Shown here: positions 1 through 64,000 of the stretch, piece after piece | Layout: the number at the start of each line of letters is the position of its first letter | Numbering within the stretch: position 1 is the first letter of the stretch | From: Tidjanibacter sp. | GTDB lineage: Bacteria; Bacteroidota; Bacteroidia; Bacteroidales; Rikenellaceae | DNA length: 64,000 nucleotides | Assembly (NCBI GenBank): GCA_045634145.1 | Contig: JAZQZS010000005.1 | Span: forward strand, 32,492 to 96,491 | Reading direction: 5' to 3' | Notes under the pieces: generated by a model | The model's input: the letters and a program-made list of their open reading frames with translations, nothing else | Told to the model about the DNA's origin: nothing | Databases searched by the model: none | Position numbers and translations under genes: made by a program

Positions 1-753
1 GGCCACACCCTCCGAGATGTTGGCCTTGCCAAAGGGGTATTGGGCAGCCGTGGGGCAGAGTCGTTCCACCTCCTTGGCAATGGTGCTGTCGTCGCCACAC
101 CAGATGAAATTATCCTCCGCGCGTTGGTTGCGGATAATCCTCATCTTGCTATCGACGTAGTTCTGGAAGAGGTAGTTGTAGCGGTCGAGGTGGTCGGGAG
201 TGATGTTCATCAACACGCCAATGTCGCAACGGAAGTCGTAGCAGCCGTCGAGCTGAAAGCTGCTTAACTCCAACACAAACCACTCCTTGTCGTCCTTGGC
301 CACGCTCAGCGCATAGCTCTGGCCGATGTTGCCACCCACGGCTACGTCGAAACCAGCCTCGGCCAAGATTCGGTGGGTGAGGGTAGTGGTTGTGGTCTTG
401 CCGTTCGAGCCGGTGATGCAGAGCGTTCGGCCCTTGCTAAAAGGCTGGGCAAACTCAATCTCGCTGATGATGGGCACACCCTTCTCCCTCAGAGCCACCA
501 CCATTGGGGCTTTGTCGGGAATACCGGGACTCTTGACTACCAGATCGGCCGAGAGAATCAGCTCCTCGGTGTGTCCGCCCTGCTCGAAGGCAATGCCCTC
601 GGCCTCCAAAGCCGCGGTGTAGCGGTCGGCAATCTTGCCCGCATCGCTCAAAAAGGTGTCGAAACCCTTGCTCTTGGCCAGCACCGCCGAGCCATAGCCG
701 CTCTCGCCACCGCCAAGTATCACTACTCGTTTTATGTTGTCGAAACTATTCAT
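1..753 (-). CDS. murD: UDP-N-acetylmuramoyl-L-alanine--D-glutamate ligase MurD, N-terminal ~250 aa; 3' end lies beyond the window edge
   Basis: Absent from the ORF track because it is open to the window edge. My minus-strand translation from ATG (753-751) reads MNSFDNIKRVVILGGGESGYGSAVLAKSKGF..., with the Mur-ligase P-loop ITGSNGKTTT near 380-410. Lies directly downstream of mraY in a dcw cluster. Confidence 0.85.
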   Translation of the reverse strand, partial: MNSFDNIKRVVILGGGESGYGSAVLAKSKGFDTFLSDAGKIADRYTAALEAEGIAFEQGGHTEELILSADLVVKSPGIPDKAPMVVALREKGVPIISEIEFAQPFSKGRTLCITGSNGKTTTTTLTHRILAEAGFDVAVGGNIGQSYALSVAKDDKEWFVLELSSFQLDGCYDFRCDIGVLMNITPDHLDRYNYLFQNYVDSKMRIIRNQRAEDNFIWCGDDSTIAKEVERLCPTAAQYPFGKANISEGVA

Positions 754-786
754 AGTCGTTCTCATTTTGTTGCTAAAAACTGCGGC

Positions 787-2040
787 TTACCTGATTTTGA
801 GCGTTGCCAGCGAGAAGGCTGCCAACAGAATCTGCACAATCCAGAAGCGGATTACGATTTTGTTCTCGTGGAAACCCAACTTCTGGTAGTGGTGGTGCAT
901 AGGAGCCATTTTCAGAATCCTGCGACCCTCGCCATACCTCTTCTTGGTGTACTTGAAGTAGCCGGTCTGGACCATTACCGAGATGACCTCGACCAGATAG
1001 ATGCCACACAGAATGGGGAGCAACAACTCTTTGCGAATGGCCAAGGCAAAGACGGCAATGATACCACCAATGGCCAACGAGCCGGTGTCGCCCATAAAGA
1101 CCTGCGCAGGGAAGCAGTTGTACCACAGAAAACCGATCAGCGCACCCACAAAGGCGGCTCCGAATACGGCCAACTCACCAGCTCCGGGGATGTACATAAT
1201 GTTGAGGTAGTCGGCATAGATGACGTGGCCCGACAGATAGGCCAACACCGAGAGCACCACCGCCACAATGGCGCTCACTCCCGTGTTGAGTCCGTCGAGT
1301 CCGTCGGTCAGGTTGGAGCCGTTCGATACGGCCGTGATGACAAAGATGGCCACCAACACATAGAGCACCCAGGTGAGCGCGTCGCCCGCCTTGGTGTGCG
1401 AGGGGACAAACCAGTGATAGTCGAACTCGTTGTTCTTCACAAAGGGGATGGTGGTCTTGGTGCTCTTCTCGCCAACGTAGTACTCGTGGGTGGTGTAGCT
1501 CACCGAGCCGTCGGCCGACACGCTCTCGACCACCTCGGTCTGTTTTTCGGCGGTATTCTTATCCACAACAACCACCTGCTCGCTCAGACACATCACCGTG
1601 CCGACAATAATACCGAGGCCCACTTGGCCGACAATTTTGAACTTGCCTTTGAGGCCCTCTTTGTGCTTGCGGAAGACCTTGATGTAGTCGTCGGCAAAGC
1701 CGAGCAGTCCGAGCCAGATGGTGCTGATGATCATCAGCCAGGTGTAGACGTTCGTAAGGTCGCCCAGCAGCAACACGGGGATGAGTATCGAGATGAGGAT
1801 AATGAGGCCGCCCATAGTGGGGGTGCCTGCTTTTTCGCTCTGTCCGCTCAGGCCGAGTTCGCGCACTGTTTCGCCAATCTGCTTGCGACGCAGGTATTTA
1901 ATCATCTTGTTACCGAAGATCGAGCCGATCAGCAGTGCCAAGATGATTGCTCCGATAGAGCGGAACGAGAGATATTGGAACATACCCATTCCGGGGATGT
2001 CGAAGTTGTTGTCAAGAAAATTAACTAACCAATTAAGCAT
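787..2040 (-). CDS. mraY: phospho-N-acetylmuramoyl-pentapeptide transferase
   Basis: 417-aa multi-TM ORF with the polyprenyl-phosphate sugar-phosphate transferase motif [13 protein letters not shown]. Sits between murE and murD. Confidence 0.95.
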
Positions 2041-2140
2041 ATTTTAATAATTTGTTGTAATTCTATTGTTGTTTTGTAAAAAATGTTTGTTTTGTGGGTA
2101 TGTTTATAAAATAATTAAATAAATCTTTTCTTTTGGGCTC

Positions 2141-2203
2141 TAAGAGTTATTGGAGTTATAGGGGCATTAAGGTCATTAAAGACTTTAAGGGCCTTAATAA
2201 CTT
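2141..2203. repeat. tandem 9-mer array, 7 units (TAAGRGNNT type)
   Basis: taagagtta ttggagtta taggggcat taaggtcat taaagactt taagggcct taataactt. Exact 9-nt period, immediately followed by the heptamer array. Confidence 0.8.
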
Positions 2204-2238
2204 TCAACTTTCAACTTTCAATTTTCAATTTTCAATTC
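2204..2238 (-). repeat. tandem heptamer array, 5 units (TCAAYTT on +, AARTTGA on -)
   Basis: tcaactt tcaactt tcaattt tcaattt tcaattc. The murE stop codon (TGA, 2225-2227) lies inside the array. Confidence 0.9.
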
Positions 2239-3676
2239 CCCAATACTTCTTCACCTCCTCTTGGTCGGAGAAGTGGTGTTTCTCGGTGCCGATAATCTGG
2301 TAGTCCTCGTGGCCCTTGCCCGCAATCAGCACCACGTCGCCCGCCTCGGCCATACGCAACGCCGTGCGGATAGCCTGCCTGCGGTCGGTGATGGCCAGGT
2401 AGTTGTTGTGGCCCTCGGTGCCGGCAATCATATCCTCCAAGATGGCCTCGGCACTCTCGGTGCGAGGGTTGTCGGAGGTGAAGATGGCCGTGTGCGACTT
2501 CTCAACGGCAATGGCAGCCATCTCGGGGCGCTTGGTGCGGTCCCTGTCGCCACCGCAACCGCAGATGGTGATAATCCTGCGAGCCACGCCCAGCGAGCCA
2601 ATCGTGTCGAGCACATTTTCCAGAGCGTCGGGGGTGTGGGCATAGTCCACTACGGCAACCACGCCACTCTTCGAGCGGATGGTTTGGAAGCGACCATTCA
2701 CGGGCTCCAACGAGCTCAGTGCCGCGAGCACCTCCTCGGGCTTGTGGCCCAAGAGTACCGCAGCGCCATATACGGCCGTAAGGTTGTAGCCGTTGAACCT
2801 ACCCAGCAGGCGTGCCCACATCTGCTGACCGTCTATCTCGACCAACATACCCTCCAAGGTGGTTTCGAGAATCTTGCTATTGAGGCTGCCCACTCCGCGC
2901 AGAGAGTAGCTCTGCTGACGGGCGGCCCTACAATTTTGGAGCATCACTCGGCCATTCTTGTCGTCGGCATTGACCAGCGCCCAAGCCTCCTTGCGGAGTC
3001 CGTCGAAGAGCAACTTCTTGGCCTTGATATACTCGGCAAAGGTCTTGTGGTAGTCGAGGTGGTCGTGGGTGAGGTTGCTGAATACGGCTCCCTCAAACCT
3101 CAGGCCCTCGGTGCGGTGTTGAACAAGGCTGTGCGACGACACCTCCATAAAGCAGTAGCCACACCCCGCATCGACCATTCGTGCCAACAGGCGGTTGAGG
3201 TTGATAGCGTCGGGGGTGGTGTGGGTCGAGGGCTCCTCGTGGTCGCCAATCTTGTAGATGACTGTCGAGATAAGTCCCGCCTTGTAGCCCAGCTTTTCGG
3301 TCAGCTGGTAGAGCAGGGTGGCGGTTGTGGTCTTGCCGTTGGTGCCCGTAACGCCCACAAGTGCGAGCTTCTCGGAGGGGCGGTCGTAGAAGTTTGACGC
3401 CACCTGACCTATGGCTCTGCTGCTGTCGGCCACCACAACGTAGGTACAACCCTCGGCTACACTCTCGGGTAGGTGGTTGCACAATACTGCCGAGGCTCCT
3501 GCGCCCACGGCTTGGTCGATATATTTATGTCCGTCTACGGCCGTACCCTCAATGGCGGCAAAGAGTGCCCCCGAGCACGCCTTGCGCGAGTCCATCGTGA
3601 GGGTGCTAATCTCGCACTCTCCGCTACCTACAATCTCTATTACTTCAACTCTTTCGAGTAACTTTCCTAGTTTCAT
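2225..3676 (-). CDS. murE: UDP-N-acetylmuramoyl-L-alanyl-D-glutamate--2,6-diaminopimelate ligase
   Basis: 483 aa; P-loop GVTGTNGKTTT; DNPR motif (TSDNPRTE) typical of meso-DAP-adding MurE; dcw context. Confidence 0.95.
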   Translation of the reverse strand: MKLGKLLERVEVIEIVGSGECEISTLTMDSRKACSGALFAAIEGTAVDGHKYIDQAVGAGASAVLCNHLPESVAEGCTYVVVADSSRAIGQVASNFYDRPSEKLALVGVTGTNGKTTTATLLYQLTEKLGYKAGLISTVIYKIGDHEEPSTHTTPDAINLNRLLARMVDAGCGYCFMEVSSHSLVQHRTEGLRFEGAVFSNLTHDHLDYHKTFAEYIKAKKLLFDGLRKEAWALVNADDKNGRVMLQNCRAARQQSYSLRGVGSLNSKILETTLEGMLVEIDGQQMWARLLGRFNGYNLTAVYGAAVLLGHKPEEVLAALSSLEPVNGRFQTIRSKSGVVAVVDYAHTPDALENVLDTIGSLGVARRIITICGCGGDRDRTKRPEMAAIAVEKSHTAIFTSDNPRTESAEAILEDMIAGTEGHNNYLAITDRRQAIRTALRMAEAGDVVLIAGKGHEDYQIIGTEKHHFSDQEEVKKYWGIEN

Positions 3677-3765
3677 CTTTTTTTTCTTTTTGCACCTTTT
3701 TTGTAAAAAGCTGCACCAAAAACTTTTCTGAGATACTCGCTGCGCTCATATCTCTTACTGTCTAT
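3677..3765 (-). repeat. dispersed ~90-nt structured intergenic element, copy A (reverse orientation), abutting the murE ATG
   Basis: Reverse complement reads ..GTAAGAGATATGAGCGCAGCGAGTATCTCAGAAAAGTTTTTGGTGCAGCTTTTTACAAAAAAGGTGCAAAAAGAAAAAAAAG-ATG. Near-identical to copies at 53964-54053 and 61588-61696. Confidence 0.8.
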
Positions 3766-3780
3766 GCTATTAAAAAACTT

Positions 3781-3801
3781 TCAACTTTCAATTCTCAATT
3801 C
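3781..3801 (-). repeat. tandem heptamer array, 3 units (TCAAYTY)
   Basis: tcaactt tcaattc tcaattc. The ftsI stop codon (3781-3783) is the TGA of the last unit; the protein ends ..ELRIES. Confidence 0.85.
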
Positions 3802-5946
3802 TATCTCCACTTGGTCGCCTTGGGCTATGTCGTGGCCCGCGGGGATTGACTGCTCCACAACGCTACCCGCACCGCGGAACGTAACCTCCAAACCACACTT
3901 CTCCAACGTGTAGAGCGCATCCCTAAGGCCCATACCAATCACCGAGGGCATCTTGGTGGGGGTGAAGGGCGCCTCCTCCGAGCCGTTTGTGGTGTGGCGA
4001 CCCTTGCGACGCGATGTGGGCTCCGTGGGGCGGCTAACTTTGCTTGTGGCTTTGCCTGCAACCCTCTCGGCCTGGGGCATCCAACCCTCCTCGTGGGTGT
4101 AGATGTACTCGGCAATCTCGCGGAACACGGGCAACGACACGCCCGCACCTGTGTAGTACTTCACCTCGCCCCTCTTGCGCTCGGTCTTGATCGACACGAT
4201 GCAGGTGTACTTGGGGTTGTCGGCGGGGAAGTAACCCACAAAGGTTGCCAGATACTCCCTGCCACCACTCTTGGTTTCGTAGGCGTTGCTACCTCGGTTG
4301 GCAGCGGTCTGGTATATCTGTGCAGTACCCGTCTTGCCTGCTACCTTGAAGGGCAACTTTTTGAGTCCGCCACCGGTACCTCGCTCGCTGCTCACCACGC
4401 CCTCCATACACCTCTGCAACTCGGCCAGCGATGTGGGCGAACATATCTGGGGATTGACCACCTCGGTCTGGAACTCCTCCACAACCTCGCCCTCCTTGAC
4501 AATCTGTTTTACCAACATTGGGGCCACGAGTTTACCTCCGTTGGCTACGGCGTTGTAGAACATAAGGGTCTGCATGGGGGTCATATTGACCTCGTAGCCA
4601 TAGGCGCTTTGGGTGAGGGTGGTGTGGCTCCAACCGCCTCTCTGTTTGAACGACGAGGGGTGCTTCATCTTGAAGCCGAGGCCCTTGATGCGCTGAATGT
4701 TGGAAACCTTGTCGAGTCCAATGCCGTTGATGTAGTCTACCCACCTCTCGGGCTCATCGCGGTAGACTTCGTCTACCACCTTGGCAAAGCCGATGTTCGA
4801 CGACTCTTCAAAGACGCCTTTCAGGGTGGTTCTGCCACACTCGTCTTTGCCCACAACGTGGGTGTCGTTCACGGGCATACGGTTTATGACAGCCCTTTTG
4901 GTGCGGCCACAGTCTATCCACCTGCCGGTCGAGACTCCCGCCTCGTCGATGAGCGCCATCAGCGAGATACCCTTGAATGTCGAGCCGGGGGCTCCGTGCC
5001 AACGAATGGCGTAGTTGAAGTCGTCGCCCATCTCGCCATCCTCGCGGTGGGTGAGGTTGGCCATAGCCCTAATCTCGCCCGTGGCGCACTCCACCACTAC
5101 AGCCGTACCGCTGCGGTCGTTGTTGCGGGCCAGCTGGTCGCGCAGAGCTCCCTCCACCACATCTTGAAGGTTGATGTCGATGGTGGTGATGATGTCGCAA
5201 CCGTGCTGTGCGGGGGTGTTGTCCTTATCCACGATGGGCACAGCATTGCGGTTGAGTGCGTCGAGCCTTACATATTTGTTATGTCCGTCGGTCGAGCGGA
5301 TTATCGAGTCGTAGGCCCTCTCGATGCCCTGAGATATGGTGTAGGCGGCCAGCGAGCCGTAGACTTTGTAGCGGGTGCGCTCGGTCTGGCTGATAAGTCC
5401 GTAGCGACGCTCCATAAGCGGGAAGTTACGCAGGCGGTCGTACTGTTTCTGATTCAGGTGGCGGGTGAGCAGCACATAGCGTTTGCCTTTGGTGGTGTCG
5501 CTCTTGTCGGTGGCCACACGGCGGGTCTTGGTGAGGAAGTCGCGGTAGTAGTTGCTGCCCTTGCCCAACATTCGGCCCAACGAGTCGCTCAGTGCCGGAA
5601 GGTGGCGCTGGAAGAGCGAGTCGCTCAGTGGCTCGGCAGCCAGGTCGAGGTAGAGGGTGTAGGTACGCGAGTCGGTCGAGAGCACCTCGCCATTGCGGTC
5701 GTAGATGTTACCCTTGCTACCCTCCACGGGGCGGTAGGTGTAGCACCTCGCCTCCGAAAGATTGCGCAGAGGAGTAGCGTTGGGACCCACCATCGTGAGC
5801 ACCAACTGACTCACGATGAGAATCGAGAGCACTAATAATATGGCATAGAGCACCTTCACCCTGCGCTGAATACTACGTTTAATCAGGTGTGGGTTTGGGT
5901 TGCGTGATGCGCTGCCGGTGGTATGTTTCTTACTTTTGTTGCTCAT
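3781..5946 (-). CDS. ftsI: penicillin-binding protein 3 / FtsI-type transpeptidase with C-terminal PASTA-like domain
   Basis: 721 aa; N-terminal TM; transpeptidase motifs GSTFK (SxxK), SSN (SxN), GKTGT (KTG); dcw position. Confidence 0.92.
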   Translation of the reverse strand: MSNKSKKHTTGSASRNPNPHLIKRSIQRRVKVLYAILLVLSILIVSQLVLTMVGPNATPLRNLSEARCYTYRPVEGSKGNIYDRNGEVLSTDSRTYTLYLDLAAEPLSDSLFQRHLPALSDSLGRMLGKGSNYYRDFLTKTRRVATDKSDTTKGKRYVLLTRHLNQKQYDRLRNFPLMERRYGLISQTERTRYKVYGSLAAYTISQGIERAYDSIIRSTDGHNKYVRLDALNRNAVPIVDKDNTPAQHGCDIITTIDINLQDVVEGALRDQLARNNDRSGTAVVVECATGEIRAMANLTHREDGEMGDDFNYAIRWHGAPGSTFKGISLMALIDEAGVSTGRWIDCGRTKRAVINRMPVNDTHVVGKDECGRTTLKGVFEESSNIGFAKVVDEVYRDEPERWVDYINGIGLDKVSNIQRIKGLGFKMKHPSSFKQRGGWSHTTLTQSAYGYEVNMTPMQTLMFYNAVANGGKLVAPMLVKQIVKEGEVVEEFQTEVVNPQICSPTSLAELQRCMEGVVSSERGTGGGLKKLPFKVAGKTGTAQIYQTAANRGSNAYETKSGGREYLATFVGYFPADNPKYTCIVSIKTERKRGEVKYYTGAGVSLPVFREIAEYIYTHEEGWMPQAERVAGKATSKVSRPTEPTSRRKGRHTTNGSEEAPFTPTKMPSVIGMGLRDALYTLEKCGLEVTFRGAGSVVEQSIPAGHDIAQGDQVEIELRIES

Positions 5947-6367
5947 TGGTTATGACGTGGGGTGGGGTGGGCCACTCCTTGATCTTTATGCCTCGCTTGG
6001 TTATTTCGTTCTGAATGTTGCTGTGTCGGGTGGCCTCAATACGCTCGGAGGAGTAGATGAGCGAACGCGCCCTTATGCGCTGCAACTCTATACGGCACTC
6101 AATCTCCTCGCGCTGCACCCTCTGGCCCTGAAACACAAAGCCCATATAGAGCAGAATGAGCAGGGTGCAGTAGAGCATAAAGGGGTAGTAGCGTGCGGTG
6201 CGTGGGTTGTAGAGCACATCGCCCGAGAGTACCTTCCTCACAGCTCCGTCGCGCTTGGCCTCCTGCTGTGACGCATCAGGAGCAACCACACCACGAGGTT
6301 TCTCGTCGCGAGGCAGTGGGCTCTCGGCCTGCCTCTCGGCCCTCTTATGTCGTCTAAATAGTTTCAT
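5930..6367 (-). CDS. FtsL-like cell division protein (Bacteroidota type)
   Basis: 145 aa, one central TM followed by a coiled-coil-like stretch. Lies between rsmH and ftsI and overlaps the ftsI start by 17 nt. Confidence 0.7.
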   Translation of the reverse strand: MKLFRRHKRAERQAESPLPRDEKPRGVVAPDASQQEAKRDGAVRKVLSGDVLYNPRTARYYPFMLYCTLLILLYMGFVFQGQRVQREEIECRIELQRIRARSLIYSSERIEATRHSNIQNEITKRGIKIKEWPTPPHVITNEQQK

Positions 6368-6377
6368 TCTTTTTTTT

Positions 6378-6401
6378 GTCTAACGTCTAACGTCAAATGT
6401 C
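6378..6401. repeat. tandem heptamer array GTCTAAC type, ~3.4 units
   Basis: gtctaac gtctaac gtcaaat gtc. Confidence 0.7.
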
Positions 6402-6437
6402 TTTAAGGAGTTTAGGGAGATTAGGAAGTTTAGGGAA
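6402..6437. repeat. tandem 9-mer array, 4 units (TTTAGGGAG type)
   Basis: tttaaggag tttagggag attaggaag tttagggaa. Confidence 0.8.
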
Positions 6438-6446
6438 GGGTAACTC

Positions 6447-6474
6447 TCAACTTTCAATTTTCAATTTTCAATTC
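6447..6474 (-). repeat. tandem heptamer array, 4 units (TCAAYTT)
   Basis: tcaactt tcaattt tcaattt tcaattc. The rsmH stop (6468-6470) is the TGA of the first unit on the minus strand. Confidence 0.9.
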
Positions 6475-7385
6475 TTCTCCGCCACTCTTAGTTTGGCACT
6501 ACGGGAGCGGGGATTGCGCTCCACCTCCTCGGGGGTGGGGACAATAGCCTTGCGCGACACTGCCGTCATGGGCGACGACACATTGCCGTAGAAATCCTTC
6601 TCGACCTTACCCTCGAAGTTGCCACACTTGATGAAGTTCTTCACCAACCTATCCTCCAACGAGTGGTACGAAATTACGGCCAACCTACCCTCGGGCTTCA
6701 ACACTTTGAGCGCCTGTTCGAGCGCCATCTTCAAAGCCTCCATCTCGCCATTCACCTCGATACGCAGAGCCTGAAACAACTTGGTCAGGAACTTGGCGCC
6801 ATCCTTCTTGGGGGTGCAGGGAGCTACGGCATTCACCAGGTCGCCCACGGTGGTCAGCTCGGCCTGCTCGCGCGCGCGAACAATGCACGAGGCAATCTTG
6901 TAGGTGGTGTCCAACTCGCCATACTCCTTGAAGATCTTGGCCAGAGCCTCGGCGTCGTAGCTGTTCACAAGCTCCTTGGCCGAGAATGCCGCACTGCGAT
7001 TCATACGCATATCGAGCGGAGCCTCGTAGTCGGCCTTGAACGAAAAGCCCCTCTCGGCGGTGTCGAAGTGGTGCGACGAAACACCCAGGTCGGCCAACAC
7101 GCCATCCACCTGACCATCCTCCACGCCCCTCAGGCGCAGCTGGCCACGCAGAAAGCGGAAGTTGCTCTCCACAAAACAGAATCGCTCGTCGTCGATAAGG
7201 TTAGCCTTGGCGTCGGCATCTTGGTCGAACGAAAAGAGCCTGCCCTTGGGCGACAGGTGCGAAAGTATCAGTCGTGAGTGTCCGCCTCCGCCAAAGGTGA
7301 GGTCGATATAGGTGCCGTCGGGGTTGATGTTAAGCCCCTCGATAGACTCGTCGGCGAGTGCGGGAATGTGGTATACGTCTGCCAT
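6468..7385 (-). CDS. rsmH: 16S rRNA (cytosine1402-N4)-methyltransferase
   Basis: 305 aa; SAM-binding DLTFGGGGHS; classic MraW/RsmH N-terminus (HIPAL..) and dcw position. Confidence 0.93.
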   Translation of the reverse strand: MADVYHIPALADESIEGLNINPDGTYIDLTFGGGGHSRLILSHLSPKGRLFSFDQDADAKANLIDDERFCFVESNFRFLRGQLRLRGVEDGQVDGVLADLGVSSHHFDTAERGFSFKADYEAPLDMRMNRSAAFSAKELVNSYDAEALAKIFKEYGELDTTYKIASCIVRAREQAELTTVGDLVNAVAPCTPKKDGAKFLTKLFQALRIEVNGEMEALKMALEQALKVLKPEGRLAVISYHSLEDRLVKNFIKCGNFEGKVEKDFYGNVSSPMTAVSRKAIVPTPEEVERNPRSRSAKLRVAEKN

Positions 7386-7387
7386 TT

Positions 7388-7414
7388 TTTACAAAGTATA
7401 AAATACTTTGTAAA
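7388..7414. promoter_or_regulatory. perfect 12-bp inverted repeat with 3-nt spacer, 3 nt upstream of the rsmH start codon
   Basis: TTTACAAAGTAT-AAA-ATACTTTGTAAA. Candidate operator or 5'-leader hairpin at the head of the dcw cluster; function unknown. Confidence 0.3.
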
Positions 7415-7527
7415 GGTACAGCTTTTGTCGCAAATTTTGCAACAAATTTGACGGTTATTTTTCAGGATTTTATCAACACCCCGCCCAAGATGTGGGCTAT
7501 CCTCCTCAGAGTGAGCAGTTGTGGGTG

Positions 7528-8013
7528 TTATTCGATGGCCTCGACAAGGGCAACGGCATAGGCAGCAACGCCCTCCTCACGCCCTGTGAAACCCAACTTT
7601 TCGGTAGTAGTGGCCTTGACCGACACGCAGCCCACCTCTACTCCCATCACCTCGGCCAGAGTGGCCCTCATGGTGTCGATGTGGGGGCGCAGCTTGGGCC
7701 TCTGCAAAGCAATGGTAATGTCCACATTGCCAACCTCGTAGCCCTCGGCACGAACAACCTCCAAGGTGCGGCCCAAGAGAATCTTGGAGTCTATGCCCTT
7801 GAACTCGGCACTCGTGTCGGGAAAGTGCTTGCCGATGTCGCCCGCAGCCACAGCACCCAGCAGAGCGTCGCACAAAGCGTGGATGGCCACGTCGCCGTCC
7901 GAGTGAGCAATGCAACCCTTCTCGGCGGGTACTTCCACTCCGCCAATCACAAAACTCAAACCCTCGGCCAGGGCGTGTACGTCGTATCCGAATCCAATTC
8001 TTGTCTTTCGCAT
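7528..8013 (-). CDS. ispF: 2-C-methyl-D-erythritol 2,4-cyclodiphosphate synthase
   Basis: 161 aa; [10 protein letters not shown] and HSDGDV metal/substrate motifs. Confidence 0.93.
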
Positions 8014-8243
8014 AGTAAATCAGTGCATTAGGTGCGTTGGGCGCAGGGTGGTGCGCTCTTCTTGCCTTCCGAGGTGCAAAATTACGAAATTATTTGCTAC
8101 CTTTACAATCTCGGAGCAACATTTTTGTCCGAATTTCTAAATTCAAAACCGATATTTCGGCCCATCTACTCTCTGAGATATTAAAATAATTTAGAAAATA
8201 AATAAAAAACTTAATAAATAATTAAAATAATTTAACAACTACT

Positions 8244-9692
8244 ATGATTGCAAGCCTCAAACCCTCGCTCGTGTGGACCATTTTCGACGAGATTACTCGC
8301 GTGCCACGCCCCTCGAAACACGAGGAAAAAATCACTGCTTACCTAATCGATTTTGCACAAAAACACAACCTCGAATACAAGGTCGATGAGGCCTCCAACG
8401 TGGTGATTCGCAAGCCCGCAACCGCAGGCTACGAGAGTCACGAAACCGTTGTGCTCCAAGCACATACCGATATGGTGTGCGAGAAGAACTCCGACGTGGA
8501 GCACGACTTTATGAACGACCCCATTCAGACCTACATCGACGGCGAGTGGGTTAAGGCCAAGGGTACAACTCTCGGTGCCGACTGCGGTATCGGTATGGCT
8601 GCTGCGCTGGCTGTTTTGGTGGACGACTCGCTCTGCCACCCTGCCATCGAGGCGCTCTTTACCGTGGACGAGGAAACGGGCCTGACGGGTGCTTTTAACC
8701 TCGCTCCCGATATGCTTACGGGTAAATATCTGCTCAACCTCGACTCCGAGGATGAGGGCGAGCTCTTTATCGGTTGCGCGGGCGGTATCGACACCATCGC
8801 CACCTTTAATTATAAAGAGATGTCTGCTCCTGCCGACCACCGTTGGCTGGCAATCGAGGTGGGTGGTCTGAAAGGCGGACACTCGGGCGACAACATCAAC
8901 GACGGCCTGGGTAATTCCAACAAGATTTTGGCGCGACTGCTGCTCGAAGCTACCGAGCGTTGGGGTGCCCGCATTGCTCTGCTCGAAGGCGGCAACCTGC
9001 GCAACGCCATTCCTCGCGAGGCAAAAGCCATTGTGGGTCTGCCCGATGGCGAGCTCTTTATGGAGTTTGTGGAGCGCTACATCGCCTTTGCCGACGAGAT
9101 TTCGGCCGAGTTACAGTACTCCGACAGCGGCTTCTGGATGAGGGCCGAGGAGTGTGCTCCCGCCGAGAAAGTTATTGACGCTCAGACACAATACAACCTG
9201 CTCCGCGCCCTTGTGGGTGTGCCCAACGGTGTGCTGGCAATGAGCCACGCAATGCCCGGATTGGTGGAAACCTCGACCAACCTCGCATCGGTTAAGTTTG
9301 CCGAGGGTTGTCAGATTAAGGTTGTTTCGTCGCAGCGCTCCTCGGTGGAGAGTGCCAAGCTCTATGCTGCCCGCACCGTGGATACCGTATTTGCGCTTGC
9401 GGGTGCCGAGGTGTGGCACGGCGACGGCTACCCCGGCTGGGCTCCCAACCCCAACAGTCACCTGCTCGAAGTGGCCGTGGAGTGTTACAAAGAGCTCTTC
9501 GGCAAGGAGCCCGTGGTGAGGGCCATTCACGCAGGCTTGGAGTGTGGTCTGTTCCTCGAAAAATATCCCCACTTGGAGATGATTTCGTTTGGTCCCACTC
9601 TGCGTGGCGTTCACTCGCCCGACGAACGCTTGGAGATTGCTACCGTGGACAAATTCTGGCAACACCTCACCGCCACCCTCGCACGCTTGTAG
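8244..9692 (+). CDS. pepD: aminoacyl-histidine dipeptidase (M20 family, PepD-like)
   Basis: 482 aa; N-terminus ..PRPSKHEEKI.., HTDMV motif, overall PepD/cytosol non-specific dipeptidase pattern. Confidence 0.88.
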   Translation: MIASLKPSLVWTIFDEITRVPRPSKHEEKITAYLIDFAQKHNLEYKVDEASNVVIRKPATAGYESHETVVLQAHTDMVCEKNSDVEHDFMNDPIQTYIDGEWVKAKGTTLGADCGIGMAAALAVLVDDSLCHPAIEALFTVDEETGLTGAFNLAPDMLTGKYLLNLDSEDEGELFIGCAGGIDTIATFNYKEMSAPADHRWLAIEVGGLKGGHSGDNINDGLGNSNKILARLLLEATERWGARIALLEGGNLRNAIPREAKAIVGLPDGELFMEFVERYIAFADEISAELQYSDSGFWMRAEECAPAEKVIDAQTQYNLLRALVGVPNGVLAMSHAMPGLVETSTNLASVKFAEGCQIKVVSSQRSSVESAKLYAARTVDTVFALAGAEVWHGDGYPGWAPNPNSHLLEVAVECYKELFGKEPVVRAIHAGLECGLFLEKYPHLEMISFGPTLRGVHSPDERLEIATVDKFWQHLTATLARL

Positions 9693-9720
9693 GGCTGCTT
9701 TGGGCTTCGCCGCTGGAACT

Positions 9721-9765
9721 GCCACCTTTTTGTAAAAAGGCGGCCCCAAAAACTTTTAGTGTAGC
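9721..9765 (-). repeat. partial copy (B) of the dispersed structured element: hairpin-2 core only
   Basis: Reverse complement reads CTAAAAGTTTTTGGGGCCGCCTTTTTACAAAAAGGTGGC. Same AAAAGTTTTTGG and CTTTTTACAAAAAG core as the full copies, with compensatory changes in the GC clamp. Confidence 0.6.
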
Positions 9766-9822
9766 CCTTGCGGTGTCTTGTGGCTGGCTGAGGTCTGCCT
9801 ATCGGCAGCTGACATAAAAATA

Positions 9823-9876
9823 ATAGGGAGAGCCCTCCTGCAAGTAACTTGCGTCGGGCCCTCCCTATCATTTTTC
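9823..9876 (+). terminator. intrinsic terminator candidate downstream of pepD
   Basis: ATAGGGAGAGCCC ... GGGCCCTCCCTAT: 13-bp stem with 1 mismatch, inner GCAAGT/ACTTGC pairing, followed by CATTTTTCT. Confidence 0.55.
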
Positions 9877-9930
9877 TGCTATCCCCCCTACGGGCGATAG
9901 CCCTCATCCATCCACCAGCCTCCGAAAAAG

Positions 9931-9951
9931 GTCTAACGTCTAACGACAATA
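9931..9951. repeat. tandem heptamer array GTCTAAC type, ~3 units
   Basis: gtctaac gtctaac gacaata. Confidence 0.65.
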
Positions 9952-9956
9952 GTAGA

Positions 9957-10023
9957 TTATAGGAGCAATAAGTATCCTATAACTCCTATATCTCCTATTA
10001 TAATTATTAAGGAGTTTAGGGAT
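9957..10023. repeat. 9-mer-type repeat block with units in both orientations
   Basis: ttataggag (9957-9965); then tcctataac tcctatatc tcctattat (9975-10001, the inverse orientation); then ..taaggag tttagggat. Confidence 0.6.
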
Positions 10024-10032
10024 TCCTAACTT

Positions 10033-10060
10033 TCAACTTTCAATTTTCAATTTTCAATTT
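10033..10060 (-). repeat. tandem heptamer array, 4 units (TCAAYTT)
   Basis: tcaactt tcaattt tcaattt tcaattt, followed by T8. Lies downstream (minus sense) of the sigma-unit terminator. Confidence 0.85.
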
Positions 10061-10079
10061 CTTTTTTTTGCTGAGCAGC

Positions 10080-10110
10080 AAAAAAAGAGGGATGCTTCAC
10101 AGCGTCCCTC
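10080..10110 (-). terminator. intrinsic terminator of the ECF sigma transcription unit
   Basis: Minus strand reads GAGGGACGC-TGTGAA-GCATCCCTC: 9-bp stem with one G.U pair, followed directly by TTTTTTT. Confidence 0.7.
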
Positions 10111-10133
10111 TTTCAATCAAACTTCTCTAACAC

Positions 10134-10286
10134 CTAATTCACTGTCTTGGACGAAAGTATCTCGCGCAGTAGAGTGTCCAAATAGAGCAACTCGGCGTCG
10201 CCACAGATAACACTCTCATACATAAGCGCTTCGTCTTCGCACGCTGGACAGTTTATCATCTGCTTGTTGTTGTCAAAATCTACCAT
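10134..10286 (-). CDS. small hypothetical protein (50 aa) downstream of the ECF sigma factor
   Basis: Below the ORF-track size cut-off. My translation: MVDFDNNKQMINCPACEDEALMYESVICGDAELLYLDTLLREILSSKTVN. It ends 24 nt before the terminator hairpin and contains CPAC plus a third Cys. Confidence 0.3.
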   Translation of the reverse strand: MVDFDNNKQMINCPACEDEALMYESVICGDAELLYLDTLLREILSSKTVN

Positions 10287-10378
10287 AGGCTGTGTGGTTT
10301 TGTGGTTAGCGGGGCTGCAACCTTTGCAACCCTCTCGCTATACAAACGGCCTATGGTGCGGGTTTATTGCACAAAATT

Positions 10379-10969
10379 CTATTCGAGCGACAAATTATTC
10401 TCCTTGATCATCTTGCGCAGGTTTATTAGGGCGTAGCGCATACGGCCCAAGGCGGTGTTGATACTCACCTCGGTCTGGTCGGCTATCTCCTTGAAACTCA
10501 GATTGCCATAGTAGCGCATCTTGATCACCTCGCGCTGTTCGTTGGGGAGCTGTTCGATGAGCTTGCGGAGGTCGGACTCGATTTGCTCGCCCACCATTCG
10601 CTGCTCGATAGACTCCTCGCTCAGGCGTTGGGTGCCGATGATGTCGTAGCCCGCCTCGCTCTCGGTGACGGTGGGGTTGTGTTTCTGTGAGCGGAAGTGG
10701 TCGATAACCTGGTTGTGGGCAATACGCATAACCCACGACACAAAGCGCCCCGAGTCGGTGTAGCGACCCTGGTCGATTACCCTCACGGCCTTGATGAAAG
10801 TCTCCTGAAAAATGTCGTCGGCCAACTCGGCATCTTTGACCATCATATAGACATAGTCATAGACGCGCTTCGAGTGGCGCGAAATAAGGGTGGATATTGC
10901 TTCGGGATTGCCTGCACGATAAGCTTCGAGCAACTCGCGGTCGCTCAGGCTTACTTGATTCTTAATCAT
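10379..10969 (-). CDS. RNA polymerase sigma-70 family, ECF-type sigma factor
   Basis: 196 aa; region 2 (..FQETFIKAVR..) and region 4 HTH (..LSFKEIADQTEVSINTALGRMRYA..). Confidence 0.88.
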   Translation of the reverse strand: MIKNQVSLSDRELLEAYRAGNPEAISTLISRHSKRVYDYVYMMVKDAELADDIFQETFIKAVRVIDQGRYTDSGRFVSWVMRIAHNQVIDHFRSQKHNPTVTESEAGYDIIGTQRLSEESIEQRMVGEQIESDLRKLIEQLPNEQREVIKMRYYGNLSFKEIADQTEVSINTALGRMRYALINLRKMIKENNLSLE

Positions 10970-11198
10970 ACTCTATTTACTTTAAATTGTTGAATTAGAG
11001 TAGATTTGTGTCGATAGGCAAAAGAGTGTTTAGTTATACTTGATGTTCAAAACTGTGCGCAAGATAGGACTTTTTTCCCTAATATCCAAATCAAACACGA
11101 GTTTTTTTACGTTCAGCAAGCCCTACCTTGGGCGCGCACAGTCACCCACAAGGAGTGCAACTTCTGTGCCAAAGGCGGTTGTGTCGCAAGGGGAGTTC

Positions 11199-11723
11199 TT
11201 AGGCGTAGAGCGCAATGCCCGCAACGGCCGAAAGAACAATCAGTAGTATTGGATTGACCCTCTTGACCGAGGCTACAAAGCAGCCCGCAAAGATGGCCCA
11301 ACTCTTCCAATCTATAAAGGTCGTGGGCCCGAAGAGCATCAGTGCCGACGAGAGAATAAGGCCTATCATCATAGGTTTCATACCCTCCATAGCCCCCGCA
11401 AAGTGGCGGTTGTGGTGCAGTTTGAGGTAGAAGCGGGTGGCAAGCATCATCAGCGTCAGCGAGGGTAGGCACACGGCCACGGTGGCAAGCATCGAGCCCC
11501 ACACCGAGCCTGTGACGGAGTAGCCCACATAAGTGGCGCAGTTGATGGCAATGGGTCCGGGGGTCATCTGCGAAATGGCGGCAATGTCGGCCAGCTCGGT
11601 GGCTGTGAGCCACGAGTTCTGCACGACCACCTCGTTGTAGATGAGCGAAATCATCGCATAACCTCCGCCAAAGCCGAAGAAGCCGATTTTCAGATAAGAG
11701 AGAAATAGTTGCAGGTATATCAT
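11199..11723 (-). CDS. chromate transporter family protein (short-chain ChrA half)
   Basis: 174 aa, multi-TM, FGFGGGYAMISL motif. Overlaps its partner by 4 nt. Confidence 0.8.
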   Translation of the reverse strand: MIYLQLFLSYLKIGFFGFGGGYAMISLIYNEVVVQNSWLTATELADIAAISQMTPGPIAINCATYVGYSVTGSVWGSMLATVAVCLPSLTLMMLATRFYLKLHHNRHFAGAMEGMKPMMIGLILSSALMLFGPTTFIDWKSWAIFAGCFVASVKRVNPILLIVLSAVAGIALYA

Positions 11724-12301
11724 CGCTCACTCTCCTCCTCTCCTTTGGTGGGCTCATTGGTGCGCTCCCTTGCCCCCTCGGGGCGGAACGACCAGCCAAT
11801 GCCCACAAGTGCACCTATAAATATAAATAGTATGGGCGAAAGGCCCAGCCACCAAATCACGGCGGCAACAACTATCGCTACGGCAATCTTCCACCAACTC
11901 ATCCCCCTGGCCATACCGATGAGCGGAGCGGCAATCAGGGCCACCACCGCAGGGCGCATACCTTTGAAGGCTGCGGCAACGATGTGGTTGTCCTTGAAGT
12001 CGGTAAAGCAGGTGGCTATCAGCAGTATAATCACAAACGAAGGGATTACCACACCCACAAGGGCGGCCAAGGCTCCCTTGACGCCTCGGGTCTTGTAGCC
12101 CACAAACACGGCGGTGTTGAGTGCAATGGGCCCGGGGATGCTCTGGGCTATGGTGAGTTGGTTGATGAACTCCTCGCGGCTGAGCCATCCGCGCTTTTGT
12201 ATCATCTCGGCCTCGATGAGGGGTATCATCGCATAGCCCCCGCCAAAGGTGAAGGCTCCGATTTTCAGAAAAGACCAAAATATATCCCTCAAAGGTGTCA
12301 T
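11720..12301 (-). CDS. chromate transporter family protein (short-chain ChrA half)
   Basis: 193 aa, multi-TM, FTFGGGYAMIPL motif. Paired with the 11199-11723 gene. Confidence 0.8.
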   Translation of the reverse strand: MTPLRDIFWSFLKIGAFTFGGGYAMIPLIEAEMIQKRGWLSREEFINQLTIAQSIPGPIALNTAVFVGYKTRGVKGALAALVGVVIPSFVIILLIATCFTDFKDNHIVAAAFKGMRPAVVALIAAPLIGMARGMSWWKIAVAIVVAAVIWWLGLSPILFIFIGALVGIGWSFRPEGARERTNEPTKGEEESER

Positions 12302-12322
12302 CTCGGATGTGTGGAGTGGGGT

Positions 12323-13030
12323 TTAGAGGTTGTTCACAAAGGCGGTAAACATAGTGGCAGCCAGGGCGGCAGTCTCGGTACGAAGGCGACACTCGCCAAG
12401 GCTCACCTCGCGGAAGCCGTTCTGTCGGGCCAAGGCTATCTCCTCGGGCGAGAAGTCACCCTCGGGGCCTATGAGTATCAACACCTTATCGCCCTTTTTC
12501 AGAAGCTCGCCCATAAAGATGCGCTCGGCATCCTCCTCGCAGTGGGCAATCAGCTTGGTGCCCTCGAAGGGGGCCTCCAAAACCTTGCGGATGGGGGTCA
12601 GGGGAGCAATCTCGGGCAGGTATGCTTTGAGCGACTGTTTCATTGCGCTGGCGGCAATCTTTTCGAGCCTTTCGAGCTTGACGATACGCCTCTCGGAGTG
12701 GGCGCACTCGATGGGAATGATGCGGTCGATACCGCACTCGGTGGCCTTCTCCACAAACCACTCTATGCGGTCGATGTTCTTGGTGGGGGCCACGGCCACG
12801 GTCAGTTCATAGGGGCGCTTCTCCCACTCGGGGTGCTCGGCAGTGATGCGTATGGTGCAACGCTTGGGGTGGGGCTCCACCACTTCGGCATCGTAGAGTG
12901 TTCCTCGTCCGTCGGTGATGTTCAGACGGTCGCCCTCGCTCAGGCGCAACACGCGCACGCAGTGACCACTCTCGACCTCGTCGAGGGTGTAGAGCGGGGT
13001 GGTTATGTCGGGTGCATAGAATAGTAACAT
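12323..13030 (-). CDS. rsmE: 16S rRNA (uracil1498-N3)-methyltransferase
   Basis: RsmE pattern MLLFYAPDI..HCVRVLRL..G..; C-terminal SPOUT fold GPEGDFSPEE. I prefer the ATG at 13030 over the ORF-track start at 13066, which lies inside the upstream terminator. Confidence 0.85.
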   Translation of the reverse strand: MLLFYAPDITTPLYTLDEVESGHCVRVLRLSEGDRLNITDGRGTLYDAEVVEPHPKRCTIRITAEHPEWEKRPYELTVAVAPTKNIDRIEWFVEKATECGIDRIIPIECAHSERRIVKLERLEKIAASAMKQSLKAYLPEIAPLTPIRKVLEAPFEGTKLIAHCEEDAERIFMGELLKKGDKVLILIGPEGDFSPEEIALARQNGFREVSLGECRLRTETAALAATMFTAFVNNL

Positions 13031-13041
13031 ACCGCAAAGAT

Positions 13042-13085
13042 AAAAAACCTCTCTGCATTTGGCCAAATGCAGAGAGGTGTTTTTG
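13042..13085. terminator. bidirectional intrinsic terminator: perfect 30-nt palindrome flanked by an A-run and a T-run
   Basis: AAAAAA-CCTCTCTGCATTTGG|CCAAATGCAGAGAGG-TGTTTTTG (palindrome 13048-13077). Confidence 0.65.
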
Positions 13086-13115
13086 TCGACCGTCGGGCGT
13101 CAACCGTCAACCGAC
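13085..13115. repeat. tandem heptamer array GTCRRCC type, ~4.4 units
   Basis: gtcgacc gtcgggc gtcaacc gtcaacc gac. Confidence 0.7.
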
Positions 13116-13169
13116 TTTAAGGAATTTAGGAAGGTTAGGGAGTTTAGGGAGTTTGAGGAATTTAGGTAA
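13116..13169. repeat. tandem 9-mer array, 6 units (TTTAGGGAG type)
   Basis: tttaaggaa tttaggaag gttagggag tttagggag tttgaggaa tttaggtaa. Confidence 0.9.
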
Positions 13170-13172
13170 TTC

Positions 13173-13186
13173 TCAATTCTCAATTC
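13173..13186 (-). repeat. tandem heptamer array, 2 units (TCAATTC)
   Basis: tcaattc tcaattc. The stop of the 13173-13781 gene is the TGA of the second unit; the protein ends ..YIRIEN. Confidence 0.75.
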
Positions 13187-13781
13187 GGATGTATTCTGCG
13201 TAGGTGAGGCGAGTGTGGGGGTTGGAGGAGCGGATCTCTTGGCGGAGGGCCTTGGTGCCCCAGCGAAATATCCACCAACGGTAGGGCACACGGTGGACCA
13301 CCTGATAGAGCGTGTCGCGAGAGGTGAGGTGCCATTCGAGCGACCCATCCACCAAGGCTGCATCTATCTCCACCCAGCTGTCGCGCCAACCAAAGTGGCG
13401 TGTGGCCTGCGGAGCCAGCGGAGTGTGACCAATGCTGTCGTCGGGTAGTGGAGCGGGGGTGTCGGAGAGGGTGGCCGAGAGCTCCGTAATCGACGCAGCA
13501 ACCGAGAGCGACTCGACTCGTCGGAGCCTCACTCCGAGGGCCTCGATACGTTGGGCGTAGTCGGGGCAGAACTCTCGTAACTCCCCAGGGGTGAGCCTTT
13601 TGCGCCCTGCCGAAAGTTGTTCCTTGCCAAGGGCCGAGCGTTGGCGGTTGAGTTCGTTTGTGAGGGCCTCGATGTTCTCTCCGAGGCGGTCAATCTCGCC
13701 CCTCTGGCGGAGAATAATGGCGGTGCCGAGAGCTACAACCACAGCCACCGCAACGGGAATAAAAAATCTCTTCATACGCAT
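13173..13781 (-). CDS. hypothetical membrane-anchored protein with coiled-coil segment
   Basis: N-terminal TM MRMKRFFIPVAVAVVVALGTAIIL, then a heptad-like helix. A TATCTTTG -7 box lies just upstream. No family recognised. Confidence 0.6.
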   Translation of the reverse strand: MRMKRFFIPVAVAVVVALGTAIILRQRGEIDRLGENIEALTNELNRQRSALGKEQLSAGRKRLTPGELREFCPDYAQRIEALGVRLRRVESLSVAASITELSATLSDTPAPLPDDSIGHTPLAPQATRHFGWRDSWVEIDAALVDGSLEWHLTSRDTLYQVVHRVPYRWWIFRWGTKALRQEIRSSNPHTRLTYAEYIRIEN

Positions 13782-13878
13782 AGGTTTTTTGTACAAAGAT
13801 AACCTCCAAGTGGCCCAAAAAGTTTCTACATTTTGGTGAATAAATGCCCTTTGGGCATACTATGTGCTGGGGGCCGAT

Positions 13879-13909
13879 TTTGAATACACAAAATAAATCA
13901 CTAATTTTG
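13879..13909 (+). promoter_or_regulatory. canonical Bacteroidota promoter for glpAB
   Basis: TTTG (13879-13882), N19, TAATTTTG (13902-13909). About 24 nt before the glpA ATG. Confidence 0.6.
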
Positions 13910-13932
13910 CTTTTTAATAATCTGTTTAGCCG

Positions 13933-15570
13933 ATGAATCTTGCTCGACAATACGACGTAATCATTATAGGCGGAGGTGCCACGGGAGCCGGAACAGCTCG
14001 CGATTGTGCCCTGCGCGGATTGAAGGTGTTGCTGGTCGAGCGCAAAGATTTCGCCACGGGCGCCACGGGCCGTAACCACGGACTTCTGCACAGCGGTGCT
14101 CGCTATGCCGTCACCGATCAAGTATCCGCAGCCGAGTGTGTGGCCGAGAATAAAATCCTGCGACATATTGCCCGCCACTGCGTCGAGCCCACCGACGGCC
14201 TTTTTATCACTCTGCCCGAGGATGACCTGGGCTATCAGTCCACCTTCGTAGAGTCGTGCCTGAGTACTGGTATAGATGCCGAGATAATCTCTCCCGAGGA
14301 GGCCCGACGTATCGAGCCTGCCGTAAATCCCACGTTGATAGGTGCCGTGAGGGTGCCCGATAGTGCGGTAGACCCATTTAGGCTGGTGTCGGCCAACCTG
14401 CTCGACGCCCGACTGCACGGAGCCGAGGTGCTCACCTACCACGAGGTTGTGGGCTTTGTGAGAAACCAAAACCGTATCGAGGGGGTGGAGTTGCTCAACA
14501 CCACAAGTGGCGAGAAGTTCACCGCCTATGCCCAGGTGGTAGTCAATGCTGCGGGCATTTGGGGCCCTCTGGTGGCTGCTAAGGCGGGTGTGGAACTCCG
14601 AATGATGCCCTCGAAGGGCTCACTGCTGGTCTTTGGCCACAGGATTAACAATATGGTCATCAACCGCTGCCGTCGCCCTGCCGATGCAGACATTCTGGTC
14701 CCCGGCGACACTATCTGCCTTATCGGTACCACCTCCGACCGAATACCCTTTGAGGATATCGACAAGAACGAGGTAACGGCTGCCGAGGTGGAGAGGTTGT
14801 TGAACGAGGGCTCTAAACTTGCCCCCGACCTTATGAAGACCCGTATTCTGAGGGTCTACTCGGGCGTTCGCCCGCTGGATGCTCCTGCCGACGACTCTTC
14901 GGGCAGGGGTGCTTCGCGAGGAATCATCTGTATCGACCACGCCGAGAGGGATGGCTTGGAGGGCTTTGTGACCATCACGGGTGGTAAGCTCACCACCTAC
15001 CGACTTATGGCCGAGTGGGCCACCGATTTGGTGTGCCGCAAGCTGGGCCGTGTGGGGCTTTGTACTACTGCCACCACACCACTACCGGGCTCTATCGAGG
15101 AGCCCAAGCCTGCATCCCGCAGGGGACGTAGGGAGTATCTGTCGCTCTCGATGGGCGAGAAGGGTGCTGAGAGCCGCCACGGCGACCAAAAGAAGGATAT
15201 CCACTTCGACGGAGTGGCCAGCACGGCATTGGTATGCGAGTGTTCGCAGGTGTCGGTTGCCGAGGTGAAGTATGCCATCGACAACCTCGATGCTGTCACA
15301 TTGGTAGACCTCAAACGACGTACCCGAATGGGTATGGGTACTTGTCAGGGCCACCTGTGTGCTCTGAGGGCTGCGGGGCTCTTGGGCCGTAGGATTGGAG
15401 GCGACAACGCCTTGAAGGATGTGGCCTCGTTTATCGACGAGCGTTGGCGTGGTGTTCGCCCTGTGGCTTGGGGCGAGGGAGTTGTCGAGGCTCAGTTTAC
15501 CCAATGGATGTACGAGGGCGTGTGTGGTCTGGGCTCTATTGTTGAACGTAAAGCAGAGGATAAGATATGA
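13933..15570 (+). CDS. glpA: anaerobic glycerol-3-phosphate dehydrogenase subunit A
   Basis: 545 aa; FAD fold DVIIIGGGATGAG; C-terminal BFD-like 2Fe-2S region (CECSQVS...GTCQGHLC). Confidence 0.92.
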   Translation: MNLARQYDVIIIGGGATGAGTARDCALRGLKVLLVERKDFATGATGRNHGLLHSGARYAVTDQVSAAECVAENKILRHIARHCVEPTDGLFITLPEDDLGYQSTFVESCLSTGIDAEIISPEEARRIEPAVNPTLIGAVRVPDSAVDPFRLVSANLLDARLHGAEVLTYHEVVGFVRNQNRIEGVELLNTTSGEKFTAYAQVVVNAAGIWGPLVAAKAGVELRMMPSKGSLLVFGHRINNMVINRCRRPADADILVPGDTICLIGTTSDRIPFEDIDKNEVTAAEVERLLNEGSKLAPDLMKTRILRVYSGVRPLDAPADDSSGRGASRGIICIDHAERDGLEGFVTITGGKLTTYRLMAEWATDLVCRKLGRVGLCTTATTPLPGSIEEPKPASRRGRREYLSLSMGEKGAESRHGDQKKDIHFDGVASTALVCECSQVSVAEVKYAIDNLDAVTLVDLKRRTRMGMGTCQGHLCALRAAGLLGRRIGGDNALKDVASFIDERWRGVRPVAWGEGVVEAQFTQWMYEGVCGLGSIVERKAEDKI

Positions 15571-16805
15571 GATTTGACACCATAATTATGGGTGGAGGGT
15601 TGAGTGGCCTGATTGGGGGTATCGCCCTGAGCCTCAGGGGAGAGCGAGTGGCTATCTTCTCGTCGGGCAAGAGTGCTCTGCATTACTCGTCGGGCTCGCT
15701 CGAACTGTGGAACAAGGGTAGCGAGGAGCTGGCGGCTATGGCCGAGGCTAATCCCAACCACCCCTATGCCAAGGTTGTGGCGGGGTCGGTGGGCGACTAT
15801 GCCGAACAGGTGAGAGATATTTTCGCACGTTCGGGCATTGCTCTGTGTGGCGACGGGTGCGCCAATCACCTGCGTATCACTTCGCTCGGAGCGCTCAAAC
15901 CTGCGTGGCTCACAATGGCCGAGTATGCCACCTTCGATAGCATTGAGGAACTGAAAGGCTGCCGCATTGCGGTCGGAACAATCGAGGGTTATCTGGACTT
16001 CTACCCCGAATTTGTGGCCTCCTCTCTCGGGGAATATGGTGCCGAGTGTAGCACCTTCGAGGTGAGCGTGCTCGATATCGAGGGATTCCGAAAGAGTGCC
16101 ACCGAGCTCAGAACGGTAAACATCTCGCGACTATTGTCGGGCGACAGACTTGTGGCCTTTGCGTCCAAGGTGCGAGGAGCCATTGGCGAAGATGTGGATT
16201 TGGTGCTGCTGCCTGCGGTGTTTGGCTTCAACGAGCCCGATGCCTACAAGGTGCTCAGCCGAGAGATAGGGTGCAAGGTTAGGTTTGTGCCCACGGTGTC
16301 GGTGTCGGTGCCCGGTATGAGGGCCCAGCGACTACTCACCAACGAGTTTACAAGGCTCGGAGGTACATTTATTGGCGACGACAAGGTTGTTGCGGCCCGA
16401 ATTGCTGCGGGCAAGGTGCGCTCGGTGCGCTCGGCCAACCACGGCGACCAAGAGTTCGGAGCCTACAACTATATCTTTGCTACGGGTAGCTTTTGGGGTA
16501 GGGGCTTGGTTGCCACCCACCAGAGGGTCTACGAGCCCGTGGCCAACCTCGATGTGGTATTTGAGGCCGACAGGGAGAATTGGTCGGCACCCCACATACT
16601 TGCTCCCCAACCTTTCCAACGCTTTGGCGTGGCTACCGACGGAGCACTCCACCCGACCATTGGTGGCAGGGTGGTGGAGAACGCTTGGGCCGTAGGTGCA
16701 CTCTTGGCGGGTGCCGATTCGGTCAGCGAAGGCTCTGGCGGAGGTGTGGCAGTGCTGACTGCACTTGCGGTGGCCGACCAGATTGGCAACAAGGAGCAAA
16801 AGTAG
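15567..16805 (+). CDS. glpB: anaerobic glycerol-3-phosphate dehydrogenase subunit B
   Basis: 412 aa; FDTIIMGGGLSGL dinucleotide fold; ATGA overlap with glpA. Confidence 0.88.
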   Translation: MRFDTIIMGGGLSGLIGGIALSLRGERVAIFSSGKSALHYSSGSLELWNKGSEELAAMAEANPNHPYAKVVAGSVGDYAEQVRDIFARSGIALCGDGCANHLRITSLGALKPAWLTMAEYATFDSIEELKGCRIAVGTIEGYLDFYPEFVASSLGEYGAECSTFEVSVLDIEGFRKSATELRTVNISRLLSGDRLVAFASKVRGAIGEDVDLVLLPAVFGFNEPDAYKVLSREIGCKVRFVPTVSVSVPGMRAQRLLTNEFTRLGGTFIGDDKVVAARIAAGKVRSVRSANHGDQEFGAYNYIFATGSFWGRGLVATHQRVYEPVANLDVVFEADRENWSAPHILAPQPFQRFGVATDGALHPTIGGRVVENAWAVGALLAGADSVSEGSGGGVAVLTALAVADQIGNKEQK

Positions 16806-16835
16806 AATCTAACAAATAACTCAAAAAAAAATAAG

Positions 16836-17750
16836 ATGAAACGTATATCAAAACTTCTCTTGATTGCTGTGGCCGCAATGGGCCTTGTAAATGTGTCGTG
16901 CTCTAAAAATCCCGGCATTCGTGGCGTGGAGCACGTTGTGGTAATCGGCCTCGACGGCTTTGCGGGCAACACCGTGGAGACGGCCGAGATGCCTACCCTC
17001 AAAGCTATGATGGCCGAGGGCGCTTGGACCTTGCAGGCTCGTAGTATCCTCCCCTCGTCGAGCGCTTGTAACTGGGCCTCGATGTTTATGGGCGTGGGTC
17101 CCGAGATGCACGGCTACAACACTTGGGGTAGCAGCAAGCCCGACTTTCCATCAATCTATCTGGGCGAGCACGGTATCTTCCCAACCATCTTCACCATCCT
17201 CAAAGAACAGCACCCCGAGGCGAAAACTATGGCAATGTATGAGTGGCACGTTCAGGCCTGTCTAATCGACTCGATGGCCGTAGACCACTACCGCTATATT
17301 CCCGTGGGCGATAGCCGCAGTGCCGACCTTACTAACGCCTATGCCGACTACATCAAGGCCGAGAAACCCCACCTCTCGATGGCTCTCTACGACACTCCCG
17401 ACTACGAGGGTCACCACTACGGCTGGGGCTCGGATATCTATTATAGCCGCCTGACCGAGATGGATGCCCACATTGCAACCATCATCGAGGCAACCAAAGA
17501 GGCGGGTATCTACGACAAGACTATCTTTATGATTGTGGCCGACCACGGTGGTATCGATATGGGCCACGGCCGTACTTCGATGGCCGAGATGGAGGCTCCT
17601 CTGGTATTCTTCGGCAAGGGTGTTAAGAAGGGCCACAAGATTGCCGCTCCCGTGGTGCGCTACGATACTGCTCCCACCATTGCCTACATCTTGGGCTTGC
17701 AGACCCCCTCTGTGTGGCGCGGACGTGCCATTACCGAGGTATTCGAGTAG
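16836..17750 (+). CDS. alkaline-phosphatase superfamily lipoprotein (nucleotide pyrophosphatase/phosphodiesterase-like)
   Basis: 304 aa; lipoprotein signal ..GLVNVSCSK; metal-site pattern VVVIGLDGF and ..ADHGG.. typical of the NPP/type I phosphodiesterase family. Confidence 0.75.
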   Translation: MKRISKLLLIAVAAMGLVNVSCSKNPGIRGVEHVVVIGLDGFAGNTVETAEMPTLKAMMAEGAWTLQARSILPSSSACNWASMFMGVGPEMHGYNTWGSSKPDFPSIYLGEHGIFPTIFTILKEQHPEAKTMAMYEWHVQACLIDSMAVDHYRYIPVGDSRSADLTNAYADYIKAEKPHLSMALYDTPDYEGHHYGWGSDIYYSRLTEMDAHIATIIEATKEAGIYDKTIFMIVADHGGIDMGHGRTSMAEMEAPLVFFGKGVKKGHKIAAPVVRYDTAPTIAYILGLQTPSVWRGRAITEVFE

Positions 17751-17792
17751 GCGCAAAAAGAGAGAGAATTAGGTTTAGTTTAGGAAATATAG

Positions 17793-18203
17793 ATGAAAGG
17801 TAATAATAGAGAGCTCTGGCGAGTAGTCAAGTTTGTGCTCTTCTCGGCCAGCGCAGGAGTGATTCAGATTGGGTCGTTTGCCCTCTTCAACGAGCTTACG
17901 GGGTGGCCCTATTGGCCCAGCTATCTGCTGTCGTTGCTGTTGTCGATACTCTGGAACTTTACACTTAACCGCAAATTTACCTTCCAGTCGGCGGCCAATG
18001 TGCCCGCAGCAATGCTCAAAGTCTTGGGCTACTACTGCGTCTTTACCCCCACGACCACCCTGTTGGGTAATTGGCTGGTGGAGGGGCTGATGTGGAACGA
18101 GTATCTGGTTACGGGACTTAATATGTTGCTCAACCTCTCGACCGAGTACCTCTTTCAGCGCTACGTTGTCTACCGCAATCAGGTGGACAATAGGGCACAA
18201 TAA
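17793..18203 (+). CDS. GtrA family membrane protein
   Basis: 136 aa, 4 TM; ..KFVLFSASAGVIQIGSFALF.. and ..NRKFTFQS.. GtrA signature. Confidence 0.8.
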   Translation: MKGNNRELWRVVKFVLFSASAGVIQIGSFALFNELTGWPYWPSYLLSLLLSILWNFTLNRKFTFQSAANVPAAMLKVLGYYCVFTPTTTLLGNWLVEGLMWNEYLVTGLNMLLNLSTEYLFQRYVVYRNQVDNRAQ

Positions 18204-18277
18204 GAGCCTACGGTCATATACCTATTAAATAAAACACCCCTCTTGGTTGCTCCAAGAGGGGTGTTTTGTGTGTTTTG

Positions 18278-19429
18278 CTATTTCGATTGCGTTGTCATCA
18301 GTCGGTAGAGTTCCTCGATGGTGTCGGCCGTGGCGTCCCACGAGAAACGATACTTCTCTCGTTCTATGCCCTGGCGGTAACGCTCCAAGTTACCCTCCTG
18401 CCAAGCCCTCTCGATAGCCTCGGCAACACTCTCGGCACTCACATCGGCCAACAATCCCACCACGTCGTGGCGGACAATCTCTGCCAAGCCTCCCACGCGC
18501 GTAACTATCATAGGTACTCCAAATGCATAGGCCACCTGGGTAACGCCGCTCTGGGTTGCAGACTTGTAGGGCAGGGCCACCATCTCGGCCACCGAGAAGT
18601 AGTCGGCCACCTCTCCGTCGGGCACAAAGCGGGTGTGCATAACTACCTCGCTCTCCAAGCCAAGGCGGGCAATCTGCTCGACATACTTGGTGTCGTCGCC
18701 GTAGACTTCGCCCACAACGAGCAGTTTGCGACCCTCGGTCAAGCCCCTCTTGTGGAGCATAGCCCAAGCCTCTATGAGCAGGTCGAGCCCCTTGTAGTCG
18801 CGGATGTAGCCGAAGAACATCACATACTTGTTGTTCGGGTCGAGCCCCAAGTGGGCACACGCCTCGGTGCGCTCCTTCTTAGAGCCGTAGGTGTCGAACA
18901 GAGGGTGGGGCGAAAAGAGTGCAGGGCGACCTGTGTGGTAGGTGTCGAGGTCGGCCTTTACAGCCTCGGACATATAGACAAAACCGTCGCACGAGCCCAG
19001 AAAATAGCGGTTCAGCAGGCGGTCGTAGAAGTGATTTTCGTGGGGAGTGATGTTGTCCACGTGGATAGCCACCTTGGTGTGACCATTCTTGCGGGCCAGG
19101 CGGCAGATGGTGCCAAAGCAGGGAGCCATCAGAGGGGTCCAATACTTCAACACCACAAGGTCGGGCCTCTGGCGACGCAGCTTGCGACCTACTCGTAGCC
19201 ACGAGAAGGGATTTACGGTGCTCACGGTGCGCTCTATGGCGAGATCGTCGGGGGCTGCTCCGCTACGAAACTGACTCTTGCCCGGAAAGAGCAGACGGGG
19301 GTACTGCAACGAGAAGGTGTCGATACTCACCTCGTTGCCTCGCCCCGCAAATGTGCGAGCCAGAGTTTCGATTATCGTCGCCAAACCACCCCTATACGGA
19401 TAAGCCGGCCCTATGAACTTAATTTTCAA
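18278..19429 (-). CDS. glycosyltransferase family 4
   Basis: 383 aa, GT-B fold pattern (..PYKSATQSGVTQVAYAFGVPMIVTRVGGLAEIV..). The only usable start is the TTG at 19429-19427, inside the heptamer array, with an in-frame TGA two codons upstream. Confidence 0.85.
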   Translation of the reverse strand: MKIKFIGPAYPYRGGLATIIETLARTFAGRGNEVSIDTFSLQYPRLLFPGKSQFRSGAAPDDLAIERTVSTVNPFSWLRVGRKLRRQRPDLVVLKYWTPLMAPCFGTICRLARKNGHTKVAIHVDNITPHENHFYDRLLNRYFLGSCDGFVYMSEAVKADLDTYHTGRPALFSPHPLFDTYGSKKERTEACAHLGLDPNNKYVMFFGYIRDYKGLDLLIEAWAMLHKRGLTEGRKLLVVGEVYGDDTKYVEQIARLGLESEVVMHTRFVPDGEVADYFSVAEMVALPYKSATQSGVTQVAYAFGVPMIVTRVGGLAEIVRHDVVGLLADVSAESVAEAIERAWQEGNLERYRQGIEREKYRFSWDATADTIEELYRLMTTQSK

Positions 19430-19453
19430 CTTTCAATTCTCAATTTTCAATTC
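19419..19453 (-). repeat. tandem heptamer array, 4 units plus 1 degenerate (TCAAYTY)
   Basis: ttaattt tcaactt tcaattc tcaattt tcaattc. Fills the gap between the ClC stop (19459) and the GT4 start. Confidence 0.85.
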
Positions 19454-19458
19454 GGACT

Positions 19459-21252
19459 CTACTCTTGGGTCATTTCGCGCAGTTTTTCGCGATAGGCCGT
19501 AAGGATGTTCGACTTGCTCAGGAAGCCCTGATAGCGGCCCTCCTTGTCCACCACGGGCAGGTTCCACGCACCCGTCTGCTCGAACTTTTCGAGAACGCTG
19601 GTGGCCGACTCGGTGATGGTAATGATGTCGGGCGGAGTGGTCATATAGCGCTTAACCGAGTTGGGGTACTTGGTCTGGTCGAACATATCTTTCCTAAGGC
19701 GGTCGAACTCGATGACGCCCAGCAGTTTGCCCTCGCTGTCGATTACGGGGAAGATGTTGCGCTTGGTGTGGGGAATAACCTTCACAACCATATCTCCCAG
19801 CGTGTCATACTCGCCCACGCTGAGGATGTCGGTCTCGACCAACTCGCGGATCGAGAGAATTACGCTCACGGCTTGGTCTTTGTCGTGGGTGAGCAGCTGT
19901 CCCTTCTTGCGGAGCGACTTGGTGTAGATCGAGTCGGGCTCCAAGTAGCGGTCGATAACGTAGGAGACGCACGACACCAGCATCAGCGGAACGAAGAGCT
20001 GGTAGGCACTCGAAATCTCGGCAATAAGGAAGACTGCCGTTAGCGGAGCCTTCATCACACCACTCATAATGCCCGCCATACCCACCAACGAGAAGGCGGC
20101 AATCGAGAGATCCATACCGAGCCAGGTGTTGCACACATAGGCCACAATGGCACCCATAAATGCTCCCACGAAGAGCGAGGGTGCAAATGTACCACCCACA
20201 CCTCCTGCGGCATTGGTCACGGCCATTGCGATCACCTTGAAGAACATAATGCCCAGCAGGTAGATCAACACCACCAACTCCATACCCTGAAAACGGTAGA
20301 AGGGTGAGTTATTGAAGACGGTACCGATGTCGCCCTTCATAAAGTTGTGGAACACCCCGTAGCCCTCGCCATACAAGGCGGGGAAGATGATAATCAGCAC
20401 ACCCAGAGCCAGACCGCCCGAAAGCCACTTGCCCCATTGGGTCTTGATGCGGCCAAAGCGAGCCTTGATGCGGAAGTTGGTGCTGGTAAAGTAGTAGCAC
20501 ATAAGTCCGCACAGCACGGCCAGAACGGTGTAGATAGGTATGTGGGAGAGAGTTAGCGAGGGAATGTCGGCCGAGAGCATAGGCTCAAAGCCACGCACCA
20601 CAAAGGTCAGAGTCACGGCCGTTACCGACGAGATAATCAGCGGGATGATGGCCGTCATACTCATATCGAGCAACAGAATCTCCATCACGAAGATTACACC
20701 CGTAATGGGGGCCTTGAAGATGGCCGAGAGGGCTGCCGCCACACCACACGCCAACATAAGCGTCAGGGTGCGGTAGTTGAGCTTCATCAGTCGGCCAATG
20801 TTGGAGCCGATGGCTGCACCGGTCAGCACAATGGGGGCCTCGGGACCCACCGAACCACCAAAACCGATGGTCAGAGCACCGCCCACCACCGACGAGTAAC
20901 AGTTGTGGGGCTTGATGACCGACGAGTCGGTACTCATAGCTTTGAGCACCTTGGTCACACCCTCCGAGATATCGTCTTTGATGATAAAGCGTACAAAAAT
21001 GGTGGCCAGAATGATACCCACGGCGGGGTAGACCAGATAGAGCCAACCGATCTGCTCCACGGCAAACCAGCTTGTCAGGCCGTGTTTGATGAGTTCGAGC
21101 AACCACTCGAAGATGCAGGTCACACCACCTGCCACAAGGCCGATGATTATGGCCAAAATGAAGGTCAGCTGGCGTATGTTTATGCGCCTGCTCTGCACCG
21201 AAAGCCAGAGTTGTGCTCTCTGCAAAAGTGTCTGTCTGCCGTTCATCTGCAT
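19459..21252 (-). CDS. ClC-family chloride channel/antiporter with C-terminal CBS pair
   Basis: 597 aa, multi-TM; selectivity-filter-like GSVGPEAP and GVMKAPLT; two CBS-like modules at the C-terminus. Confidence 0.9.
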   Translation of the reverse strand: MQMNGRQTLLQRAQLWLSVQSRRINIRQLTFILAIIIGLVAGGVTCIFEWLLELIKHGLTSWFAVEQIGWLYLVYPAVGIILATIFVRFIIKDDISEGVTKVLKAMSTDSSVIKPHNCYSSVVGGALTIGFGGSVGPEAPIVLTGAAIGSNIGRLMKLNYRTLTLMLACGVAAALSAIFKAPITGVIFVMEILLLDMSMTAIIPLIISSVTAVTLTFVVRGFEPMLSADIPSLTLSHIPIYTVLAVLCGLMCYYFTSTNFRIKARFGRIKTQWGKWLSGGLALGVLIIIFPALYGEGYGVFHNFMKGDIGTVFNNSPFYRFQGMELVVLIYLLGIMFFKVIAMAVTNAAGGVGGTFAPSLFVGAFMGAIVAYVCNTWLGMDLSIAAFSLVGMAGIMSGVMKAPLTAVFLIAEISSAYQLFVPLMLVSCVSYVIDRYLEPDSIYTKSLRKKGQLLTHDKDQAVSVILSIRELVETDILSVGEYDTLGDMVVKVIPHTKRNIFPVIDSEGKLLGVIEFDRLRKDMFDQTKYPNSVKRYMTTPPDIITITESATSVLEKFEQTGAWNLPVVDKEGRYQGFLSKSNILTAYREKLREMTQE

Positions 21253-21282
21253 ATTGCTCTTTTGTACTTCTTTTTGGACTTA

Positions 21283-21302
21283 GGTCGTTTAGACGTTAGA
21301 CC
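21283..21302. repeat. GTCTAAC-type heptamers in inverted orientation, within a small hairpin
   Basis: Reverse complement reads ggtctaac gtctaaa cgacc. TTAGGTC (21280-21286) pairs with GACCTAA (21299-21305). Overlaps the trpS stop. Confidence 0.5.
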
Positions 21303-22297
21303 TAAAAGTGGTAGATACCCATAATCTCACGCACGTTGCGGATGGTTTCGTCGGCACTCTTGCGCGCCTTTTCGGCACCCATCTGGGTAACCTCGTGGAG
21401 GTAGCGCTCGTTGTTGCGAATATCCTCGATACGCTCGCGGATGGGGGCTACGCAGTTGATGATATCCTCGGCCAACTGCTTTTTCAGGTCGCCGTAGCGA
21501 ATCTCACACGAGGCATACTTCTCTTTGAAGTACTCGATGGTGTCGGGAGTCGAAACAGCCTCCATAATGGTGAAGATGTTCTGAATAGGCTCCGAAATGG
21601 GCGAGTTGGGCTCGGTGGGACCGCTGTCGGTCACAGCCTTCATCACCTTCTTGCGAATTACGTTGTCGGGATCCGAGAGGTAGATGCCGTTACCCTCACT
21701 CTTGCCCATCTTGCCGCTGCCGTCCAATCCGGGAATCTTTACAAGGTCTTTGCCAAAGTTGAAGGGGGCAACCTCCTCGTTGAAGTAGTCGGTCTTGTAG
21801 AGCTGGTTGAAACGGTGAGCGAGTTTGCGGGTCATCTCGAGGTGCTGCTCCTGATCTTTGCCCACGGGTACGAAGTCGGCCCTGTGGAGCAGGATGTCCG
21901 AAGCCATCAGCACGGGGTAGTTGAGCAGACCGATGTTTACGTTGTTGGGGTTCTTACGCACTTTGTCCTTGAACGAGGCGGTACGCTCCAACTCGCCAAC
22001 ATAGGCGTGCATACCCAGCAGCAGCGACAATTCGGCCACCTGGGGCACGTCGCTCTGAACATAGATTGTTGCCTTCTCGGGGTCGATGCCTGCGGCCAGG
22101 TACTCCGAGAGTATGTTGCGCACGTTGCCGTGGAGGATTGTTGGGTCGGGGTGTGTGGTCAGCGAGTGGTAGTCGGCGATGAAGAAGAAACACTCGGCCT
22201 CGTCTTGCAATTTAACAAAATTGCGCAGGGCACCGAAGTAGTTGCCAAGGTGAAGCTGTCCGGTCGAACGAATGCCACTCAATACTCTTTTTTTCAT
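21302..22297 (-). CDS. trpS: tryptophan--tRNA ligase
   Basis: HIGH-type HLGNY and KMSKS-type KMGKS motifs. Start taken at MKKRVLSGIRSTG (22297); the 34-aa ORF-track extension would cover the promoter. Confidence 0.93.
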   Translation of the reverse strand: MKKRVLSGIRSTGQLHLGNYFGALRNFVKLQDEAECFFFIADYHSLTTHPDPTILHGNVRNILSEYLAAGIDPEKATIYVQSDVPQVAELSLLLGMHAYVGELERTASFKDKVRKNPNNVNIGLLNYPVLMASDILLHRADFVPVGKDQEQHLEMTRKLAHRFNQLYKTDYFNEEVAPFNFGKDLVKIPGLDGSGKMGKSEGNGIYLSDPDNVIRKKVMKAVTDSGPTEPNSPISEPIQNIFTIMEAVSTPDTIEYFKEKYASCEIRYGDLKKQLAEDIINCVAPIRERIEDIRNNERYLHEVTQMGAEKARKSADETIRNVREIMGIYHF

Positions 22298-22346
22298 ATC
22301 TGTATAAGTTATTTTTAGTTTTTCGCGAAAAATTCTCTTTGAACTA

Positions 22347-22379
22347 CAAAAATACATTTTATTTGCCGATATCCCCAAA
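22347..22379 (-). promoter_or_regulatory. canonical Bacteroidota promoter for trpS
   Basis: Minus strand: TTTG (22379-22376), N21, TATTTTTG (22354-22347). Confidence 0.55.
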
Positions 22380-22388
22380 TAAATTATG

Positions 22389-22409
22389 TACTTTTGCACA
22401 ATAATTTTG
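22389..22409 (+). promoter_or_regulatory. two -7-type boxes upstream of the ABC transporter gene
   Basis: TACTTTTG (22389-22396) and TAATTTTG (22402-22409). No well-spaced TTTG -33 box: the nearest gives N23. Confidence 0.3.
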
Positions 22410-22446
22410 GCCCGCGTGGCGATTGGTAGTGAGAAAATAACACCTT

Positions 22447-24285
22447 ATGAAGATATATTGGCGATTGCTCGGCTTTGCCCGACCCCTTGGCAAGTATGCC
22501 GTTCCTTACTTTTTTTACACCCTTTTTTACGCTCTGTTCAACACGTTCAACTTCGTGATGATCATCCCCTTGCTGCGTACTCTGTTTGGTGCCGAGGGGG
22601 CTGCCGAGCTGGTTACTGTCAAGCCCGAGTTTAGCCTCAGTATCGACTATGTGACCGACCTGCTCAACTATTGGCTCTACTCGCTCTACGGAGCCGACTA
22701 CAATACCCTCAATGTGTTGGTATTTTTGGCGGCTTTTGTGACCCTGTCGGCCTTTTTGAGCAACTTGTTCCGCTACCTCGGTCAGCGTACCATCGAAAAC
22801 CTGCGAATCAACACGCTCCAAAATATGCGCAATCTGGTCTACGACAATGTCTTGGACTTGAATTTGTCGTTTTTTAGCTCGGCACGCAAGGGCGACGTTA
22901 TGAGCCGCATCACGTCGGACATCCAGACCGTCAGGTTCTGTATCGTGAACACCTTGCAGGTGGCCTTCCGCGAGCCCTTCCTGATTATCGGCTACATCGT
23001 GGCTATGGTGTCGATTTCGTGGGAGTTGAGCCTCTTTTCGATTATCTACCTCCCGCTGGTGGCTCTGTTGATTGGCTCGATTGTGAAAAAGTTGCGCCAC
23101 CCTGCACTGAAAGCACAGCAGAACTTTGGCGAACTGACCTCGGTGCTCGACGAGTCGCTCTCGGGTGTGAAGGTCATCAAGGCCTACGGAGCCGAGGGCT
23201 TCTTCAAGGGTAAATTCCGTGGCGTAAACGGCTCATATTCCAAGATTTCGCGCAGTATGATGTACCGTCAGCAGCTGGCCTCGCCTATGAGCGAATTTTT
23301 GGGCATCACCGCTGCGGCAGGTCTGCTTATCTTTGGCGGTCTGCTGGTACTCGGCGGAGAGAGCGGACTCGACGGTAGCGGCTTTATCGCCTACCTTGCA
23401 ATCTTCACCCAGATTACACGACCTATGCGCTCGTTTACCGACGCTTTTGCCAACATAAATCAGGGTATCGCTGCGGGCTCGCGTGTGCTCGAACTGCTCG
23501 ATGCCGAGAGCACCATCAAGACCCCCGAAAAGGAGGCTGTAACCCTTGGCGAGTTCAAAGACCGAATCGAGTTCCGTGGCGTGAAATTCCGCTACGACGA
23601 GGAGCGTGAGGTGCTTGGCGGTATCAACTTTACGGTCAAGAAGGGCGAGACGGTGGCTCTGGTGGGCCCCTCGGGTGGCGGTAAATCGACCATTGCCGAC
23701 CTTATTCCCCGCTTCTACGACGTTACTGCGGGCGAAGTGTTGGTCGATGGCGTAAACATCAAGCAGTACAACGTGGCCTCGCTGAGAGAGAGCATGGGTA
23801 TCGTAACTCAGGAGACCGTGCTCTTCAACGACTCCATCGAAAACAACATCCGTCTGGGCAACACCACCGCCTCGGAAGAGGATGTTGTGGCAGCCGCAAA
23901 AGTGGCCAATGCACACGAGTTTATTATGAATACCCCAGAGGGTTATAACACCAATATCGGCGACCGAGGAACGAAGTTGTCGGGCGGTCAGCGTCAGCGA
24001 CTTTGCATTGCCCGCGCCATCCTCAAAAATCCCGAAATCCTTATCCTCGACGGGGCCACCTCGGCCCTCGATACCGAGAGCGAAGTGCTCGTTCAGGAGG
24101 CCCTCGAAAAGCTGCTCAAAGGTCGCACCTCGGTGGTCATTGCACATAGGCTTAGCACCATCCGCAATGCCGATAAAATCTTGGTTGTAGACCACGGCCA
24201 GATTGTCGAGCAGGGCACCCACGAGGAGCTTATTGCCTACGGCGGACTCTACTCCAAACTTGTGGAGTTGCAGCAGCTCGATTAA
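22447..24285 (+). CDS. ABC transporter permease/ATPase half-transporter (MsbA-like exporter family)
   Basis: 612 aa; 6-TM domain plus NBD with Walker A GPSGGGKST, Q-loop, signature LSGGQRQR and H-loop AHRLST. Walker B is ILILD followed by G instead of the catalytic E. Confidence 0.9.
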   Translation: MKIYWRLLGFARPLGKYAVPYFFYTLFYALFNTFNFVMIIPLLRTLFGAEGAAELVTVKPEFSLSIDYVTDLLNYWLYSLYGADYNTLNVLVFLAAFVTLSAFLSNLFRYLGQRTIENLRINTLQNMRNLVYDNVLDLNLSFFSSARKGDVMSRITSDIQTVRFCIVNTLQVAFREPFLIIGYIVAMVSISWELSLFSIIYLPLVALLIGSIVKKLRHPALKAQQNFGELTSVLDESLSGVKVIKAYGAEGFFKGKFRGVNGSYSKISRSMMYRQQLASPMSEFLGITAAAGLLIFGGLLVLGGESGLDGSGFIAYLAIFTQITRPMRSFTDAFANINQGIAAGSRVLELLDAESTIKTPEKEAVTLGEFKDRIEFRGVKFRYDEEREVLGGINFTVKKGETVALVGPSGGGKSTIADLIPRFYDVTAGEVLVDGVNIKQYNVASLRESMGIVTQETVLFNDSIENNIRLGNTTASEEDVVAAAKVANAHEFIMNTPEGYNTNIGDRGTKLSGGQRQRLCIARAILKNPEILILDGATSALDTESEVLVQEALEKLLKGRTSVVIAHRLSTIRNADKILVVDHGQIVEQGTHEELIAYGGLYSKLVELQQLD

Positions 24286-24286
24286 C

Positions 24287-24319
24287 GTCGACCGACAACC
24301 GTCGACCGTCGACCGACAG
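24287..24319. repeat. tandem heptamer array GTCGACC type, ~4.7 units
   Basis: gtcgacc gacaacc gtcgacc gtcgacc gacag. Begins 2 nt after the ABC transporter stop codon. Confidence 0.75.
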
Positions 24320-24358
24320 AGGTGGCCTAAGTCTTTGAAATACTATAACCTAAATACT

Positions 24359-25042
24359 ATGAAAAGCCGAGTTATATCCTTCGGATTGGCAGCTGTGGCG
24401 CTGCTGATGACCGCTTGCAACAAGCCCGCAAAACCCGTAAATCTGGTGATGCATACCTCGATGGGCGACATCGCTCTGGTGCTCTACGACCAGACCCCCG
24501 CACACCGCGATAACTTCGTGGCTCTGGTGGAGCAAAACTACTTCGATTCGCTGCTCTTCCACCGCGTCATAGAGGGCTTTATGATTCAGGGTGGCGACCC
24601 CGATTCGCGCCACGCCCAGCCCGGTCAGTTCTTGGGCGAGGGAGGTCCCGATTATACCGTCGAGGCCGAGATTTTGGCACCCGAAATCTTCCACAAAAGG
24701 GGAGTGCTTGCGGCTGCTCGCGAGGGTAACGATGTGAATCCCGAACGTCGTTCGTCGGCCAGCCAATTCTATATCGTTTGGGGTGTTGTGCACACTCCCG
24801 AGAGCCTCGCCAAGCAGAGCGAACGAATGGAGATGCGCACGGGTAAGCCGCTGAGATTCACCGACGAACAATATAAGACCTACACCACCATCGGAGGTAC
24901 TCCTCACCTCGACGGAGAGTATACCGTCTTTGGCGAAGTGGTGTCGGGTTTGGAGGTTGTTGAGGCCATCCAGAAGGTCGCAACCGACGCCAACGACCGC
25001 CCCCTCGAAGATGTGAGAATCCTGACTATCGAGAGGCTCTAA
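24359..25042 (+). CDS. peptidyl-prolyl cis-trans isomerase, cyclophilin type, lipoprotein
   Basis: Start at MKSRVISFGLAAVALLMTACNKP (lipobox); cyclophilin core FHRVIEGFMIQGGDP. The ORF-track start at 24203 overlaps the ABC gene and repeat array. Confidence 0.9.
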   Translation: MKSRVISFGLAAVALLMTACNKPAKPVNLVMHTSMGDIALVLYDQTPAHRDNFVALVEQNYFDSLLFHRVIEGFMIQGGDPDSRHAQPGQFLGEGGPDYTVEAEILAPEIFHKRGVLAAAREGNDVNPERRSSASQFYIVWGVVHTPESLAKQSERMEMRTGKPLRFTDEQYKTYTTIGGTPHLDGEYTVFGEVVSGLEVVEAIQKVATDANDRPLEDVRILTIERL

Positions 25043-25149
25043 ATCGGCTCTCTCGTTGGTCTGTTTGTGGCCGACTCATCGTCTGTTTGTCGGCCCATTC
25101 AGTTTTTTCGCTCTACTTTCTGTAATAAAAAATCAACCATTCTGCATAG

Positions 25150-25183
25150 GGTGTGCTAATTTTCCTTTTAGCACACCTTTTTA
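25150..25183 (+). terminator. intrinsic terminator candidate after the cyclophilin gene
   Basis: GGTGTGCTAA-ttttcctt-TTAGCACACC: perfect 10-bp stem followed by TTTTT. Confidence 0.45.
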
Positions 25184-25216
25184 TGTTCCATTTTGCTGTT
25201 TTGTATGTGCAAAATA

Positions 25217-25225
25217 CCCCCCCCC
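25217..25225. repeat. C9 homopolymer upstream of the polysaccharide-locus promoter
   Basis: aaaataCCCCCCCCCgaag. About 115 nt upstream of the -33 box at 25339. Confidence 0.9.
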
Positions 25226-25338
25226 GAAGTTTTTTAGGCAAATTTGATTTTTGGCCCATTTTAGCGTGTAATGCGTTGATAACTAGGGTGGTATGGCGCT
25301 TGTTGGCTTTTGGGGGCCGCAAAATAGTTTGTTATTTC

Positions 25339-25369
25339 TTTGTTTACAAAATCTTAATTATTATCTTTG
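25339..25369 (+). promoter_or_regulatory. canonical Bacteroidota promoter of the polysaccharide locus
   Basis: TTTG (25339-25342), N19, TATCTTTG (25362-25369). Leaves a ~180-nt leader before upxY, as is typical for UpxY-controlled operons. Confidence 0.55.
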
Positions 25370-25555
25370 TAGTTGCAGTATCCATACATTTATGTGGCTG
25401 AGATATTGCACTTTACGACCAAAATTCCCCGCTGTGGGGCGTAACTAATTGTATATCACCGTATTGAGTGGTGTGCAATGTCCCCTTGCTATACTCTTTT
25501 GTGAAGGTATGCGGGGGTGCGGAGGCCGAATCTAAGGGCCTCGAAAAGTCACCAA

Positions 25556-26257
25556 ATGGAGCAAAAATCGACCAAAACAGCACTCTCGAAAGAGAAAATT
25601 TCGGCCTCCCACGAGGGTCGCACCCACATACACGAGGGCGCGTGCTCGGCCGCAGAGGGCGGAAAAGTGGCAGGCAGCGAGGTCGAGGAGTCGCAAGGTG
25701 GTCAGCCCACGATACACAACCCTCAGTTCGACGTAGAGTGGTATGTGATGCGAGTGACCTATCAGCGCGAACTTGTGGCACAAAGGTTGCTCCGTGAACT
25801 CGGAATTGAGAGTTTCGTTCCAACCCAAAAAGTGCGTCGTCGCAAATCCACAGGTCACTACTATTGGCGCGAAGAGGCCAAAGTTCACAACTACATCTTC
25901 GTGCACTCGTCGCTGGCGAGGTTGCAGGAGATTAAGACCACAAAGATTACCTACCTGCGCTATATGATGGCCAAGGGCAGCGAGGGGCGTCCCGAGCCTC
26001 AGTTTGTTCCGGCCGACCAGATGGAGTCGTTTATGGCCATCTGTCGCAGCGAGGGGGTTAAGTACCTCGATCCCGACCTGAACTTGTGCAAGGGCGACAG
26101 GGTGAAGATTTTGAAAGGTCCTCTGGCGGGAGTTGAGGGCACATTCGTAAAGATTTCGGCCAAGAACGAGAAACGAGTGGTCGTACAGATCGAGGGCGTA
26201 GCCGCCGTAGCCACCGCCGCCATCCCCGCCGCCGAGGTGGAAAAAATTAAGAAATAA
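25556..26257 (+). CDS. UpxY-family transcription antiterminator (NusG-like)
   Basis: NGN-type ..EWYVMRVTYQRELVAQRLL.. and C-terminal KOW-like GDRVKILKGPLAGVEGTF. Start uncertain (ATG 25556, GTG 25517, or an internal GTG); it must precede the WYV motif. Confidence 0.8.
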   Translation: MEQKSTKTALSKEKISASHEGRTHIHEGACSAAEGGKVAGSEVEESQGGQPTIHNPQFDVEWYVMRVTYQRELVAQRLLRELGIESFVPTQKVRRRKSTGHYYWREEAKVHNYIFVHSSLARLQEIKTTKITYLRYMMAKGSEGRPEPQFVPADQMESFMAICRSEGVKYLDPDLNLCKGDRVKILKGPLAGVEGTFVKISAKNEKRVVVQIEGVAAVATAAIPAAEVEKIKK

Positions 26258-26320
26258 CCGTTTAAGCCCACGTCAAAGGGCACCCAAAAAGATAAAACCA
26301 CAAAGTAAAACATACTGCGT

Positions 26321-28273
26321 ATGCTGAAAAATTTACTACAAAATCGTTACCTGAGTTATTGGGCAGTTTTGTTTATCGACTTGCTAATTACCTGCGTCTC
26401 GGCAATCGTGTCGATTCTTTCCGTACACTACTTCGGAGAAGACACCCGTCTGAATATGAACACGGGTATGTGGCTGATGTTGGTGGCACTGGTTGTAAAT
26501 GTGCTCTGTTTCTACATCTTCCGTACCTACAAGCACATCATTAGGCACTCCTCGGTCAAGGGATTGTGGAGCATTGGTGCTGCCGTGACGCTGAAAGCCG
26601 TAGTCTTCTATGTGCTTCTGCACGCTTGGCCCTCGATTCACTGGGACGAGAAGTCGATCCTTCTGTGTGTATTGCTCGATGCACTGCTGTCGCTGGTATT
26701 GCTCATCGGCGCAAGGGTCGTTATGTTGATTGTTTACGATTGGGTGGTGGCTCACTCCGACGACAAGCGCAAAAGGGTGCTCGTCTATGGCGTGAGCGAC
26801 AAGAGTGTGGCCCTCACCACACGACTCTTCAAGAGCCCCCACTACCGTATCGCAGGTTTCTTGACCTACGGAACCGAGATGAGCGGTTACAAAGTGTCGG
26901 AGCACAGGACCTACTACTTCCGTAACGAGGAGGAGTTCAACAAAGTACTCGAACTCAGCTCGGCAGACGCAATTCTCTTTGCTGTTGAGGATGATGCAAA
27001 GAGCGAGAAAAACCGACTCATTAAGTATTGCGGCGAGCGCGAGGAGAAACCCATCAAAGTGTTGGTGGCTCCCCAGGTGGATGAGTTCGAGGCCGACAGC
27101 CTGAACAAGATGAAGATGCGCGACATCCGCATCGAGGATCTCTTGGGACGTGAGGAGATTACCATCAACCGCGAGGAGATATACAACAACTTCCACGGCA
27201 AAGTGGTGATGGTTACCGGTGGCGCAGGTTCGATTGGTAGCGAAATATGCCGCCAGATGGCCGACCTCGGAGTGAAAAAACTCATCATCTTCGATATGGC
27301 CGAGAGCCCTCTGCACGAGATTAGGCTCGAATTGGAGAAATCTTTCCCCGAGCTCGACTTTGTACCATTCATCGGCGATGTGCGCTCAGCTAAGCGTTTG
27401 CAGGTGGCTTTCGACCGCTATAAGCCCGAAATCGTATTCCACGCAGCAGCCTACAAGCACGTGCCTCTGATGGAGGAGAACCCCTGTGAGGCGGTGCTCA
27501 GCAATGTGCTCGGCTCGAAAAACGTGGCAGACCTGTGTGTGAAAAACAACGTGGAGAAGGTGGTGATGATCTCGACCGACAAAGCCGTGAACCCAACAAA
27601 CGTGATGGGCTGCTCGAAGCGATTGGCCGAAATCTACTGTCAGAGCCTCGGTATGGCTATCGCCGAGGGCAAGCAAGAGGGTAAAACCAAGTTCGTAACT
27701 ACCCGATTTGGTAATGTGCTCGGCAGCAACGGCAGTGTTATTCCTCACTTCCGCAGGCAGATTGAGCAGGGTGGTCCCGTGACCGTAACCCACCCCAAAA
27801 TCAACCGATTCTTTATGACAATCCCCGAGGCTTGTCGTCTGGTTATGGAGGCTGCAACTATGAGTAACGGCAACGAGATCTTCGTATTCGAAATGGGTGA
27901 GCCCGTGATGATTGTCGACTTGGCCAAGAAGATGATTAAACTCGCAGGCTACATGCCCGGCAAAGATATCGAAATCAAATTCACAGGTCTGCGCCCAGGT
28001 GAGAAACTCTACGAAGAGGTGCTTAGCAACGAAGAGAATACCATACCCACAGACCACCACAAGATTAAAATCGCCAAGGTTAGGGAGTATGACTTCGAGG
28101 CTGTGTCCGCCAAGTACGAAGAACTTATCGATACGGCCAAGAGTGGTGCTGTTGTAGACTCGGTACGTCGAATGAAGCAGATTGTACCCGAGTTCAAGAG
28201 TAATAACTCCGAGTTCGAGGCACTCGACAAAGAGATTGAGGCCGAGCAGCAGGCACAAGAGCAGATTGCATAG
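26321..28273 (+). CDS. membrane-bound polysaccharide biosynthesis protein CapD/WbpM-type (UDP-HexNAc 4,6-dehydratase family)
   Basis: 650 aa; 4 N-terminal TM helices, then SDR domain VTGGAGSIGSE .. YKHVPLME. Confidence 0.88.
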   Translation: MLKNLLQNRYLSYWAVLFIDLLITCVSAIVSILSVHYFGEDTRLNMNTGMWLMLVALVVNVLCFYIFRTYKHIIRHSSVKGLWSIGAAVTLKAVVFYVLLHAWPSIHWDEKSILLCVLLDALLSLVLLIGARVVMLIVYDWVVAHSDDKRKRVLVYGVSDKSVALTTRLFKSPHYRIAGFLTYGTEMSGYKVSEHRTYYFRNEEEFNKVLELSSADAILFAVEDDAKSEKNRLIKYCGEREEKPIKVLVAPQVDEFEADSLNKMKMRDIRIEDLLGREEITINREEIYNNFHGKVVMVTGGAGSIGSEICRQMADLGVKKLIIFDMAESPLHEIRLELEKSFPELDFVPFIGDVRSAKRLQVAFDRYKPEIVFHAAAYKHVPLMEENPCEAVLSNVLGSKNVADLCVKNNVEKVVMISTDKAVNPTNVMGCSKRLAEIYCQSLGMAIAEGKQEGKTKFVTTRFGNVLGSNGSVIPHFRRQIEQGGPVTVTHPKINRFFMTIPEACRLVMEAATMSNGNEIFVFEMGEPVMIVDLAKKMIKLAGYMPGKDIEIKFTGLRPGEKLYEEVLSNEENTIPTDHHKIKIAKVREYDFEAVSAKYEELIDTAKSGAVVDSVRRMKQIVPEFKSNNSEFEALDKEIEAEQQAQEQIA

Positions 28274-28378
28274 CCGATAAATAGCTCGGCAAAAGTTGCC
28301 CGAACATCGAAAGAAGCGAAACACGAAAGAAAGAATAGTTCTGCCGGACGGAACGAAACCAAATAAATTGAAGAAGAG

Positions 28379-29692
28379 ATGAAAATTGCAGTAGCAGGAA
28401 CGGGATATGTGGGCTTGTCGATAGCCACACTGCTCGCACAGCACAACGAGGTTGTGGCAGTAGATGTCATTCCCGAGAAGGTGGAAAAAATCAACAATCG
28501 TATATCGCCCATTCAAGACGAATACATCGAGAAGTATTTTGCAGAAAAACAGCTCAACTTGGTGGCAACACTGGATGGAAAATCCGCATACAAGGACGCC
28601 GAATTTGTGGTAATTGCAGCACCAACCAACTACGACCCACAGAAAAACTTCTTCGACACTCACCACATCGAAGATGTTATCGACCTTGTTTTGGAGGTCA
28701 ATCCCGAGGCAACGATGATTATCAAATCGACCATCCCCGTGGGCTACTGTCGCTCGCTATATGTGAAGTATGCTCAGAAATTCAAAGAGATGGGGTGGGA
28801 CGCAAGTCGCAAGTTCCGTCTGCTCTTCTCGCCCGAGTTCCTGCGAGAGAGCAAAGCACTCTACGACAACCTCTATCCAAGCCGCATCATCGTGGGTTAT
28901 CCCAAGATGATTGAGCAGTTTGGTGAGGAGAACGAGGCAATCAAAGCCATTGCAGGCAACCACTTGGAGGATGCTGCACACACCTTTGCGGATCTGTTGA
29001 AACAGGGTGCCCTGAAAGAGGACATCGATGTGCTCTTTATGGGCTTGAAGGAGGCCGAGGCAGTGAAACTGTTCGCCAATACCTACCTCGCTTTGCGCGT
29101 GAGCTACTTCAACGAGCTCGACACCTATGCCGAGATCAAAGGTCTGGATACTCAGGCTATCATTGAGGGTGTGGGACTTGATCCCCGTATCGGTACACAC
29201 TACAATAACCCCTCGTTTGGCTATGGTGGCTACTGCTTGCCCAAAGATACCAAACAGCTTTTGGCCAACTATGATTCGGTGCCACAGAATATGATGAGCG
29301 CTATTGTTGAGAGCAACCGCACTCGCAAAGACTTCATCGCCGATCAGGTATTGGCAAAGGCCGGCTACTATACGGGGTCGAGTGCGTGGAGCGCCGAGAA
29401 AGAGCAGGAGGTCGTTGTGGGCGTGTATCGCTTGACTATGAAGGCAGGCTCGGACAACTTCCGCCAAAGCGCAATTCAGGGCGTGATGAAACGTATCAAG
29501 GCAAAAGGTGCCAAGGTGATTGTTTTTGAGCCCACGTTGGAGAACGGCACGATGTTCTTCGGTAGCGAGGTTGTGAACGACCTTGGCCAATTCAAGAGTC
29601 GCTCGAATGCTATCATCGCCAACCGCTACGACAGCCAGTTGGACGATGTGGCCGAGAAAGTCTACACCCGCGATATTTTCAAGAGAGATTAG
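28379..29692 (+). CDS. ugd: UDP-glucose 6-dehydrogenase
   Basis: 437 aa; [17 protein letters not shown] fold; catalytic-Cys motif [10 protein letters not shown]. Confidence 0.92.
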
Positions 29693-29713
29693 AATAGACA
29701 ATTGTCATACAGA

Positions 29714-30772
29714 ATGAAGGTACTTGTTACAGGAGCAGCAGGTTTTATCGGCTCCAACTTGGTCGAAAGGCTGCTGACAACCGAGAGCCCCATCGAAATC
29801 GTGGGCCTCGATAGCGTGAATGACTACTACGACGTGAGCATTAAAGAGTATCGACTCGGTAAGTTGGATACGCTCGCAGCTCAGTATCCCCAAAGTAAGT
29901 GGGAGTTTGTTAAGGGCAACTTGGCAGACAAAGCGCTCATCGACCGACTCTTTGCCGAGAACGACTTTGAGGTGGTAGTAAACCTTGCAGCACAAGCTGG
30001 CGTGCGCTATTCCATCACCAATCCCGATGCTTATATCGAGAGCAACCTTATCGGCTTCTACAACATTTTGGAGGCTTGTCGCCACAGCTACGACGGTGGT
30101 AAGAGGGGAGTGCAGCACTTGGTTTATGCATCGTCAAGCTCGGTGTATGGTAGCAATAAAAAAGTGCCATATTCGACCGATGATAAGGTTGATAATCCAG
30201 TAAGTCTGTATGCTGCGACAAAGAAGAGCAACGAATTGTTGGCTCACTCGTATAGCAAACTCTACAATATTCCTTCGACAGGTTTGAGATTTTTTACCGT
30301 CTATGGCCCCGCGGGTAGGCCCGATATGGCATACTTTGGCTTTACCGACAAACTGCGTAAGGGCGAAACTATCAAGATCTTCAACTACGGCAACTGCAAG
30401 AGGGATTTTACCTATGTGGATGATATTGTTGAAGGTGTTCAGAGGGTGATGCATAAGGCTCCCGAGAGGCGCAACGGTGAGGACGGACTTCCCGAGCCTC
30501 CCTATGCAGTATATAATATAGGAAACTCCAATCCCGAGAATCTTTTGGACTTTGTGGATATTTTGCAGCAGGAGTTGATACGTGCGGGAGTGCTGCCTGA
30601 GGACTACGACTTTGAGGCGCATAAGGAATTGGTCCCAATGCAGCCTGGCGATGTGCCAGTGACCTTTGCAGACACAAGCGCATTGGAGCGTGATTTTGGC
30701 TTCAAACCCCACACCCCTCTGCGCGATGGCCTCCGCAAGTTCGCCGAGTGGTATAAGGAGTTCTATGGCTAA
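29714..30772 (+). CDS. NAD-dependent epimerase, UDP-glucuronate 4-epimerase type
   Basis: MKVLVTGAAGFIGSN; YAATKKSNE (YxxxK); directly follows ugd. The ORF-track TTG start at 29702 is less likely. Confidence 0.82.
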   Translation: MKVLVTGAAGFIGSNLVERLLTTESPIEIVGLDSVNDYYDVSIKEYRLGKLDTLAAQYPQSKWEFVKGNLADKALIDRLFAENDFEVVVNLAAQAGVRYSITNPDAYIESNLIGFYNILEACRHSYDGGKRGVQHLVYASSSSVYGSNKKVPYSTDDKVDNPVSLYAATKKSNELLAHSYSKLYNIPSTGLRFFTVYGPAGRPDMAYFGFTDKLRKGETIKIFNYGNCKRDFTYVDDIVEGVQRVMHKAPERRNGEDGLPEPPYAVYNIGNSNPENLLDFVDILQQELIRAGVLPEDYDFEAHKELVPMQPGDVPVTFADTSALERDFGFKPHTPLRDGLRKFAEWYKEFYG

Positions 30773-30818
30773 TTTCTTAAAATCCTTATATGTAAAAAGG
30801 AGGTTTATTTGATTTGTT

Positions 30819-31811
30819 ATGAATATATTGATTACTGGTATTCACGGATTTGTTGGTAGTAATCTGGTGAAATCACTATCTTTGAATAACACCATCTATG
30901 GTTTAGATATTGTTTGTCCCGAGAAAGAAGGTGTGGTGAAAACCTATTCTTGGGATGATTTAGACAAAGGGGAAATCCCTCCCGTCAATGCTATTATACA
31001 TCTTGCAGGTAAGGCCCACGATACAAAGAATAAGAGTACAACCGATATTTATTTTAAAGTCAATACAGGCCTCACTCAACGTATTTTTGATTGGTATATG
31101 GCCAATTCTTGTGCGAGCAAGTTTATTTTCTTTTCAACAGTTAAAAGTGCTGCTGATTATGTTGTCGGAGACATTCTTACAGAGGAATGTGTTCCAACTC
31201 CCGTGGGCCCTTATGGTGAAAGTAAAATTGCTGCCGAAAATTACATCATAAGCAAATATTCTCCCGAGTCTATGGCAAATCCATATCATAGTTTTGGGGA
31301 CAGCAGGTTATATTCCAACAAAAAGGTTTATATAATGCGTCCTTGTATGATTCATGGTCCGGGAAATAAGGGCAATCTAAATCTGCTTTATAATGTTGTG
31401 GCAAAAGGAATTCCTTGGCCTTTGGGTGCTTTTGAAAACCGTCGTTCTTTTACTAGTATAGACAATTTGTGTGTAGTTATAGAGGGCCTCTTGTCGCAAA
31501 ACGTCGAGAGTGGCATATATCATATGGCTGATGATGAAGCACTATCTACAAATGAGCTGATATGTGTTATTTGTGAGGCTCTTGGACGTAAGAGTCATAT
31601 TTGGCACATCAACAAAGGTTTTATGAATGCAGTTGCAAAAGTTGGAGGGTGGTTACATTTGCCTTTGAACCCATTGAGGATGCAGAAATTGACAGAAAAC
31701 TATGTGGTTAGTAATGCGAAAATCAAAGCGGCACTATCCCTTGACGACATGCCAATAACTGCGAAGGAGGGACTGATTCGAACAATTACAAGTTTTAAGG
31801 AGACGAAGTAA
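30819..31811 (+). CDS. NAD-dependent epimerase/dehydratase family protein (possible UDP-4-keto-6-deoxy-HexNAc 4-reductase, WbpK/WbpV-like)
   Basis: ITGIHGFVGSN and YGESKIAAE. Sits between a WbpM-type dehydratase and a WbpL-type transferase; the functional guess is by analogy only. Confidence 0.7.
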   Translation: MNILITGIHGFVGSNLVKSLSLNNTIYGLDIVCPEKEGVVKTYSWDDLDKGEIPPVNAIIHLAGKAHDTKNKSTTDIYFKVNTGLTQRIFDWYMANSCASKFIFFSTVKSAADYVVGDILTEECVPTPVGPYGESKIAAENYIISKYSPESMANPYHSFGDSRLYSNKKVYIMRPCMIHGPGNKGNLNLLYNVVAKGIPWPLGAFENRRSFTSIDNLCVVIEGLLSQNVESGIYHMADDEALSTNELICVICEALGRKSHIWHINKGFMNAVAKVGGWLHLPLNPLRMQKLTENYVVSNAKIKAALSLDDMPITAKEGLIRTITSFKETK

Positions 31812-31822
31812 TAAAATTATTC

Positions 31823-32800
31823 ATGAGCACAAGTATCACTTATATAAGCATTGCGCTGATTTTAGTGGTGTTGGAGTTAATCTATTTCCGCATCGCTAAT
31901 CACTTTAACATTATAGACAAACCAAATTTACGTTCATCACATAGTAGTATTACACTTCGAGGCGGAGGAATTATATTCCCTTTGGCGATGGTAGTATATG
32001 CTATATTTTTGGGGGTGAGCTATCCTTGGTTCTTTGTCGCTCTTTTGGCTTTAAGTATCATTAGTTTTATTGATGATATCCGTTCTGTTCCGAATTCTGT
32101 GCGACTAGTTGTGCAATTCGCTGCTATGCTTATGGTAATTGGACAGTGGGGAATTTTGTCGTGTAACATGTGGTGGATGATTGTTATTGCACTGATATTC
32201 TGCACAGGTGTAATCAATGCATACAATTTTATGGATGGTATCAATGGTATTACTGGTGGGTACAGCTTGGCGGTATTAGTGCCATTGTCAGTGATAAATC
32301 ATTACACACCATTTGTTGAAATGCATATCATAATAGTGTCAATAATCAGTGTCTTGGTATTTTGTTTCTTTAATTTTAGAAAGAAAGCCAAATGTTTTGC
32401 TGGTGATGTTGGCTCAATAAGTATTGCATTTATAATTATCTTTATTCTCGGTAAACTGATTGTCCAAACTGGAGATTTGTGGTACATCATGTTGCTCGCT
32501 CTGTATGGTGTAGATGCAATACTTACCATTATTCATAGAATAATGCTCCACGAGCCACTAGGTCAAGCACATCGCAAGCATGCGTATCAACTTATGGCCA
32601 ATGAGCTGAAGATTCCCCATGTTGTGGTGTCTTCTATATATATGATTGTACAACTTGTGATAGCCGCTGGACTTATTTGGTTGCCAATTAATAAGTGGCT
32701 ATATTCTATTGTGGTGTTAGTTCTTCTGTGCGTGGCGTATGTCTTATTTAAGAAGAAGTACTACCATTTACACGAAGAGTACCTTAAATCAAAGGAGTAG
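31823..32800 (+). CDS. undecaprenyl-phosphate HexNAc-1-phosphate transferase (WecA/WbpL, MraY-like family): initiating transferase
   Basis: 325 aa, ~10 TM; NAYNFMDGINGITGG motif. Confidence 0.85.
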   Translation: MSTSITYISIALILVVLELIYFRIANHFNIIDKPNLRSSHSSITLRGGGIIFPLAMVVYAIFLGVSYPWFFVALLALSIISFIDDIRSVPNSVRLVVQFAAMLMVIGQWGILSCNMWWMIVIALIFCTGVINAYNFMDGINGITGGYSLAVLVPLSVINHYTPFVEMHIIIVSIISVLVFCFFNFRKKAKCFAGDVGSISIAFIIIFILGKLIVQTGDLWYIMLLALYGVDAILTIIHRIMLHEPLGQAHRKHAYQLMANELKIPHVVVSSIYMIVQLVIAAGLIWLPINKWLYSIVVLVLLCVAYVLFKKKYYHLHEEYLKSKE

Positions 32801-32804
32801 AACA

Positions 32805-33206
32805 ATGATTCTCGACAAACAACTTCTCGATGAGGTGAGTGCGCGAGCCAAAGAAAGTGAGCGCCTTAGGATGAACTACAACCTCCACGAGGCTATGGAT
32901 TCTAAGGCTCAGCGACTCTTTAATGCTCTTGAGCCTGGAACAATTTTGCCCATCCATCGACACCAGCACACCTCCGAAACTTATATTCTTGTGCGTGGTC
33001 GTATAGATGTTATGTTCTATAACGACGAGGGTGTTGAGGTCGAGCGTTTTGCACTCAATCCACACGATGGAAACTATGGTGTGCACATTCCCAATGGGCA
33101 GTGGCACACTTTGGAGGTATTGGAGAGTGACACCGTGATATTTGAGGTTAAGGACGGCCCATATGCGCCTCTTGGCCCCGAGGATATGATGACACGTAAT
33201 GAATAA
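32805..33206 (+). CDS. WbuC-family cupin protein
   Basis: ~133 aa from MILDKQLLDE; cupin His cluster PIHRHQHTSETYILVRG. Confidence 0.7.
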   Translation: MILDKQLLDEVSARAKESERLRMNYNLHEAMDSKAQRLFNALEPGTILPIHRHQHTSETYILVRGRIDVMFYNDEGVEVERFALNPHDGNYGVHIPNGQWHTLEVLESDTVIFEVKDGPYAPLGPEDMMTRNE

Positions 33207-34284
33207 GATTTGCGAGATACTCTTTGCGACACTGCGCGGAGCTCTTAACAACACTCTTGTTGATGGAGCCTTGGCAAGTGGAATCGACGATGCCGATTGG
33301 AGGGATTTCCTGAAATTGGCACAGCAACACAATGTCGTACCACTTGTTTGTGATGGTTTTGTCGGATTGAAGAAGATGTTGCCACCGAAAGTTTTTGCAC
33401 GAGTGGCAGGACTTACGGCCATGGCAGAGGATAAGTACTCTGTTCGCGTGGGGGTAATTGAGAAACTTGCCGGCTTGTTGTCATCGCACAATATCCCCTT
33501 GATGGTCTTAAAGGGCTATGGAGTGAGTCTTTACTATCCCAACCCTTGCCATCGTGTATTCAGCGATGTGGATACCTATAATTTTGGAAGGCTGGAAGAG
33601 GCCGACAGAGTTATGGCAGAGCAGTTGGGTGTAGAGATTGATGTAGATGTTCACCACCACACAACTTGCGTCTATAATGGGGTGCTAATTGAGAATCACT
33701 ACGATTTTGTAAACACCTCTGCTCATAATTCCAATGCTCGCTTCGAGAAGATTTTGAAGGCCGAGGCAGAGAATGTAAGTAGAAAACATAAGATTGGTGA
33801 TAGCGAGATTTTGCTTCCGTCGCCAATGTTCAATGCTCTGTTTTTGATGCGCCATATGGCTTTGCACTATGCAGCCGAGAGGGTGAGTGTGCGCCACCTG
33901 TGCGATTGGAAACAATTTGTGGAGGCCGAGGGCCATAATGTTGATTGGTCGCGAGTTCAGGCGATATATAAGCAGTTCAATATGAAACGCTTTGCAGATG
34001 CTATTACTGCTATATGTATTGACAAATTGGGGCTTGATGGCTCTTTAGTGCCTGGTATTGAGCGAGATGAAAAGATCGAGCAACGCATATTGCACGATAT
34101 CTTGTATGCCGAGTTTGACGAGGAAAAACCGAAGGATGGCTTGTTGAGGATTGTGTGGTGGAAGACCCGTCGCTATTTTGCCAACAGCTGGAAACACAAG
34201 TTGATATACAACGAGTCGGTTTTGTGGACATTTATCCAGTCGTCGTATTCTCACCTACTTAAACCGAAAACGATTAAACACTAA
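33199..34284 (+). CDS. uncharacterised nucleotidyltransferase-family protein (NTP_transf_5-like)
   Basis: 361 aa. VLKGYG..FSDVDTY and ..HHHT.. pattern recalled from this family, which is often found in polysaccharide loci. Confidence 0.55.
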
Positions 34285-34294
34285 AATAATACGA

Positions 34295-35170
34295 ATGAAA
34301 GGTATTGTATTAGCAGGTGGTAGTGGTACACGTTTGTATCCCATTACAAAGGGGGTTAGTAAACAGTTGCTACCGGTTTATGATAAGCCGATGATATATT
34401 ACCCCATCTCGGTGCTTATGTTGGCGGGTATTAGGGATATTATGATTATCTCTACTCCCCACGATATGCCTGCATTTCAACGACTTTTGGGTGACGGCTA
34501 CGATTATGGCGTGAGGTTTGAGTATGCCGTACAGCCTCAGCCTAATGGCCTTGCCGAAGCATTCATTATCGGCAAAGAGTTTATCGGTAGCGATGATGTA
34601 TGTTTGGTTTTGGGCGATAATATCTTTTATGGTCAGGGCTTTACGGGTATGTTGCAGGATGCGGTTAGTAGGGTAGAGCAAGAGAGAAAATCTACCATAT
34701 TTGGCTATCGAGTGCCCAATCCGGAACGATTCGGAGTGGCAGAAGTTTCGGCAGATGGCTCGGTGGTAGGTATTGAGGAAAAACCCTCGTGCCCCAAGAG
34801 TGATATTGCTGTTACGGGACTCTATTTCTATACAAATGAGGTGATCAGTGTCGCACAGAGAACTACCCCATCACAGCGAGGCGAGTTGGAGGTTTCGGAT
34901 GTGAACAAGGCTTTTATGGAGCGAGGAGAGCTCTATTTACAGCAGCTTGGTCGTGGTTTCGCTTGGCTTGATACGGGTACTTTGGAGAGCCTTTTTGATG
35001 CGTCCAGATTTGTTGAGGTTGTGCAGTCGCGTCAAGGCGTACAGATTGCCTGCTTGGAGGAGATTGCTTGGCGTAAGGGCTGGATATCAAGTGAGCGTTT
35101 GCGCGAATTGGCCGAGCCAATGAAGGGCAATGCCTATGGAAAATATATGCTAAAATTAGCAGACCGATAA
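34295..35170 (+). CDS. rfbA: glucose-1-phosphate thymidylyltransferase
   Basis: [18 protein letters not shown].. Confidence 0.95.
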
Positions 35171-35718
35171 TGACTATTCATAAGACAGGTATAGAGGGAG
35201 TTGTTGTTGTAGAGCCAAGAGTGCTTGGCGACGAGAGGGGTTATTTTTTTGAGTCCTTCTCGGAGCGTGATTTTGCGGCTGCTACGGGCATTGAGGTAAA
35301 GTTCGTGCAGGACAACGAGAGTATGTCGAAGAAGGGCGTTCTGCGTGGTCTGCACTTCCAGAATGAGCCCTATGCACAGGCCAAAATGGTGCGTGTGGTT
35401 AGGGGCAAAGTTCTTGATGTGGCAGTGGATATCAGACCCGAGAGCCCCACTTTCGGAAAGTATGTTGCAACCGAGCTAAGTGGCGAAAATCACCGCCAGA
35501 TGTTCATACCCAAAGGCTTTGCACACGGCTACTTGGTGCTGGAAGATAATACCGTTTTCCAGTACAAATGTGATGAGTACTATCATCCCGAGTCCGAGGG
35601 AGGCATCGCTTGGGACGATCCCCAGATTGGTATCGAATGGGGAGTTGAGACGGATGATGTAATCCTCTCTGATAAAGATAAAAACAGACCAATGCTGAGC
35701 AGTTTATGCGAGTTTTAG
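35170..35718 (+). CDS. rfbC: dTDP-4-dehydrorhamnose 3,5-epimerase
   Basis: 182 aa; ..DERGYFFESF.. RGLHFQ .. Confidence 0.93.
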   Translation: MTIHKTGIEGVVVVEPRVLGDERGYFFESFSERDFAAATGIEVKFVQDNESMSKKGVLRGLHFQNEPYAQAKMVRVVRGKVLDVAVDIRPESPTFGKYVATELSGENHRQMFIPKGFAHGYLVLEDNTVFQYKCDEYYHPESEGGIAWDDPQIGIEWGVETDDVILSDKDKNRPMLSSLCEF

Positions 35719-36560
35719 TTACAGGTGCCGATGGACAACTGGGTAGGTCTATCCGGAGGGTGACAGAGGGTGTTGAGGATAGCTATATCTTCACCGATGT
35801 TGCCGACCTGGATATTACCGACAAGAGCGCTGTCGATGCATTTGTGGCGGCCAATGGCATAGATGTGATTGTAAATTGTGCGGCATATACCAATGTGGAG
35901 AGGGCAGAGGATGAGGAAGATAAGGCCTTGCTGCTTAATGCCACTGCGGTTGGCTATTTGGCCGAGGCAGCAAAACAGAACGATGCCCTGCTGATTCACA
36001 TATCGACCGACTATGTCTATATGGGAGGTTGCTGCTCGATGCTTACAGAGCAGAGCAATCCTCAGCCGCTAAATGCTTATGGTCGTACCAAATGGGCCGG
36101 AGAGCAGGCTGTTATGGCTAGCGGATGTCACCATATTATTTTGCGTACTGCGTGGCTCTATTCCGAGTGGGGCAGCAACTTTGTGAAGACAATGTTGCGC
36201 CTGACTGCCGAGCGAGAGAGTGTAAATGTGGTAAGCGACCAAATCGGCACTCCTACCTATGCCGAAGATCTTGCGAGGGCTATTGTGCAGATTGTCTCGG
36301 AACGACATTTCAGGGAGGGAGTGTATCACTACACCAATATGGGTGAGTGTTCGTGGTGGCAGTTTGCTTGCGAGATTGCCCGCCTGGCGGGGAACGATAG
36401 GTGTGAAATAAGGCCTTGCACCACAGCCGAATACCCCACTAAGGCTCGTCGACCACTGAATACGGTGTTAGATAAGAGTAAATTTATTCGCACTTTTGGT
36501 ATCGAGATACCAGAGTGGCGAGAGTCGCTTAAAAAATGTATAGATGAGCTCCAAGCGTAG
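35706..36560 (+). CDS. rfbD: dTDP-4-dehydrorhamnose reductase
   Basis: 284 aa; MRVLVTGADGQLG .. NCAAYTNVERAE .. Confidence 0.92.
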   Translation: MRVLVTGADGQLGRSIRRVTEGVEDSYIFTDVADLDITDKSAVDAFVAANGIDVIVNCAAYTNVERAEDEEDKALLLNATAVGYLAEAAKQNDALLIHISTDYVYMGGCCSMLTEQSNPQPLNAYGRTKWAGEQAVMASGCHHIILRTAWLYSEWGSNFVKTMLRLTAERESVNVVSDQIGTPTYAEDLARAIVQIVSERHFREGVYHYTNMGECSWWQFACEIARLAGNDRCEIRPCTTAEYPTKARRPLNTVLDKSKFIRTFGIEIPEWRESLKKCIDELQA

Positions 36561-37665
36561 TATAGTTATCACCGGAGGTGCGGGATTTATTGGCTCGCAC
36601 GTTGTGAGGTTGTTTGTGAACAAGTATCCCGACTACAACATCATCAACCTCGACCTGCTCACCTATGCGGGCAACCTGGCCAACCTCAAAGACATCGAGG
36701 ATAAGCCCAACTACAAGTTCGTAAGGATGGACATCTGCGACTTCGAGGCCTTCTACAAGCTGATGCAGGACGAGAAAATTGACGGCATTATTCACCTTGC
36801 TGCCGAGAGCCACGTCGACCGCTCCATCAAAGATCCCTTCACCTTTGCGAAGACCAACGTGATGGGTACCCTTAGCCTCTTGCAGGCTGCCAAACTCTAT
36901 TGGGAGAGCCTTCCCGAGAAGTTCGAGGGCAAACGTTTCTACCACATCTCGACCGACGAGGTCTACGGAGCTCTGTCGATGAACCACCCCGAGGGTATCG
37001 AGCCTCCCTTCTCGACCACCGCATCGTCGAGCGAGCACCACTTGGCCTATGGAGACGACTTCTTCTACGAGAGCACCAAGTATAACCCCCATAGCCCATA
37101 TAGCGCGAGCAAGGCGGGTAGCGACCACTTTGTGAGGGCCTACCACGACACCTACGGCCTGCCCACGATTGTTACCAACTGCTCGAACAACTATGGCCCA
37201 TATCAGTTTCCCGAGAAGTTGATTCCTCTGTTTATCAACAACATCCGCAAGGGCAAACCCCTGCCTGTCTATGGCAAGGGCGAGAATGTGAGGGATTGGT
37301 TGTATGTCGAGGACCACGCCAGGGCTATTGATGTGATTTTCCACGAGGGCAAGATTGCCGAGACCTACAATATCGGCGGCTTCAATGAGTGGAAGAATAT
37401 CGATATCATCAAGGTGGTGATTAAGACCGTGGACCGACTGCTGGGCAACCCCGAGGGCCACTCGCTGGGACTGATTACCTACGTTACCGACCGCTTGGGC
37501 CACGATGCGAGGTATGCTATCGACTCCACGAAGTTGCAGAAGGAACTCGGCTGGGAGCCTTCGTTGCAGTTCGAGGAGGGCATCGAGAAGACCGTGCGCT
37601 GGTACCTCGAAAATCAAGAGTGGATGGACAACATCACCTCGGGCGAGTACGAGAAATACTATTAA
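36544..37665 (+). CDS. rfbB: dTDP-glucose 4,6-dehydratase
   Basis: 373 aa; TGGAGFIGSH; YSASKAGSDH. Confidence 0.94.
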   Translation: MSSKRSIVITGGAGFIGSHVVRLFVNKYPDYNIINLDLLTYAGNLANLKDIEDKPNYKFVRMDICDFEAFYKLMQDEKIDGIIHLAAESHVDRSIKDPFTFAKTNVMGTLSLLQAAKLYWESLPEKFEGKRFYHISTDEVYGALSMNHPEGIEPPFSTTASSSEHHLAYGDDFFYESTKYNPHSPYSASKAGSDHFVRAYHDTYGLPTIVTNCSNNYGPYQFPEKLIPLFINNIRKGKPLPVYGKGENVRDWLYVEDHARAIDVIFHEGKIAETYNIGGFNEWKNIDIIKVVIKTVDRLLGNPEGHSLGLITYVTDRLGHDARYAIDSTKLQKELGWEPSLQFEEGIEKTVRWYLENQEWMDNITSGEYEKYY

Positions 37666-37689
37666 GTTGTAACATATTGAAAACTTATA

Positions 37690-39195
37690 ATGACACCAAC
37701 TGTTAATACTACTCAGATAGCAAAGAATGCAGTGTTTCTATATTTAAGGACATTTATAGTAATCGTGATTATGGTGTTTTCATCAAGGGTGTTGTTAAAG
37801 TCTCTTGGTGCAGAGGACTTTGGTCTATATAATTTAGTGGGAAGTATTGTTGCTATGTTTACGTCGCTTAGGGTGGTTTTTGCTTCCGCGACACAACGAT
37901 TTCTAAATTATGAGAAGCCTAAGAATGATATACAAGTTTTAAGTAATATATTTGTAATCAGTAAACGATTACATTTGTTTTTAGGTGTTGTATTTCTTAT
38001 TGCTACTGAGGTCTTAGGTGTTTGGATGATACATTATCACTTGAATATACCAGAAGGTAAAGTGCTTGTCTCATATATTATACTTCAGTGTTCTATATTT
38101 TCCGCGATTGTAACTTTGATGACAGTCCCATATGACGCAGTTATTATATCGAATGAAAAATTTAATGCATATGCATATTTGTCAATTTTAGAATGTGTTT
38201 TACAATTAGTTGCGGCATATATAACTCTCTTAATACCAAATAATACCCTTATTTGGTATAGTGTGATGGTTTTAGCCATAGCAATTTTGGTTCGCTTAAT
38301 AAATATGGCGTATTGCTATTTAACATTTCCTGAATGTAAACAGAGAGGATTTGTAGATAAAGCGATTTTTGAAGAAATGGGAAAATTCGCTGGTTGGAAC
38401 TTTCTTGGTAATTTTGCGCTTTCTGTCTATTTAGAGGGTGTCAACATGATACTAAACATATTTGGTGGTGTGATTGCGAATGCGGCACGAGCTATTAGTA
38501 ATCAAGTAATAAAAGGGATTGGTCAGATTTCTGAGAAGTTAACATCAGCATTTGCGCCTCAAGCAACTCATCAGTATGCCTCTGGAAATCTTACTAGTTT
38601 TTACAATCTAATATTTTTATCCTCAAAGTTGACAAATTACTTGTATCTATTTTTAGCTATTCCCGTAGCAATATATACACCTGTTGTTCTTGAAATATGG
38701 TTGGGTGAAATACCTGAATATAGTGTGTCATTTGTAAGAGCATCCCTTTTGTATGGATTTGCAAGAGCTATTCATTCTCCATTAGATTTATGTTTTAAGT
38801 GTTATGGAAAGTTGAAAAAATATCAGATTGTTGAAATTATAATGTTACTGCCAACAATTCCAATAGCTTATCTATTGTTGAGAGGTGGAAATCCTTTGTA
38901 TTATGCTTTGTTGGCTATGGCTTTCACTAATTTTACAAATGACATAATAGTTCTTATATTAGCACATAGAGAATGGGGGTTTAAGGCTAAGGAGTTTATT
39001 GCTAGAATAATTGTTCCTTCTTTTATCGTTTGTATTATTTCTTTTGTCTTGTCAATAGTGTTAATTCATATCACGGATTCTATTCTAGTACAGATTTTGG
39101 GGACAATCTTTTTACTTGCGTTCGTAATATTCTTTGTGGGTTTTAATCGTGCAGAAAGAAATAAATTAAGATCTTATATCATTTTAAGAAAATAA
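37690..39195 (+). CDS. wzx: Wzx-type oligosaccharide flippase (MOP superfamily)
   Basis: 501 aa, ~12-14 TM, AT-rich; position in the locus. Confidence 0.75.
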   Translation: MTPTVNTTQIAKNAVFLYLRTFIVIVIMVFSSRVLLKSLGAEDFGLYNLVGSIVAMFTSLRVVFASATQRFLNYEKPKNDIQVLSNIFVISKRLHLFLGVVFLIATEVLGVWMIHYHLNIPEGKVLVSYIILQCSIFSAIVTLMTVPYDAVIISNEKFNAYAYLSILECVLQLVAAYITLLIPNNTLIWYSVMVLAIAILVRLINMAYCYLTFPECKQRGFVDKAIFEEMGKFAGWNFLGNFALSVYLEGVNMILNIFGGVIANAARAISNQVIKGIGQISEKLTSAFAPQATHQYASGNLTSFYNLIFLSSKLTNYLYLFLAIPVAIYTPVVLEIWLGEIPEYSVSFVRASLLYGFARAIHSPLDLCFKCYGKLKKYQIVEIIMLLPTIPIAYLLLRGGNPLYYALLAMAFTNFTNDIIVLILAHREWGFKAKEFIARIIVPSFIVCIISFVLSIVLIHITDSILVQILGTIFLLAFVIFFVGFNRAERNKLRSYIILRK

Positions 39196-40265
39196 TGGAG
39201 TTTACATTTGGGTTTGACGGTATTATGGTATTCTTACTGTATGGCTTACTTCTAATTTCGCCGTACAATAAAATTCCTAAGATATCAACACATTTAGTAA
39301 TTTTTGTTGGAGTTTTGGCGATTGCTTTGCTTGGATTTGCGCCTGCATTAGAAGTGGTAGGAACAGATAGACCAGGTTATGCATACATGTTTTCTCATGT
39401 CGATGAATATTTTGGATATGAATATAGAGATTTTGGTTGGACTTATTATTTGAAGTTATGTGATTTATTAACGAGTGGTAGTTATACTGGAGGTTTCGTA
39501 ATCTCTGCTGTTATTTATGTGTTCGCCAACATGTATTTTTGCAAGAGGGCATCTGCAGATGGTTATATCTTTATGGTTTTATTATGCTTTTTATCTTTGG
39601 GATTTACAAATCACCATTATAATGTTCTTCGTAGTGGATTATGTATTTCCTTTCTATTGATAGCGATTAGTAAAGGCCAACATAAAATAATTAGTATATT
39701 ATCTTCTATAATTGCCGTGAGTTTTCATAGTTCTGGGCTATTGGTAATTCTAGGTTATTTAATAACATCTAAGTTTAGGGAAACTAAGTTTTTATATGCT
39801 TTTTGGGGCATCATGCTAGTAGCATTATTTGCTGGCATATTTGATTCTTTCGCTCAATATATGGAATTTTTCTCCTCAATGGAAGATGAAAGGTTTAATA
39901 GATATTTATCTGGCAATGATAGAGATTACAATGTGGGTCTAAGATTGGATTTTATAGCTTATTCTTTATTTCCCATAATTGTTGGCGGATATTATATCTA
40001 TAAGAGAAATTATAAAGATGAGTATTATATACACATATACAATACCTATCTATTCAGTAATGCATGTTGGTTAATCTTCAGTAAAATGCCATCTAATGAT
40101 CGCATTGCATACTTATCATGGTTTTTAATTCCCCTATTACTCCTTTATCCTGTATTAAATGATACGCAAAAGATGGGGAGTGTTATTAGGAATAAGAAAA
40201 TATTATTATTTATCTTAATAAGTGTAATAGTGGGGTTAAATTTTTATTTAAAATATATTCGATAA
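39195..40265 (+). CDS. wzy: EpsG-family membrane protein, probable Wzy-type polymerase
   Basis: 356 aa, ~10 TM, EpsG-like N-terminal region. Follows wzx with an ATGA-type junction. Confidence 0.65.
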   Translation: MEFTFGFDGIMVFLLYGLLLISPYNKIPKISTHLVIFVGVLAIALLGFAPALEVVGTDRPGYAYMFSHVDEYFGYEYRDFGWTYYLKLCDLLTSGSYTGGFVISAVIYVFANMYFCKRASADGYIFMVLLCFLSLGFTNHHYNVLRSGLCISFLLIAISKGQHKIISILSSIIAVSFHSSGLLVILGYLITSKFRETKFLYAFWGIMLVALFAGIFDSFAQYMEFFSSMEDERFNRYLSGNDRDYNVGLRLDFIAYSLFPIIVGGYYIYKRNYKDEYYIHIYNTYLFSNACWLIFSKMPSNDRIAYLSWFLIPLLLLYPVLNDTQKMGSVIRNKKILLFILISVIVGLNFYLKYIR

Positions 40266-41221
40266 TGAAAAGACCAAGTGTTTCAATCACTGTTCCAATT
40301 TACAATGTTGAGAAAGATTTACCTCGATGCATTGAGAGCCTAATAAATCAGACATTGAAAGACATTGAAATCATTTTAGTTGATGATGGTAGTCTTGATA
40401 ATTGTGGCAATATATGTGATGATTATGCAAAAAAGGATAGTCGCATAAAAGTAATTCACAAAAAAAACGGAGGTTTGGCAACTGCTCGACAAGCTGGCTT
40501 GGAAGTTATAACAGGGCAATATTATACCGTTTGTGACTCTGATGACTGGGTTGAGCCTAATATGTATGAAGAATTGTATAATGAAGCAAAAAGTGTTAAT
40601 GCTGATATTGTTTTAAGTAATCATTACATAAATTATCCAAATGGGAAACAGATAGAAAGTCCTATATATGAGTATATCAATCAAGATGCGTATATTCTAG
40701 ATATCATGTATCATAAAACATCAGCGAATACATGGAATAAGTTATTTAAAATGTCTACAATTAGGATGTATGACATTAATTATGCAAAAGGTATAAACTT
40801 AGGAGAAGATGCGTTATTCTTATATAAATTACTTTTACACCCGTTGAAAATTTCAACCATTAATAAACCATATTACCATTATCATAGAGATATCAATTCT
40901 AACTCATACACAAATAATGTAACACTAAAAACTGTCGAGCAAAATAAATATGTTTGGGAATGGAAAAGGCTGCACTATATAGATAAAAAATACGATAGAG
41001 CTCATAAATATTCAACTATAAATCTTGCATTTACTGCTATTAGAGCTAATGATGTTGATAGAGAATTCTTTAAGTTAATTGTACAAAATGTATCTTTTGT
41101 CGATATTGTTAAATATAGGTTATTATCGGTTAAAGCAATTCTTATAATTGCGACCAAAGTATTTGGTTTAAGTTTTGGGCGATTTACATATCGACTTTTA
41201 TATAAATTCTTTTATCGCTAA
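40265..41221 (+). CDS. glycosyltransferase family 2
   Basis: SITVPIYNVEKDLPRCIESLINQT; DDGS; DSDD. Confidence 0.88.
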   Translation: MKRPSVSITVPIYNVEKDLPRCIESLINQTLKDIEIILVDDGSLDNCGNICDDYAKKDSRIKVIHKKNGGLATARQAGLEVITGQYYTVCDSDDWVEPNMYEELYNEAKSVNADIVLSNHYINYPNGKQIESPIYEYINQDAYILDIMYHKTSANTWNKLFKMSTIRMYDINYAKGINLGEDALFLYKLLLHPLKISTINKPYYHYHRDINSNSYTNNVTLKTVEQNKYVWEWKRLHYIDKKYDRAHKYSTINLAFTAIRANDVDREFFKLIVQNVSFVDIVKYRLLSVKAILIIATKVFGLSFGRFTYRLLYKFFYR

Positions 41222-41236
41222 TATATCTTTACGAGA

Positions 41237-41698
41237 ATGATAGAGAAAATAATATTCCTGCGGGGGGGGAGCAGGTCCCATATGCTCAAAAAACTATACT
41301 CATTGGTGTGTATGCCGTTTTTAACATTTAAAGGTTCATATATTGGAAGTGGTGCCAAATTTGCTGGCGCTCCAATCTTTCCACATGGAGTAACAGGAAT
41401 ATTTATTTCGTCAGGAGCTGTTATTGGTAAAGACGTTGTAATCTTCCATCAAGTAACTATTGGATCAAACACGCTGAAAGATTCATCTAAGAATGGTTCT
41501 CCAATCATTGGCAATAATGTTTACATTGGTGCAGGAGCAAAAATTATAGGTAAAGTAAAGATTGGAAATAATTGTCGCATTGGAGCGAATTGTGTTGTGG
41601 TAAAAGATGTTCCAGATAACACAACTGTTGTATCACAACCGGCAAGATTCATTATTAAAGAGAGTGTTCCGTCCAATGTCTTTACGAAATTTCAATAA
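41237..41698 (+). CDS. hexapeptide-repeat O-acetyltransferase (CysE/LacA/NodL-like)
   Basis: Left-handed beta-helix repeats IGNNVYIGAGAKIIGKVKIGNNCRIGANCVV. Alternative in-frame start at 41282 (MLKKLYSLV); a G8 tract lies between the two starts. Confidence 0.8.
   Translation: MIEKIIFLRGGSRSHMLKKLYSLVCMPFLTFKGSYIGSGAKFAGAPIFPHGVTGIFISSGAVIGKDVVIFHQVTIGSNTLKDSSKNGSPIIGNNVYIGAGAKIIGKVKIGNNCRIGANCVVVKDVPDNTTVVSQPARFIIKESVPSNVFTKFQ
41262..41269 (+). repeat. G8 homopolymer at the 5' end of the acetyltransferase gene
   Basis: cctgcGGGGGGGGagcagg, embedded in AT-rich sequence. Confidence 0.9.
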
Positions 41699-41709
41699 AG
41701 CATTCGCAT

Positions 41710-42618
41710 ATGAACTATCGAAATATCATAAAATCTCGTGACTTACGAGTGAGGTTGCTGACTTTTCTGGATTGGATACCAGATAGTATCATGCTTAGAT
41801 TGCAGTATTGGTTACAGACAGGCCGAAGACTCGACCTGAAGAATCCCAAGCGCTTTACAGAGAAACTTCAGCTTTATAAGATGAAATACCGCAACCCAGA
41901 TATGCTTCGATGTACCGATAAATATGAGGTGCGAGAGTATATAGAAGAAAAGGGATTGGGTAAATATCTGATACCATTAATTGGGGTTTATGACACTACA
42001 GATGCAATTGATTATTCTAAACTACCAAATCAATTTGTGGCAAAAACAACAGATGGTGGTGGTGGTAATCAAGTACTTGTATGCAAAGATAAGCAGGCTC
42101 TCTCTGAAGAGGTTTTCAAGGAGCGTTTGAGGGGGTGGATGTCTGCCCGAAAAGTAAAAAAGCAAGCCGGGCGAGAATGGGCATATGAGAACGACTACCC
42201 CCGCAGGATTGTCATAGAAGAGCTTATCGGCTCTTCATGTGAGGACTTGATAGATTACAAATTTTTCTGTTTTGATGGTAAAGTGTCTTACATATATGGA
42301 TTGTCAGATAGGAATGTGGGTAAATCTGTACAGTTGGGTGTTTACGATCCGCAATTTAGAAAACTCGAAGTTTCAAGGAATGATGAAAGACCTCAGAATA
42401 TCCCTTTAACGAAGCCACAAAACTTTGATGTAATGATAACAATTGCAGAATCTTTGTCAAAAGATTTTCCCCATGTGAGAGTGGATTTATATAATATCGC
42501 TGGAAACATCTATTTCGGTGAGCTAACTTTTTATGATGGAAGTGGGTACATGACCTTTAATCCAGATTCTTTTGATGAGGAAATGGGGCAATGTTTTAAT
42601 ATAAGGACATTGGTATAG
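41710..42618 (+). CDS. ATP-grasp fold protein, TupA-like
   Basis: 302 aa; ..KRFTEKLQLYKM.. DKYEVREYI .. FVAKTTDGGGGNQV .. DYKFFCFDG .. HVRVDLY.. pattern of the TupA-like ATP-grasp family. Confidence 0.7.
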   Translation: MNYRNIIKSRDLRVRLLTFLDWIPDSIMLRLQYWLQTGRRLDLKNPKRFTEKLQLYKMKYRNPDMLRCTDKYEVREYIEEKGLGKYLIPLIGVYDTTDAIDYSKLPNQFVAKTTDGGGGNQVLVCKDKQALSEEVFKERLRGWMSARKVKKQAGREWAYENDYPRRIVIEELIGSSCEDLIDYKFFCFDGKVSYIYGLSDRNVGKSVQLGVYDPQFRKLEVSRNDERPQNIPLTKPQNFDVMITIAESLSKDFPHVRVDLYNIAGNIYFGELTFYDGSGYMTFNPDSFDEEMGQCFNIRTLV

Positions 42619-42658
42619 GCCATGATATTACAAAATAGAATATAATAGATAGCTTGAT

Positions 42659-43789
42659 ATGACGAACAAGATTTTTATAGTAGTAAATCAGGACTGGTTC
42701 TTTTTAAGTCACCGTTTGCCAATTGGTGTTGCAGCAAAAGAGGCAGGATATGATGTCACCATTGTGAGTGAGGATACGGGTGTGTCATACAAAATCAGGG
42801 AGGCTGGATTGAATACTATTGATTTGCCTATTAATAAGGCAGGAACTAACATCAAAGATGAAATCAAAACTCTCTTTTTCTTATATAAATTATTCAGACG
42901 AGAGGAGCCAGATATAGTTCACCTTGTGGGACTCAAAACAATACTTTGGGGAAGTATTGCTTGTAGACTTGCAGGGGTGAAGTCCATGGTTAGCGCTGTA
43001 TGTGGACTGGGGGTGCTTTTCGATGAAGAGCATGCTCGATCGCTTATGACTCGCTCAATCTTGAAGGTATTACGACTTACTCATAATAAAAAACGCCTTG
43101 CAGTGATATTCCAGAATAATGACGATAAGAAGATTTTTCTGGATGCAAAAATTATGAAGGAAAAACAATGTGCATTCACAAATGGTTCGGGCATAAACCT
43201 TCAAAACTATGATTATACACCAGAGCCACAAGAAGGTCCCGTAAAAGTAATCTTTACAGCTCGAATGGTTGAGGATAAGGGTACGATGGTGCTAATTGAT
43301 GCAGCAGAACAACTCAAATATGACTATGAAGGCAAAGTTCAGTTTCTATTGTGTGGTGGTCTGGATTCTAACCCTAATGGTATTACCAAAGAAATGCTCG
43401 AGAGTAGGTGTGATGGTAAGTATGTGCAGTGGTTGGGACATCGAAAAGATGTTTTGGAGTTATTGAAACAGTCTCATATAATGGCATTCCCTTCGTGGTA
43501 TCGAGAGGGATTACCGAAGTCGGTTATTGAGGCAGAGGCTATTGGTCGACCTGTGGTCACTACAGACTCTGTCGGTTGCCGTGATACTGTCATTGATGGT
43601 GTTAATGGATTTATGATACCAATAAAGGATCCCATGGCATTGGCTAATGCATTGAGGCAACTTATTGACAATCCAGAGCTACGTCAGGAGATGGGTGTAA
43701 AAGCCCGAGAGTTTGCTGTAGGCAAATTTGATATTAATGATGTGGTCAGGGTGCATCTAGATGTATATGATAAACTGATAGCAGAGTAG
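42659..43789 (+). CDS. glycosyltransferase family 4
   Basis: 376 aa; ..REGLPKSVIEAEAIGRPVVTTDSVGCRDTV.. (E-x7-E). Confidence 0.88.
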   Translation: MTNKIFIVVNQDWFFLSHRLPIGVAAKEAGYDVTIVSEDTGVSYKIREAGLNTIDLPINKAGTNIKDEIKTLFFLYKLFRREEPDIVHLVGLKTILWGSIACRLAGVKSMVSAVCGLGVLFDEEHARSLMTRSILKVLRLTHNKKRLAVIFQNNDDKKIFLDAKIMKEKQCAFTNGSGINLQNYDYTPEPQEGPVKVIFTARMVEDKGTMVLIDAAEQLKYDYEGKVQFLLCGGLDSNPNGITKEMLESRCDGKYVQWLGHRKDVLELLKQSHIMAFPSWYREGLPKSVIEAEAIGRPVVTTDSVGCRDTVIDGVNGFMIPIKDPMALANALRQLIDNPELRQEMGVKAREFAVGKFDINDVVRVHLDVYDKLIAE

Positions 43790-43828
43790 TCTAGTATGCT
43801 TATCGTTTCATAAGCAAGACCTGTAAAC

Positions 43829-43873
43829 AACGAAGTCGGTGTTCTTTTAAGAAAGAACACCGACTTCGTTTTT
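43829..43873 (+). terminator. strong intrinsic terminator closing the polysaccharide locus
   Basis: AACGAAGTCGGTGTTCTTT-taag-AAAGAACACCGACTTCGTT: perfect 19-bp stem followed by TTT. Confidence 0.8.
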
Positions 43874-43941
43874 GGAGGACTTATACCACCAACGAGGTGG
43901 AGTCATTGCTTGATAAGTGATATCACCCAAGAAGTGGGCGG

Positions 43942-45615
43942 TTACGCAAACCAGCCGATGATCGACTGAATAATCCATACGATAAACATAATGGCCATAA
44001 CGACGATGGTAAAGACGAGTCGTATGAGTCGGCAGGCCAGCGGGAGAACTCCGATGTAGGAGAGCGCTATGGTTATGGCTGTGATGACCGCAAAACGTCC
44101 CACACCCACCAAGAAACCGCGCCCAAAGCGTCGCAGGGGCGAAGCCACCTGGAACGAGAACTTCGGCATACTCGACTGTCGGCCCCTGAGGCCATAATAG
44201 AGTACTACCAACAACGATAGCAACATCAGTCCGCCTGTGCTTACCTCAAATTTATCCATCCACTTCACGGCCCAAGGAGCCAAGAATTGGAGGTCGCCAT
44301 AGAGCACCAGCAGCAGTGGGGCGAAGAATACCACACAGAGCACCACGGCCAGATTGGCTCCCACCTTGGAGGTCATCGACATTCGCTCCTCCAACTGCTC
44401 CTGCAACAGAGCCTCGTTCGAGCCCGCCTGTGGGAATTTGTTTACCTTCTGCAACACTGCCCAAGCCTTTCCGAATTGGCGCTTGTTGCAGTAGAGGTTC
44501 ACTTGGTCTTTCAGGGAGTCCATCTTCCTCGACATTGGCGAGGTGACGGTAAAGAGCTTCCACTCGGCCCCCACGAGCATACAGATAAACTGCTGTCGGT
44601 CTACTTCGTACTTTACAATGCGGGCCTCGCACTCACACACCTCCAACTCGTGGAAACAGATGGCGGTATTTGTGGGACGCGACACTCTCTGGGGCAGAGC
44701 GGCGAGCATTCCGCCCACGAAGGGGCGCTCGCTCAAACCTGCGGCTTTGTAGTTCTCCTTGTCGATGTGTATTCTCTCGACCACCCTCCAAGGGGTACTG
44801 CGGTCGAAAAGTTCAACCATCTTGGAGGCCTCGTTGTGGGAGATGAGCGAGGGGAAGCGGTAGTCCCAAACGGAGCTGGTGTACTGCTTGCGGGCCAACT
44901 TCCAGAGGCTTACGATGCGCTTGTCGCCACCGCACATTGAGCAGGTTACCTTGCCCGTAGCGCCACAAGTTTTGCAAGGCTCGTCTACATACGTTGTGTG
45001 TGTTATCGAGCCACTACCGTTGCAGTTGGGGCAGGACTTTGTGCCGGTTTTCTGCCTTTCCACATAGCGGCCTTTGAGCTTGCCGCCGTCGGAGTAATCG
45101 TTGTATTGCTCAAAATCTCTTGTCGTGTATGTATAGGAGATGTGTCGTGAGCCTTTGCATGAGGGGCAGGTGTGTTTGGTTACGATTGCGCGCTTAACGG
45201 TGCCTTTGCCGCCACACTTGGCGCAGGTAACCTTGCCCGTAGCACCGCAAGTGTGACAATTGACTATGTGCTCGGTGCCCGATACGGGATGGGTGCTTTC
45301 GTGCGATGTGAATACTGTGGGGTAGGGGTAGAGCGACCAACGGTTTATGTCCGACTCTTTGAAGTAGGTGGTGTTGGCAAAAGTGCGCCCACCGATGCGC
45401 TCAAAGGTGTCGTTGAGAGTTCGGGCGTCGTATTGTGTTTTGAGCACACCTCGGTAGAGTGGTGCGTTCCATACGTCTATGATTTTCAGTTCGTTGCCCA
45501 GATTGGGGCGATTGTAGCCCTCCACGGAGGCGGCCCATTGGTTGAACAACCTGCGGAAACGGCTCTCCTCCGACTGAGAAAAAGCCCTCCTTTGTGCGTC
45601 TTGATATTGTGCCAT
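43942..45615 (-). CDS. hypothetical protein: cytoplasmic domain with six DnaJ-type CxxCxGxG zinc-ribbon motifs plus C-terminal multi-TM domain
   Basis: 557 aa; CHTCGATGKVTCAKCGGKG, CPSCKGSR, CPNCNGSG, CKTCGATGKVTCSMCGGDK; four or five hydrophobic helices in the last ~150 aa. No family recognised. Confidence 0.75.
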   Translation of the reverse strand: MAQYQDAQRRAFSQSEESRFRRLFNQWAASVEGYNRPNLGNELKIIDVWNAPLYRGVLKTQYDARTLNDTFERIGGRTFANTTYFKESDINRWSLYPYPTVFTSHESTHPVSGTEHIVNCHTCGATGKVTCAKCGGKGTVKRAIVTKHTCPSCKGSRHISYTYTTRDFEQYNDYSDGGKLKGRYVERQKTGTKSCPNCNGSGSITHTTYVDEPCKTCGATGKVTCSMCGGDKRIVSLWKLARKQYTSSVWDYRFPSLISHNEASKMVELFDRSTPWRVVERIHIDKENYKAAGLSERPFVGGMLAALPQRVSRPTNTAICFHELEVCECEARIVKYEVDRQQFICMLVGAEWKLFTVTSPMSRKMDSLKDQVNLYCNKRQFGKAWAVLQKVNKFPQAGSNEALLQEQLEERMSMTSKVGANLAVVLCVVFFAPLLLVLYGDLQFLAPWAVKWMDKFEVSTGGLMLLSLLVVLYYGLRGRQSSMPKFSFQVASPLRRFGRGFLVGVGRFAVITAITIALSYIGVLPLACRLIRLVFTIVVMAIMFIVWIIQSIIGWFA

Positions 45616-45617
45616 AA

Positions 45618-45628
45618 CTCTCCCTCCT
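45618..45628 (-). promoter_or_regulatory. Shine-Dalgarno-like AGGAGGGAGAG in the 13-nt gap before the 557-aa gene
   Basis: Minus strand reads TAG-AGGAGGGAGAGTT-ATG, with AGGAGG 7 nt from the ATG. Confidence 0.3.
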
Positions 45629-46087
45629 CTATTTGTTGTTAAACACGGTTGCGCTGTTGTTGAAGGTCAGACGTCGCATAGAGCCGAGGCCCAGACGTAT
45701 GGACAACACAAGGGCAACGATTATGAGGGCGGCTAGTATGAACGGCAACAAGAGGGCCAACTTGTCGGCTTGGGTGATTTCGTTTTCATACTCCGACTTG
45801 TCGAAGACCTCAAAACAGTAGCCCAAGAGGGTGAACCCCTTGAACTCTTTGTCGGTTTTGCCCTCGGCCACCTCTTTTTTGTGGAGCACCTCGGCACATT
45901 TGACGGTCTTTTCTTTGGCCGTTTTGAATGTTTCGAGCGAGTAGGCCTTGTAGGCGTTGGCTATGGCGGCTTTGTAGTCCACCTTTTCCTGCTGAGGCTC
46001 GCTCACCTCTTTGGCATAGGTTGGGAGTACCATTGCCAACATCAGAGCCACGGTTAGGACTCTCCTTAGTAGTCGGCAGTTTTTCAT
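45629..46087 (-). CDS. hypothetical exported protein with C-terminal TM anchor
   Basis: 152 aa; signal peptide MKNCRLLRRVLTVALMLAMVLPTYA; Lys/Glu-rich helical region; TM LALLLPFILAALIIVALVLSI. Confidence 0.6.
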   Translation of the reverse strand: MKNCRLLRRVLTVALMLAMVLPTYAKEVSEPQQEKVDYKAAIANAYKAYSLETFKTAKEKTVKCAEVLHKKEVAEGKTDKEFKGFTLLGYCFEVFDKSEYENEITQADKLALLLPFILAALIIVALVLSIRLGLGSMRRLTFNNSATVFNNK

Positions 46088-46132
46088 AGTAGGTTGGGTT
46101 TAGGTGTTTTGTAAGGGGAGGGAAGGTTGGGG

Positions 46133-46873
46133 CTAAAACTCCAACCTCACGAGGAACGAGTTGCGGCCCTCGACACTACCTTCGACATAGTAGGTGGCCG
46201 AGCCGTCTTTGTATATTTTCATCTCCACCACATCGGTGGGGCGTACCTCGGCATTGAAGTTGATCTCCAACTCGCGCAGGGGTGAGGTGGTGGTAACGTC
46301 GAGCCCTACGGCATCCATTGCCCACACCACATACTGCACATTATTGACGTGCTGATTCATATCCAGGTCGGAGAAAGCCACGGTGTGCTGGGTGGTTTTC
46401 AGGGGCTGCAACTCTTGTGGGATGACCACTTTGGCTGCGGGCTCGGCGATGGCGTCTTCCACGATACACCTGCTCTGGTCGATGGCAAACTCGGCAAAGG
46501 CGCCGCGACGTGCGAGCCTGCGGGTGTTCATGTCGATAACGAGCCACGAGGTAGTCGCTTTGATGAGGGTTTCGCCCTGCTCGTTGCTCATTATGAAGTC
46601 ACGCAGAAACATAAAGCCGCTTGCACCCTTGTGCCACGATTTGAGGTTTACGTTATCTCGCCACAGTGGCAACTTCTCGAAAACGACCCTCATACGCGAG
46701 AGCACCCACGCCTGATGGGTTTCGCCCAGTGAGTCGTAACCCACGCCCAGATAGTCTGCGTGGAGGTTTGCGGCCTCTTGTGCCATATTGAGGAAGGCTG
46801 CGGGTTTGAGCCTTTGGTTGAGGTCGGTATCGTAACAGGGGATTCTGTAATCAGCGTTGAATTTTTCTATCAT
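46133..46873 (-). CDS. acyl-[acyl-carrier-protein] thioesterase
   Basis: 246 aa; double hot-dog pattern ..YRIPCYDTDLNQRLKPAAFLN..QAWVLSRMRV.. ..DLDMNQHVNNVQY.. Confidence 0.88.
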   Translation of the reverse strand: MIEKFNADYRIPCYDTDLNQRLKPAAFLNMAQEAANLHADYLGVGYDSLGETHQAWVLSRMRVVFEKLPLWRDNVNLKSWHKGASGFMFLRDFIMSNEQGETLIKATTSWLVIDMNTRRLARRGAFAEFAIDQSRCIVEDAIAEPAAKVVIPQELQPLKTTQHTVAFSDLDMNQHVNNVQYVVWAMDAVGLDVTTTSPLRELEINFNAEVRPTDVVEMKIYKDGSATYYVEGSVEGRNSFLVRLEF

Positions 46874-46968
46874 AATGTTTAGGGATTTTTATCTTCTGTA
46901 CAAATGTAGGATTTTTTTGCGAAAATGTATTATTTTTGCGGGGCAGATGTGAAACTCTGTGTGCAAAA

Positions 46969-47373
46969 ATGAAACGATGGCTGAAAAATATGTTATGGTT
47001 GGTGGCAATAGTGATTGTCGCCCAGCTCGACTTGCAGGCCGAACAGCGTAGGTGTGCCACTACGGCAGACCGTGTTGTTCGGGGCTGTGTTGTCGAGGCC
47101 GAGGGTGCCGACTACGACTATTTTGCCGAGCGCACCACCCATATTGCTCTGGTGCCCCAATCGTTTTGCGCCCCTTCGGCTTCGAGCCGCACTCTTACGC
47201 TTCGCCAGCGTACCGCTTCGGGCCCCTCGGCGTTGGCCTATGGTTTGGGTGGTGGCTACCACATCTGCAATAACCTTGTGCCCGGCCTTTTGAGTGGCGC
47301 TTGTGGCACATCTGCATCTATTGGTCGCCCTGCCGACTACTACATCTATGCCCTCAGGCATATAATCATTTAG
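46969..47373 (+). CDS. hypothetical small secreted Cys-containing protein
   Basis: Signal-like MKRWLKNMLWLVAIVIVAQLDLQA; GC3-rich codon usage like neighbouring genes. However, several overlapping ORFs exist here in other frames. Confidence 0.4.
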   Translation: MKRWLKNMLWLVAIVIVAQLDLQAEQRRCATTADRVVRGCVVEAEGADYDYFAERTTHIALVPQSFCAPSASSRTLTLRQRTASGPSALAYGLGGGYHICNNLVPGLLSGACGTSASIGRPADYYIYALRHIII

Positions 47374-47515
47374 CCCTTAGAAATTGTGCTTTTCGTGGAG
47401 TGAACCTTGCCGAGATGTTGGCGAGGTGTTGCTCGTGTGTGTTGTTGTCGTGCGTATGCTGCGCGACGACGATGCAAAATTTACAATGTCTAATAACTAA
47501 ATGATTTACAGAAAG

Positions 47516-47998
47516 ATGAAAGATATAACCAAACGTGAAGATTTCTTGGCCCTTAGTGGCGATATTCGTATAACCCGCAAGAGCCGCTTTGTGCCCGTGG
47601 TGATGTTGCTGCTGGGCGTGGCTCTGATTGTGTCGGCCTTTATGGTCGATAAGGAGGCCCACAACCTGAGCACCGCACTGCTTACGGCGGGCTTTGTGCT
47701 TACTATTGTGGGCGTGGTGATGTGTGTATGCCCTGGCGATAAGGTGATCTATGAGCCCACGGGCGAGCGTGTGCGCCTGAAAAAACGTAGCCACGAGCAG
47801 AGCGTTATGCCCAATGTCGAGCGAGCCATTGTCGATGGCAATGTGAGCGCCTTGGAACTCTTGCAGGCCGAGGGTAGTGGCCCCCTGATGTCGGTCTGCT
47901 GGTCTACCCATTCGGGCAGTTTCTATGTGGCCCAATTACAACAATATGTTCCCTATGAGTATAAACCCACCATGGAACCCGTGGTGATTATCAAGTAA
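47516..47998 (+). CDS. hypothetical membrane protein (2 TM)
   Basis: ORF 47501-47998; I prefer the start at MKDITKRED (47516). Two hydrophobic helices; no family recognised. Confidence 0.5.
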   Translation: MKDITKREDFLALSGDIRITRKSRFVPVVMLLLGVALIVSAFMVDKEAHNLSTALLTAGFVLTIVGVVMCVCPGDKVIYEPTGERVRLKKRSHEQSVMPNVERAIVDGNVSALELLQAEGSGPLMSVCWSTHSGSFYVAQLQQYVPYEYKPTMEPVVIIK

Positions 47999-48036
47999 GG
48001 GAGCCGAACTTATAATCCCAAAACCATTTTTTACGA

Positions 48037-48990
48037 ATGTTTGTAGTACTGATAGTTGTGGGCCTTGCGTTGCTCACCTTTGGAGCCAACCTGCTGACCA
48101 ATGGTGCGGTGGGGGTGGCCAAACGACTGCGAGTGTCGGAGTTTATGATTGGCGCCACGATTGTGGCTGTGGGCACCTCTATGCCCGAGTTTGTCGTGAG
48201 TGTCCAGAGCGCCATTCAGGGCCAGGCCGATGTGTCGATTGGCAATGTTGTGGGCTCCAACATTTTCAACATCTACGCCATTCTGGGCCTCACGAGTATG
48301 CTGGTGCCCATCACTTTTGTGCGTAGCAATGTGCGCACCGACGTGCCTATCTGCTTGGCGGTGTCGCTGCTGCTGTGTCTGATTGCGCTTGATATGACTC
48401 TGTGGGGTGGGGCACACAACGAGCTGAGCCGCACCGACGGTGTGATTCTTCTGCTGCTCTATGGGGTGTTCTTGTGGTTTATGATAGGCCGCGGGCGCAA
48501 ATCGGCCACGGCCGACGAGGGCGCAGGGAGCGAAGAACAGAAACCCTTGTGGAGATCGCTGCTGCTTGTGGTCTTGGGCGTAGGTGGATTGGTTTTGGGC
48601 TCAGATATGTTTCTCGATGGCAGCATCGAGCTTGCTCGAAGGGTAGGATTGAGCGAGGCGGTTATTGGCATAGTTTTCGTTGCGGCTGGTACCTCCATGC
48701 CGGAACTTTTTGCCTCGCTTGTTCCTGCCCTCAGGGGCAAGAACGACATCGCCCTGGGCAACATCTTGGGCTCCAACATTGCCAACATTCTGCTCATCTT
48801 GGGCACGAGTGCAACCATCACCCCCTTGCGCCTAGGTGGCATCACGGCTGTCGATATGGCCGTTATGGTGTCGGCTGTTGTGGCGGTGTTGGTGTCGGCA
48901 TTTGCGCTTGGGCGCAACAAGATTAGCCGCTTCGAGGGCCTTGTGTTCTTTGGCATCTATGTCGCCTACACACTGTATTTGCTTGGTTGA
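48037..48990 (+). CDS. calcium/sodium antiporter (CaCA family, YrbG-like)
   Basis: 317 aa; two alpha-repeats GNVVGSNIFNI and GNILGSNIANI. Confidence 0.9.
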   Translation: MFVVLIVVGLALLTFGANLLTNGAVGVAKRLRVSEFMIGATIVAVGTSMPEFVVSVQSAIQGQADVSIGNVVGSNIFNIYAILGLTSMLVPITFVRSNVRTDVPICLAVSLLLCLIALDMTLWGGAHNELSRTDGVILLLLYGVFLWFMIGRGRKSATADEGAGSEEQKPLWRSLLLVVLGVGGLVLGSDMFLDGSIELARRVGLSEAVIGIVFVAAGTSMPELFASLVPALRGKNDIALGNILGSNIANILLILGTSATITPLRLGGITAVDMAVMVSAVVAVLVSAFALGRNKISRFEGLVFFGIYVAYTLYLLG

Positions 48991-49079
48991 TAGATTGTGA
49001 TAATTGTAGTAGTTAGTTAATGAGGGAGGGCCGAACTGCGTGATGCAATTCGGCCCTCTTGTTTGTGGGGCTTGATATG

Positions 49080-50063
49080 CTACAAAACACTGTCGGCCAA
49101 CACTATTGCCACGGCGGCCTCGATGACCACTCCGGCTCTGAGGGCGATGCAGACGTCGTGCCTTCCGCCCACTTCGAGGGGCTCCACTGTGCCCGTTGCG
49201 GTGTTGAGGGTCTGCTGAGTGCGCCTAATGCTGGGGGTGGGCTTCACGGCCACGCGAACCACCAGCGGATTGCCGTTGCTGATACCGCCATTTATACCTC
49301 CGGCATTGTTGGTGGCGGTAGTGCCGTCGGGCGAGATTATGGGGTCGTTGTTGCCGCTACCGGTTATGCGGGTCGAGTCGAAACCGAGTCCGAACTCTAC
49401 ACCTTTCACTGCGGGAATGGCAAAGAGTATGTGGGCCAACTGACTCTCCAACGAGTCGAAGAAGGGCTCGCCCAAACCCACGGGCATACCCTGGGCCTGA
49501 CACTCTATGATTGCTCCAACCGAGTCGCCCTCGGCCGATGCGCGGGCCAACAATTCGGGCCAACACTCGGGGTCTTTTTGTCCCCACAACTCGGTTATGT
49601 GACTTGCGATATTGAGGTCGGGGAACTTGGTTGCAATGATCTTCTTGGCCACCACACCTGCCGCCACGATGGGCAGAGTCAGACGGCCCGAGAAGTGTCC
49701 GCCACCACGAGGATCGTTGTAGCCCTCGAATTTGTGGGCAGCCACCCAGTCGGCGTGACCGGGGCGTGGAGTTGCGGCCAGCGAGTCGTAATCAGTGCTG
49801 TGCTGCGACTCGTTGCGGAAGAGTATCGAGATGGGGGCTCCGGTTGTGAAACCCTTGTAGATGCCGCTGAGCAGGGTAGGGGTGTCGCTTTCGATTCGAG
49901 GGGTTGTCGAGGGCTTGCCACCCTTGCGACGCTCGATGTCGGTGGCAAAGTCGCCCTCGGCGAGAGCTATGCCTGCGGGTACTCCGTCGATGACTATGCC
50001 CAGCGCAGGGCCGTGCGATTCGCCCCAAATTGCGAGCCTCAGTTTTGTGCCAAAAGTGTTCAT
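49080..50063 (-). CDS. aroC: chorismate synthase
   Basis: MNTFGTKLRLAIWGESHGPALGIVIDGVP.. ; RPGHAD ; GGGHFSGR. Confidence 0.93.
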   Translation of the reverse strand: MNTFGTKLRLAIWGESHGPALGIVIDGVPAGIALAEGDFATDIERRKGGKPSTTPRIESDTPTLLSGIYKGFTTGAPISILFRNESQHSTDYDSLAATPRPGHADWVAAHKFEGYNDPRGGGHFSGRLTLPIVAAGVVAKKIIATKFPDLNIASHITELWGQKDPECWPELLARASAEGDSVGAIIECQAQGMPVGLGEPFFDSLESQLAHILFAIPAVKGVEFGLGFDSTRITGSGNNDPIISPDGTTATNNAGGINGGISNGNPLVVRVAVKPTPSIRRTQQTLNTATGTVEPLEVGGRHDVCIALRAGVVIEAAVAIVLADSVL

Positions 50064-50082
50064 TTGTATCTCTCTGTTTTTG

Positions 50083-52104
50083 CTATTTGTTCAATCCGAA
50101 AACCTCCCAAAACGAGGGCCACGACTTGGCTACGCAGTCGAGCGAGTCGAGCGTGCAGGGCTCCTCGATGAAGAGTGCTGCTACCGCCAAGGCCATAGCC
50201 ATTCGGTGGTCGTTGTGGGCGCAGAGCGACGCTCCGCGCAGGGGTTTGCCACCACGCACCACCAATTCATCGCCCTCAATGTCGATGTCGGCTCCCAGAG
50301 CGAGCAGTTCGGCCACCAGCGCGCTACGACGGTTGCTCTCCTTGTTGAGCAACCTTCCGAGCCCGCCAATACGGCTCTCGCCATTGGCAAAGAGGCCCAA
50401 GATGGCCAACGTGGGAATGGCGTCGGGAGCGTGGGTTGCGTCGCACACAATGGGGGCGAGCCCCTCGGAGGGGAGCAACACGATGTCGCAAATCTCCTGC
50501 ACGGCCTGACGAGTGCCGTCGAACTCCATCTCCACCGCGTCGGTGTCTACAAACTCCACATTGCAGCCCGAGGCTATCAGCTTGTGCAGTATGATTCGGT
50601 CGGCTTGGTTGGAACGCATATTCATTCCGCCCACGACGTAACCCTCGGGGCGTGGAGCAAAGCCGCTCTGAGCAATGGCTGCTGCGGCCAACAGATAACC
50701 TGCCGAACTCCAATCGGCCTCGATGAATATATCCCTGCCGAGATACTTTTCCTCCTCTGATACCACGAAGGTGAGTGGCTCGCTGCCGTCGGCTTCGAGT
50801 CCGTAACCTGCGCCGTAGTCGATGCCGAAGAGCAACATCACGTTGAGGGTCATATCCAAGTAGGGCTTACTTGTGGGCTTGGCTATCTCTATCTTACAAC
50901 TCTGCTCTCGCAGTGGTGCACCCATCAGCAGTCCCGATATGAGCTGCGACGAGTGACATGCCTCCACGGCTATGGTGTTGGTCCTCACTCCGCCCTTTAT
51001 GGTCAGGGGCAGATGGTTGTTGTTGCTCTCGACCTCTACTCCGAGCGAGTTGAGAATGGCAATGTCGGCCTCGAACGAACGCCCAGGTAGGGTGCCGTGG
51101 CCCACAATGGTAGCACCGCTACCGACCATCGCCACCAGACCCATCGTGAGCCTTGCCAGCAGGGCCGACTCGCCCACATCGAAGGTGTGGCCTTGGGCGG
51201 CCGCAAGACCATTGCGACCTACGCCTTGGATTGTGATTTGGGTGTCGGAAACCTCCACCTCGGCGCCCAACGAACGGGCCCAACCAAGGGCTGCACGAGT
51301 GTCGCCACACAGCGAGCCGCTATACGATAGTCGGCTTGTCCCCTCGGCAATGGTTGCCGCCACAATGGCCCTCTGGAAGTAGCTCTTGCTACCCGTGGGT
51401 GTGGCCTTGTGGGGTATGGATATTTGCGACAGAGAGGTTCCGCTCTCCATCAGGTTTTTCAACTCCGAGTGTGTCATTTGCCCGGGGGCGGTAGCTGCAC
51501 CTCCGTCGGGAGCTACAAAGGTGAACGGAGCGCCCTCAATGAGCGAAAGGCGACGTGTGCAGACCCCCTCGCGACCCATTGCGAAGGCCACCAATCGGCC
51601 CGCAAGCTGTGGGTAACGACGGTATAGCTTACCGAGAGTAATTGCATCTTGGGCATCTGTGGCGGTGGTGGCCACTTTGACAATGTGTGCCCCCATCGAG
51701 AGGCACTTTTCGACCACCTCCGACAACTCCTCCAACGAAGGAGTGAGGGTGTAGTTGTGATAGGATATCAGGAGTTTGACATCGGTACCTTCAACCAGAG
51801 ATTTAACCCTCTCGACCAACCAATCGGGTGCGTCAATCTCTACGTCTACCAACTTTGCACCCCCCGCGATTGCCACCGCATACTGCTCTTCGGCCCACTT
51901 GGGGTCGAGCTCTTCCAGATGACAGGTGTAGAGCAGATTGGGGTGCGCGCAAACCACACGGCGCAACTCGTCGCTGCTCAGTCGGCACAAATCGCCCCTG
52001 AGCTCGACCATAGGGGCCGAGGAGAGTTGCTCCAAACAACGCTCTGCGTCGGGGGGCGATATGCTTATGCAATACATTGGTGTGCTTGTGTTTTTCTGCT
52101 CCAA
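50083..52104 (-). CDS. bifunctional fusion: type I 3-dehydroquinate dehydratase (N-terminal ~225 aa) plus 3-phosphoshikimate 1-carboxyvinyltransferase (C-terminal ~440 aa)
   Basis: N-terminal part has AroD-type ..VELRGD.. ISYHNY .. HIVKVATTA (Schiff-base Lys context). C-terminal part has EPSP synthase pattern ..GSKSYFQRA.., ..DHRMAMALAVAAL... Confidence 0.85.
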   Translation of the reverse strand: MEQKNTSTPMYCISISPPDAERCLEQLSSAPMVELRGDLCRLSSDELRRVVCAHPNLLYTCHLEELDPKWAEEQYAVAIAGGAKLVDVEIDAPDWLVERVKSLVEGTDVKLLISYHNYTLTPSLEELSEVVEKCLSMGAHIVKVATTATDAQDAITLGKLYRRYPQLAGRLVAFAMGREGVCTRRLSLIEGAPFTFVAPDGGAATAPGQMTHSELKNLMESGTSLSQISIPHKATPTGSKSYFQRAIVAATIAEGTSRLSYSGSLCGDTRAALGWARSLGAEVEVSDTQITIQGVGRNGLAAAQGHTFDVGESALLARLTMGLVAMVGSGATIVGHGTLPGRSFEADIAILNSLGVEVESNNNHLPLTIKGGVRTNTIAVEACHSSQLISGLLMGAPLREQSCKIEIAKPTSKPYLDMTLNVMLLFGIDYGAGYGLEADGSEPLTFVVSEEEKYLGRDIFIEADWSSAGYLLAAAAIAQSGFAPRPEGYVVGGMNMRSNQADRIILHKLIASGCNVEFVDTDAVEMEFDGTRQAVQEICDIVLLPSEGLAPIVCDATHAPDAIPTLAILGLFANGESRIGGLGRLLNKESNRRSALVAELLALGADIDIEGDELVVRGGKPLRGASLCAHNDHRMAMALAVAALFIEEPCTLDSLDCVAKSWPSFWEVFGLNK

Positions 52105-52133
52105 ATATACAAAGATAGAAAAAACGAGCGAAA

Positions 52134-53153
52134 TTATCTAATTTTTGCTCGACTAAGTGCCTCGGCATAACGCCTGGCGTAGCGGTTGTGCTCGCTCAGG
52201 CTCTTGGAGAAGTAGTGTCGGCCCGAGAAATCCTCCTTGGCACAGAAGTAGAGGTAGGAGTGGCTCTCGAAGTTGAGCACCGCGTCAATGGCCACAATGG
52301 GGGCCAAACAGATGGGGCCGGGGGTGAGTCCTCGGTGGAGGTAGGTGTTGTAGGGCGACTTTACTTGTGTGTGCTTGTGGAGCACGCGCTTGATGGTGAA
52401 GTCGCCCACGGCATACTTGGCCGTAGGACAGGCCTGCAAGGGTATGCCGCGACGCAGACGATTCAGATATACGCCCGCAATTTTGGGCATCTCGGAGGTT
52501 ACTTTGGTCTCCTCGTAGATGATAGATGCGAGGGTCACGACCTCCATTTCGTTAAGTTTTGTGCGGGCCAGCTTGGCTTTGCGCTCGGCGTTCCAAAAGG
52601 CGTTGTACTCCTTGAACATTCGGTCGGTGAGGGCCTCGGGCGAGAGTGTCCACCACACCTCGTAGGTGTTGGGGATAAATATGCCGATTAACTGCTCGGG
52701 CTTCAAGTTGTACTTGGCAGCCGTGGCGGGGTTGGTCAGATGGGTGTAGAGCGCCACCGAGTCGGCCTCGATTTGGGTGGCCAGACGACCCGCAAGCTGA
52801 TCGAGGGTGCGGATGTTGTTGAAGGTGAGCTTTACGGGTTTTTGAGCACCCGCGCGAAGTGTGCCCACAATGCCCATAGCGTTGCTACCCGCGGGCAGAA
52901 CATAGTGGCCGGGCTTGACACTTTGGTCGAGCTTGCGGAGTTTGCCCACCAGAGCCACGACGCTCATATTGCGTGTGCCGTGTGCTTCGAGGGTGTCGAG
53001 CAGGGCGGGGTAGGAGGAGCCTGTGGGGAGATAGAACTCCGCCTTGTGGGGCAGACACGAGGTTGTGGCTCGTCCCAGGGTGAGAGCTCCGATTATGCCG
53101 ATAATGGCCACGAGGGCCACGAAAAGTGCGGTGGATTTGCGTTTCTTTGCCAT
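52134..53153 (-). CDS. mltG: endolytic murein transglycosylase MltG (YceG family)
   Basis: 339 aa; N-terminal TM; ..ASIIYEE.. catalytic region; ..SPYNTY..GLTPGPI. Confidence 0.9.
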   Translation of the reverse strand: MAKKRKSTALFVALVAIIGIIGALTLGRATTSCLPHKAEFYLPTGSSYPALLDTLEAHGTRNMSVVALVGKLRKLDQSVKPGHYVLPAGSNAMGIVGTLRAGAQKPVKLTFNNIRTLDQLAGRLATQIEADSVALYTHLTNPATAAKYNLKPEQLIGIFIPNTYEVWWTLSPEALTDRMFKEYNAFWNAERKAKLARTKLNEMEVVTLASIIYEETKVTSEMPKIAGVYLNRLRRGIPLQACPTAKYAVGDFTIKRVLHKHTQVKSPYNTYLHRGLTPGPICLAPIVAIDAVLNFESHSYLYFCAKEDFSGRHYFSKSLSEHNRYARRYAEALSRAKIR

Positions 53154-53167
53154 AAAAGATCAAATTT

Positions 53168-53198
53168 TTTGCAAATGTAAGAAAAAATTGTACATTTG
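53168..53198 (+). promoter_or_regulatory. canonical Bacteroidota promoter (towards tsaC), embedded in a 9-bp inverted repeat shared with the divergent mltG side
   Basis: TTTG (53168-53171), N19, TACATTTG (53191-53198). GCAAATGTA/TACATTTGC is an inverted repeat, so the minus strand also reads TACATTTG (53179-53172), 18 nt before the mltG ATG. Confidence 0.5.
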
Positions 53199-53355
53199 CA
53201 CCTCGGGTAAGTCTTATACGACCAGCTCCTGCTGAATCCCCCAGGCTTGGAAGAGAGCAAGGGTAGGTGGTTGTAGCGGTGCGATATAAGTAGCTTACCC
53301 TTTTTTTATTTGAGTAGCTCACCATTTTAACTATGGCCTGCGGGCCCCTAAAACT

Positions 53356-53964
53356 ATGGCTACATTTGTTAAAATCTACCCCCAAAACCCCAACGAACGC
53401 GAGATTGAGCGTGTCGTAAAGGTGTTGCGTGCCGACGGAGTGATTATCTATCCTACCGACGGTGTCTACGCCTTTGGATGTTCGTTGCAGAGCCCCAAGG
53501 CTATCGAACGATTGGCCAAGCTGCGTGATAAGTCGGACAAAAATCTCTCCATCGTGTGTGGCGACATCTCTATGGCCGACAAGTTTACCCGCATAGATAA
53601 TTGGCAGTTCAAACTGCTCAAACGCAATACCCCCGGTGCTTTTACGTTCTTGTTGGAGGCTTCGACGAAGATGCCCGATAAGGCTCTGGGTGGCCGCAAA
53701 GTTGTAGGTGTGAGGATTCCTGATAACAACATTCCTCTGGCTATTGTCGAGCGCCTCGGCTCGCCCTTGGTTACGGCCTCGGTGAAGGATGACGATGAGG
53801 TTGTGGAGTACACCACCGACCCCGAACTGATGGCCGAGCGCTATGACGATGTGGTCGATATGGTTATTGACGGTGGCTATGGCTCGCTGGTGCCCACGAC
53901 GCTTGTGGACCTCACGGGCGACGAGGAGGAGGTTCTCCGCGAGGGCGCGGGCGAACTAAAATAG
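53356..53964 (+). CDS. tsaC: L-threonylcarbamoyladenylate synthase (YrdC/TsaC family)
   Basis: 202 aa; ..IIYPTDGVYAFGC.. , ..PGAFTFLL.., ..SAS... Confidence 0.88.
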   Translation: MATFVKIYPQNPNEREIERVVKVLRADGVIIYPTDGVYAFGCSLQSPKAIERLAKLRDKSDKNLSIVCGDISMADKFTRIDNWQFKLLKRNTPGAFTFLLEASTKMPDKALGGRKVVGVRIPDNNIPLAIVERLGSPLVTASVKDDDEVVEYTTDPELMAERYDDVVDMVIDGGYGSLVPTTLVDLTGDEEEVLREGAGELK

Positions 53965-54053
53965 GGTAGAGCAAAGTAATGTAAGAGATGCGTAGCATCT
54001 CAGAAAAGTTTTTGGTGCAGCTTTTTACAAAAAGGTGCAAAAAGAAAAAAGGT
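53964..54053 (+). repeat. dispersed ~90-nt structured intergenic element, copy C (forward orientation), abutting the DUF4199 gene ATG
   Basis: GGGTAGAGCAAAGTAATGTAAGAGATGCGTAGCATCTCAGAAAAGTTTTTGGTGCAGCTTTTTACAAAAAGGTGCAAAAAGAAAAAAGGT-ATG. Confidence 0.85.
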
Positions 54054-54629
54054 ATGAACAAAACAATTTTTTGGATGGAGGCGCTCAAAGCGGGCACTAT
54101 TGTAGGCCTTGTGAGCGTAGCTTTTTCGATTGCCGTGCAGGCTATTAGCGGCCCTATGCCCGAGTCGAGCTGGATTAAGATTCTCAACTTCGTGTCGGTG
54201 CTGGTGAGCCTGCTGCTGGTCTATGGCTTTACTCGCCGCTTTGCTGCGATGCACTCGGTCGAGGAGGGCTTCTCGTATGGTCAGGGTGTTAAGTTTGTGT
54301 TGGCACTGATGCTCTTTGTGGGTGTCCTGAGCGGCATTTATAGCGCCGTTATGGCCAACTTCTTCATCAAGGAGGATCTGTTGGCAAGTGTCGATACCAT
54401 TATGGCACAGATGCAGGATGCCATTCCTGCCGACCAGTTCGAGGCTACCTACGACACTATGCGTGGCGCGGTTATTAACCCAATGATTCTGACCATTTCA
54501 AATGTATTGTCGAACCTCTTTACGGGTCTGCTTTTTGGTGTGGTGATTGCGGGCATTACCCGCCGCCAGCCCGACATTTTTGCTACCCCCGTGGTGAGTG
54601 AGGAGGAGAAAACTAACGACCAAGAGTAA
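54054..54629 (+). CDS. DUF4199-like membrane protein
   Basis: ~191 aa, 4 TM, starts MNKTIFWMEALKAG. Family name recalled from the conserved Bacteroidota trio DUF4199 / GT2 / DUF4293. Confidence 0.65.
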   Translation: MNKTIFWMEALKAGTIVGLVSVAFSIAVQAISGPMPESSWIKILNFVSVLVSLLLVYGFTRRFAAMHSVEEGFSYGQGVKFVLALMLFVGVLSGIYSAVMANFFIKEDLLASVDTIMAQMQDAIPADQFEATYDTMRGAVINPMILTISNVLSNLFTGLLFGVVIAGITRRQPDIFATPVVSEEEKTNDQE

Positions 54630-54639
54630 AAGTATAAAT

Positions 54640-55575
54640 ATGGATATTTCGGTTGTAATACCTCTGCTCAATGAGGCCGAGTCGCTGGGCGAACTCCACT
54701 CGTGGATTGGCCGTGTGATGTTGGCCGAGGGCTATTCGTATGAGTTGATTTTTGTCGATGACGGCTCGACCGACGAGTCGTGGAGTGTGATTGAGGGGCT
54801 TGCAGCTGCCGACAACCACGTCAAGGCGGTGCGCTTCCGTAGCAACTACGGCAAGAGTGCGGCTCTCTACTGCGGCTTCGAGCGTGCCGAGGGCGACGTG
54901 GTTATCACTATGGATGCCGACCTGCAAGACTCGCCCGACGAGATTCCCGCCTTGTACCGAATGATTACCGAGGAGGGCTATGATATGGTTTCGGGCTGGA
55001 AACGCAAACGCCACGACCCCAAGGCCAAGACCCTGCCCAGCAAACTCTTCAATGCCACTTGCCGTAAGGTGTCGGGCATCAAACTGCACGACTTCAACTG
55101 TGGCTTGAAGGCCTACCGCAACAAGGTGGTTAAGAGTATCGAGGTCTATGGCGAGATGCACCGCTATATTCCCATGTTGGCCAAGAAGGCCGGCTTTGGC
55201 AAGATTGGCGAGAAGGAGGTTACCCACTACGCCCGCAAGTTTGGCGTGTCGAAATATGGCTGGGAGAGGCTCTTGAAGGGCTATCTCGACCTCGTGACGG
55301 TGATGTTCGTGTCGAAATACGGCCGCTCGCCTATGTACTTCTTTGGTGGCGCAGGCACGCTGATGTTCTTGGTGGGCTTTGTGTCCATTGTGTGGATTGT
55401 GGTCGAGAAGTTGGCCTTTGGCTATCCGCTTACCAACCAGCCACTCTTCTACCTCAGCTTGGTGGCTATCGTGTTGGGTGTGGTGCTGTTTTTGGCGGGC
55501 TTTTTGGGCGAACTCATCAACCGCAATGCTCCCGAACGCAACCACTATTTTATCGACGAAGAATTGACAAAATAA
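54640..55575 (+). CDS. glycosyltransferase family 2 (polyprenol-phosphate sugar synthase, DPM1-like) with C-terminal TM pair
   Basis: MDISVVIPLLNE ; FVDDGSTD ; DADLQD. Confidence 0.88.
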   Translation: MDISVVIPLLNEAESLGELHSWIGRVMLAEGYSYELIFVDDGSTDESWSVIEGLAAADNHVKAVRFRSNYGKSAALYCGFERAEGDVVITMDADLQDSPDEIPALYRMITEEGYDMVSGWKRKRHDPKAKTLPSKLFNATCRKVSGIKLHDFNCGLKAYRNKVVKSIEVYGEMHRYIPMLAKKAGFGKIGEKEVTHYARKFGVSKYGWERLLKGYLDLVTVMFVSKYGRSPMYFFGGAGTLMFLVGFVSIVWIVVEKLAFGYPLTNQPLFYLSLVAIVLGVVLFLAGFLGELINRNAPERNHYFIDEELTK

Positions 55576-55599
55576 CCTTAAATAATTGGAGAAAAAAAT

Positions 55600-56034
55600 A
55601 TGCTTCAACGTATACAGACCGTTTACCTGCTGCTGGCAGCAGGACTGATGACCGCAATGTGCCTCTCGCCCCTGGGCCGCTATGCCGTGGATGGCGTGGA
55701 GGACGCATTTATGGCTTTTGATTTCTGGTGGCTGGGTGTGCTGTTGGCCCTCTGCGCGCTGGTGCCATTTGTTACCATCTGGCTCTTTAAGAACCGCTTT
55801 TTGCAGATTAGGCTCTGCTGTGCCGAGGTGGTGTTGCTGCTTGGTGCTCAGGGATTTGCACTCTGGTATGCTGTTCGCTTCGGCAATGTGGCCGAGAGTA
55901 TGGGCAATGCCACTATGAGCCAGGTGTGTACCCCCGTGGTATTCCCCATTGTGGCTCTGATTTTGACCATTATGGCCATTAGGGGCATCGTGAAGGACGA
56001 ACGCTTGGTGCGCTCGCTCGACCGAGTTCGCTAA
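55600..56034 (+). CDS. DUF4293-like membrane protein
   Basis: 144 aa, 4 TM, MLQRIQTVYLLLAA.. . Conserved partner downstream of the GT2. Confidence 0.65.
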   Translation: MLQRIQTVYLLLAAGLMTAMCLSPLGRYAVDGVEDAFMAFDFWWLGVLLALCALVPFVTIWLFKNRFLQIRLCCAEVVLLLGAQGFALWYAVRFGNVAESMGNATMSQVCTPVVFPIVALILTIMAIRGIVKDERLVRSLDRVR

Positions 56035-56113
56035 TTGAGCCGAAAGGAATAACGAAAGAAGGCTATGTTGCAAGCAGCAACATAGCCTTCTTTGTGTTTG
56101 TGCGGATGCGGAA

Positions 56114-56704
56114 TTACTCCGTCTTGTCGATGTAGAGAACGCCGTCGAGGTGGTCGATTTCGTGCTGGAAGATTACGGCCACAAAACCCTCGATGTGCTC
56201 TTTGCAGGGGGCAAATGTGATAGCATCGTTGTAGGTGATGTCGATGGCGGTGTGGCGTAGCACCCTGCCACGTTTGTTAGGCACCGAGAGGCAACCCTCG
56301 CCACCCGTGGCACACTCCTCGCTGCGCCAAACAATCTCGGGATTGACGTAGATTTCAAACGGACCGCCCTTTTTGTCGAGCCTCTGCACCACAACCACGC
56401 GACGCAAAATGCCCACCTGTGGAGCAGCGATGCCCACACCTCTGTGGCCCTCGTCACACACGGTCTCGATCATCGAGGCTGCGAGTCGGCCAAAGACGGG
56501 CGAGAGGATATCGCTCTTGGTGAGGGGAGTAGAGGGGGTGCGCAATAGTAGCGAGTCGGGGCGGTTGTCGATGGTGGTCAGCTCCATTCGCGAGTAGCGG
56601 GCAGCGTTTATCAGACTGCGCTCTTGGTCGCTCCACGACGAGGTGGTGCACGACGCAAGAAGGGCGCAGAGGAGGGTTAAAAATATGGTTGAGCTCTTTT
56701 TCAT
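56114..56704 (-). CDS. def: peptide deformylase homologue with N-terminal lipoprotein signal peptide
   Basis: All three PDF motifs are present (GVGIAAPQVG, EGCLSVP, QHEIDHLDG), preceded by MKKSSTIFLTLLCALLASC (lipobox LASC). Alternative internal start at Met40 (56587). Confidence 0.85.
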   Translation of the reverse strand: MKKSSTIFLTLLCALLASCTTSSWSDQERSLINAARYSRMELTTIDNRPDSLLLRTPSTPLTKSDILSPVFGRLAASMIETVCDEGHRGVGIAAPQVGILRRVVVVQRLDKKGGPFEIYVNPEIVWRSEECATGGEGCLSVPNKRGRVLRHTAIDITYNDAITFAPCKEHIEGFVAVIFQHEIDHLDGVLYIDKTE

Positions 56705-56731
56705 AATTTGTAATGTGTTGGAGTGGTTTAA

Positions 56732-57052
56732 CTATCTGATTTTGTGGGGCATATCTTCGGGCAGAACTATGGAATATTCCACAAGTCCGGCCACCTCGCC
56801 ATTCTGATACCAAGGGGTTTGGTAGATGAGCTTTTTCACTCCCTTTTTCTCTATCGTGTAGGCGTTCGAGGAGCCCTGTGCGAGCATCTGCTGAATGGCC
56901 TCCCACGAGGCGGGTTTGTGACACTCTTGTAGGTTTGCGCCGCGTGCATCGCCCAGCGCGCTTATGGCTCGTTGGTTTTGATACACCACCTTGCCCTCTT
57001 TGTCGCATACGGTCATTGCTACCGCTACCGACTCGAAATAATTCTCTATCAT
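56732..57052 (-). CDS. small PAS-domain protein
   Basis: 106 aa from MIENYFESVAVAMTVCDKEGKVVYQNQRA.. (PAS-like). This is the only credible part of the 495-aa ORF 56732-58219. Confidence 0.55.
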   Translation of the reverse strand: MIENYFESVAVAMTVCDKEGKVVYQNQRAISALGDARGANLQECHKPASWEAIQQMLAQGSSNAYTIEKKGVKKLIYQTPWYQNGEVAGLVEYSIVLPEDMPHKIR

Positions 57053-57142
57053 AATATCCGATTTTTGTACGTTTACTACAAAGGTAGTAAGTTTCTGCCA
57101 GAAATAGGCCCACTTTCGCGAAAAATAACTACTTTTGTGGCT

Positions 57143-58216
57143 ATGAATCGTAGTATGCCCAAATTTGTCGTAGCGCTGATAACTGCCGTGCTGATGCCGT
57201 TGAGCATCGGTGCGCAGGAGTTGTTGTGGAGTGCCTCGTTCGACTTCCGCTTCGACAACCGTGAGTATGGCGACCCAAGCGTGATGATTGCACCCTCGGA
57301 GACGCTCTTCGGAGCCTCGCTGATGCCCCAGGTGGGGTTGGGATGGAGCGTTAATCACTCGCTGATGGCGGGTGCGATGTTGCCTGCCGATATGGGTAGC
57401 CCCAACTTTATGGGCAAGCCCGAGTGGATGGCCTACTACAACTTCGATGGCGACAACTTCAAGGCCTACACGGGTATCTTCCCCCGCTCGGCTATGCGTG
57501 GCGACTACTCGCTGGCTATGTTCTCCGAGGCGGTCAAGTTTAACGACAAGGTGCTCGAAGGCGCTATGGTGCAGTATGTGACCTCCGATTGGTATGCCGA
57601 GTTTGGCTGCGATTGGATGGGCCTGCCGACCGAGACTCAGAGGGAGCGATTTATGCTCTTCTGTGCGGGCCGTGCCTGGAAGGGATTCTCTTATGCGGGC
57701 TATGCGGGCACAATGTTCCACCACGCGGGCAGCAAGACTCTGGGCGGAGTGGTCGATAATGCACTTGCCGAGGCCTATCTGGGCTTGGACTTTCAGAATA
57801 TCTTGCCCTTCGACCGCAGCTACATCGAGGTGGGTTGGTTGCAGGGCTACCAGAACGACCGCAAGTATGGCGACGGCCCTAAACTGCCCGGTGGATGGCA
57901 GTTGGAGGTGGGCTGGGAGCACCAAGATGTGGGCTTCTGCAATACCTTCTACAAGGGTGGCAACCTTATGCCCTTCTACGACTCGCCCTACGAGGATAAA
58001 AACGGAGCACCCTATGCCGAACAGCTCTACTTTGGCGACACCTTCTACCGCACGGGCGAAAAGGGGCTCTACAACCGCTTGGAGCTCTACTATGCACCCC
58101 GACTGAGGGGCGGAGTGAGGCTCCGTATGTCGTCGGTACACCACTACGACGGCATCCATTGGGGTTGGCAACAGATTATTGCCCTGTCGATAGATATTGG
58201 CGGAGGAATGTTTTAG
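57143..58216 (+). CDS. hypothetical exported protein, probable outer-membrane beta-barrel
   Basis: Signal peptide ..VVALITAVLMPLSIGAQE; aromatic/Gly-rich alternating pattern; C-terminal ..IDIGGGMF (terminal Phe). Alternative start at 57155. Confidence 0.65.
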   Translation: MNRSMPKFVVALITAVLMPLSIGAQELLWSASFDFRFDNREYGDPSVMIAPSETLFGASLMPQVGLGWSVNHSLMAGAMLPADMGSPNFMGKPEWMAYYNFDGDNFKAYTGIFPRSAMRGDYSLAMFSEAVKFNDKVLEGAMVQYVTSDWYAEFGCDWMGLPTETQRERFMLFCAGRAWKGFSYAGYAGTMFHHAGSKTLGGVVDNALAEAYLGLDFQNILPFDRSYIEVGWLQGYQNDRKYGDGPKLPGGWQLEVGWEHQDVGFCNTFYKGGNLMPFYDSPYEDKNGAPYAEQLYFGDTFYRTGEKGLYNRLELYYAPRLRGGVRLRMSSVHHYDGIHWGWQQIIALSIDIGGGMF

Positions 58217-58248
58217 CACTTGACGACAAAACGAAATAAAACAATACT

Positions 58249-60210
58249 ATGAAAAAATTACTTTACACTCTCTTTGTGGCACTGCTGGCCGTGGGCTGTT
58301 GTGTTACTCCCCCCGAACCCACTCCGCCCGATGTACCCCCATCGCCCCCCGATTCCGTGGCAGGCTATGTGGTAATAAACGAGATTAACGTACACAAGCA
58401 GTACATCGAGCTCTACAACGTGGGCGACGATGCGGTGGTTATTGGTGGCGCCAAGCTGCGCAAAAACAACGAGATGATGACCACCTCCGAGGGTGGCGTG
58501 TGGAGTATTCCAGAGGGTGTGGAGCTGGCAGCCAAGAGCTATGCGCTGATTAGCTGCAACGGCACAGCCAACACCTACGACTGCCCCAACTACTATGGTG
58601 CTACGGCTACCAAGATAGATGGCGATGTGTCGATGTTGCTCGAACTGCTCTCGGCCTCGGGCGAGCGCATAGACTACTTTGTGAACACCTACATAACTAA
58701 CCCCAAGGCTCTGGATGCGTGGGGCGGATATGTGGAGCACCGCTTCGATGTGGCTTCCCGTATTCCCGACGGTGCGGGCTGGTGGGTGACCGATGGTGGC
58801 ACTCCCGGTGCTGTGAACAACACCTCTATGAGTTTTGAGTTCAAGAACACCCAGATGAATTGGGTGGGTAGTGGCGAGGTGCTCAGAGAGGATTTGGAGT
58901 ATGAGCAGGCCCTCGCGTCGCTCTTCGACTTTGGTAATATGCCCACCTTCAAGATTAGCATCTCGCAGGAGGAGTGGAACAAGCTGCTGAGCTACTACGA
59001 CCACAACTCCAAGACCAAGAAATATGTGAGGTGTAACGTGTCGTACAGTCGTTCGGGTGGCACTCGCACCATTCGCGATGCGGGCATCCGACTCAGGGGC
59101 AACACCTCGCGTCGTCGTCCCGAGAGCATTGTCGATGGCGTTACTCACCACCGCACCGACAATACCGATTGGAATCACTGCCACTTCGGACTCAACTTCC
59201 GCAAGTTCTACAAAGATAAAGACCACACCATCAACGGCGTTCGCAAGGTGAACCTCAAATGGTTCAAGGACGACCCAATGTATGTGAGGGAGCTCTACTG
59301 CTACGACCTCTTCCGTCGCTTTGGTGTGTGGACTGCCGTGAATGATGTCTACTGCCGTCTGTCGCTTCACGTCGAGGGCGACTCGATGCCCGCCTACTAC
59401 GGTGTTTACCAGATGATTGAGGCTATCGACGACGAGTATCTGAAAGCTCGCGTTATGGAGTTCCGTGGTGCCAAGGGCAACTTGTGGAAGTGTCGCTGGG
59501 GTGCCGACTTGAAAGACCTCAATGACGACAGCAAGTTTGGCCTCGATGTGGGTGGCGACGAGGAGTGGACCTATGAGCTCAAGACCGAGAATGCCGACTT
59601 CGACGACGCCAAGGCCCAGCTGAAAGACTTTATCCGCAAGATAAACACCCTCCAAGGTCAGGAGTTCCACGATTGGATTGCCGAGGTTACCGATGTGGAG
59701 TTGTTGCTGAAAACCTATGCCGTGAATGTTATGGTAGGTATGTGGGACGACTATTGGAACAATATGAGCAACTACTACATCTATTTCAACCGCACCGACG
59801 AGTACTATAAGTTCTTCTTTATTCCCTACGACTACGATAACACGCTGGGAACGTCGCACAACTGCGGTGTGATTAGCGACTCGGGCACCCACAACCCGCT
59901 CGAATGGGGTGACACAAGTCGCTCGCCTCTGATTGGCAAGATTTTGCAGTTCGACGACTACCGTCGTATCTACGTCAATGCACTGAATGCGCTTGCAACT
60001 CAGGGCAAAGACCTCTTTGCCACCACCGAGAGTATTCAGCGAATTCAGGCTTGGCAGTCGGTTATTAAGCAATATGTGCCCAACGACACGGGCGAGGATA
60101 TGGAGATTAAAGACCGCCCTGCTTCGTGGGGTAATCAGTCGCAGTACCGCCTGCTGTCGCCCGTCAATAACTTCTTCACCACCAAGATGAATAGCATTCC
60201 CTCGAATTAG
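58249..60210 (+). CDS. CotH-family kinase-like lipoprotein with N-terminal lamin-tail (LTD) domain
   Basis: 653 aa; lipobox LLAVGCC, Pro-rich linker, LTD-like VVINEINV..IELYN, then CotH pattern (..IRLRGNTSRR.. YYGVYQMIE ..YDYDNTLG..). Confidence 0.8.
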   Translation: MKKLLYTLFVALLAVGCCVTPPEPTPPDVPPSPPDSVAGYVVINEINVHKQYIELYNVGDDAVVIGGAKLRKNNEMMTTSEGGVWSIPEGVELAAKSYALISCNGTANTYDCPNYYGATATKIDGDVSMLLELLSASGERIDYFVNTYITNPKALDAWGGYVEHRFDVASRIPDGAGWWVTDGGTPGAVNNTSMSFEFKNTQMNWVGSGEVLREDLEYEQALASLFDFGNMPTFKISISQEEWNKLLSYYDHNSKTKKYVRCNVSYSRSGGTRTIRDAGIRLRGNTSRRRPESIVDGVTHHRTDNTDWNHCHFGLNFRKFYKDKDHTINGVRKVNLKWFKDDPMYVRELYCYDLFRRFGVWTAVNDVYCRLSLHVEGDSMPAYYGVYQMIEAIDDEYLKARVMEFRGAKGNLWKCRWGADLKDLNDDSKFGLDVGGDEEWTYELKTENADFDDAKAQLKDFIRKINTLQGQEFHDWIAEVTDVELLLKTYAVNVMVGMWDDYWNNMSNYYIYFNRTDEYYKFFFIPYDYDNTLGTSHNCGVISDSGTHNPLEWGDTSRSPLIGKILQFDDYRRIYVNALNALATQGKDLFATTESIQRIQAWQSVIKQYVPNDTGEDMEIKDRPASWGNQSQYRLLSPVNNFFTTKMNSIPSN

Positions 60211-60291
60211 TCGGGGAGTGCCATATAATAGAAACAAGTCCGACTTTCCGCAGTGGAAAGTCGGACTTGTTTTTTGCGTTGTGGAGTGACC

Positions 60292-61587
60292 CTATTTGAG
60301 CCTCAGGAACGAGTAGCCAAAGCGTTCGCAGGCGGCCCTTTCGAGTTCTTCGCGCACCGAGGGGTGGGCGATGTTAATAAGGGCACGGGCGCGCTCGGCC
60401 AGGTTTTTGCCTTTCAGGAAGGCGATACCCTGCTCGGTAACCACATACTGAGTCTGGAAACGGGTTGTTACCACACCGGCTCCTTCGGTCAGTACGGGTT
60501 TTATTTTCGACACTCCCTTGGGGGTTATGGAGCTCATCGCAATGAAGGTCTTGCCACCCTCGGAGAGCGCTCCGCCATACATAAAGTCGTGCTGACCTCC
60601 CACGCCCGAAAAGATGCGGGTGCCAATCGAGTCGGCACACACCTGACCCGTGAGGTCCACTTCGAGGGCCGAGTTTATGGCCATCATCTTGTGGTTCTGA
60701 CGTATGCGGAAGGGGTCGTTGGTCCAGGCCACATCCTTCACCAACAGCTCCTTGTTGTAGTCCATATAGTCGTATAGGCGACGCGAGCCGAGGGCCAGAC
60801 AGCACACCGTCTTGCCGCGCTCGATGACCTTCTGCGAGTTGTCTATCACTCCGCTGTTGATTAGGGGTACCACGCCGTCGGTCAGAGCCTCGGTGTGGAG
60901 TCCCAGGTGCTTGTGGTTCGACAGAGCCGCCAGCACGGCATTGGGAATACCGCCCACACCAATTTGGAGGGTTGCTCCGTCGGGAATCTGCTCGGCAATG
61001 TAGCCGCCAATCTTGCGCTCATCGTCGTTGGGCTCTACGGTGGGTAACGCCACGGGCTCGGCATCAACCCTCACGGCTGCGTCGATGCGGTCGATGTGGA
61101 CCAGAGCGTCGCCATAGGTGTAGGGTATGCGGGGGTTAATCTGGGCGATGATTATGCGGGCTGTCTCGGCGGCACTCACCGCCAGGTCGGCCGAGATGCC
61201 ATAGCTGCAATAGCCGTTCTCGTCGGGCTCGGAGCAGTTGAGCAGACATACGTCGTACTTGATATATCCCTCCCTCACAAGTGCAGGCACCTCGCCCAAA
61301 AAGCAGGGGATGATGGAGCCATAACCGCTGGCAATGGTATTGCGGAAGTTGTTGGCCACAAAGAAACTCTGGGGCGTAAAACTCTCGGCCATTTCGGGGG
61401 TGCCATAGGGGATGTCGCGCGTGCCTATGGCAAAGGCGCTGTAAACCTCCACACCTCTCAGTTCGGGGGCTCGTGCGGTCATTGCGTCTACCAACACCTC
61501 GGGGATGCTGGTCGAGCCCTGAACATATACCTTGTCGTAGCTCTTGATAAGTTTTGCTGCTTCGGCAGCCGTTGTGTAATTTGCCAT
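60292..61587 (-). CDS. acetyl-CoA hydrolase/transferase family protein (4-hydroxybutyrate/butyryl-CoA:acetate CoA-transferase-like)
   Basis: 431 aa; ..VYVQGSTSIPEVL.. ; ..EALTDG.. ; ..SGVGGQHDF... Confidence 0.85.
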   Translation of the reverse strand: MANYTTAAEAAKLIKSYDKVYVQGSTSIPEVLVDAMTARAPELRGVEVYSAFAIGTRDIPYGTPEMAESFTPQSFFVANNFRNTIASGYGSIIPCFLGEVPALVREGYIKYDVCLLNCSEPDENGYCSYGISADLAVSAAETARIIIAQINPRIPYTYGDALVHIDRIDAAVRVDAEPVALPTVEPNDDERKIGGYIAEQIPDGATLQIGVGGIPNAVLAALSNHKHLGLHTEALTDGVVPLINSGVIDNSQKVIERGKTVCCLALGSRRLYDYMDYNKELLVKDVAWTNDPFRIRQNHKMMAINSALEVDLTGQVCADSIGTRIFSGVGGQHDFMYGGALSEGGKTFIAMSSITPKGVSKIKPVLTEGAGVVTTRFQTQYVVTEQGIAFLKGKNLAERARALINIAHPSVREELERAACERFGYSFLRLK

Positions 61588-61696
61588 TTTTTGTTTTTTC
61601 TTTTTGTTTGTCGCTTTTTTGTAAAAAAGCTCCGCAAAAAACTTTTCTGAGATATTCGCCTTGGGCTCGTATCTCTTACATTACTTTGCTCTACCC
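61588..61696 (-). repeat. dispersed structured intergenic element, copy D (reverse orientation), abutting the CoA-transferase ATG
   Basis: Reverse complement reads GGGTAGAGCAAAGTAATGTAAGAGATACGAGCCCAAGGCGAATATCTCAGAAAAGTTTTTTGCGGAGCTTTTTTACAAAAAAGCGACAAACAAAAAGAAAAAACAAAAA-ATG. Confidence 0.85.
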
Positions 61697-61724
61697 TAAG
61701 AGCCTTAATGCTCAGAGAAAATCT

Positions 61725-61745
61725 TCAATTTTCAATTTTCAACTG
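61725..61745 (-). repeat. tandem heptamer array, 3 units (TCAAYTK)
   Basis: tcaattt tcaattt tcaactg. The aminotransferase stop (61725-61727) is the TGA of the last unit; the protein ends ..QLKIEN. Confidence 0.85.
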
Positions 61746-63038
61746 CTCAAACATTGCCAATCGTTTGTCGAGCAGGTCGTAGTGGTGTGGGAGAATGGCG
61801 CTCGAACAAGCTCTTATGCCCTTGTGGGTAGCACCCGTCGAGGCGAGCGTAATGCCGCTAATGCCACACATGAGCAACTTTTCGAGCAGCTGGTTTTCGT
61901 CCATATCGTTGTAGCCTATGGTGAAGAAGAAACCGTCGCCTACGGGCTGGTCAACGTCGGTGTCGTAGACCACATTGAAGCCGTGGCGGGCAAAAATCTC
62001 CCTCAGTCGGGCAGTACGGGCGGCATACTCCCTGATTTCCTCTACATAGTTGTACTTGCCCTCGGCTGCCAGGCGGAACATCTCGGCCAGAGCCATCTGG
62101 GCCGAGTGGGACACGCCCGACGAGAGGGTGTAGATGAGCTTGTGGACAAATACGTTGCCGAACGAGGCGAGGCCGAAACGCTTTTGGAGTTGCTCACTCT
62201 TGCGCTCAAACAGCGCGTCGCTGATGCAAGCCACAGCAATACGCTCGCCTGCATAACTAAATATCTTCGAGCCACTTAGTAGCATTACATAATTGTCGGT
62301 ATAGTGACTCACGCTCACCTGCTTGGGCAGTCCGCAGGGGGCCATCTCCGTCTGGCGGAAATCCATAGTCAGGTAGGCCAAATCCTCAATCACAACCACG
62401 TCATACTTGTTGGCCATACGACCGATTGTGCGCAGTTCGTCGTCGGTCAGACACATCCACGAGGGGTTGTTGGGGGTGGAGTAGAGCAGTGCGGCAATGC
62501 GCCCGCTGCTGAGCTCCTCCTCCAATTTGGCTTCCAACTTTTCGGCTCGGTAGTCGAACAAATCGAAAGACTCTTTGCGGATGCCGATGATGTCGGCCTG
62601 AACTTTCTGTACGGGGAATCCGGGGTCGATGTAGAGAATCGTATCCTTCTCGGCCGAGAGGTTCGACACGGCCATCAGGGTTGCGTATGCGCCCTGCATC
62701 GAGCCTACGGTGGGGATTATCGAGCGTGGCGAGATGTGGGTGCCAATGACGGCCTCGATAAACATCGAAGCGGCCTGTTTCAGCTCGGGCTCGCCGTCGA
62801 TGGCGGGGTATACGGCCGGCACACCTCGGTCGATGGCGGCTTTTTGTGCCTCGGCACCAATGCGCGAACAGGGCAGTCCGGGCACGCCAATCTCGAAGTG
62901 GATAAACTCTTGTCCTGTGGCGGCCTCAAAGTTTTTCACAACAGTAACAAGCTGTCGTATGGAGAGTTTGTCGAGCGATTCGACTTCCATTTTTTGCAGC
63001 GTCTGCTCTATGAGCAAGCTGTCTACAATGGGTTTCAT
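61725..63038 (-). CDS. PLP-dependent aminotransferase, class I/II
   Basis: Start at MKPIVDSLLIEQ (63038). ..NPSW.., PLP-Lys context SGSKIFSYAGERIA. The 55-aa ORF-track extension runs through the promoter region. Confidence 0.82.
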   Translation of the reverse strand: MKPIVDSLLIEQTLQKMEVESLDKLSIRQLVTVVKNFEAATGQEFIHFEIGVPGLPCSRIGAEAQKAAIDRGVPAVYPAIDGEPELKQAASMFIEAVIGTHISPRSIIPTVGSMQGAYATLMAVSNLSAEKDTILYIDPGFPVQKVQADIIGIRKESFDLFDYRAEKLEAKLEEELSSGRIAALLYSTPNNPSWMCLTDDELRTIGRMANKYDVVVIEDLAYLTMDFRQTEMAPCGLPKQVSVSHYTDNYVMLLSGSKIFSYAGERIAVACISDALFERKSEQLQKRFGLASFGNVFVHKLIYTLSSGVSHSAQMALAEMFRLAAEGKYNYVEEIREYAARTARLREIFARHGFNVVYDTDVDQPVGDGFFFTIGYNDMDENQLLEKLLMCGISGITLASTGATHKGIRACSSAILPHHYDLLDKRLAMFEQLKIEN

Positions 63039-63074
63039 GATGTTGTTGGTTTTAGGTGAAGTTTTAAGTGTTTC

Positions 63075-63082
63075 CAAAGGTA
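63075..63082 (-). promoter_or_regulatory. -7 box candidate for the aminotransferase gene
   Basis: Minus strand reads TACCTTTG, with only a TTG 20 nt upstream. Confidence 0.3.
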
Positions 63083-63143
63083 GGCTTTTGTGCGCAGATT
63101 TCCAAGCAAGTAGCACAAAATGTGAAAAAAATAACATTGGCGC

Positions 63144-63174
63144 TTTGAAGTCAAAGAAAATAGAGTTATCTTTG
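63144..63174 (+). promoter_or_regulatory. canonical Bacteroidota promoter for gcvH
   Basis: TTTG (63144-63147), N19, TATCTTTG (63167-63174). Confidence 0.55.
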
Positions 63175-63240
63175 GAGAGTTTTTTGGCGAATTGTATTTG
63201 CAAGCGAAATCAACACTAATAACATAAAACTTTACACATT

Positions 63241-63618
63241 ATGAACATTCCCGCAGAATTGAAGTATTCGAAAGACCACGAGTGGATTAAAGTGGTTGAT
63301 GGTAACGAGGCATTGGTAGGTATTACCGACTTTGCACAGGGCGAGCTTGGCGACATCGTATTTGTTGATGTTCCCAGCGTAGGTGAGGTTGTAGGCGCTC
63401 ACGAGGTATTCGGCTCGATCGAGGCTGTTAAGACCGTTTCGGACGTATTCTTGCCCGTAACCGGCGAGGTTTTGGAGTTCAACCCCGAGGTTGATGCCGA
63501 CCCCGCATTGGTAAACAAAGAGCCCTACGAGGGTGGCTGGTTGGTTCGCATCCGTATGGAGAACCCCGCAGAGTTGGAGGACCTGCTCGACGCCGAGGCT
63601 TACAAAGCTCTCTTGTAA
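63241..63618 (+). CDS. gcvH: glycine cleavage system protein H
   Basis: 125 aa; lipoyl-lysine motif [11 protein letters not shown]. Confidence 0.94.
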
Positions 63619-63662
63619 TAACTGAATTTTTCCTATAAATCTAATAAAAACAGAGAAGTAAA

Positions 63663-64000
63663 ATGGCAACAAAAGTTACTGTTGTTGGCGCTGGTAACGT
63701 AGGCGCAACTGCTGCAAATGTTTTGGCTCTTCGCAAGGTTGCAAGCGAGGTTGTTCTGATTGACATCAAACCCGACCTGTCGGAGGGTAAAGTTCTGGAT
63801 ATGTACCAGACCTCGACCCTGCTCGATTTCGATACCAAACTCGTAGGTGTAACCAACGACTACAAAGCTACCGCTAAGAGCGACGTTGTAGTTATCACTT
63901 CGGGTGTTCCCCGCAAACCCGGTATGACCCGTGAGGAGCTCATCAGTGTTAATGCAAACATCGTTAAATCGGTTGTTAATAACATCTTGGAGTACTCGCC
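63663..64000 (+). CDS. mdh: malate dehydrogenase (LDH-like MDH), N-terminal 112 aa; continues beyond the window
   Basis: My translation from ATG 63663: MATKVTVVGAGNVGATAANVLALRKVASEVVLIDIK..GVPRKPGMTREELI.. Confidence 0.88.
   Translation, partial: MATKVTVVGAGNVGATAANVLALRKVASEVVLIDIKPDLSEGKVLDMYQTSTLLDFDTKLVGVTNDYKATAKSDVVVITSGVPRKPGMTREELISVNANIVKSVVNNILEYS

Follow-up and report, generated by a model that had tools for sequence, protein, structure and literature searches.

Introduction

Simple sequence repeats with units longer than those of classical microsatellites are well known in prokaryotes. In the LSSR work of Mrazek, Guo and Shah (2007), as represented in the parts of that literature used here, the units are 5-11 nt long with heptamers as the commonest class, and the repeats are mostly intergenic, patchy across lineages, with repeat-rich and repeat-poor genomes in a single group, and proposed to arise by polymerase slippage (PMC4679880, PMC4692102). 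An intergenic heptamer repeat with the unit GGGAATC has been described (PMC4692102), and the STRR of heterocystous cyanobacteria (Mazel et al. 1990) are, in the portion of the record drawn on, dispersed tandem heptanucleotides of non-coding DNA (PMC4692102). The TAACTGA arrays of MacGregor (2015) are scattered across phyla, with hosts in the Beggiatoaceae, the Cyanobacteria and some Bacteroidetes; they overlap ORF ends, their stop-codon and frame logic has been stated, and a post-transcriptional role was proposed for them (PMC4679880). Heptads of TTTTGAT with strain-variable copy number are found in the Vibrio cholerae ctxAB promoter, according to the sections of the preprint considered here (bioRxiv 10.1101/2021.05.14.444153).

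Here we describe seven short heptamer arrays in a 64-kb stretch of a contig from Tidjanibacter, a genus of Rikenellaceae (the window). A sequence-only reading had presented them as an element class that it did not recognise, possibly a frame-independent translational stop pad or a repeat preferring gene 3' ends. The first of these points falls away at the outset, since intergenic heptanucleotide tandem repeats have already been described.

Results

Seven arrays and the stop codons they supply

The window holds seven arrays of the unit (R)ARTTGA (named H1), all on the minus strand, and a rescan bore out their number, their coordinates and their single orientation. Tandem matches of two units were observed nine times, against 0.00 in 100 dinucleotide-preserving shuffles of the window, while arrays of at least two units in the opposite orientation numbered zero; TRF found a period of 7 at 7/7 H1 sites. 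All seven are in spacers, with an ORF overlap of at most 21 nt, and they measure 14-40 nt. The unit counts first given are correct, with the qualification that each array is trailed by a partial unit (AAGTT, GAGTT, GAATT or AAATT) and that the third unit of array 61725-61745 is a variant, CAGTTGA.

Because the unit holds TGA and 7 is not a multiple of 3, any ORF entering an array stops within three units. The frame arithmetic put forward earlier holds: any three successive H1 units cover every frame with a TGA, and the complement is stop-free in every frame. A stop triplet is, though, unavoidable in every heptamer of composition A4T2G1, so that containing TGA is no special design feature.

Five of the seven arrays supply the stop of the upstream gene, exactly where the sequence-only reading had placed it. 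At the murE end (2199..2238, minus strand, as for all arrays) five units, GAATTGA-AAATTGA-AAATTGA-AAGTTGA-AAGTTGA, are followed by a partial AAGTT; the murE stop (TGA 2225-2227) is in the second unit and the protein ends ..WGIEN*. The ftsI array (3776..3801, three units and a partial) provides the stop 3781-3783 in its last full unit, with the tail ..LRIES*, and the rsmH array (6442..6474, four units and a partial GAGTT) provides the stop 6468-6470 in its first, after ..AEKN. A gene encoding a DUF6549 protein stops at 13173-13175 (..RIEN*), in the second unit of an array of two GAATTGA units and a partial GAATT (13168..13186), and an aminotransferase gene stops at 61725-61727 (..KIEN*), in the last full unit of the array 61725..61745 (CAGTTGA-AAATTGA-AAATTGA, then AGATT). 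The tails were read correctly as sequences, and their attribution to the arrays needs correction for rsmH: an array-free relative has the same RsmH end, ..AEKN*, written AAC TAA, so rsmH takes only its stop, not its tail, from the array. For this gene, then, one of the refuting observations named by the sequence-only reading, an array-free orthologue with the same C-terminal residues, was made.

No stop is supplied by the other two arrays. The first (10028..10060, four units and a partial) is placed 318 nt downstream of an ECF-sigma gene (10379-10969), in a convergent intergenic region, and is immediately preceded by two hairpins (10063-10111). The second (19421..19453, four units and a partial) makes up the entire 29-nt spacer between a ClC-channel gene and a GT4 glycosyltransferase gene. 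The ClC-channel gene stops at its own TAG (19459-19461), 5 nt ahead of array 19426-19453, and TTG 19429-19427, in the last unit of that array, is most likely the GT4 start codon.

Eight of the 57 genes in the window end on TGA and five of these eight stops are array TGAs, so that TGA is otherwise rare in the window; it is also the rarest stop in the source genome. The arrays were unpaired in 6/6 minimum-free-energy RNA folds, and no Rfam 15 family was found at them at the gathering score. The sole Rfam 15 match in the window is a Bacteroidales small SRP RNA at 53198-53304. No terminator-like site overlaps an H1 array in the window, and the literature search by array sequence returned only irrelevant eukaryotic matches.

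The arrays open ordered intergenic mosaics

H1 lies at the 5' margin of spacers between co-directional genes and in most cases opens an ordered mosaic, which continues with 9-mers, a second heptamer array (CGTTAGA)n, named H2, an A-run and the start codon. H1 is 5' of H2 at every junction holding both, in the window and in relatives (L120-L122, L094), and H2 with its A-run stands 10-25 nt before start codons. Within the dcw junctions 79-163 nt separate H1 from the next start; array 19426-19453 is the only one in contact with a start.

All the modules that follow are on the minus strand. At the murE end, a nonamer module of seven units (2136..2198; type CCTTAAKGN / CCTATAACT) separates the H1 array from the conserved A/T-rich leader of mraY. 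The rsmH-ftsL spacer continues with the nonamers CCCTAAACT, TCCTAATCT, CCCTAAACT and CCTTAAAGA (6399..6440), then H2 as (GA)CGTTAGA-CGTTAGA-C (6378..6394), then AAAAAAAAGA and the ftsL ATG at 6367. Its module order and joints are shared by the DUF6549-rsmE block, in which nonamers (CCTAAATTC.., 13113-13166) precede the H2-like heptamers GGTTGAC-GGTTGAC-GCCCGAC-GGTCGAC (13085-13112); a strong, intrinsic-terminator-like hairpin with a T-run (13042..13078, regional fold z-score -4.0), the only terminator-like site of any mosaic in the window, separates this block from rsmE. Array 10028..10060 is accompanied by a module of nonamers, some pointing one way and some the other (CCCTAAACT.. / ATAGGAGTT.. 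/ CTCCTATAA, 9931..10021), predicted to form a hairpin, and an H2 module, CGTTAGACGTTAGAC, comes after the nonamers at 9931-9945. In the ftsI-murE spacer the nonamer and H2 modules are replaced by a hairpin repeat, R2 (GTAAGAGATA..TATCTC, then AAAAGTTTTTGGTGCAGCTTTTTACAAAAAAGGTGC; 3692..3758), which occupies the remaining sequence; paralogues of R2 are found between the aminotransferase and an acetyl-CoA-transferase gene (61612..61679) and, on the plus strand, at 53981-54038. Some nonamer and R2 modules do pair in folds, unlike H1. The palindromic CCCCTAAGTTAGGGG element of relatives is absent from the window.

The idea that H1 and H2 form a general pair was rejected. Each is cosmopolitan taken singly, H2 arrays were found at 0 of 119 H1-selected loci and H1 arrays 16 times in 850 kb of H2-selected loci, and the two are linked only in Tidjanibacter-like DNA.

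Orientation and distribution beyond the window

The arrays had been called strand-locked. They are indeed in sense with the flanking genes; the lock is to the direction of the upstream gene, and relatives use both strands, one contig bearing arrays on both. It is likewise true that no plus-strand gene in the window has an array, but this has nearly no weight, as plus-strand junctions are few: among co-directional junctions of at least 50 nt, arrays occur at 0/3 on the plus and 6/9 on the minus strand (Fisher p about 0.09), so that the window alone cannot separate a lock to gene direction from a lock to a DNA strand.

AARTTGA arrays were found in many phyla and in viral contigs. A preference for gene 3' ends, as first suggested, extends beyond this genome: among arrays abutting a gene end, the ratio of sense to antisense is 31:7 for GTDB genomes and 32:7 for viral contigs, about 4:1. 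Orientation counts in this analysis rest on GC3-aware gene calls or on a dominant-ORF test, gene calls outside the window being heuristic. A table built on the longest ORF taken greedily (63 same vs 48 opposite) was rejected as unreliable, since it called antisense shadow ORFs in a GC3-rich genome, and counts of arrays before ORF 5' ends, inflated by construction for stop-bearing orientations, were discarded.

Strand composition and stop content both contribute to gene-end adjacency, each about two-fold. Arrays with an A-rich sense strand abut a gene end in 63/222 cases when they carry stops (AARTTGA) and in 9/61 when they do not (AAATTCA); for a T-rich sense strand the corresponding figures are 8/61 (TGAATTT) and 14/222 (TCAAYTT). 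CGTTAGA arrays are biased 43:15 after gene ends despite stops on both strands, which means that stop content alone is insufficient for orientation. In other genomes, 26/153 arrays provide the terminal TGA of an ORF of 120 codons or more. Inverted array pairs are head-on in 23 cases and back-to-back in 1, and the head-on pairs flank convergent gene ends. The AT-rich heptamer also abuts gene ends in GC-rich Acidobacteriota, a phylum in which some head-on pairs flank terminator-like hairpins. Terminators were found within 120 nt downstream of 7/140 and upstream of 5/140 arrays elsewhere, and at none in the window, by a strict hairpin and T-run scan; on these figures the arrays were dropped as terminator arms in any general sense.

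Turnover among relatives

In L248 (MurE 93% identical) the murE end carries 4x GAATTGA and the tail ..WEN*, vs 5.7 units and ..WGIEN* in the window, and the middle modules are replaced. Relatives at 86-76% MurE identity still have arrays where rsmH, ftsI and murE end, with other unit counts; counts differ across the orthologous junctions of L248, L120, L121 and L122, and the arrays begin at the same codon in four species. The congeners L123 (77%) and L249 (87%), collinear in the dcw operon, have no arrays there and use short purine-rich spacers: 21 kb of L123 contain neither a period-7 nor a period-9 array, and 21 kb of L121 contain 11 of the former and 12 of the latter. Array-type tails appear in at least three clades of the MurE tree, a patchy presence.

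Identical units are adjacent 50 times, vs 43.2 +/- 2.6 in shuffles (P = 0.007). Many arrays have a polarity, with GAATTGA first and AAGTTGA last, and the arrangement GAATTGA-AAATTGA-AAATTGA-AAGTTGA recurs across loci and species. In L121 the spacer ftsW-murG is near-identical to the spacer murG-murC, non-repeat junctions included, a sign that whole mosaics are copied as blocks. At several junctions of L121 and L122 the H1 slot is taken by AAATTCA arrays, which have no stop in any frame, are inside called genes and give tails of up to 11 residues. Middle modules in relatives flip orientation or are swapped for unrelated repeats, other inserted repeats occupy the same spacers, and inverted array copies are found within sense transcripts; over the Rikenellaceae relatives, arrays are in gene-sense orientation 23 vs 7.

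Discussion

On balance, we think it probable that the arrays form a family of simple sequence repeats, intergenic, heptanucleotide and specific to this lineage, which proliferated in some Tidjanibacter, is prone to slippage and copied in blocks, and yields stop codons as a by-product. The supply of stops looks like a consequence of the arrays and not their purpose, and the stop pad is probably an effect rather than a selected function; the stop codons and the one start codon would be real consequences of the arrays without being the reason for their existence. Replication slippage or unequal recombination would create and alter the arrays, and copying at the level of blocks would add to this. 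Their sense orientation would be that of the survivors flush with ORF ends, where arrays are tolerated because every frame is closed: in this orientation slippage, or deletion of the native stop, would alter only 0-4 C-terminal residues, as in the observed change from WGIEN* to WEN*, in which an H1 unit change alters terminal residues only, and the opposite orientation would lengthen the protein. The bias may be strengthened by a further, independent preference for a sense strand that is rich in A, free of C and unstructured.

Four observations speak against so simple an account. Persistence at the same junctions across species of 76-86% MurE identity, with a fixed module order, also fits a function; the polarity of units within arrays is unpredicted by pure slippage; an AT-rich heptamer at gene ends of GC-rich Acidobacteriota is odd for a neutral by-product; and CGTTAGA is biased after gene ends with stops on both of its strands.

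The persistence and the CGTTAGA bias also count towards a rival that we regard as unlikely, namely that the arrays, or whole mosaics, are putative cis-acting RNA elements of polycistronic mRNAs. They might be sites for RNA-binding proteins, points of endoribonuclease entry, or an unstructured spacer or initiation region in the SD-less Bacteroidota, and as C-free, A-rich, single-stranded tracts they could have a role akin to the one MacGregor proposed for TAACTGA. Such elements would account for the sense orientation (7/7 in the window, 23 vs 7 in the Rikenellaceae relatives), the order of modules with H2 and the A-run just before starts, the unpaired state of the arrays in folds, the array that is both a whole spacer and the likely source of a TTG start, and the preference for A-rich sense strands even without stops (AAATTCA vs TCAAYTT). 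Each array unit would also fit RN|WUU, the enterobacterial RNase E motif. On the other side, congeners manage the same dcw operon with short, purine-rich, array-free spacers; arrays are lost or replaced between relatives at 87-93%; middle modules flip or give way to unrelated repeats; inverted copies are found in sense transcripts; and no candidate binding factor was found. Avoidance of Rho/rut was considered separately and fits poorly with the stop-free AAATTCA arrays, which contain C and no G.

We consider it quite improbable that the H1-nonamer-H2 mosaics belong to the non-autonomous mobile elements, as MITE-like or BIME-like cassettes that insert at or near gene 3' ends and carry a stop-bearing edge with them. 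The near-identical L121 blocks at two neighbouring junctions, the joints common to the rsmH-ftsL and DUF6549-rsmE blocks, the recurrent four-unit arrangement, the patchy presence over the MurE tree and the other repeats inserted in the same spacers are what such elements would leave. Against them, inspection of aligned blocks revealed neither the terminal inverted repeats nor the target-site duplications that define MITEs, no transposase was found with them, each junction has its own content and number of modules, the common starting codon in four species fits inheritance and not repeated insertion, and H1-H2 linkage is confined to Tidjanibacter-like DNA. A bolder combination, which we likewise hold to be a long shot, would make the mosaics portable intercistronic cassettes copied between junctions, with a conserved RNA-level signal behind the sense AARTTGA arrays: one edge would stop upstream translation in any frame and the other, CGTTAGA plus A-run, would serve as an SD-independent initiation region for the downstream gene. 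If this were true, genes could be joined into operons by such cassettes, and an RNA-level signal, not a selection filter, would underlie the sense AARTTGA arrays at gene 3' ends of phages and of many phyla.

Very unlikely, in our judgement, is the dedicated stop pad, in which selection maintains arrays that release ribosomes of any frame, frameshifted and read-through ones included, before the intergenic region. The three-frame TGA with an open complement, the stops supplied by 5/7 window arrays and by 26/153 arrays elsewhere, the head-on pairs at convergent gene ends (23:1) and the roughly two-fold excess of stop-bearing over stop-free orientations at gene ends for matched strand composition are all compatible with it, but this two-fold effect is equally expected from passive capture of stop codons, and any A4T2G1 heptamer would hold a stop without design. 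At several L121 and L122 junctions the stop-free AAATTCA stands in place of AARTTGA and is translated, collinear congeners manage with no arrays, and two of the seven window arrays give no stop. TGA is the leakiest stop codon, and here it is the rarest in the source genome; an AAATTGA array is present in an Absconditabacterales genome (L009), a group that reads UGA as glycine. Selection for any-frame termination is not supported here. Assembly or sequencing artefact can practically be dismissed: short repeats are hard to assemble and the L120 contig ends soon after its murE array, but independent assemblies, built from different samples by different pipelines, show the same arrays in the same genes and in frame, isolate genomes, among them that of Bacteroides salyersiae DSM 18765 (L020), have arrays too, and at 14-40 nt the arrays are far below read length.

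For annotation, it matters that fast-changing repeats determine where genes end in these Bacteroidales and, in at least one probable case, where a gene starts, that C-terminal tails such as ..IEN and ..KIQN are repeat-coded and dispensable, and that arrays inflate TGA stop usage. For genome evolution the arrays offer a clear case of stop-codon capture by simple sequence repeats, in which array-rich and array-free sister species can be compared, and the sense bias of about 4:1, with its two two-fold factors, is a simple and testable rule on how heptamer repeats are tolerated. The arrays would not be a new kind of system unless an RNA-level function were shown.

Several known systems share traits with the arrays. 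REP/BIME sequences of enterobacteria are transcribed extragenic mosaics with many copies and a gene-tied orientation, placed after or between co-directional genes, and their modules, which are imperfect palindromes, fold into hairpins to which IHF and gyrase bind. The transcribed-mosaic layout and gene-tied orientation recur here, but H1 consists of non-palindromic tandem repeats predicted to be unpaired. STRR units are CCCCAGT, TTGGTCA and CAACAGT. Like H1 they occupy many loci per genome and have no assigned function; their unit and host differ from those in Tidjanibacter (Bacteroidales), and the parts of the STRR literature used here report no link to stop codons. Three-frame stop cassettes, tandem stops and the "ambush" hypothesis concern engineered sequences or statistical tendencies inside genes; the translational effect, termination in any frame with back-up stops, is the same, but these are not dispersed repeat families. 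The ctxAB TTTTGAT heptads are A/T-rich as well, but in the portion of that work relied on they are a promoter element of one locus that recruits transcriptional regulators, not a 3'-end repeat. Intrinsic terminators would have a G+C-rich hairpin and a U-run, which are absent at the arrays, and phase-variable contingency repeats belong to promoters or 5' coding sequence, where H1 is found at 3' ends.

The likeness to TAACTGA is closer: both consist of heptamers repeated 2-6 times or more between genes, are oriented with genes, lack structure as RNA and have forward stops in all frames, and in Bacteroidetes TAACTGA shares spacers with other heptamer repeats (PMC4679880). They differ in the unit, (R)ARTTGA with CGTTAGA downstream, and in placement, TAACTGA being mainly one to a few nt upstream of starts and H1 anchored at the upstream stop; the start-proximal place is here taken by CGTTAGA, and no block mosaics are described for TAACTGA. 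With the LSSRs, H1 shares short head-to-tail units above chance, intergenic position, patchy presence, changes in unit number between relatives and a signature of slippage. The arrays are a local case of the intergenic 7-base tandem repeats already recorded in bacteria, and what they add to the LSSR work of Mrazek and colleagues, as far as the parts compared here extend, is the AARTTGA unit in this lineage, the ordered heptamer-nonamer-heptamer mosaics and the rule of sense orientation flush with gene 3' ends.

Stop codons supplied by heptamer arrays

The sequence-only reading had placed seven heptamer arrays in the window (2204-2238, 3781-3801, 6447-6474, 10033-10060, 13173-13186, 19426-19453 and 61725-61745), and all seven are found there, each reading (R)ARTTGA on the minus strand (named H1). 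Tandem Repeats Finder gives period 7 at every site, two tandem H1 units match nine times (100 dinucleotide-preserving shuffles of the window gave 0.00), and no reverse-orientation array of two or more units occurs in it. The frame logic proposed for them also holds: three units put a TGA in every frame, and the complementary strand has no stop in any. As had been claimed, down to the exact stops and tails, array TGAs terminate five minus-strand genes, those of MurE (stop 2225-2227, tail ..WGIEN*), FtsI (3781-3783, ..LRIES*), RsmH (6468-6470, ..AEKN*), a DUF6549 protein (13173-13175, ..RIEN*) and an aminotransferase (61725-61727, ..KIEN*); Pfam confirmed the identities of the genes flanking the arrays. 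These are five of the eight TGA stops among 57 window genes (TAA 26, TAG 23). The observation as a whole is real and was well described.

Two of the seven arrays supply no stop. One, at 10033-10060, lies 318 nt past an ECF-sigma gene; the other, at 19426-19453, is the whole 29-nt spacer between a ClC-channel gene, whose TAG stop lies 5 nt before the array, and a GT4 glycosyltransferase gene. Because the Pfam domain of the GT4 ORF (18278-19429, minus strand; 19409-19429 is MKIKFIGPAYPYRGG..) starts at residue 14, with no alternative start codon ahead of it, the TTG within the last unit of the array is most likely the start codon; the repeat family thus probably donates one start codon, supplied by a repeat unit.

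The proposed locking of arrays to one strand stands in part. No plus-strand gene carries an array, but with arrays at 6 of 9 minus-strand and 0 of 3 plus-strand co-directional junctions of at least 50 nt (Fisher p ~0.09) the window has too few plus-strand junctions to show avoidance. The plus-strand gene 22447-24285 is followed, immediately past its stop, by a CGTCGAC / CGACAAC heptamer array of about 4-5 units (24286-24320, plus strand) within a convergent spacer of 64 nt; the array resembles a GGTTGAC/GGTCGAC module at 13085-13112. Plus-strand genes here are also followed by heptamer repeats, not of the AARTTGA type.

Arrays as the first module of ordered mosaics

On the minus strand, each H1 array opens a longer mosaic of ordered repeat modules. 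In the rsmH-ftsL spacer of the dcw operon, H1 (AARTTGA)4 is followed by nonamers of the CCCTAAACT type, a second heptamer module, H2 (CGTTAGA)2, then AAAAAAAAGA and ATG. The order H1, nonamers, H2 recurs in the DUF6549-rsmE spacer and at 9931-10060; the murE-mraY spacer holds H1 and seven nonamers. After H1, the ftsI-murE and aminotransferase spacers continue with a different repeat, R2, a hairpin and then AAAAGTTTTTGGTGCAGCTTTTT.

R2, likewise a dispersed repeat of intergenic DNA, has a GAGATA..TATCTC hairpin and after it AAAAGTTTTTGGTGCAGCTTTTTACAAAAAAGGTGC, which forms a second hairpin with an A/T stem. Four copies occur in the window (3692-3758, 9735-9757 and 61612-61679, minus strand; 53981-54038, plus strand) against 0 expected. 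Three of them run with the upstream gene, including the plus-strand copy, which follows a plus-strand gene; the copy at 9735 follows a plus-strand gene within a convergent region. Variants occupy many dcw spacers of the relatives' loci L122, L248 and L249, and R2 is possibly a 3'-end hairpin, or else an internal regulatory element. The 686-nt convergent region 9693-10378, between the genes for an M20 peptidase and the ECF-sigma factor, contains two hairpins (10063-10111), an R2 copy, GC-rich palindromes (about 9800-9900) and a complete H1-nonamer-H2 mosaic, after which no gene follows in the direction of the mosaic; a small gene or small RNA could be hidden there.

No period-7 or period-9 mosaics occur in 30000-43800, a low-GC island (32-47% vs about 54% elsewhere) with low third-codon-position GC and tightly packed plus-strand genes, which has the look of a polysaccharide-biosynthesis locus acquired by horizontal transfer. 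A Bacteroidales small SRP RNA (53198-53304, plus strand; Rfam RF04183, 109.7 bits, E = 3e-22) sits in the divergent spacer 53154-53355.

We infer that the arrays would be generated by slippage and recombination, with selection tolerating a stop-bearing, A-rich orientation flush against ORFs; in that orientation, a change of units or the loss of the native stop would affect no more than a few residues at the protein's end, a capture of stop codons by the repeat. The main rival is a role at the RNA level, in protein binding, RNase entry or as an unstructured initiation region. RNA folds predict the H1 arrays to be unpaired; the window scan gave no terminator-like site overlapping them, and they match no Rfam family.

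Presence, loss and turnover among relatives

The closest MurE matches (93-75% identity) are from Tidjanibacter (Rikenellaceae); MurE orthologues are conserved through ..HFSDQEEV and diverge beyond it. Many orthologues have array-coded tails (GIEN, LRIEN, LKIEN, LKIQN, EIQNAKCKIQN) and others do not (FDSEAV, FNEIG, FRTLEQ), array-type tails falling in at least three clades of the MurE tree. The murE-end array of L248 (MurE 93%) has four GAATTGA units (..WEN*) vs 5.7 units in the window, and its murE-mraY spacer carries R2 in place of nonamers, with the mraY leader conserved. In L120, L121 and L122 (86%, 78% and 76%) the ends of rsmH, ftsI and murE again carry arrays, as do additional junctions; module order is identical, and unit numbers differ from those of the window. 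L249 (87%) and the collinear L123 (77%) have short, purine-rich spacers and no H1 arrays in the fetched region; period-7 and period-9 arrays number 0 and 0 in 21 kb of L123, and 11 and 12 in 21 kb of L121. Since RsmH of the array-free L249 also ends in ..AEKN* (codons AAC TAA), only the TGA of the RsmH end previously read as array-derived comes from the array, not the tail.

A stop pad maintained by selection, suggested earlier from the closure of all frames, is less likely and finds no support in these loci. At several junctions of L121 and L122 the H1 slot is filled by AAATTCA arrays, which have no stop in any frame and through which the called genes continue to a terminal AATTAA (tails such as ..KIQNAKFKIQN), and array-free congeners retain the same operon. 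The TGA in the unit is no sign of design, since TAA, TAG or TGA is bound to occur in any heptamer of composition A4T2G1, on sequence grounds alone. Candidatus Absconditabacterales, a lineage that reads UGA as glycine, has an (AAATTGA)4 array with TAA on both sides (L009 3280-3314), which would not act there as a three-frame stop.

Two adjacent L121 spacers are near-identical, non-repeat joints included, so whole blocks have been copied. Identical units are adjacent 50 times vs 43.2 +/- 2.6 in shuffles (P = 0.007), and many arrays run with the same polarity, starting with GAATTGA and ending with AAGTTGA. A MITE-like cassette is a less likely reading of the mosaics.

The relatives' same dcw spacers hold a palindromic MITE-like repeat (..CACCTCCCCTAACTTAGGGGAGG.., arms GCCCTTCGGGC), often several per spacer and in both orientations (L121 9372-10000, 11489-11906 and 18694-19529; L120 6910-7370; L122 9807-10000; L248 1-40), with a DUF559-like ORF between two copies in one L121 spacer; it is absent from the window. 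The spacer between rsmH and its upstream gene ispF (YgbB family; 7386-7527, minus strand) has no repeats. Its block ..GACAAAAGCYGTACCTTTACAAAGTATTTTATACTTTGTAA, containing the palindrome TACAAAGTAT..ATACTTTGTA, is conserved in four species (also L121 5427-5543, L122 6165-6292 and L123 4522-4702) and probably represents the promoter or operator region of dcw.

Orientation and spread beyond the genus

One genome per species was scanned, giving at least 119 stretches with AARTTGA-type arrays, and the matches listed span many phyla (Bacteroidales, Thermoanaerobaculia, Saccharibacteria and other Patescibacteria, Ignavibacteria, Chamaesiphon, Clostridia and others). (CGTTAGA)3 likewise has many matches in metagenomes, and among the matches listed H1-H2 linkage is confined to Tidjanibacter-like DNA. 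With GC3-aware gene calls, H1 arrays of Rikenellaceae loci run with the upstream gene in 23 cases and oppose it in 7; most of the latter are the second arm of an inverted pair or lie just ahead of a start codon. Single contigs carry arrays on both strands. Counting only the dominant long ORF and array edges at most 30 nt from its stop, AARTTGA was sense in 31 and antisense in 7 cases in GTDB genomes (among the matches listed; binomial p 1e-4), and sense in 32 and antisense in 7 in viral contigs (p 7e-5). A count that needs no gene calls gave 23 head-on inverted pairs vs one back-to-back among the matches listed; most of the pairs lie between the ends of convergent genes.

AAATTCA discriminates between causes, having TGA on its T-rich strand and no stop on its A-rich one; near gene ends the A-rich strand was sense in 9 arrays vs 8 for the T-rich. 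The fraction abutting a gene end was 63/222 for A-rich sense with stops (AARTTGA, among the matches listed), 9/61 for A-rich without stops (AAATTCA), 8/61 for T-rich with stops (TGAATTT) and 14/222 for T-rich without (TCAAYTT, among the matches listed), an about two-fold effect each of strand composition and stop content, from small numbers and heuristic gene calls. CGTTAGA, with stops on both strands, is also biased in orientation, 43:15 (among the matches listed).

In GC-rich Thermoanaerobaculia/Acidobacteria, head-on AT-rich AARTTGA pairs flank a short GC hairpin and T-run (L100 5736-5831, L022 7430-7503 and L043 107-196; Acidobacteriota, 58-67% GC), forming long, extended, intergenic palindromes that resemble bidirectional terminators; in base composition the repeat is foreign to its host genomes.

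Comparison with known heptamer repeats

The repeat family is tandem, non-random, sense-oriented, fast-changing, block-copied and dispensable in sister species, and it can donate stop codons. Literature searches for the (R)ARTTGA unit found no earlier description, and two features are possibly new, the ordered Tidjanibacter mosaics and the orientation rule at 3' ends, which was replicated. The element class, which had seemed unrecognised, is already known. Among the long SSRs of prokaryotes, heptamers form the most frequent class, with slippage as their proposed origin (Mrazek 2007, as cited in PMC4679880 and PMC4692102). TAACTGA forms intergenic arrays oriented to genes, 14 of which overlap upstream ORF ends, with the stop-codon constraint spelled out in the paper, and is scattered in distribution, occurring in Bacteroidetes alongside other heptamers (MacGregor 2015, PMC4679880). 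Given these precedents, the H1 arrays belong to a known kind of repeat: like the TAACTGA repeats, they are intergenic heptamers, oriented to genes and overlapping ORF ends.
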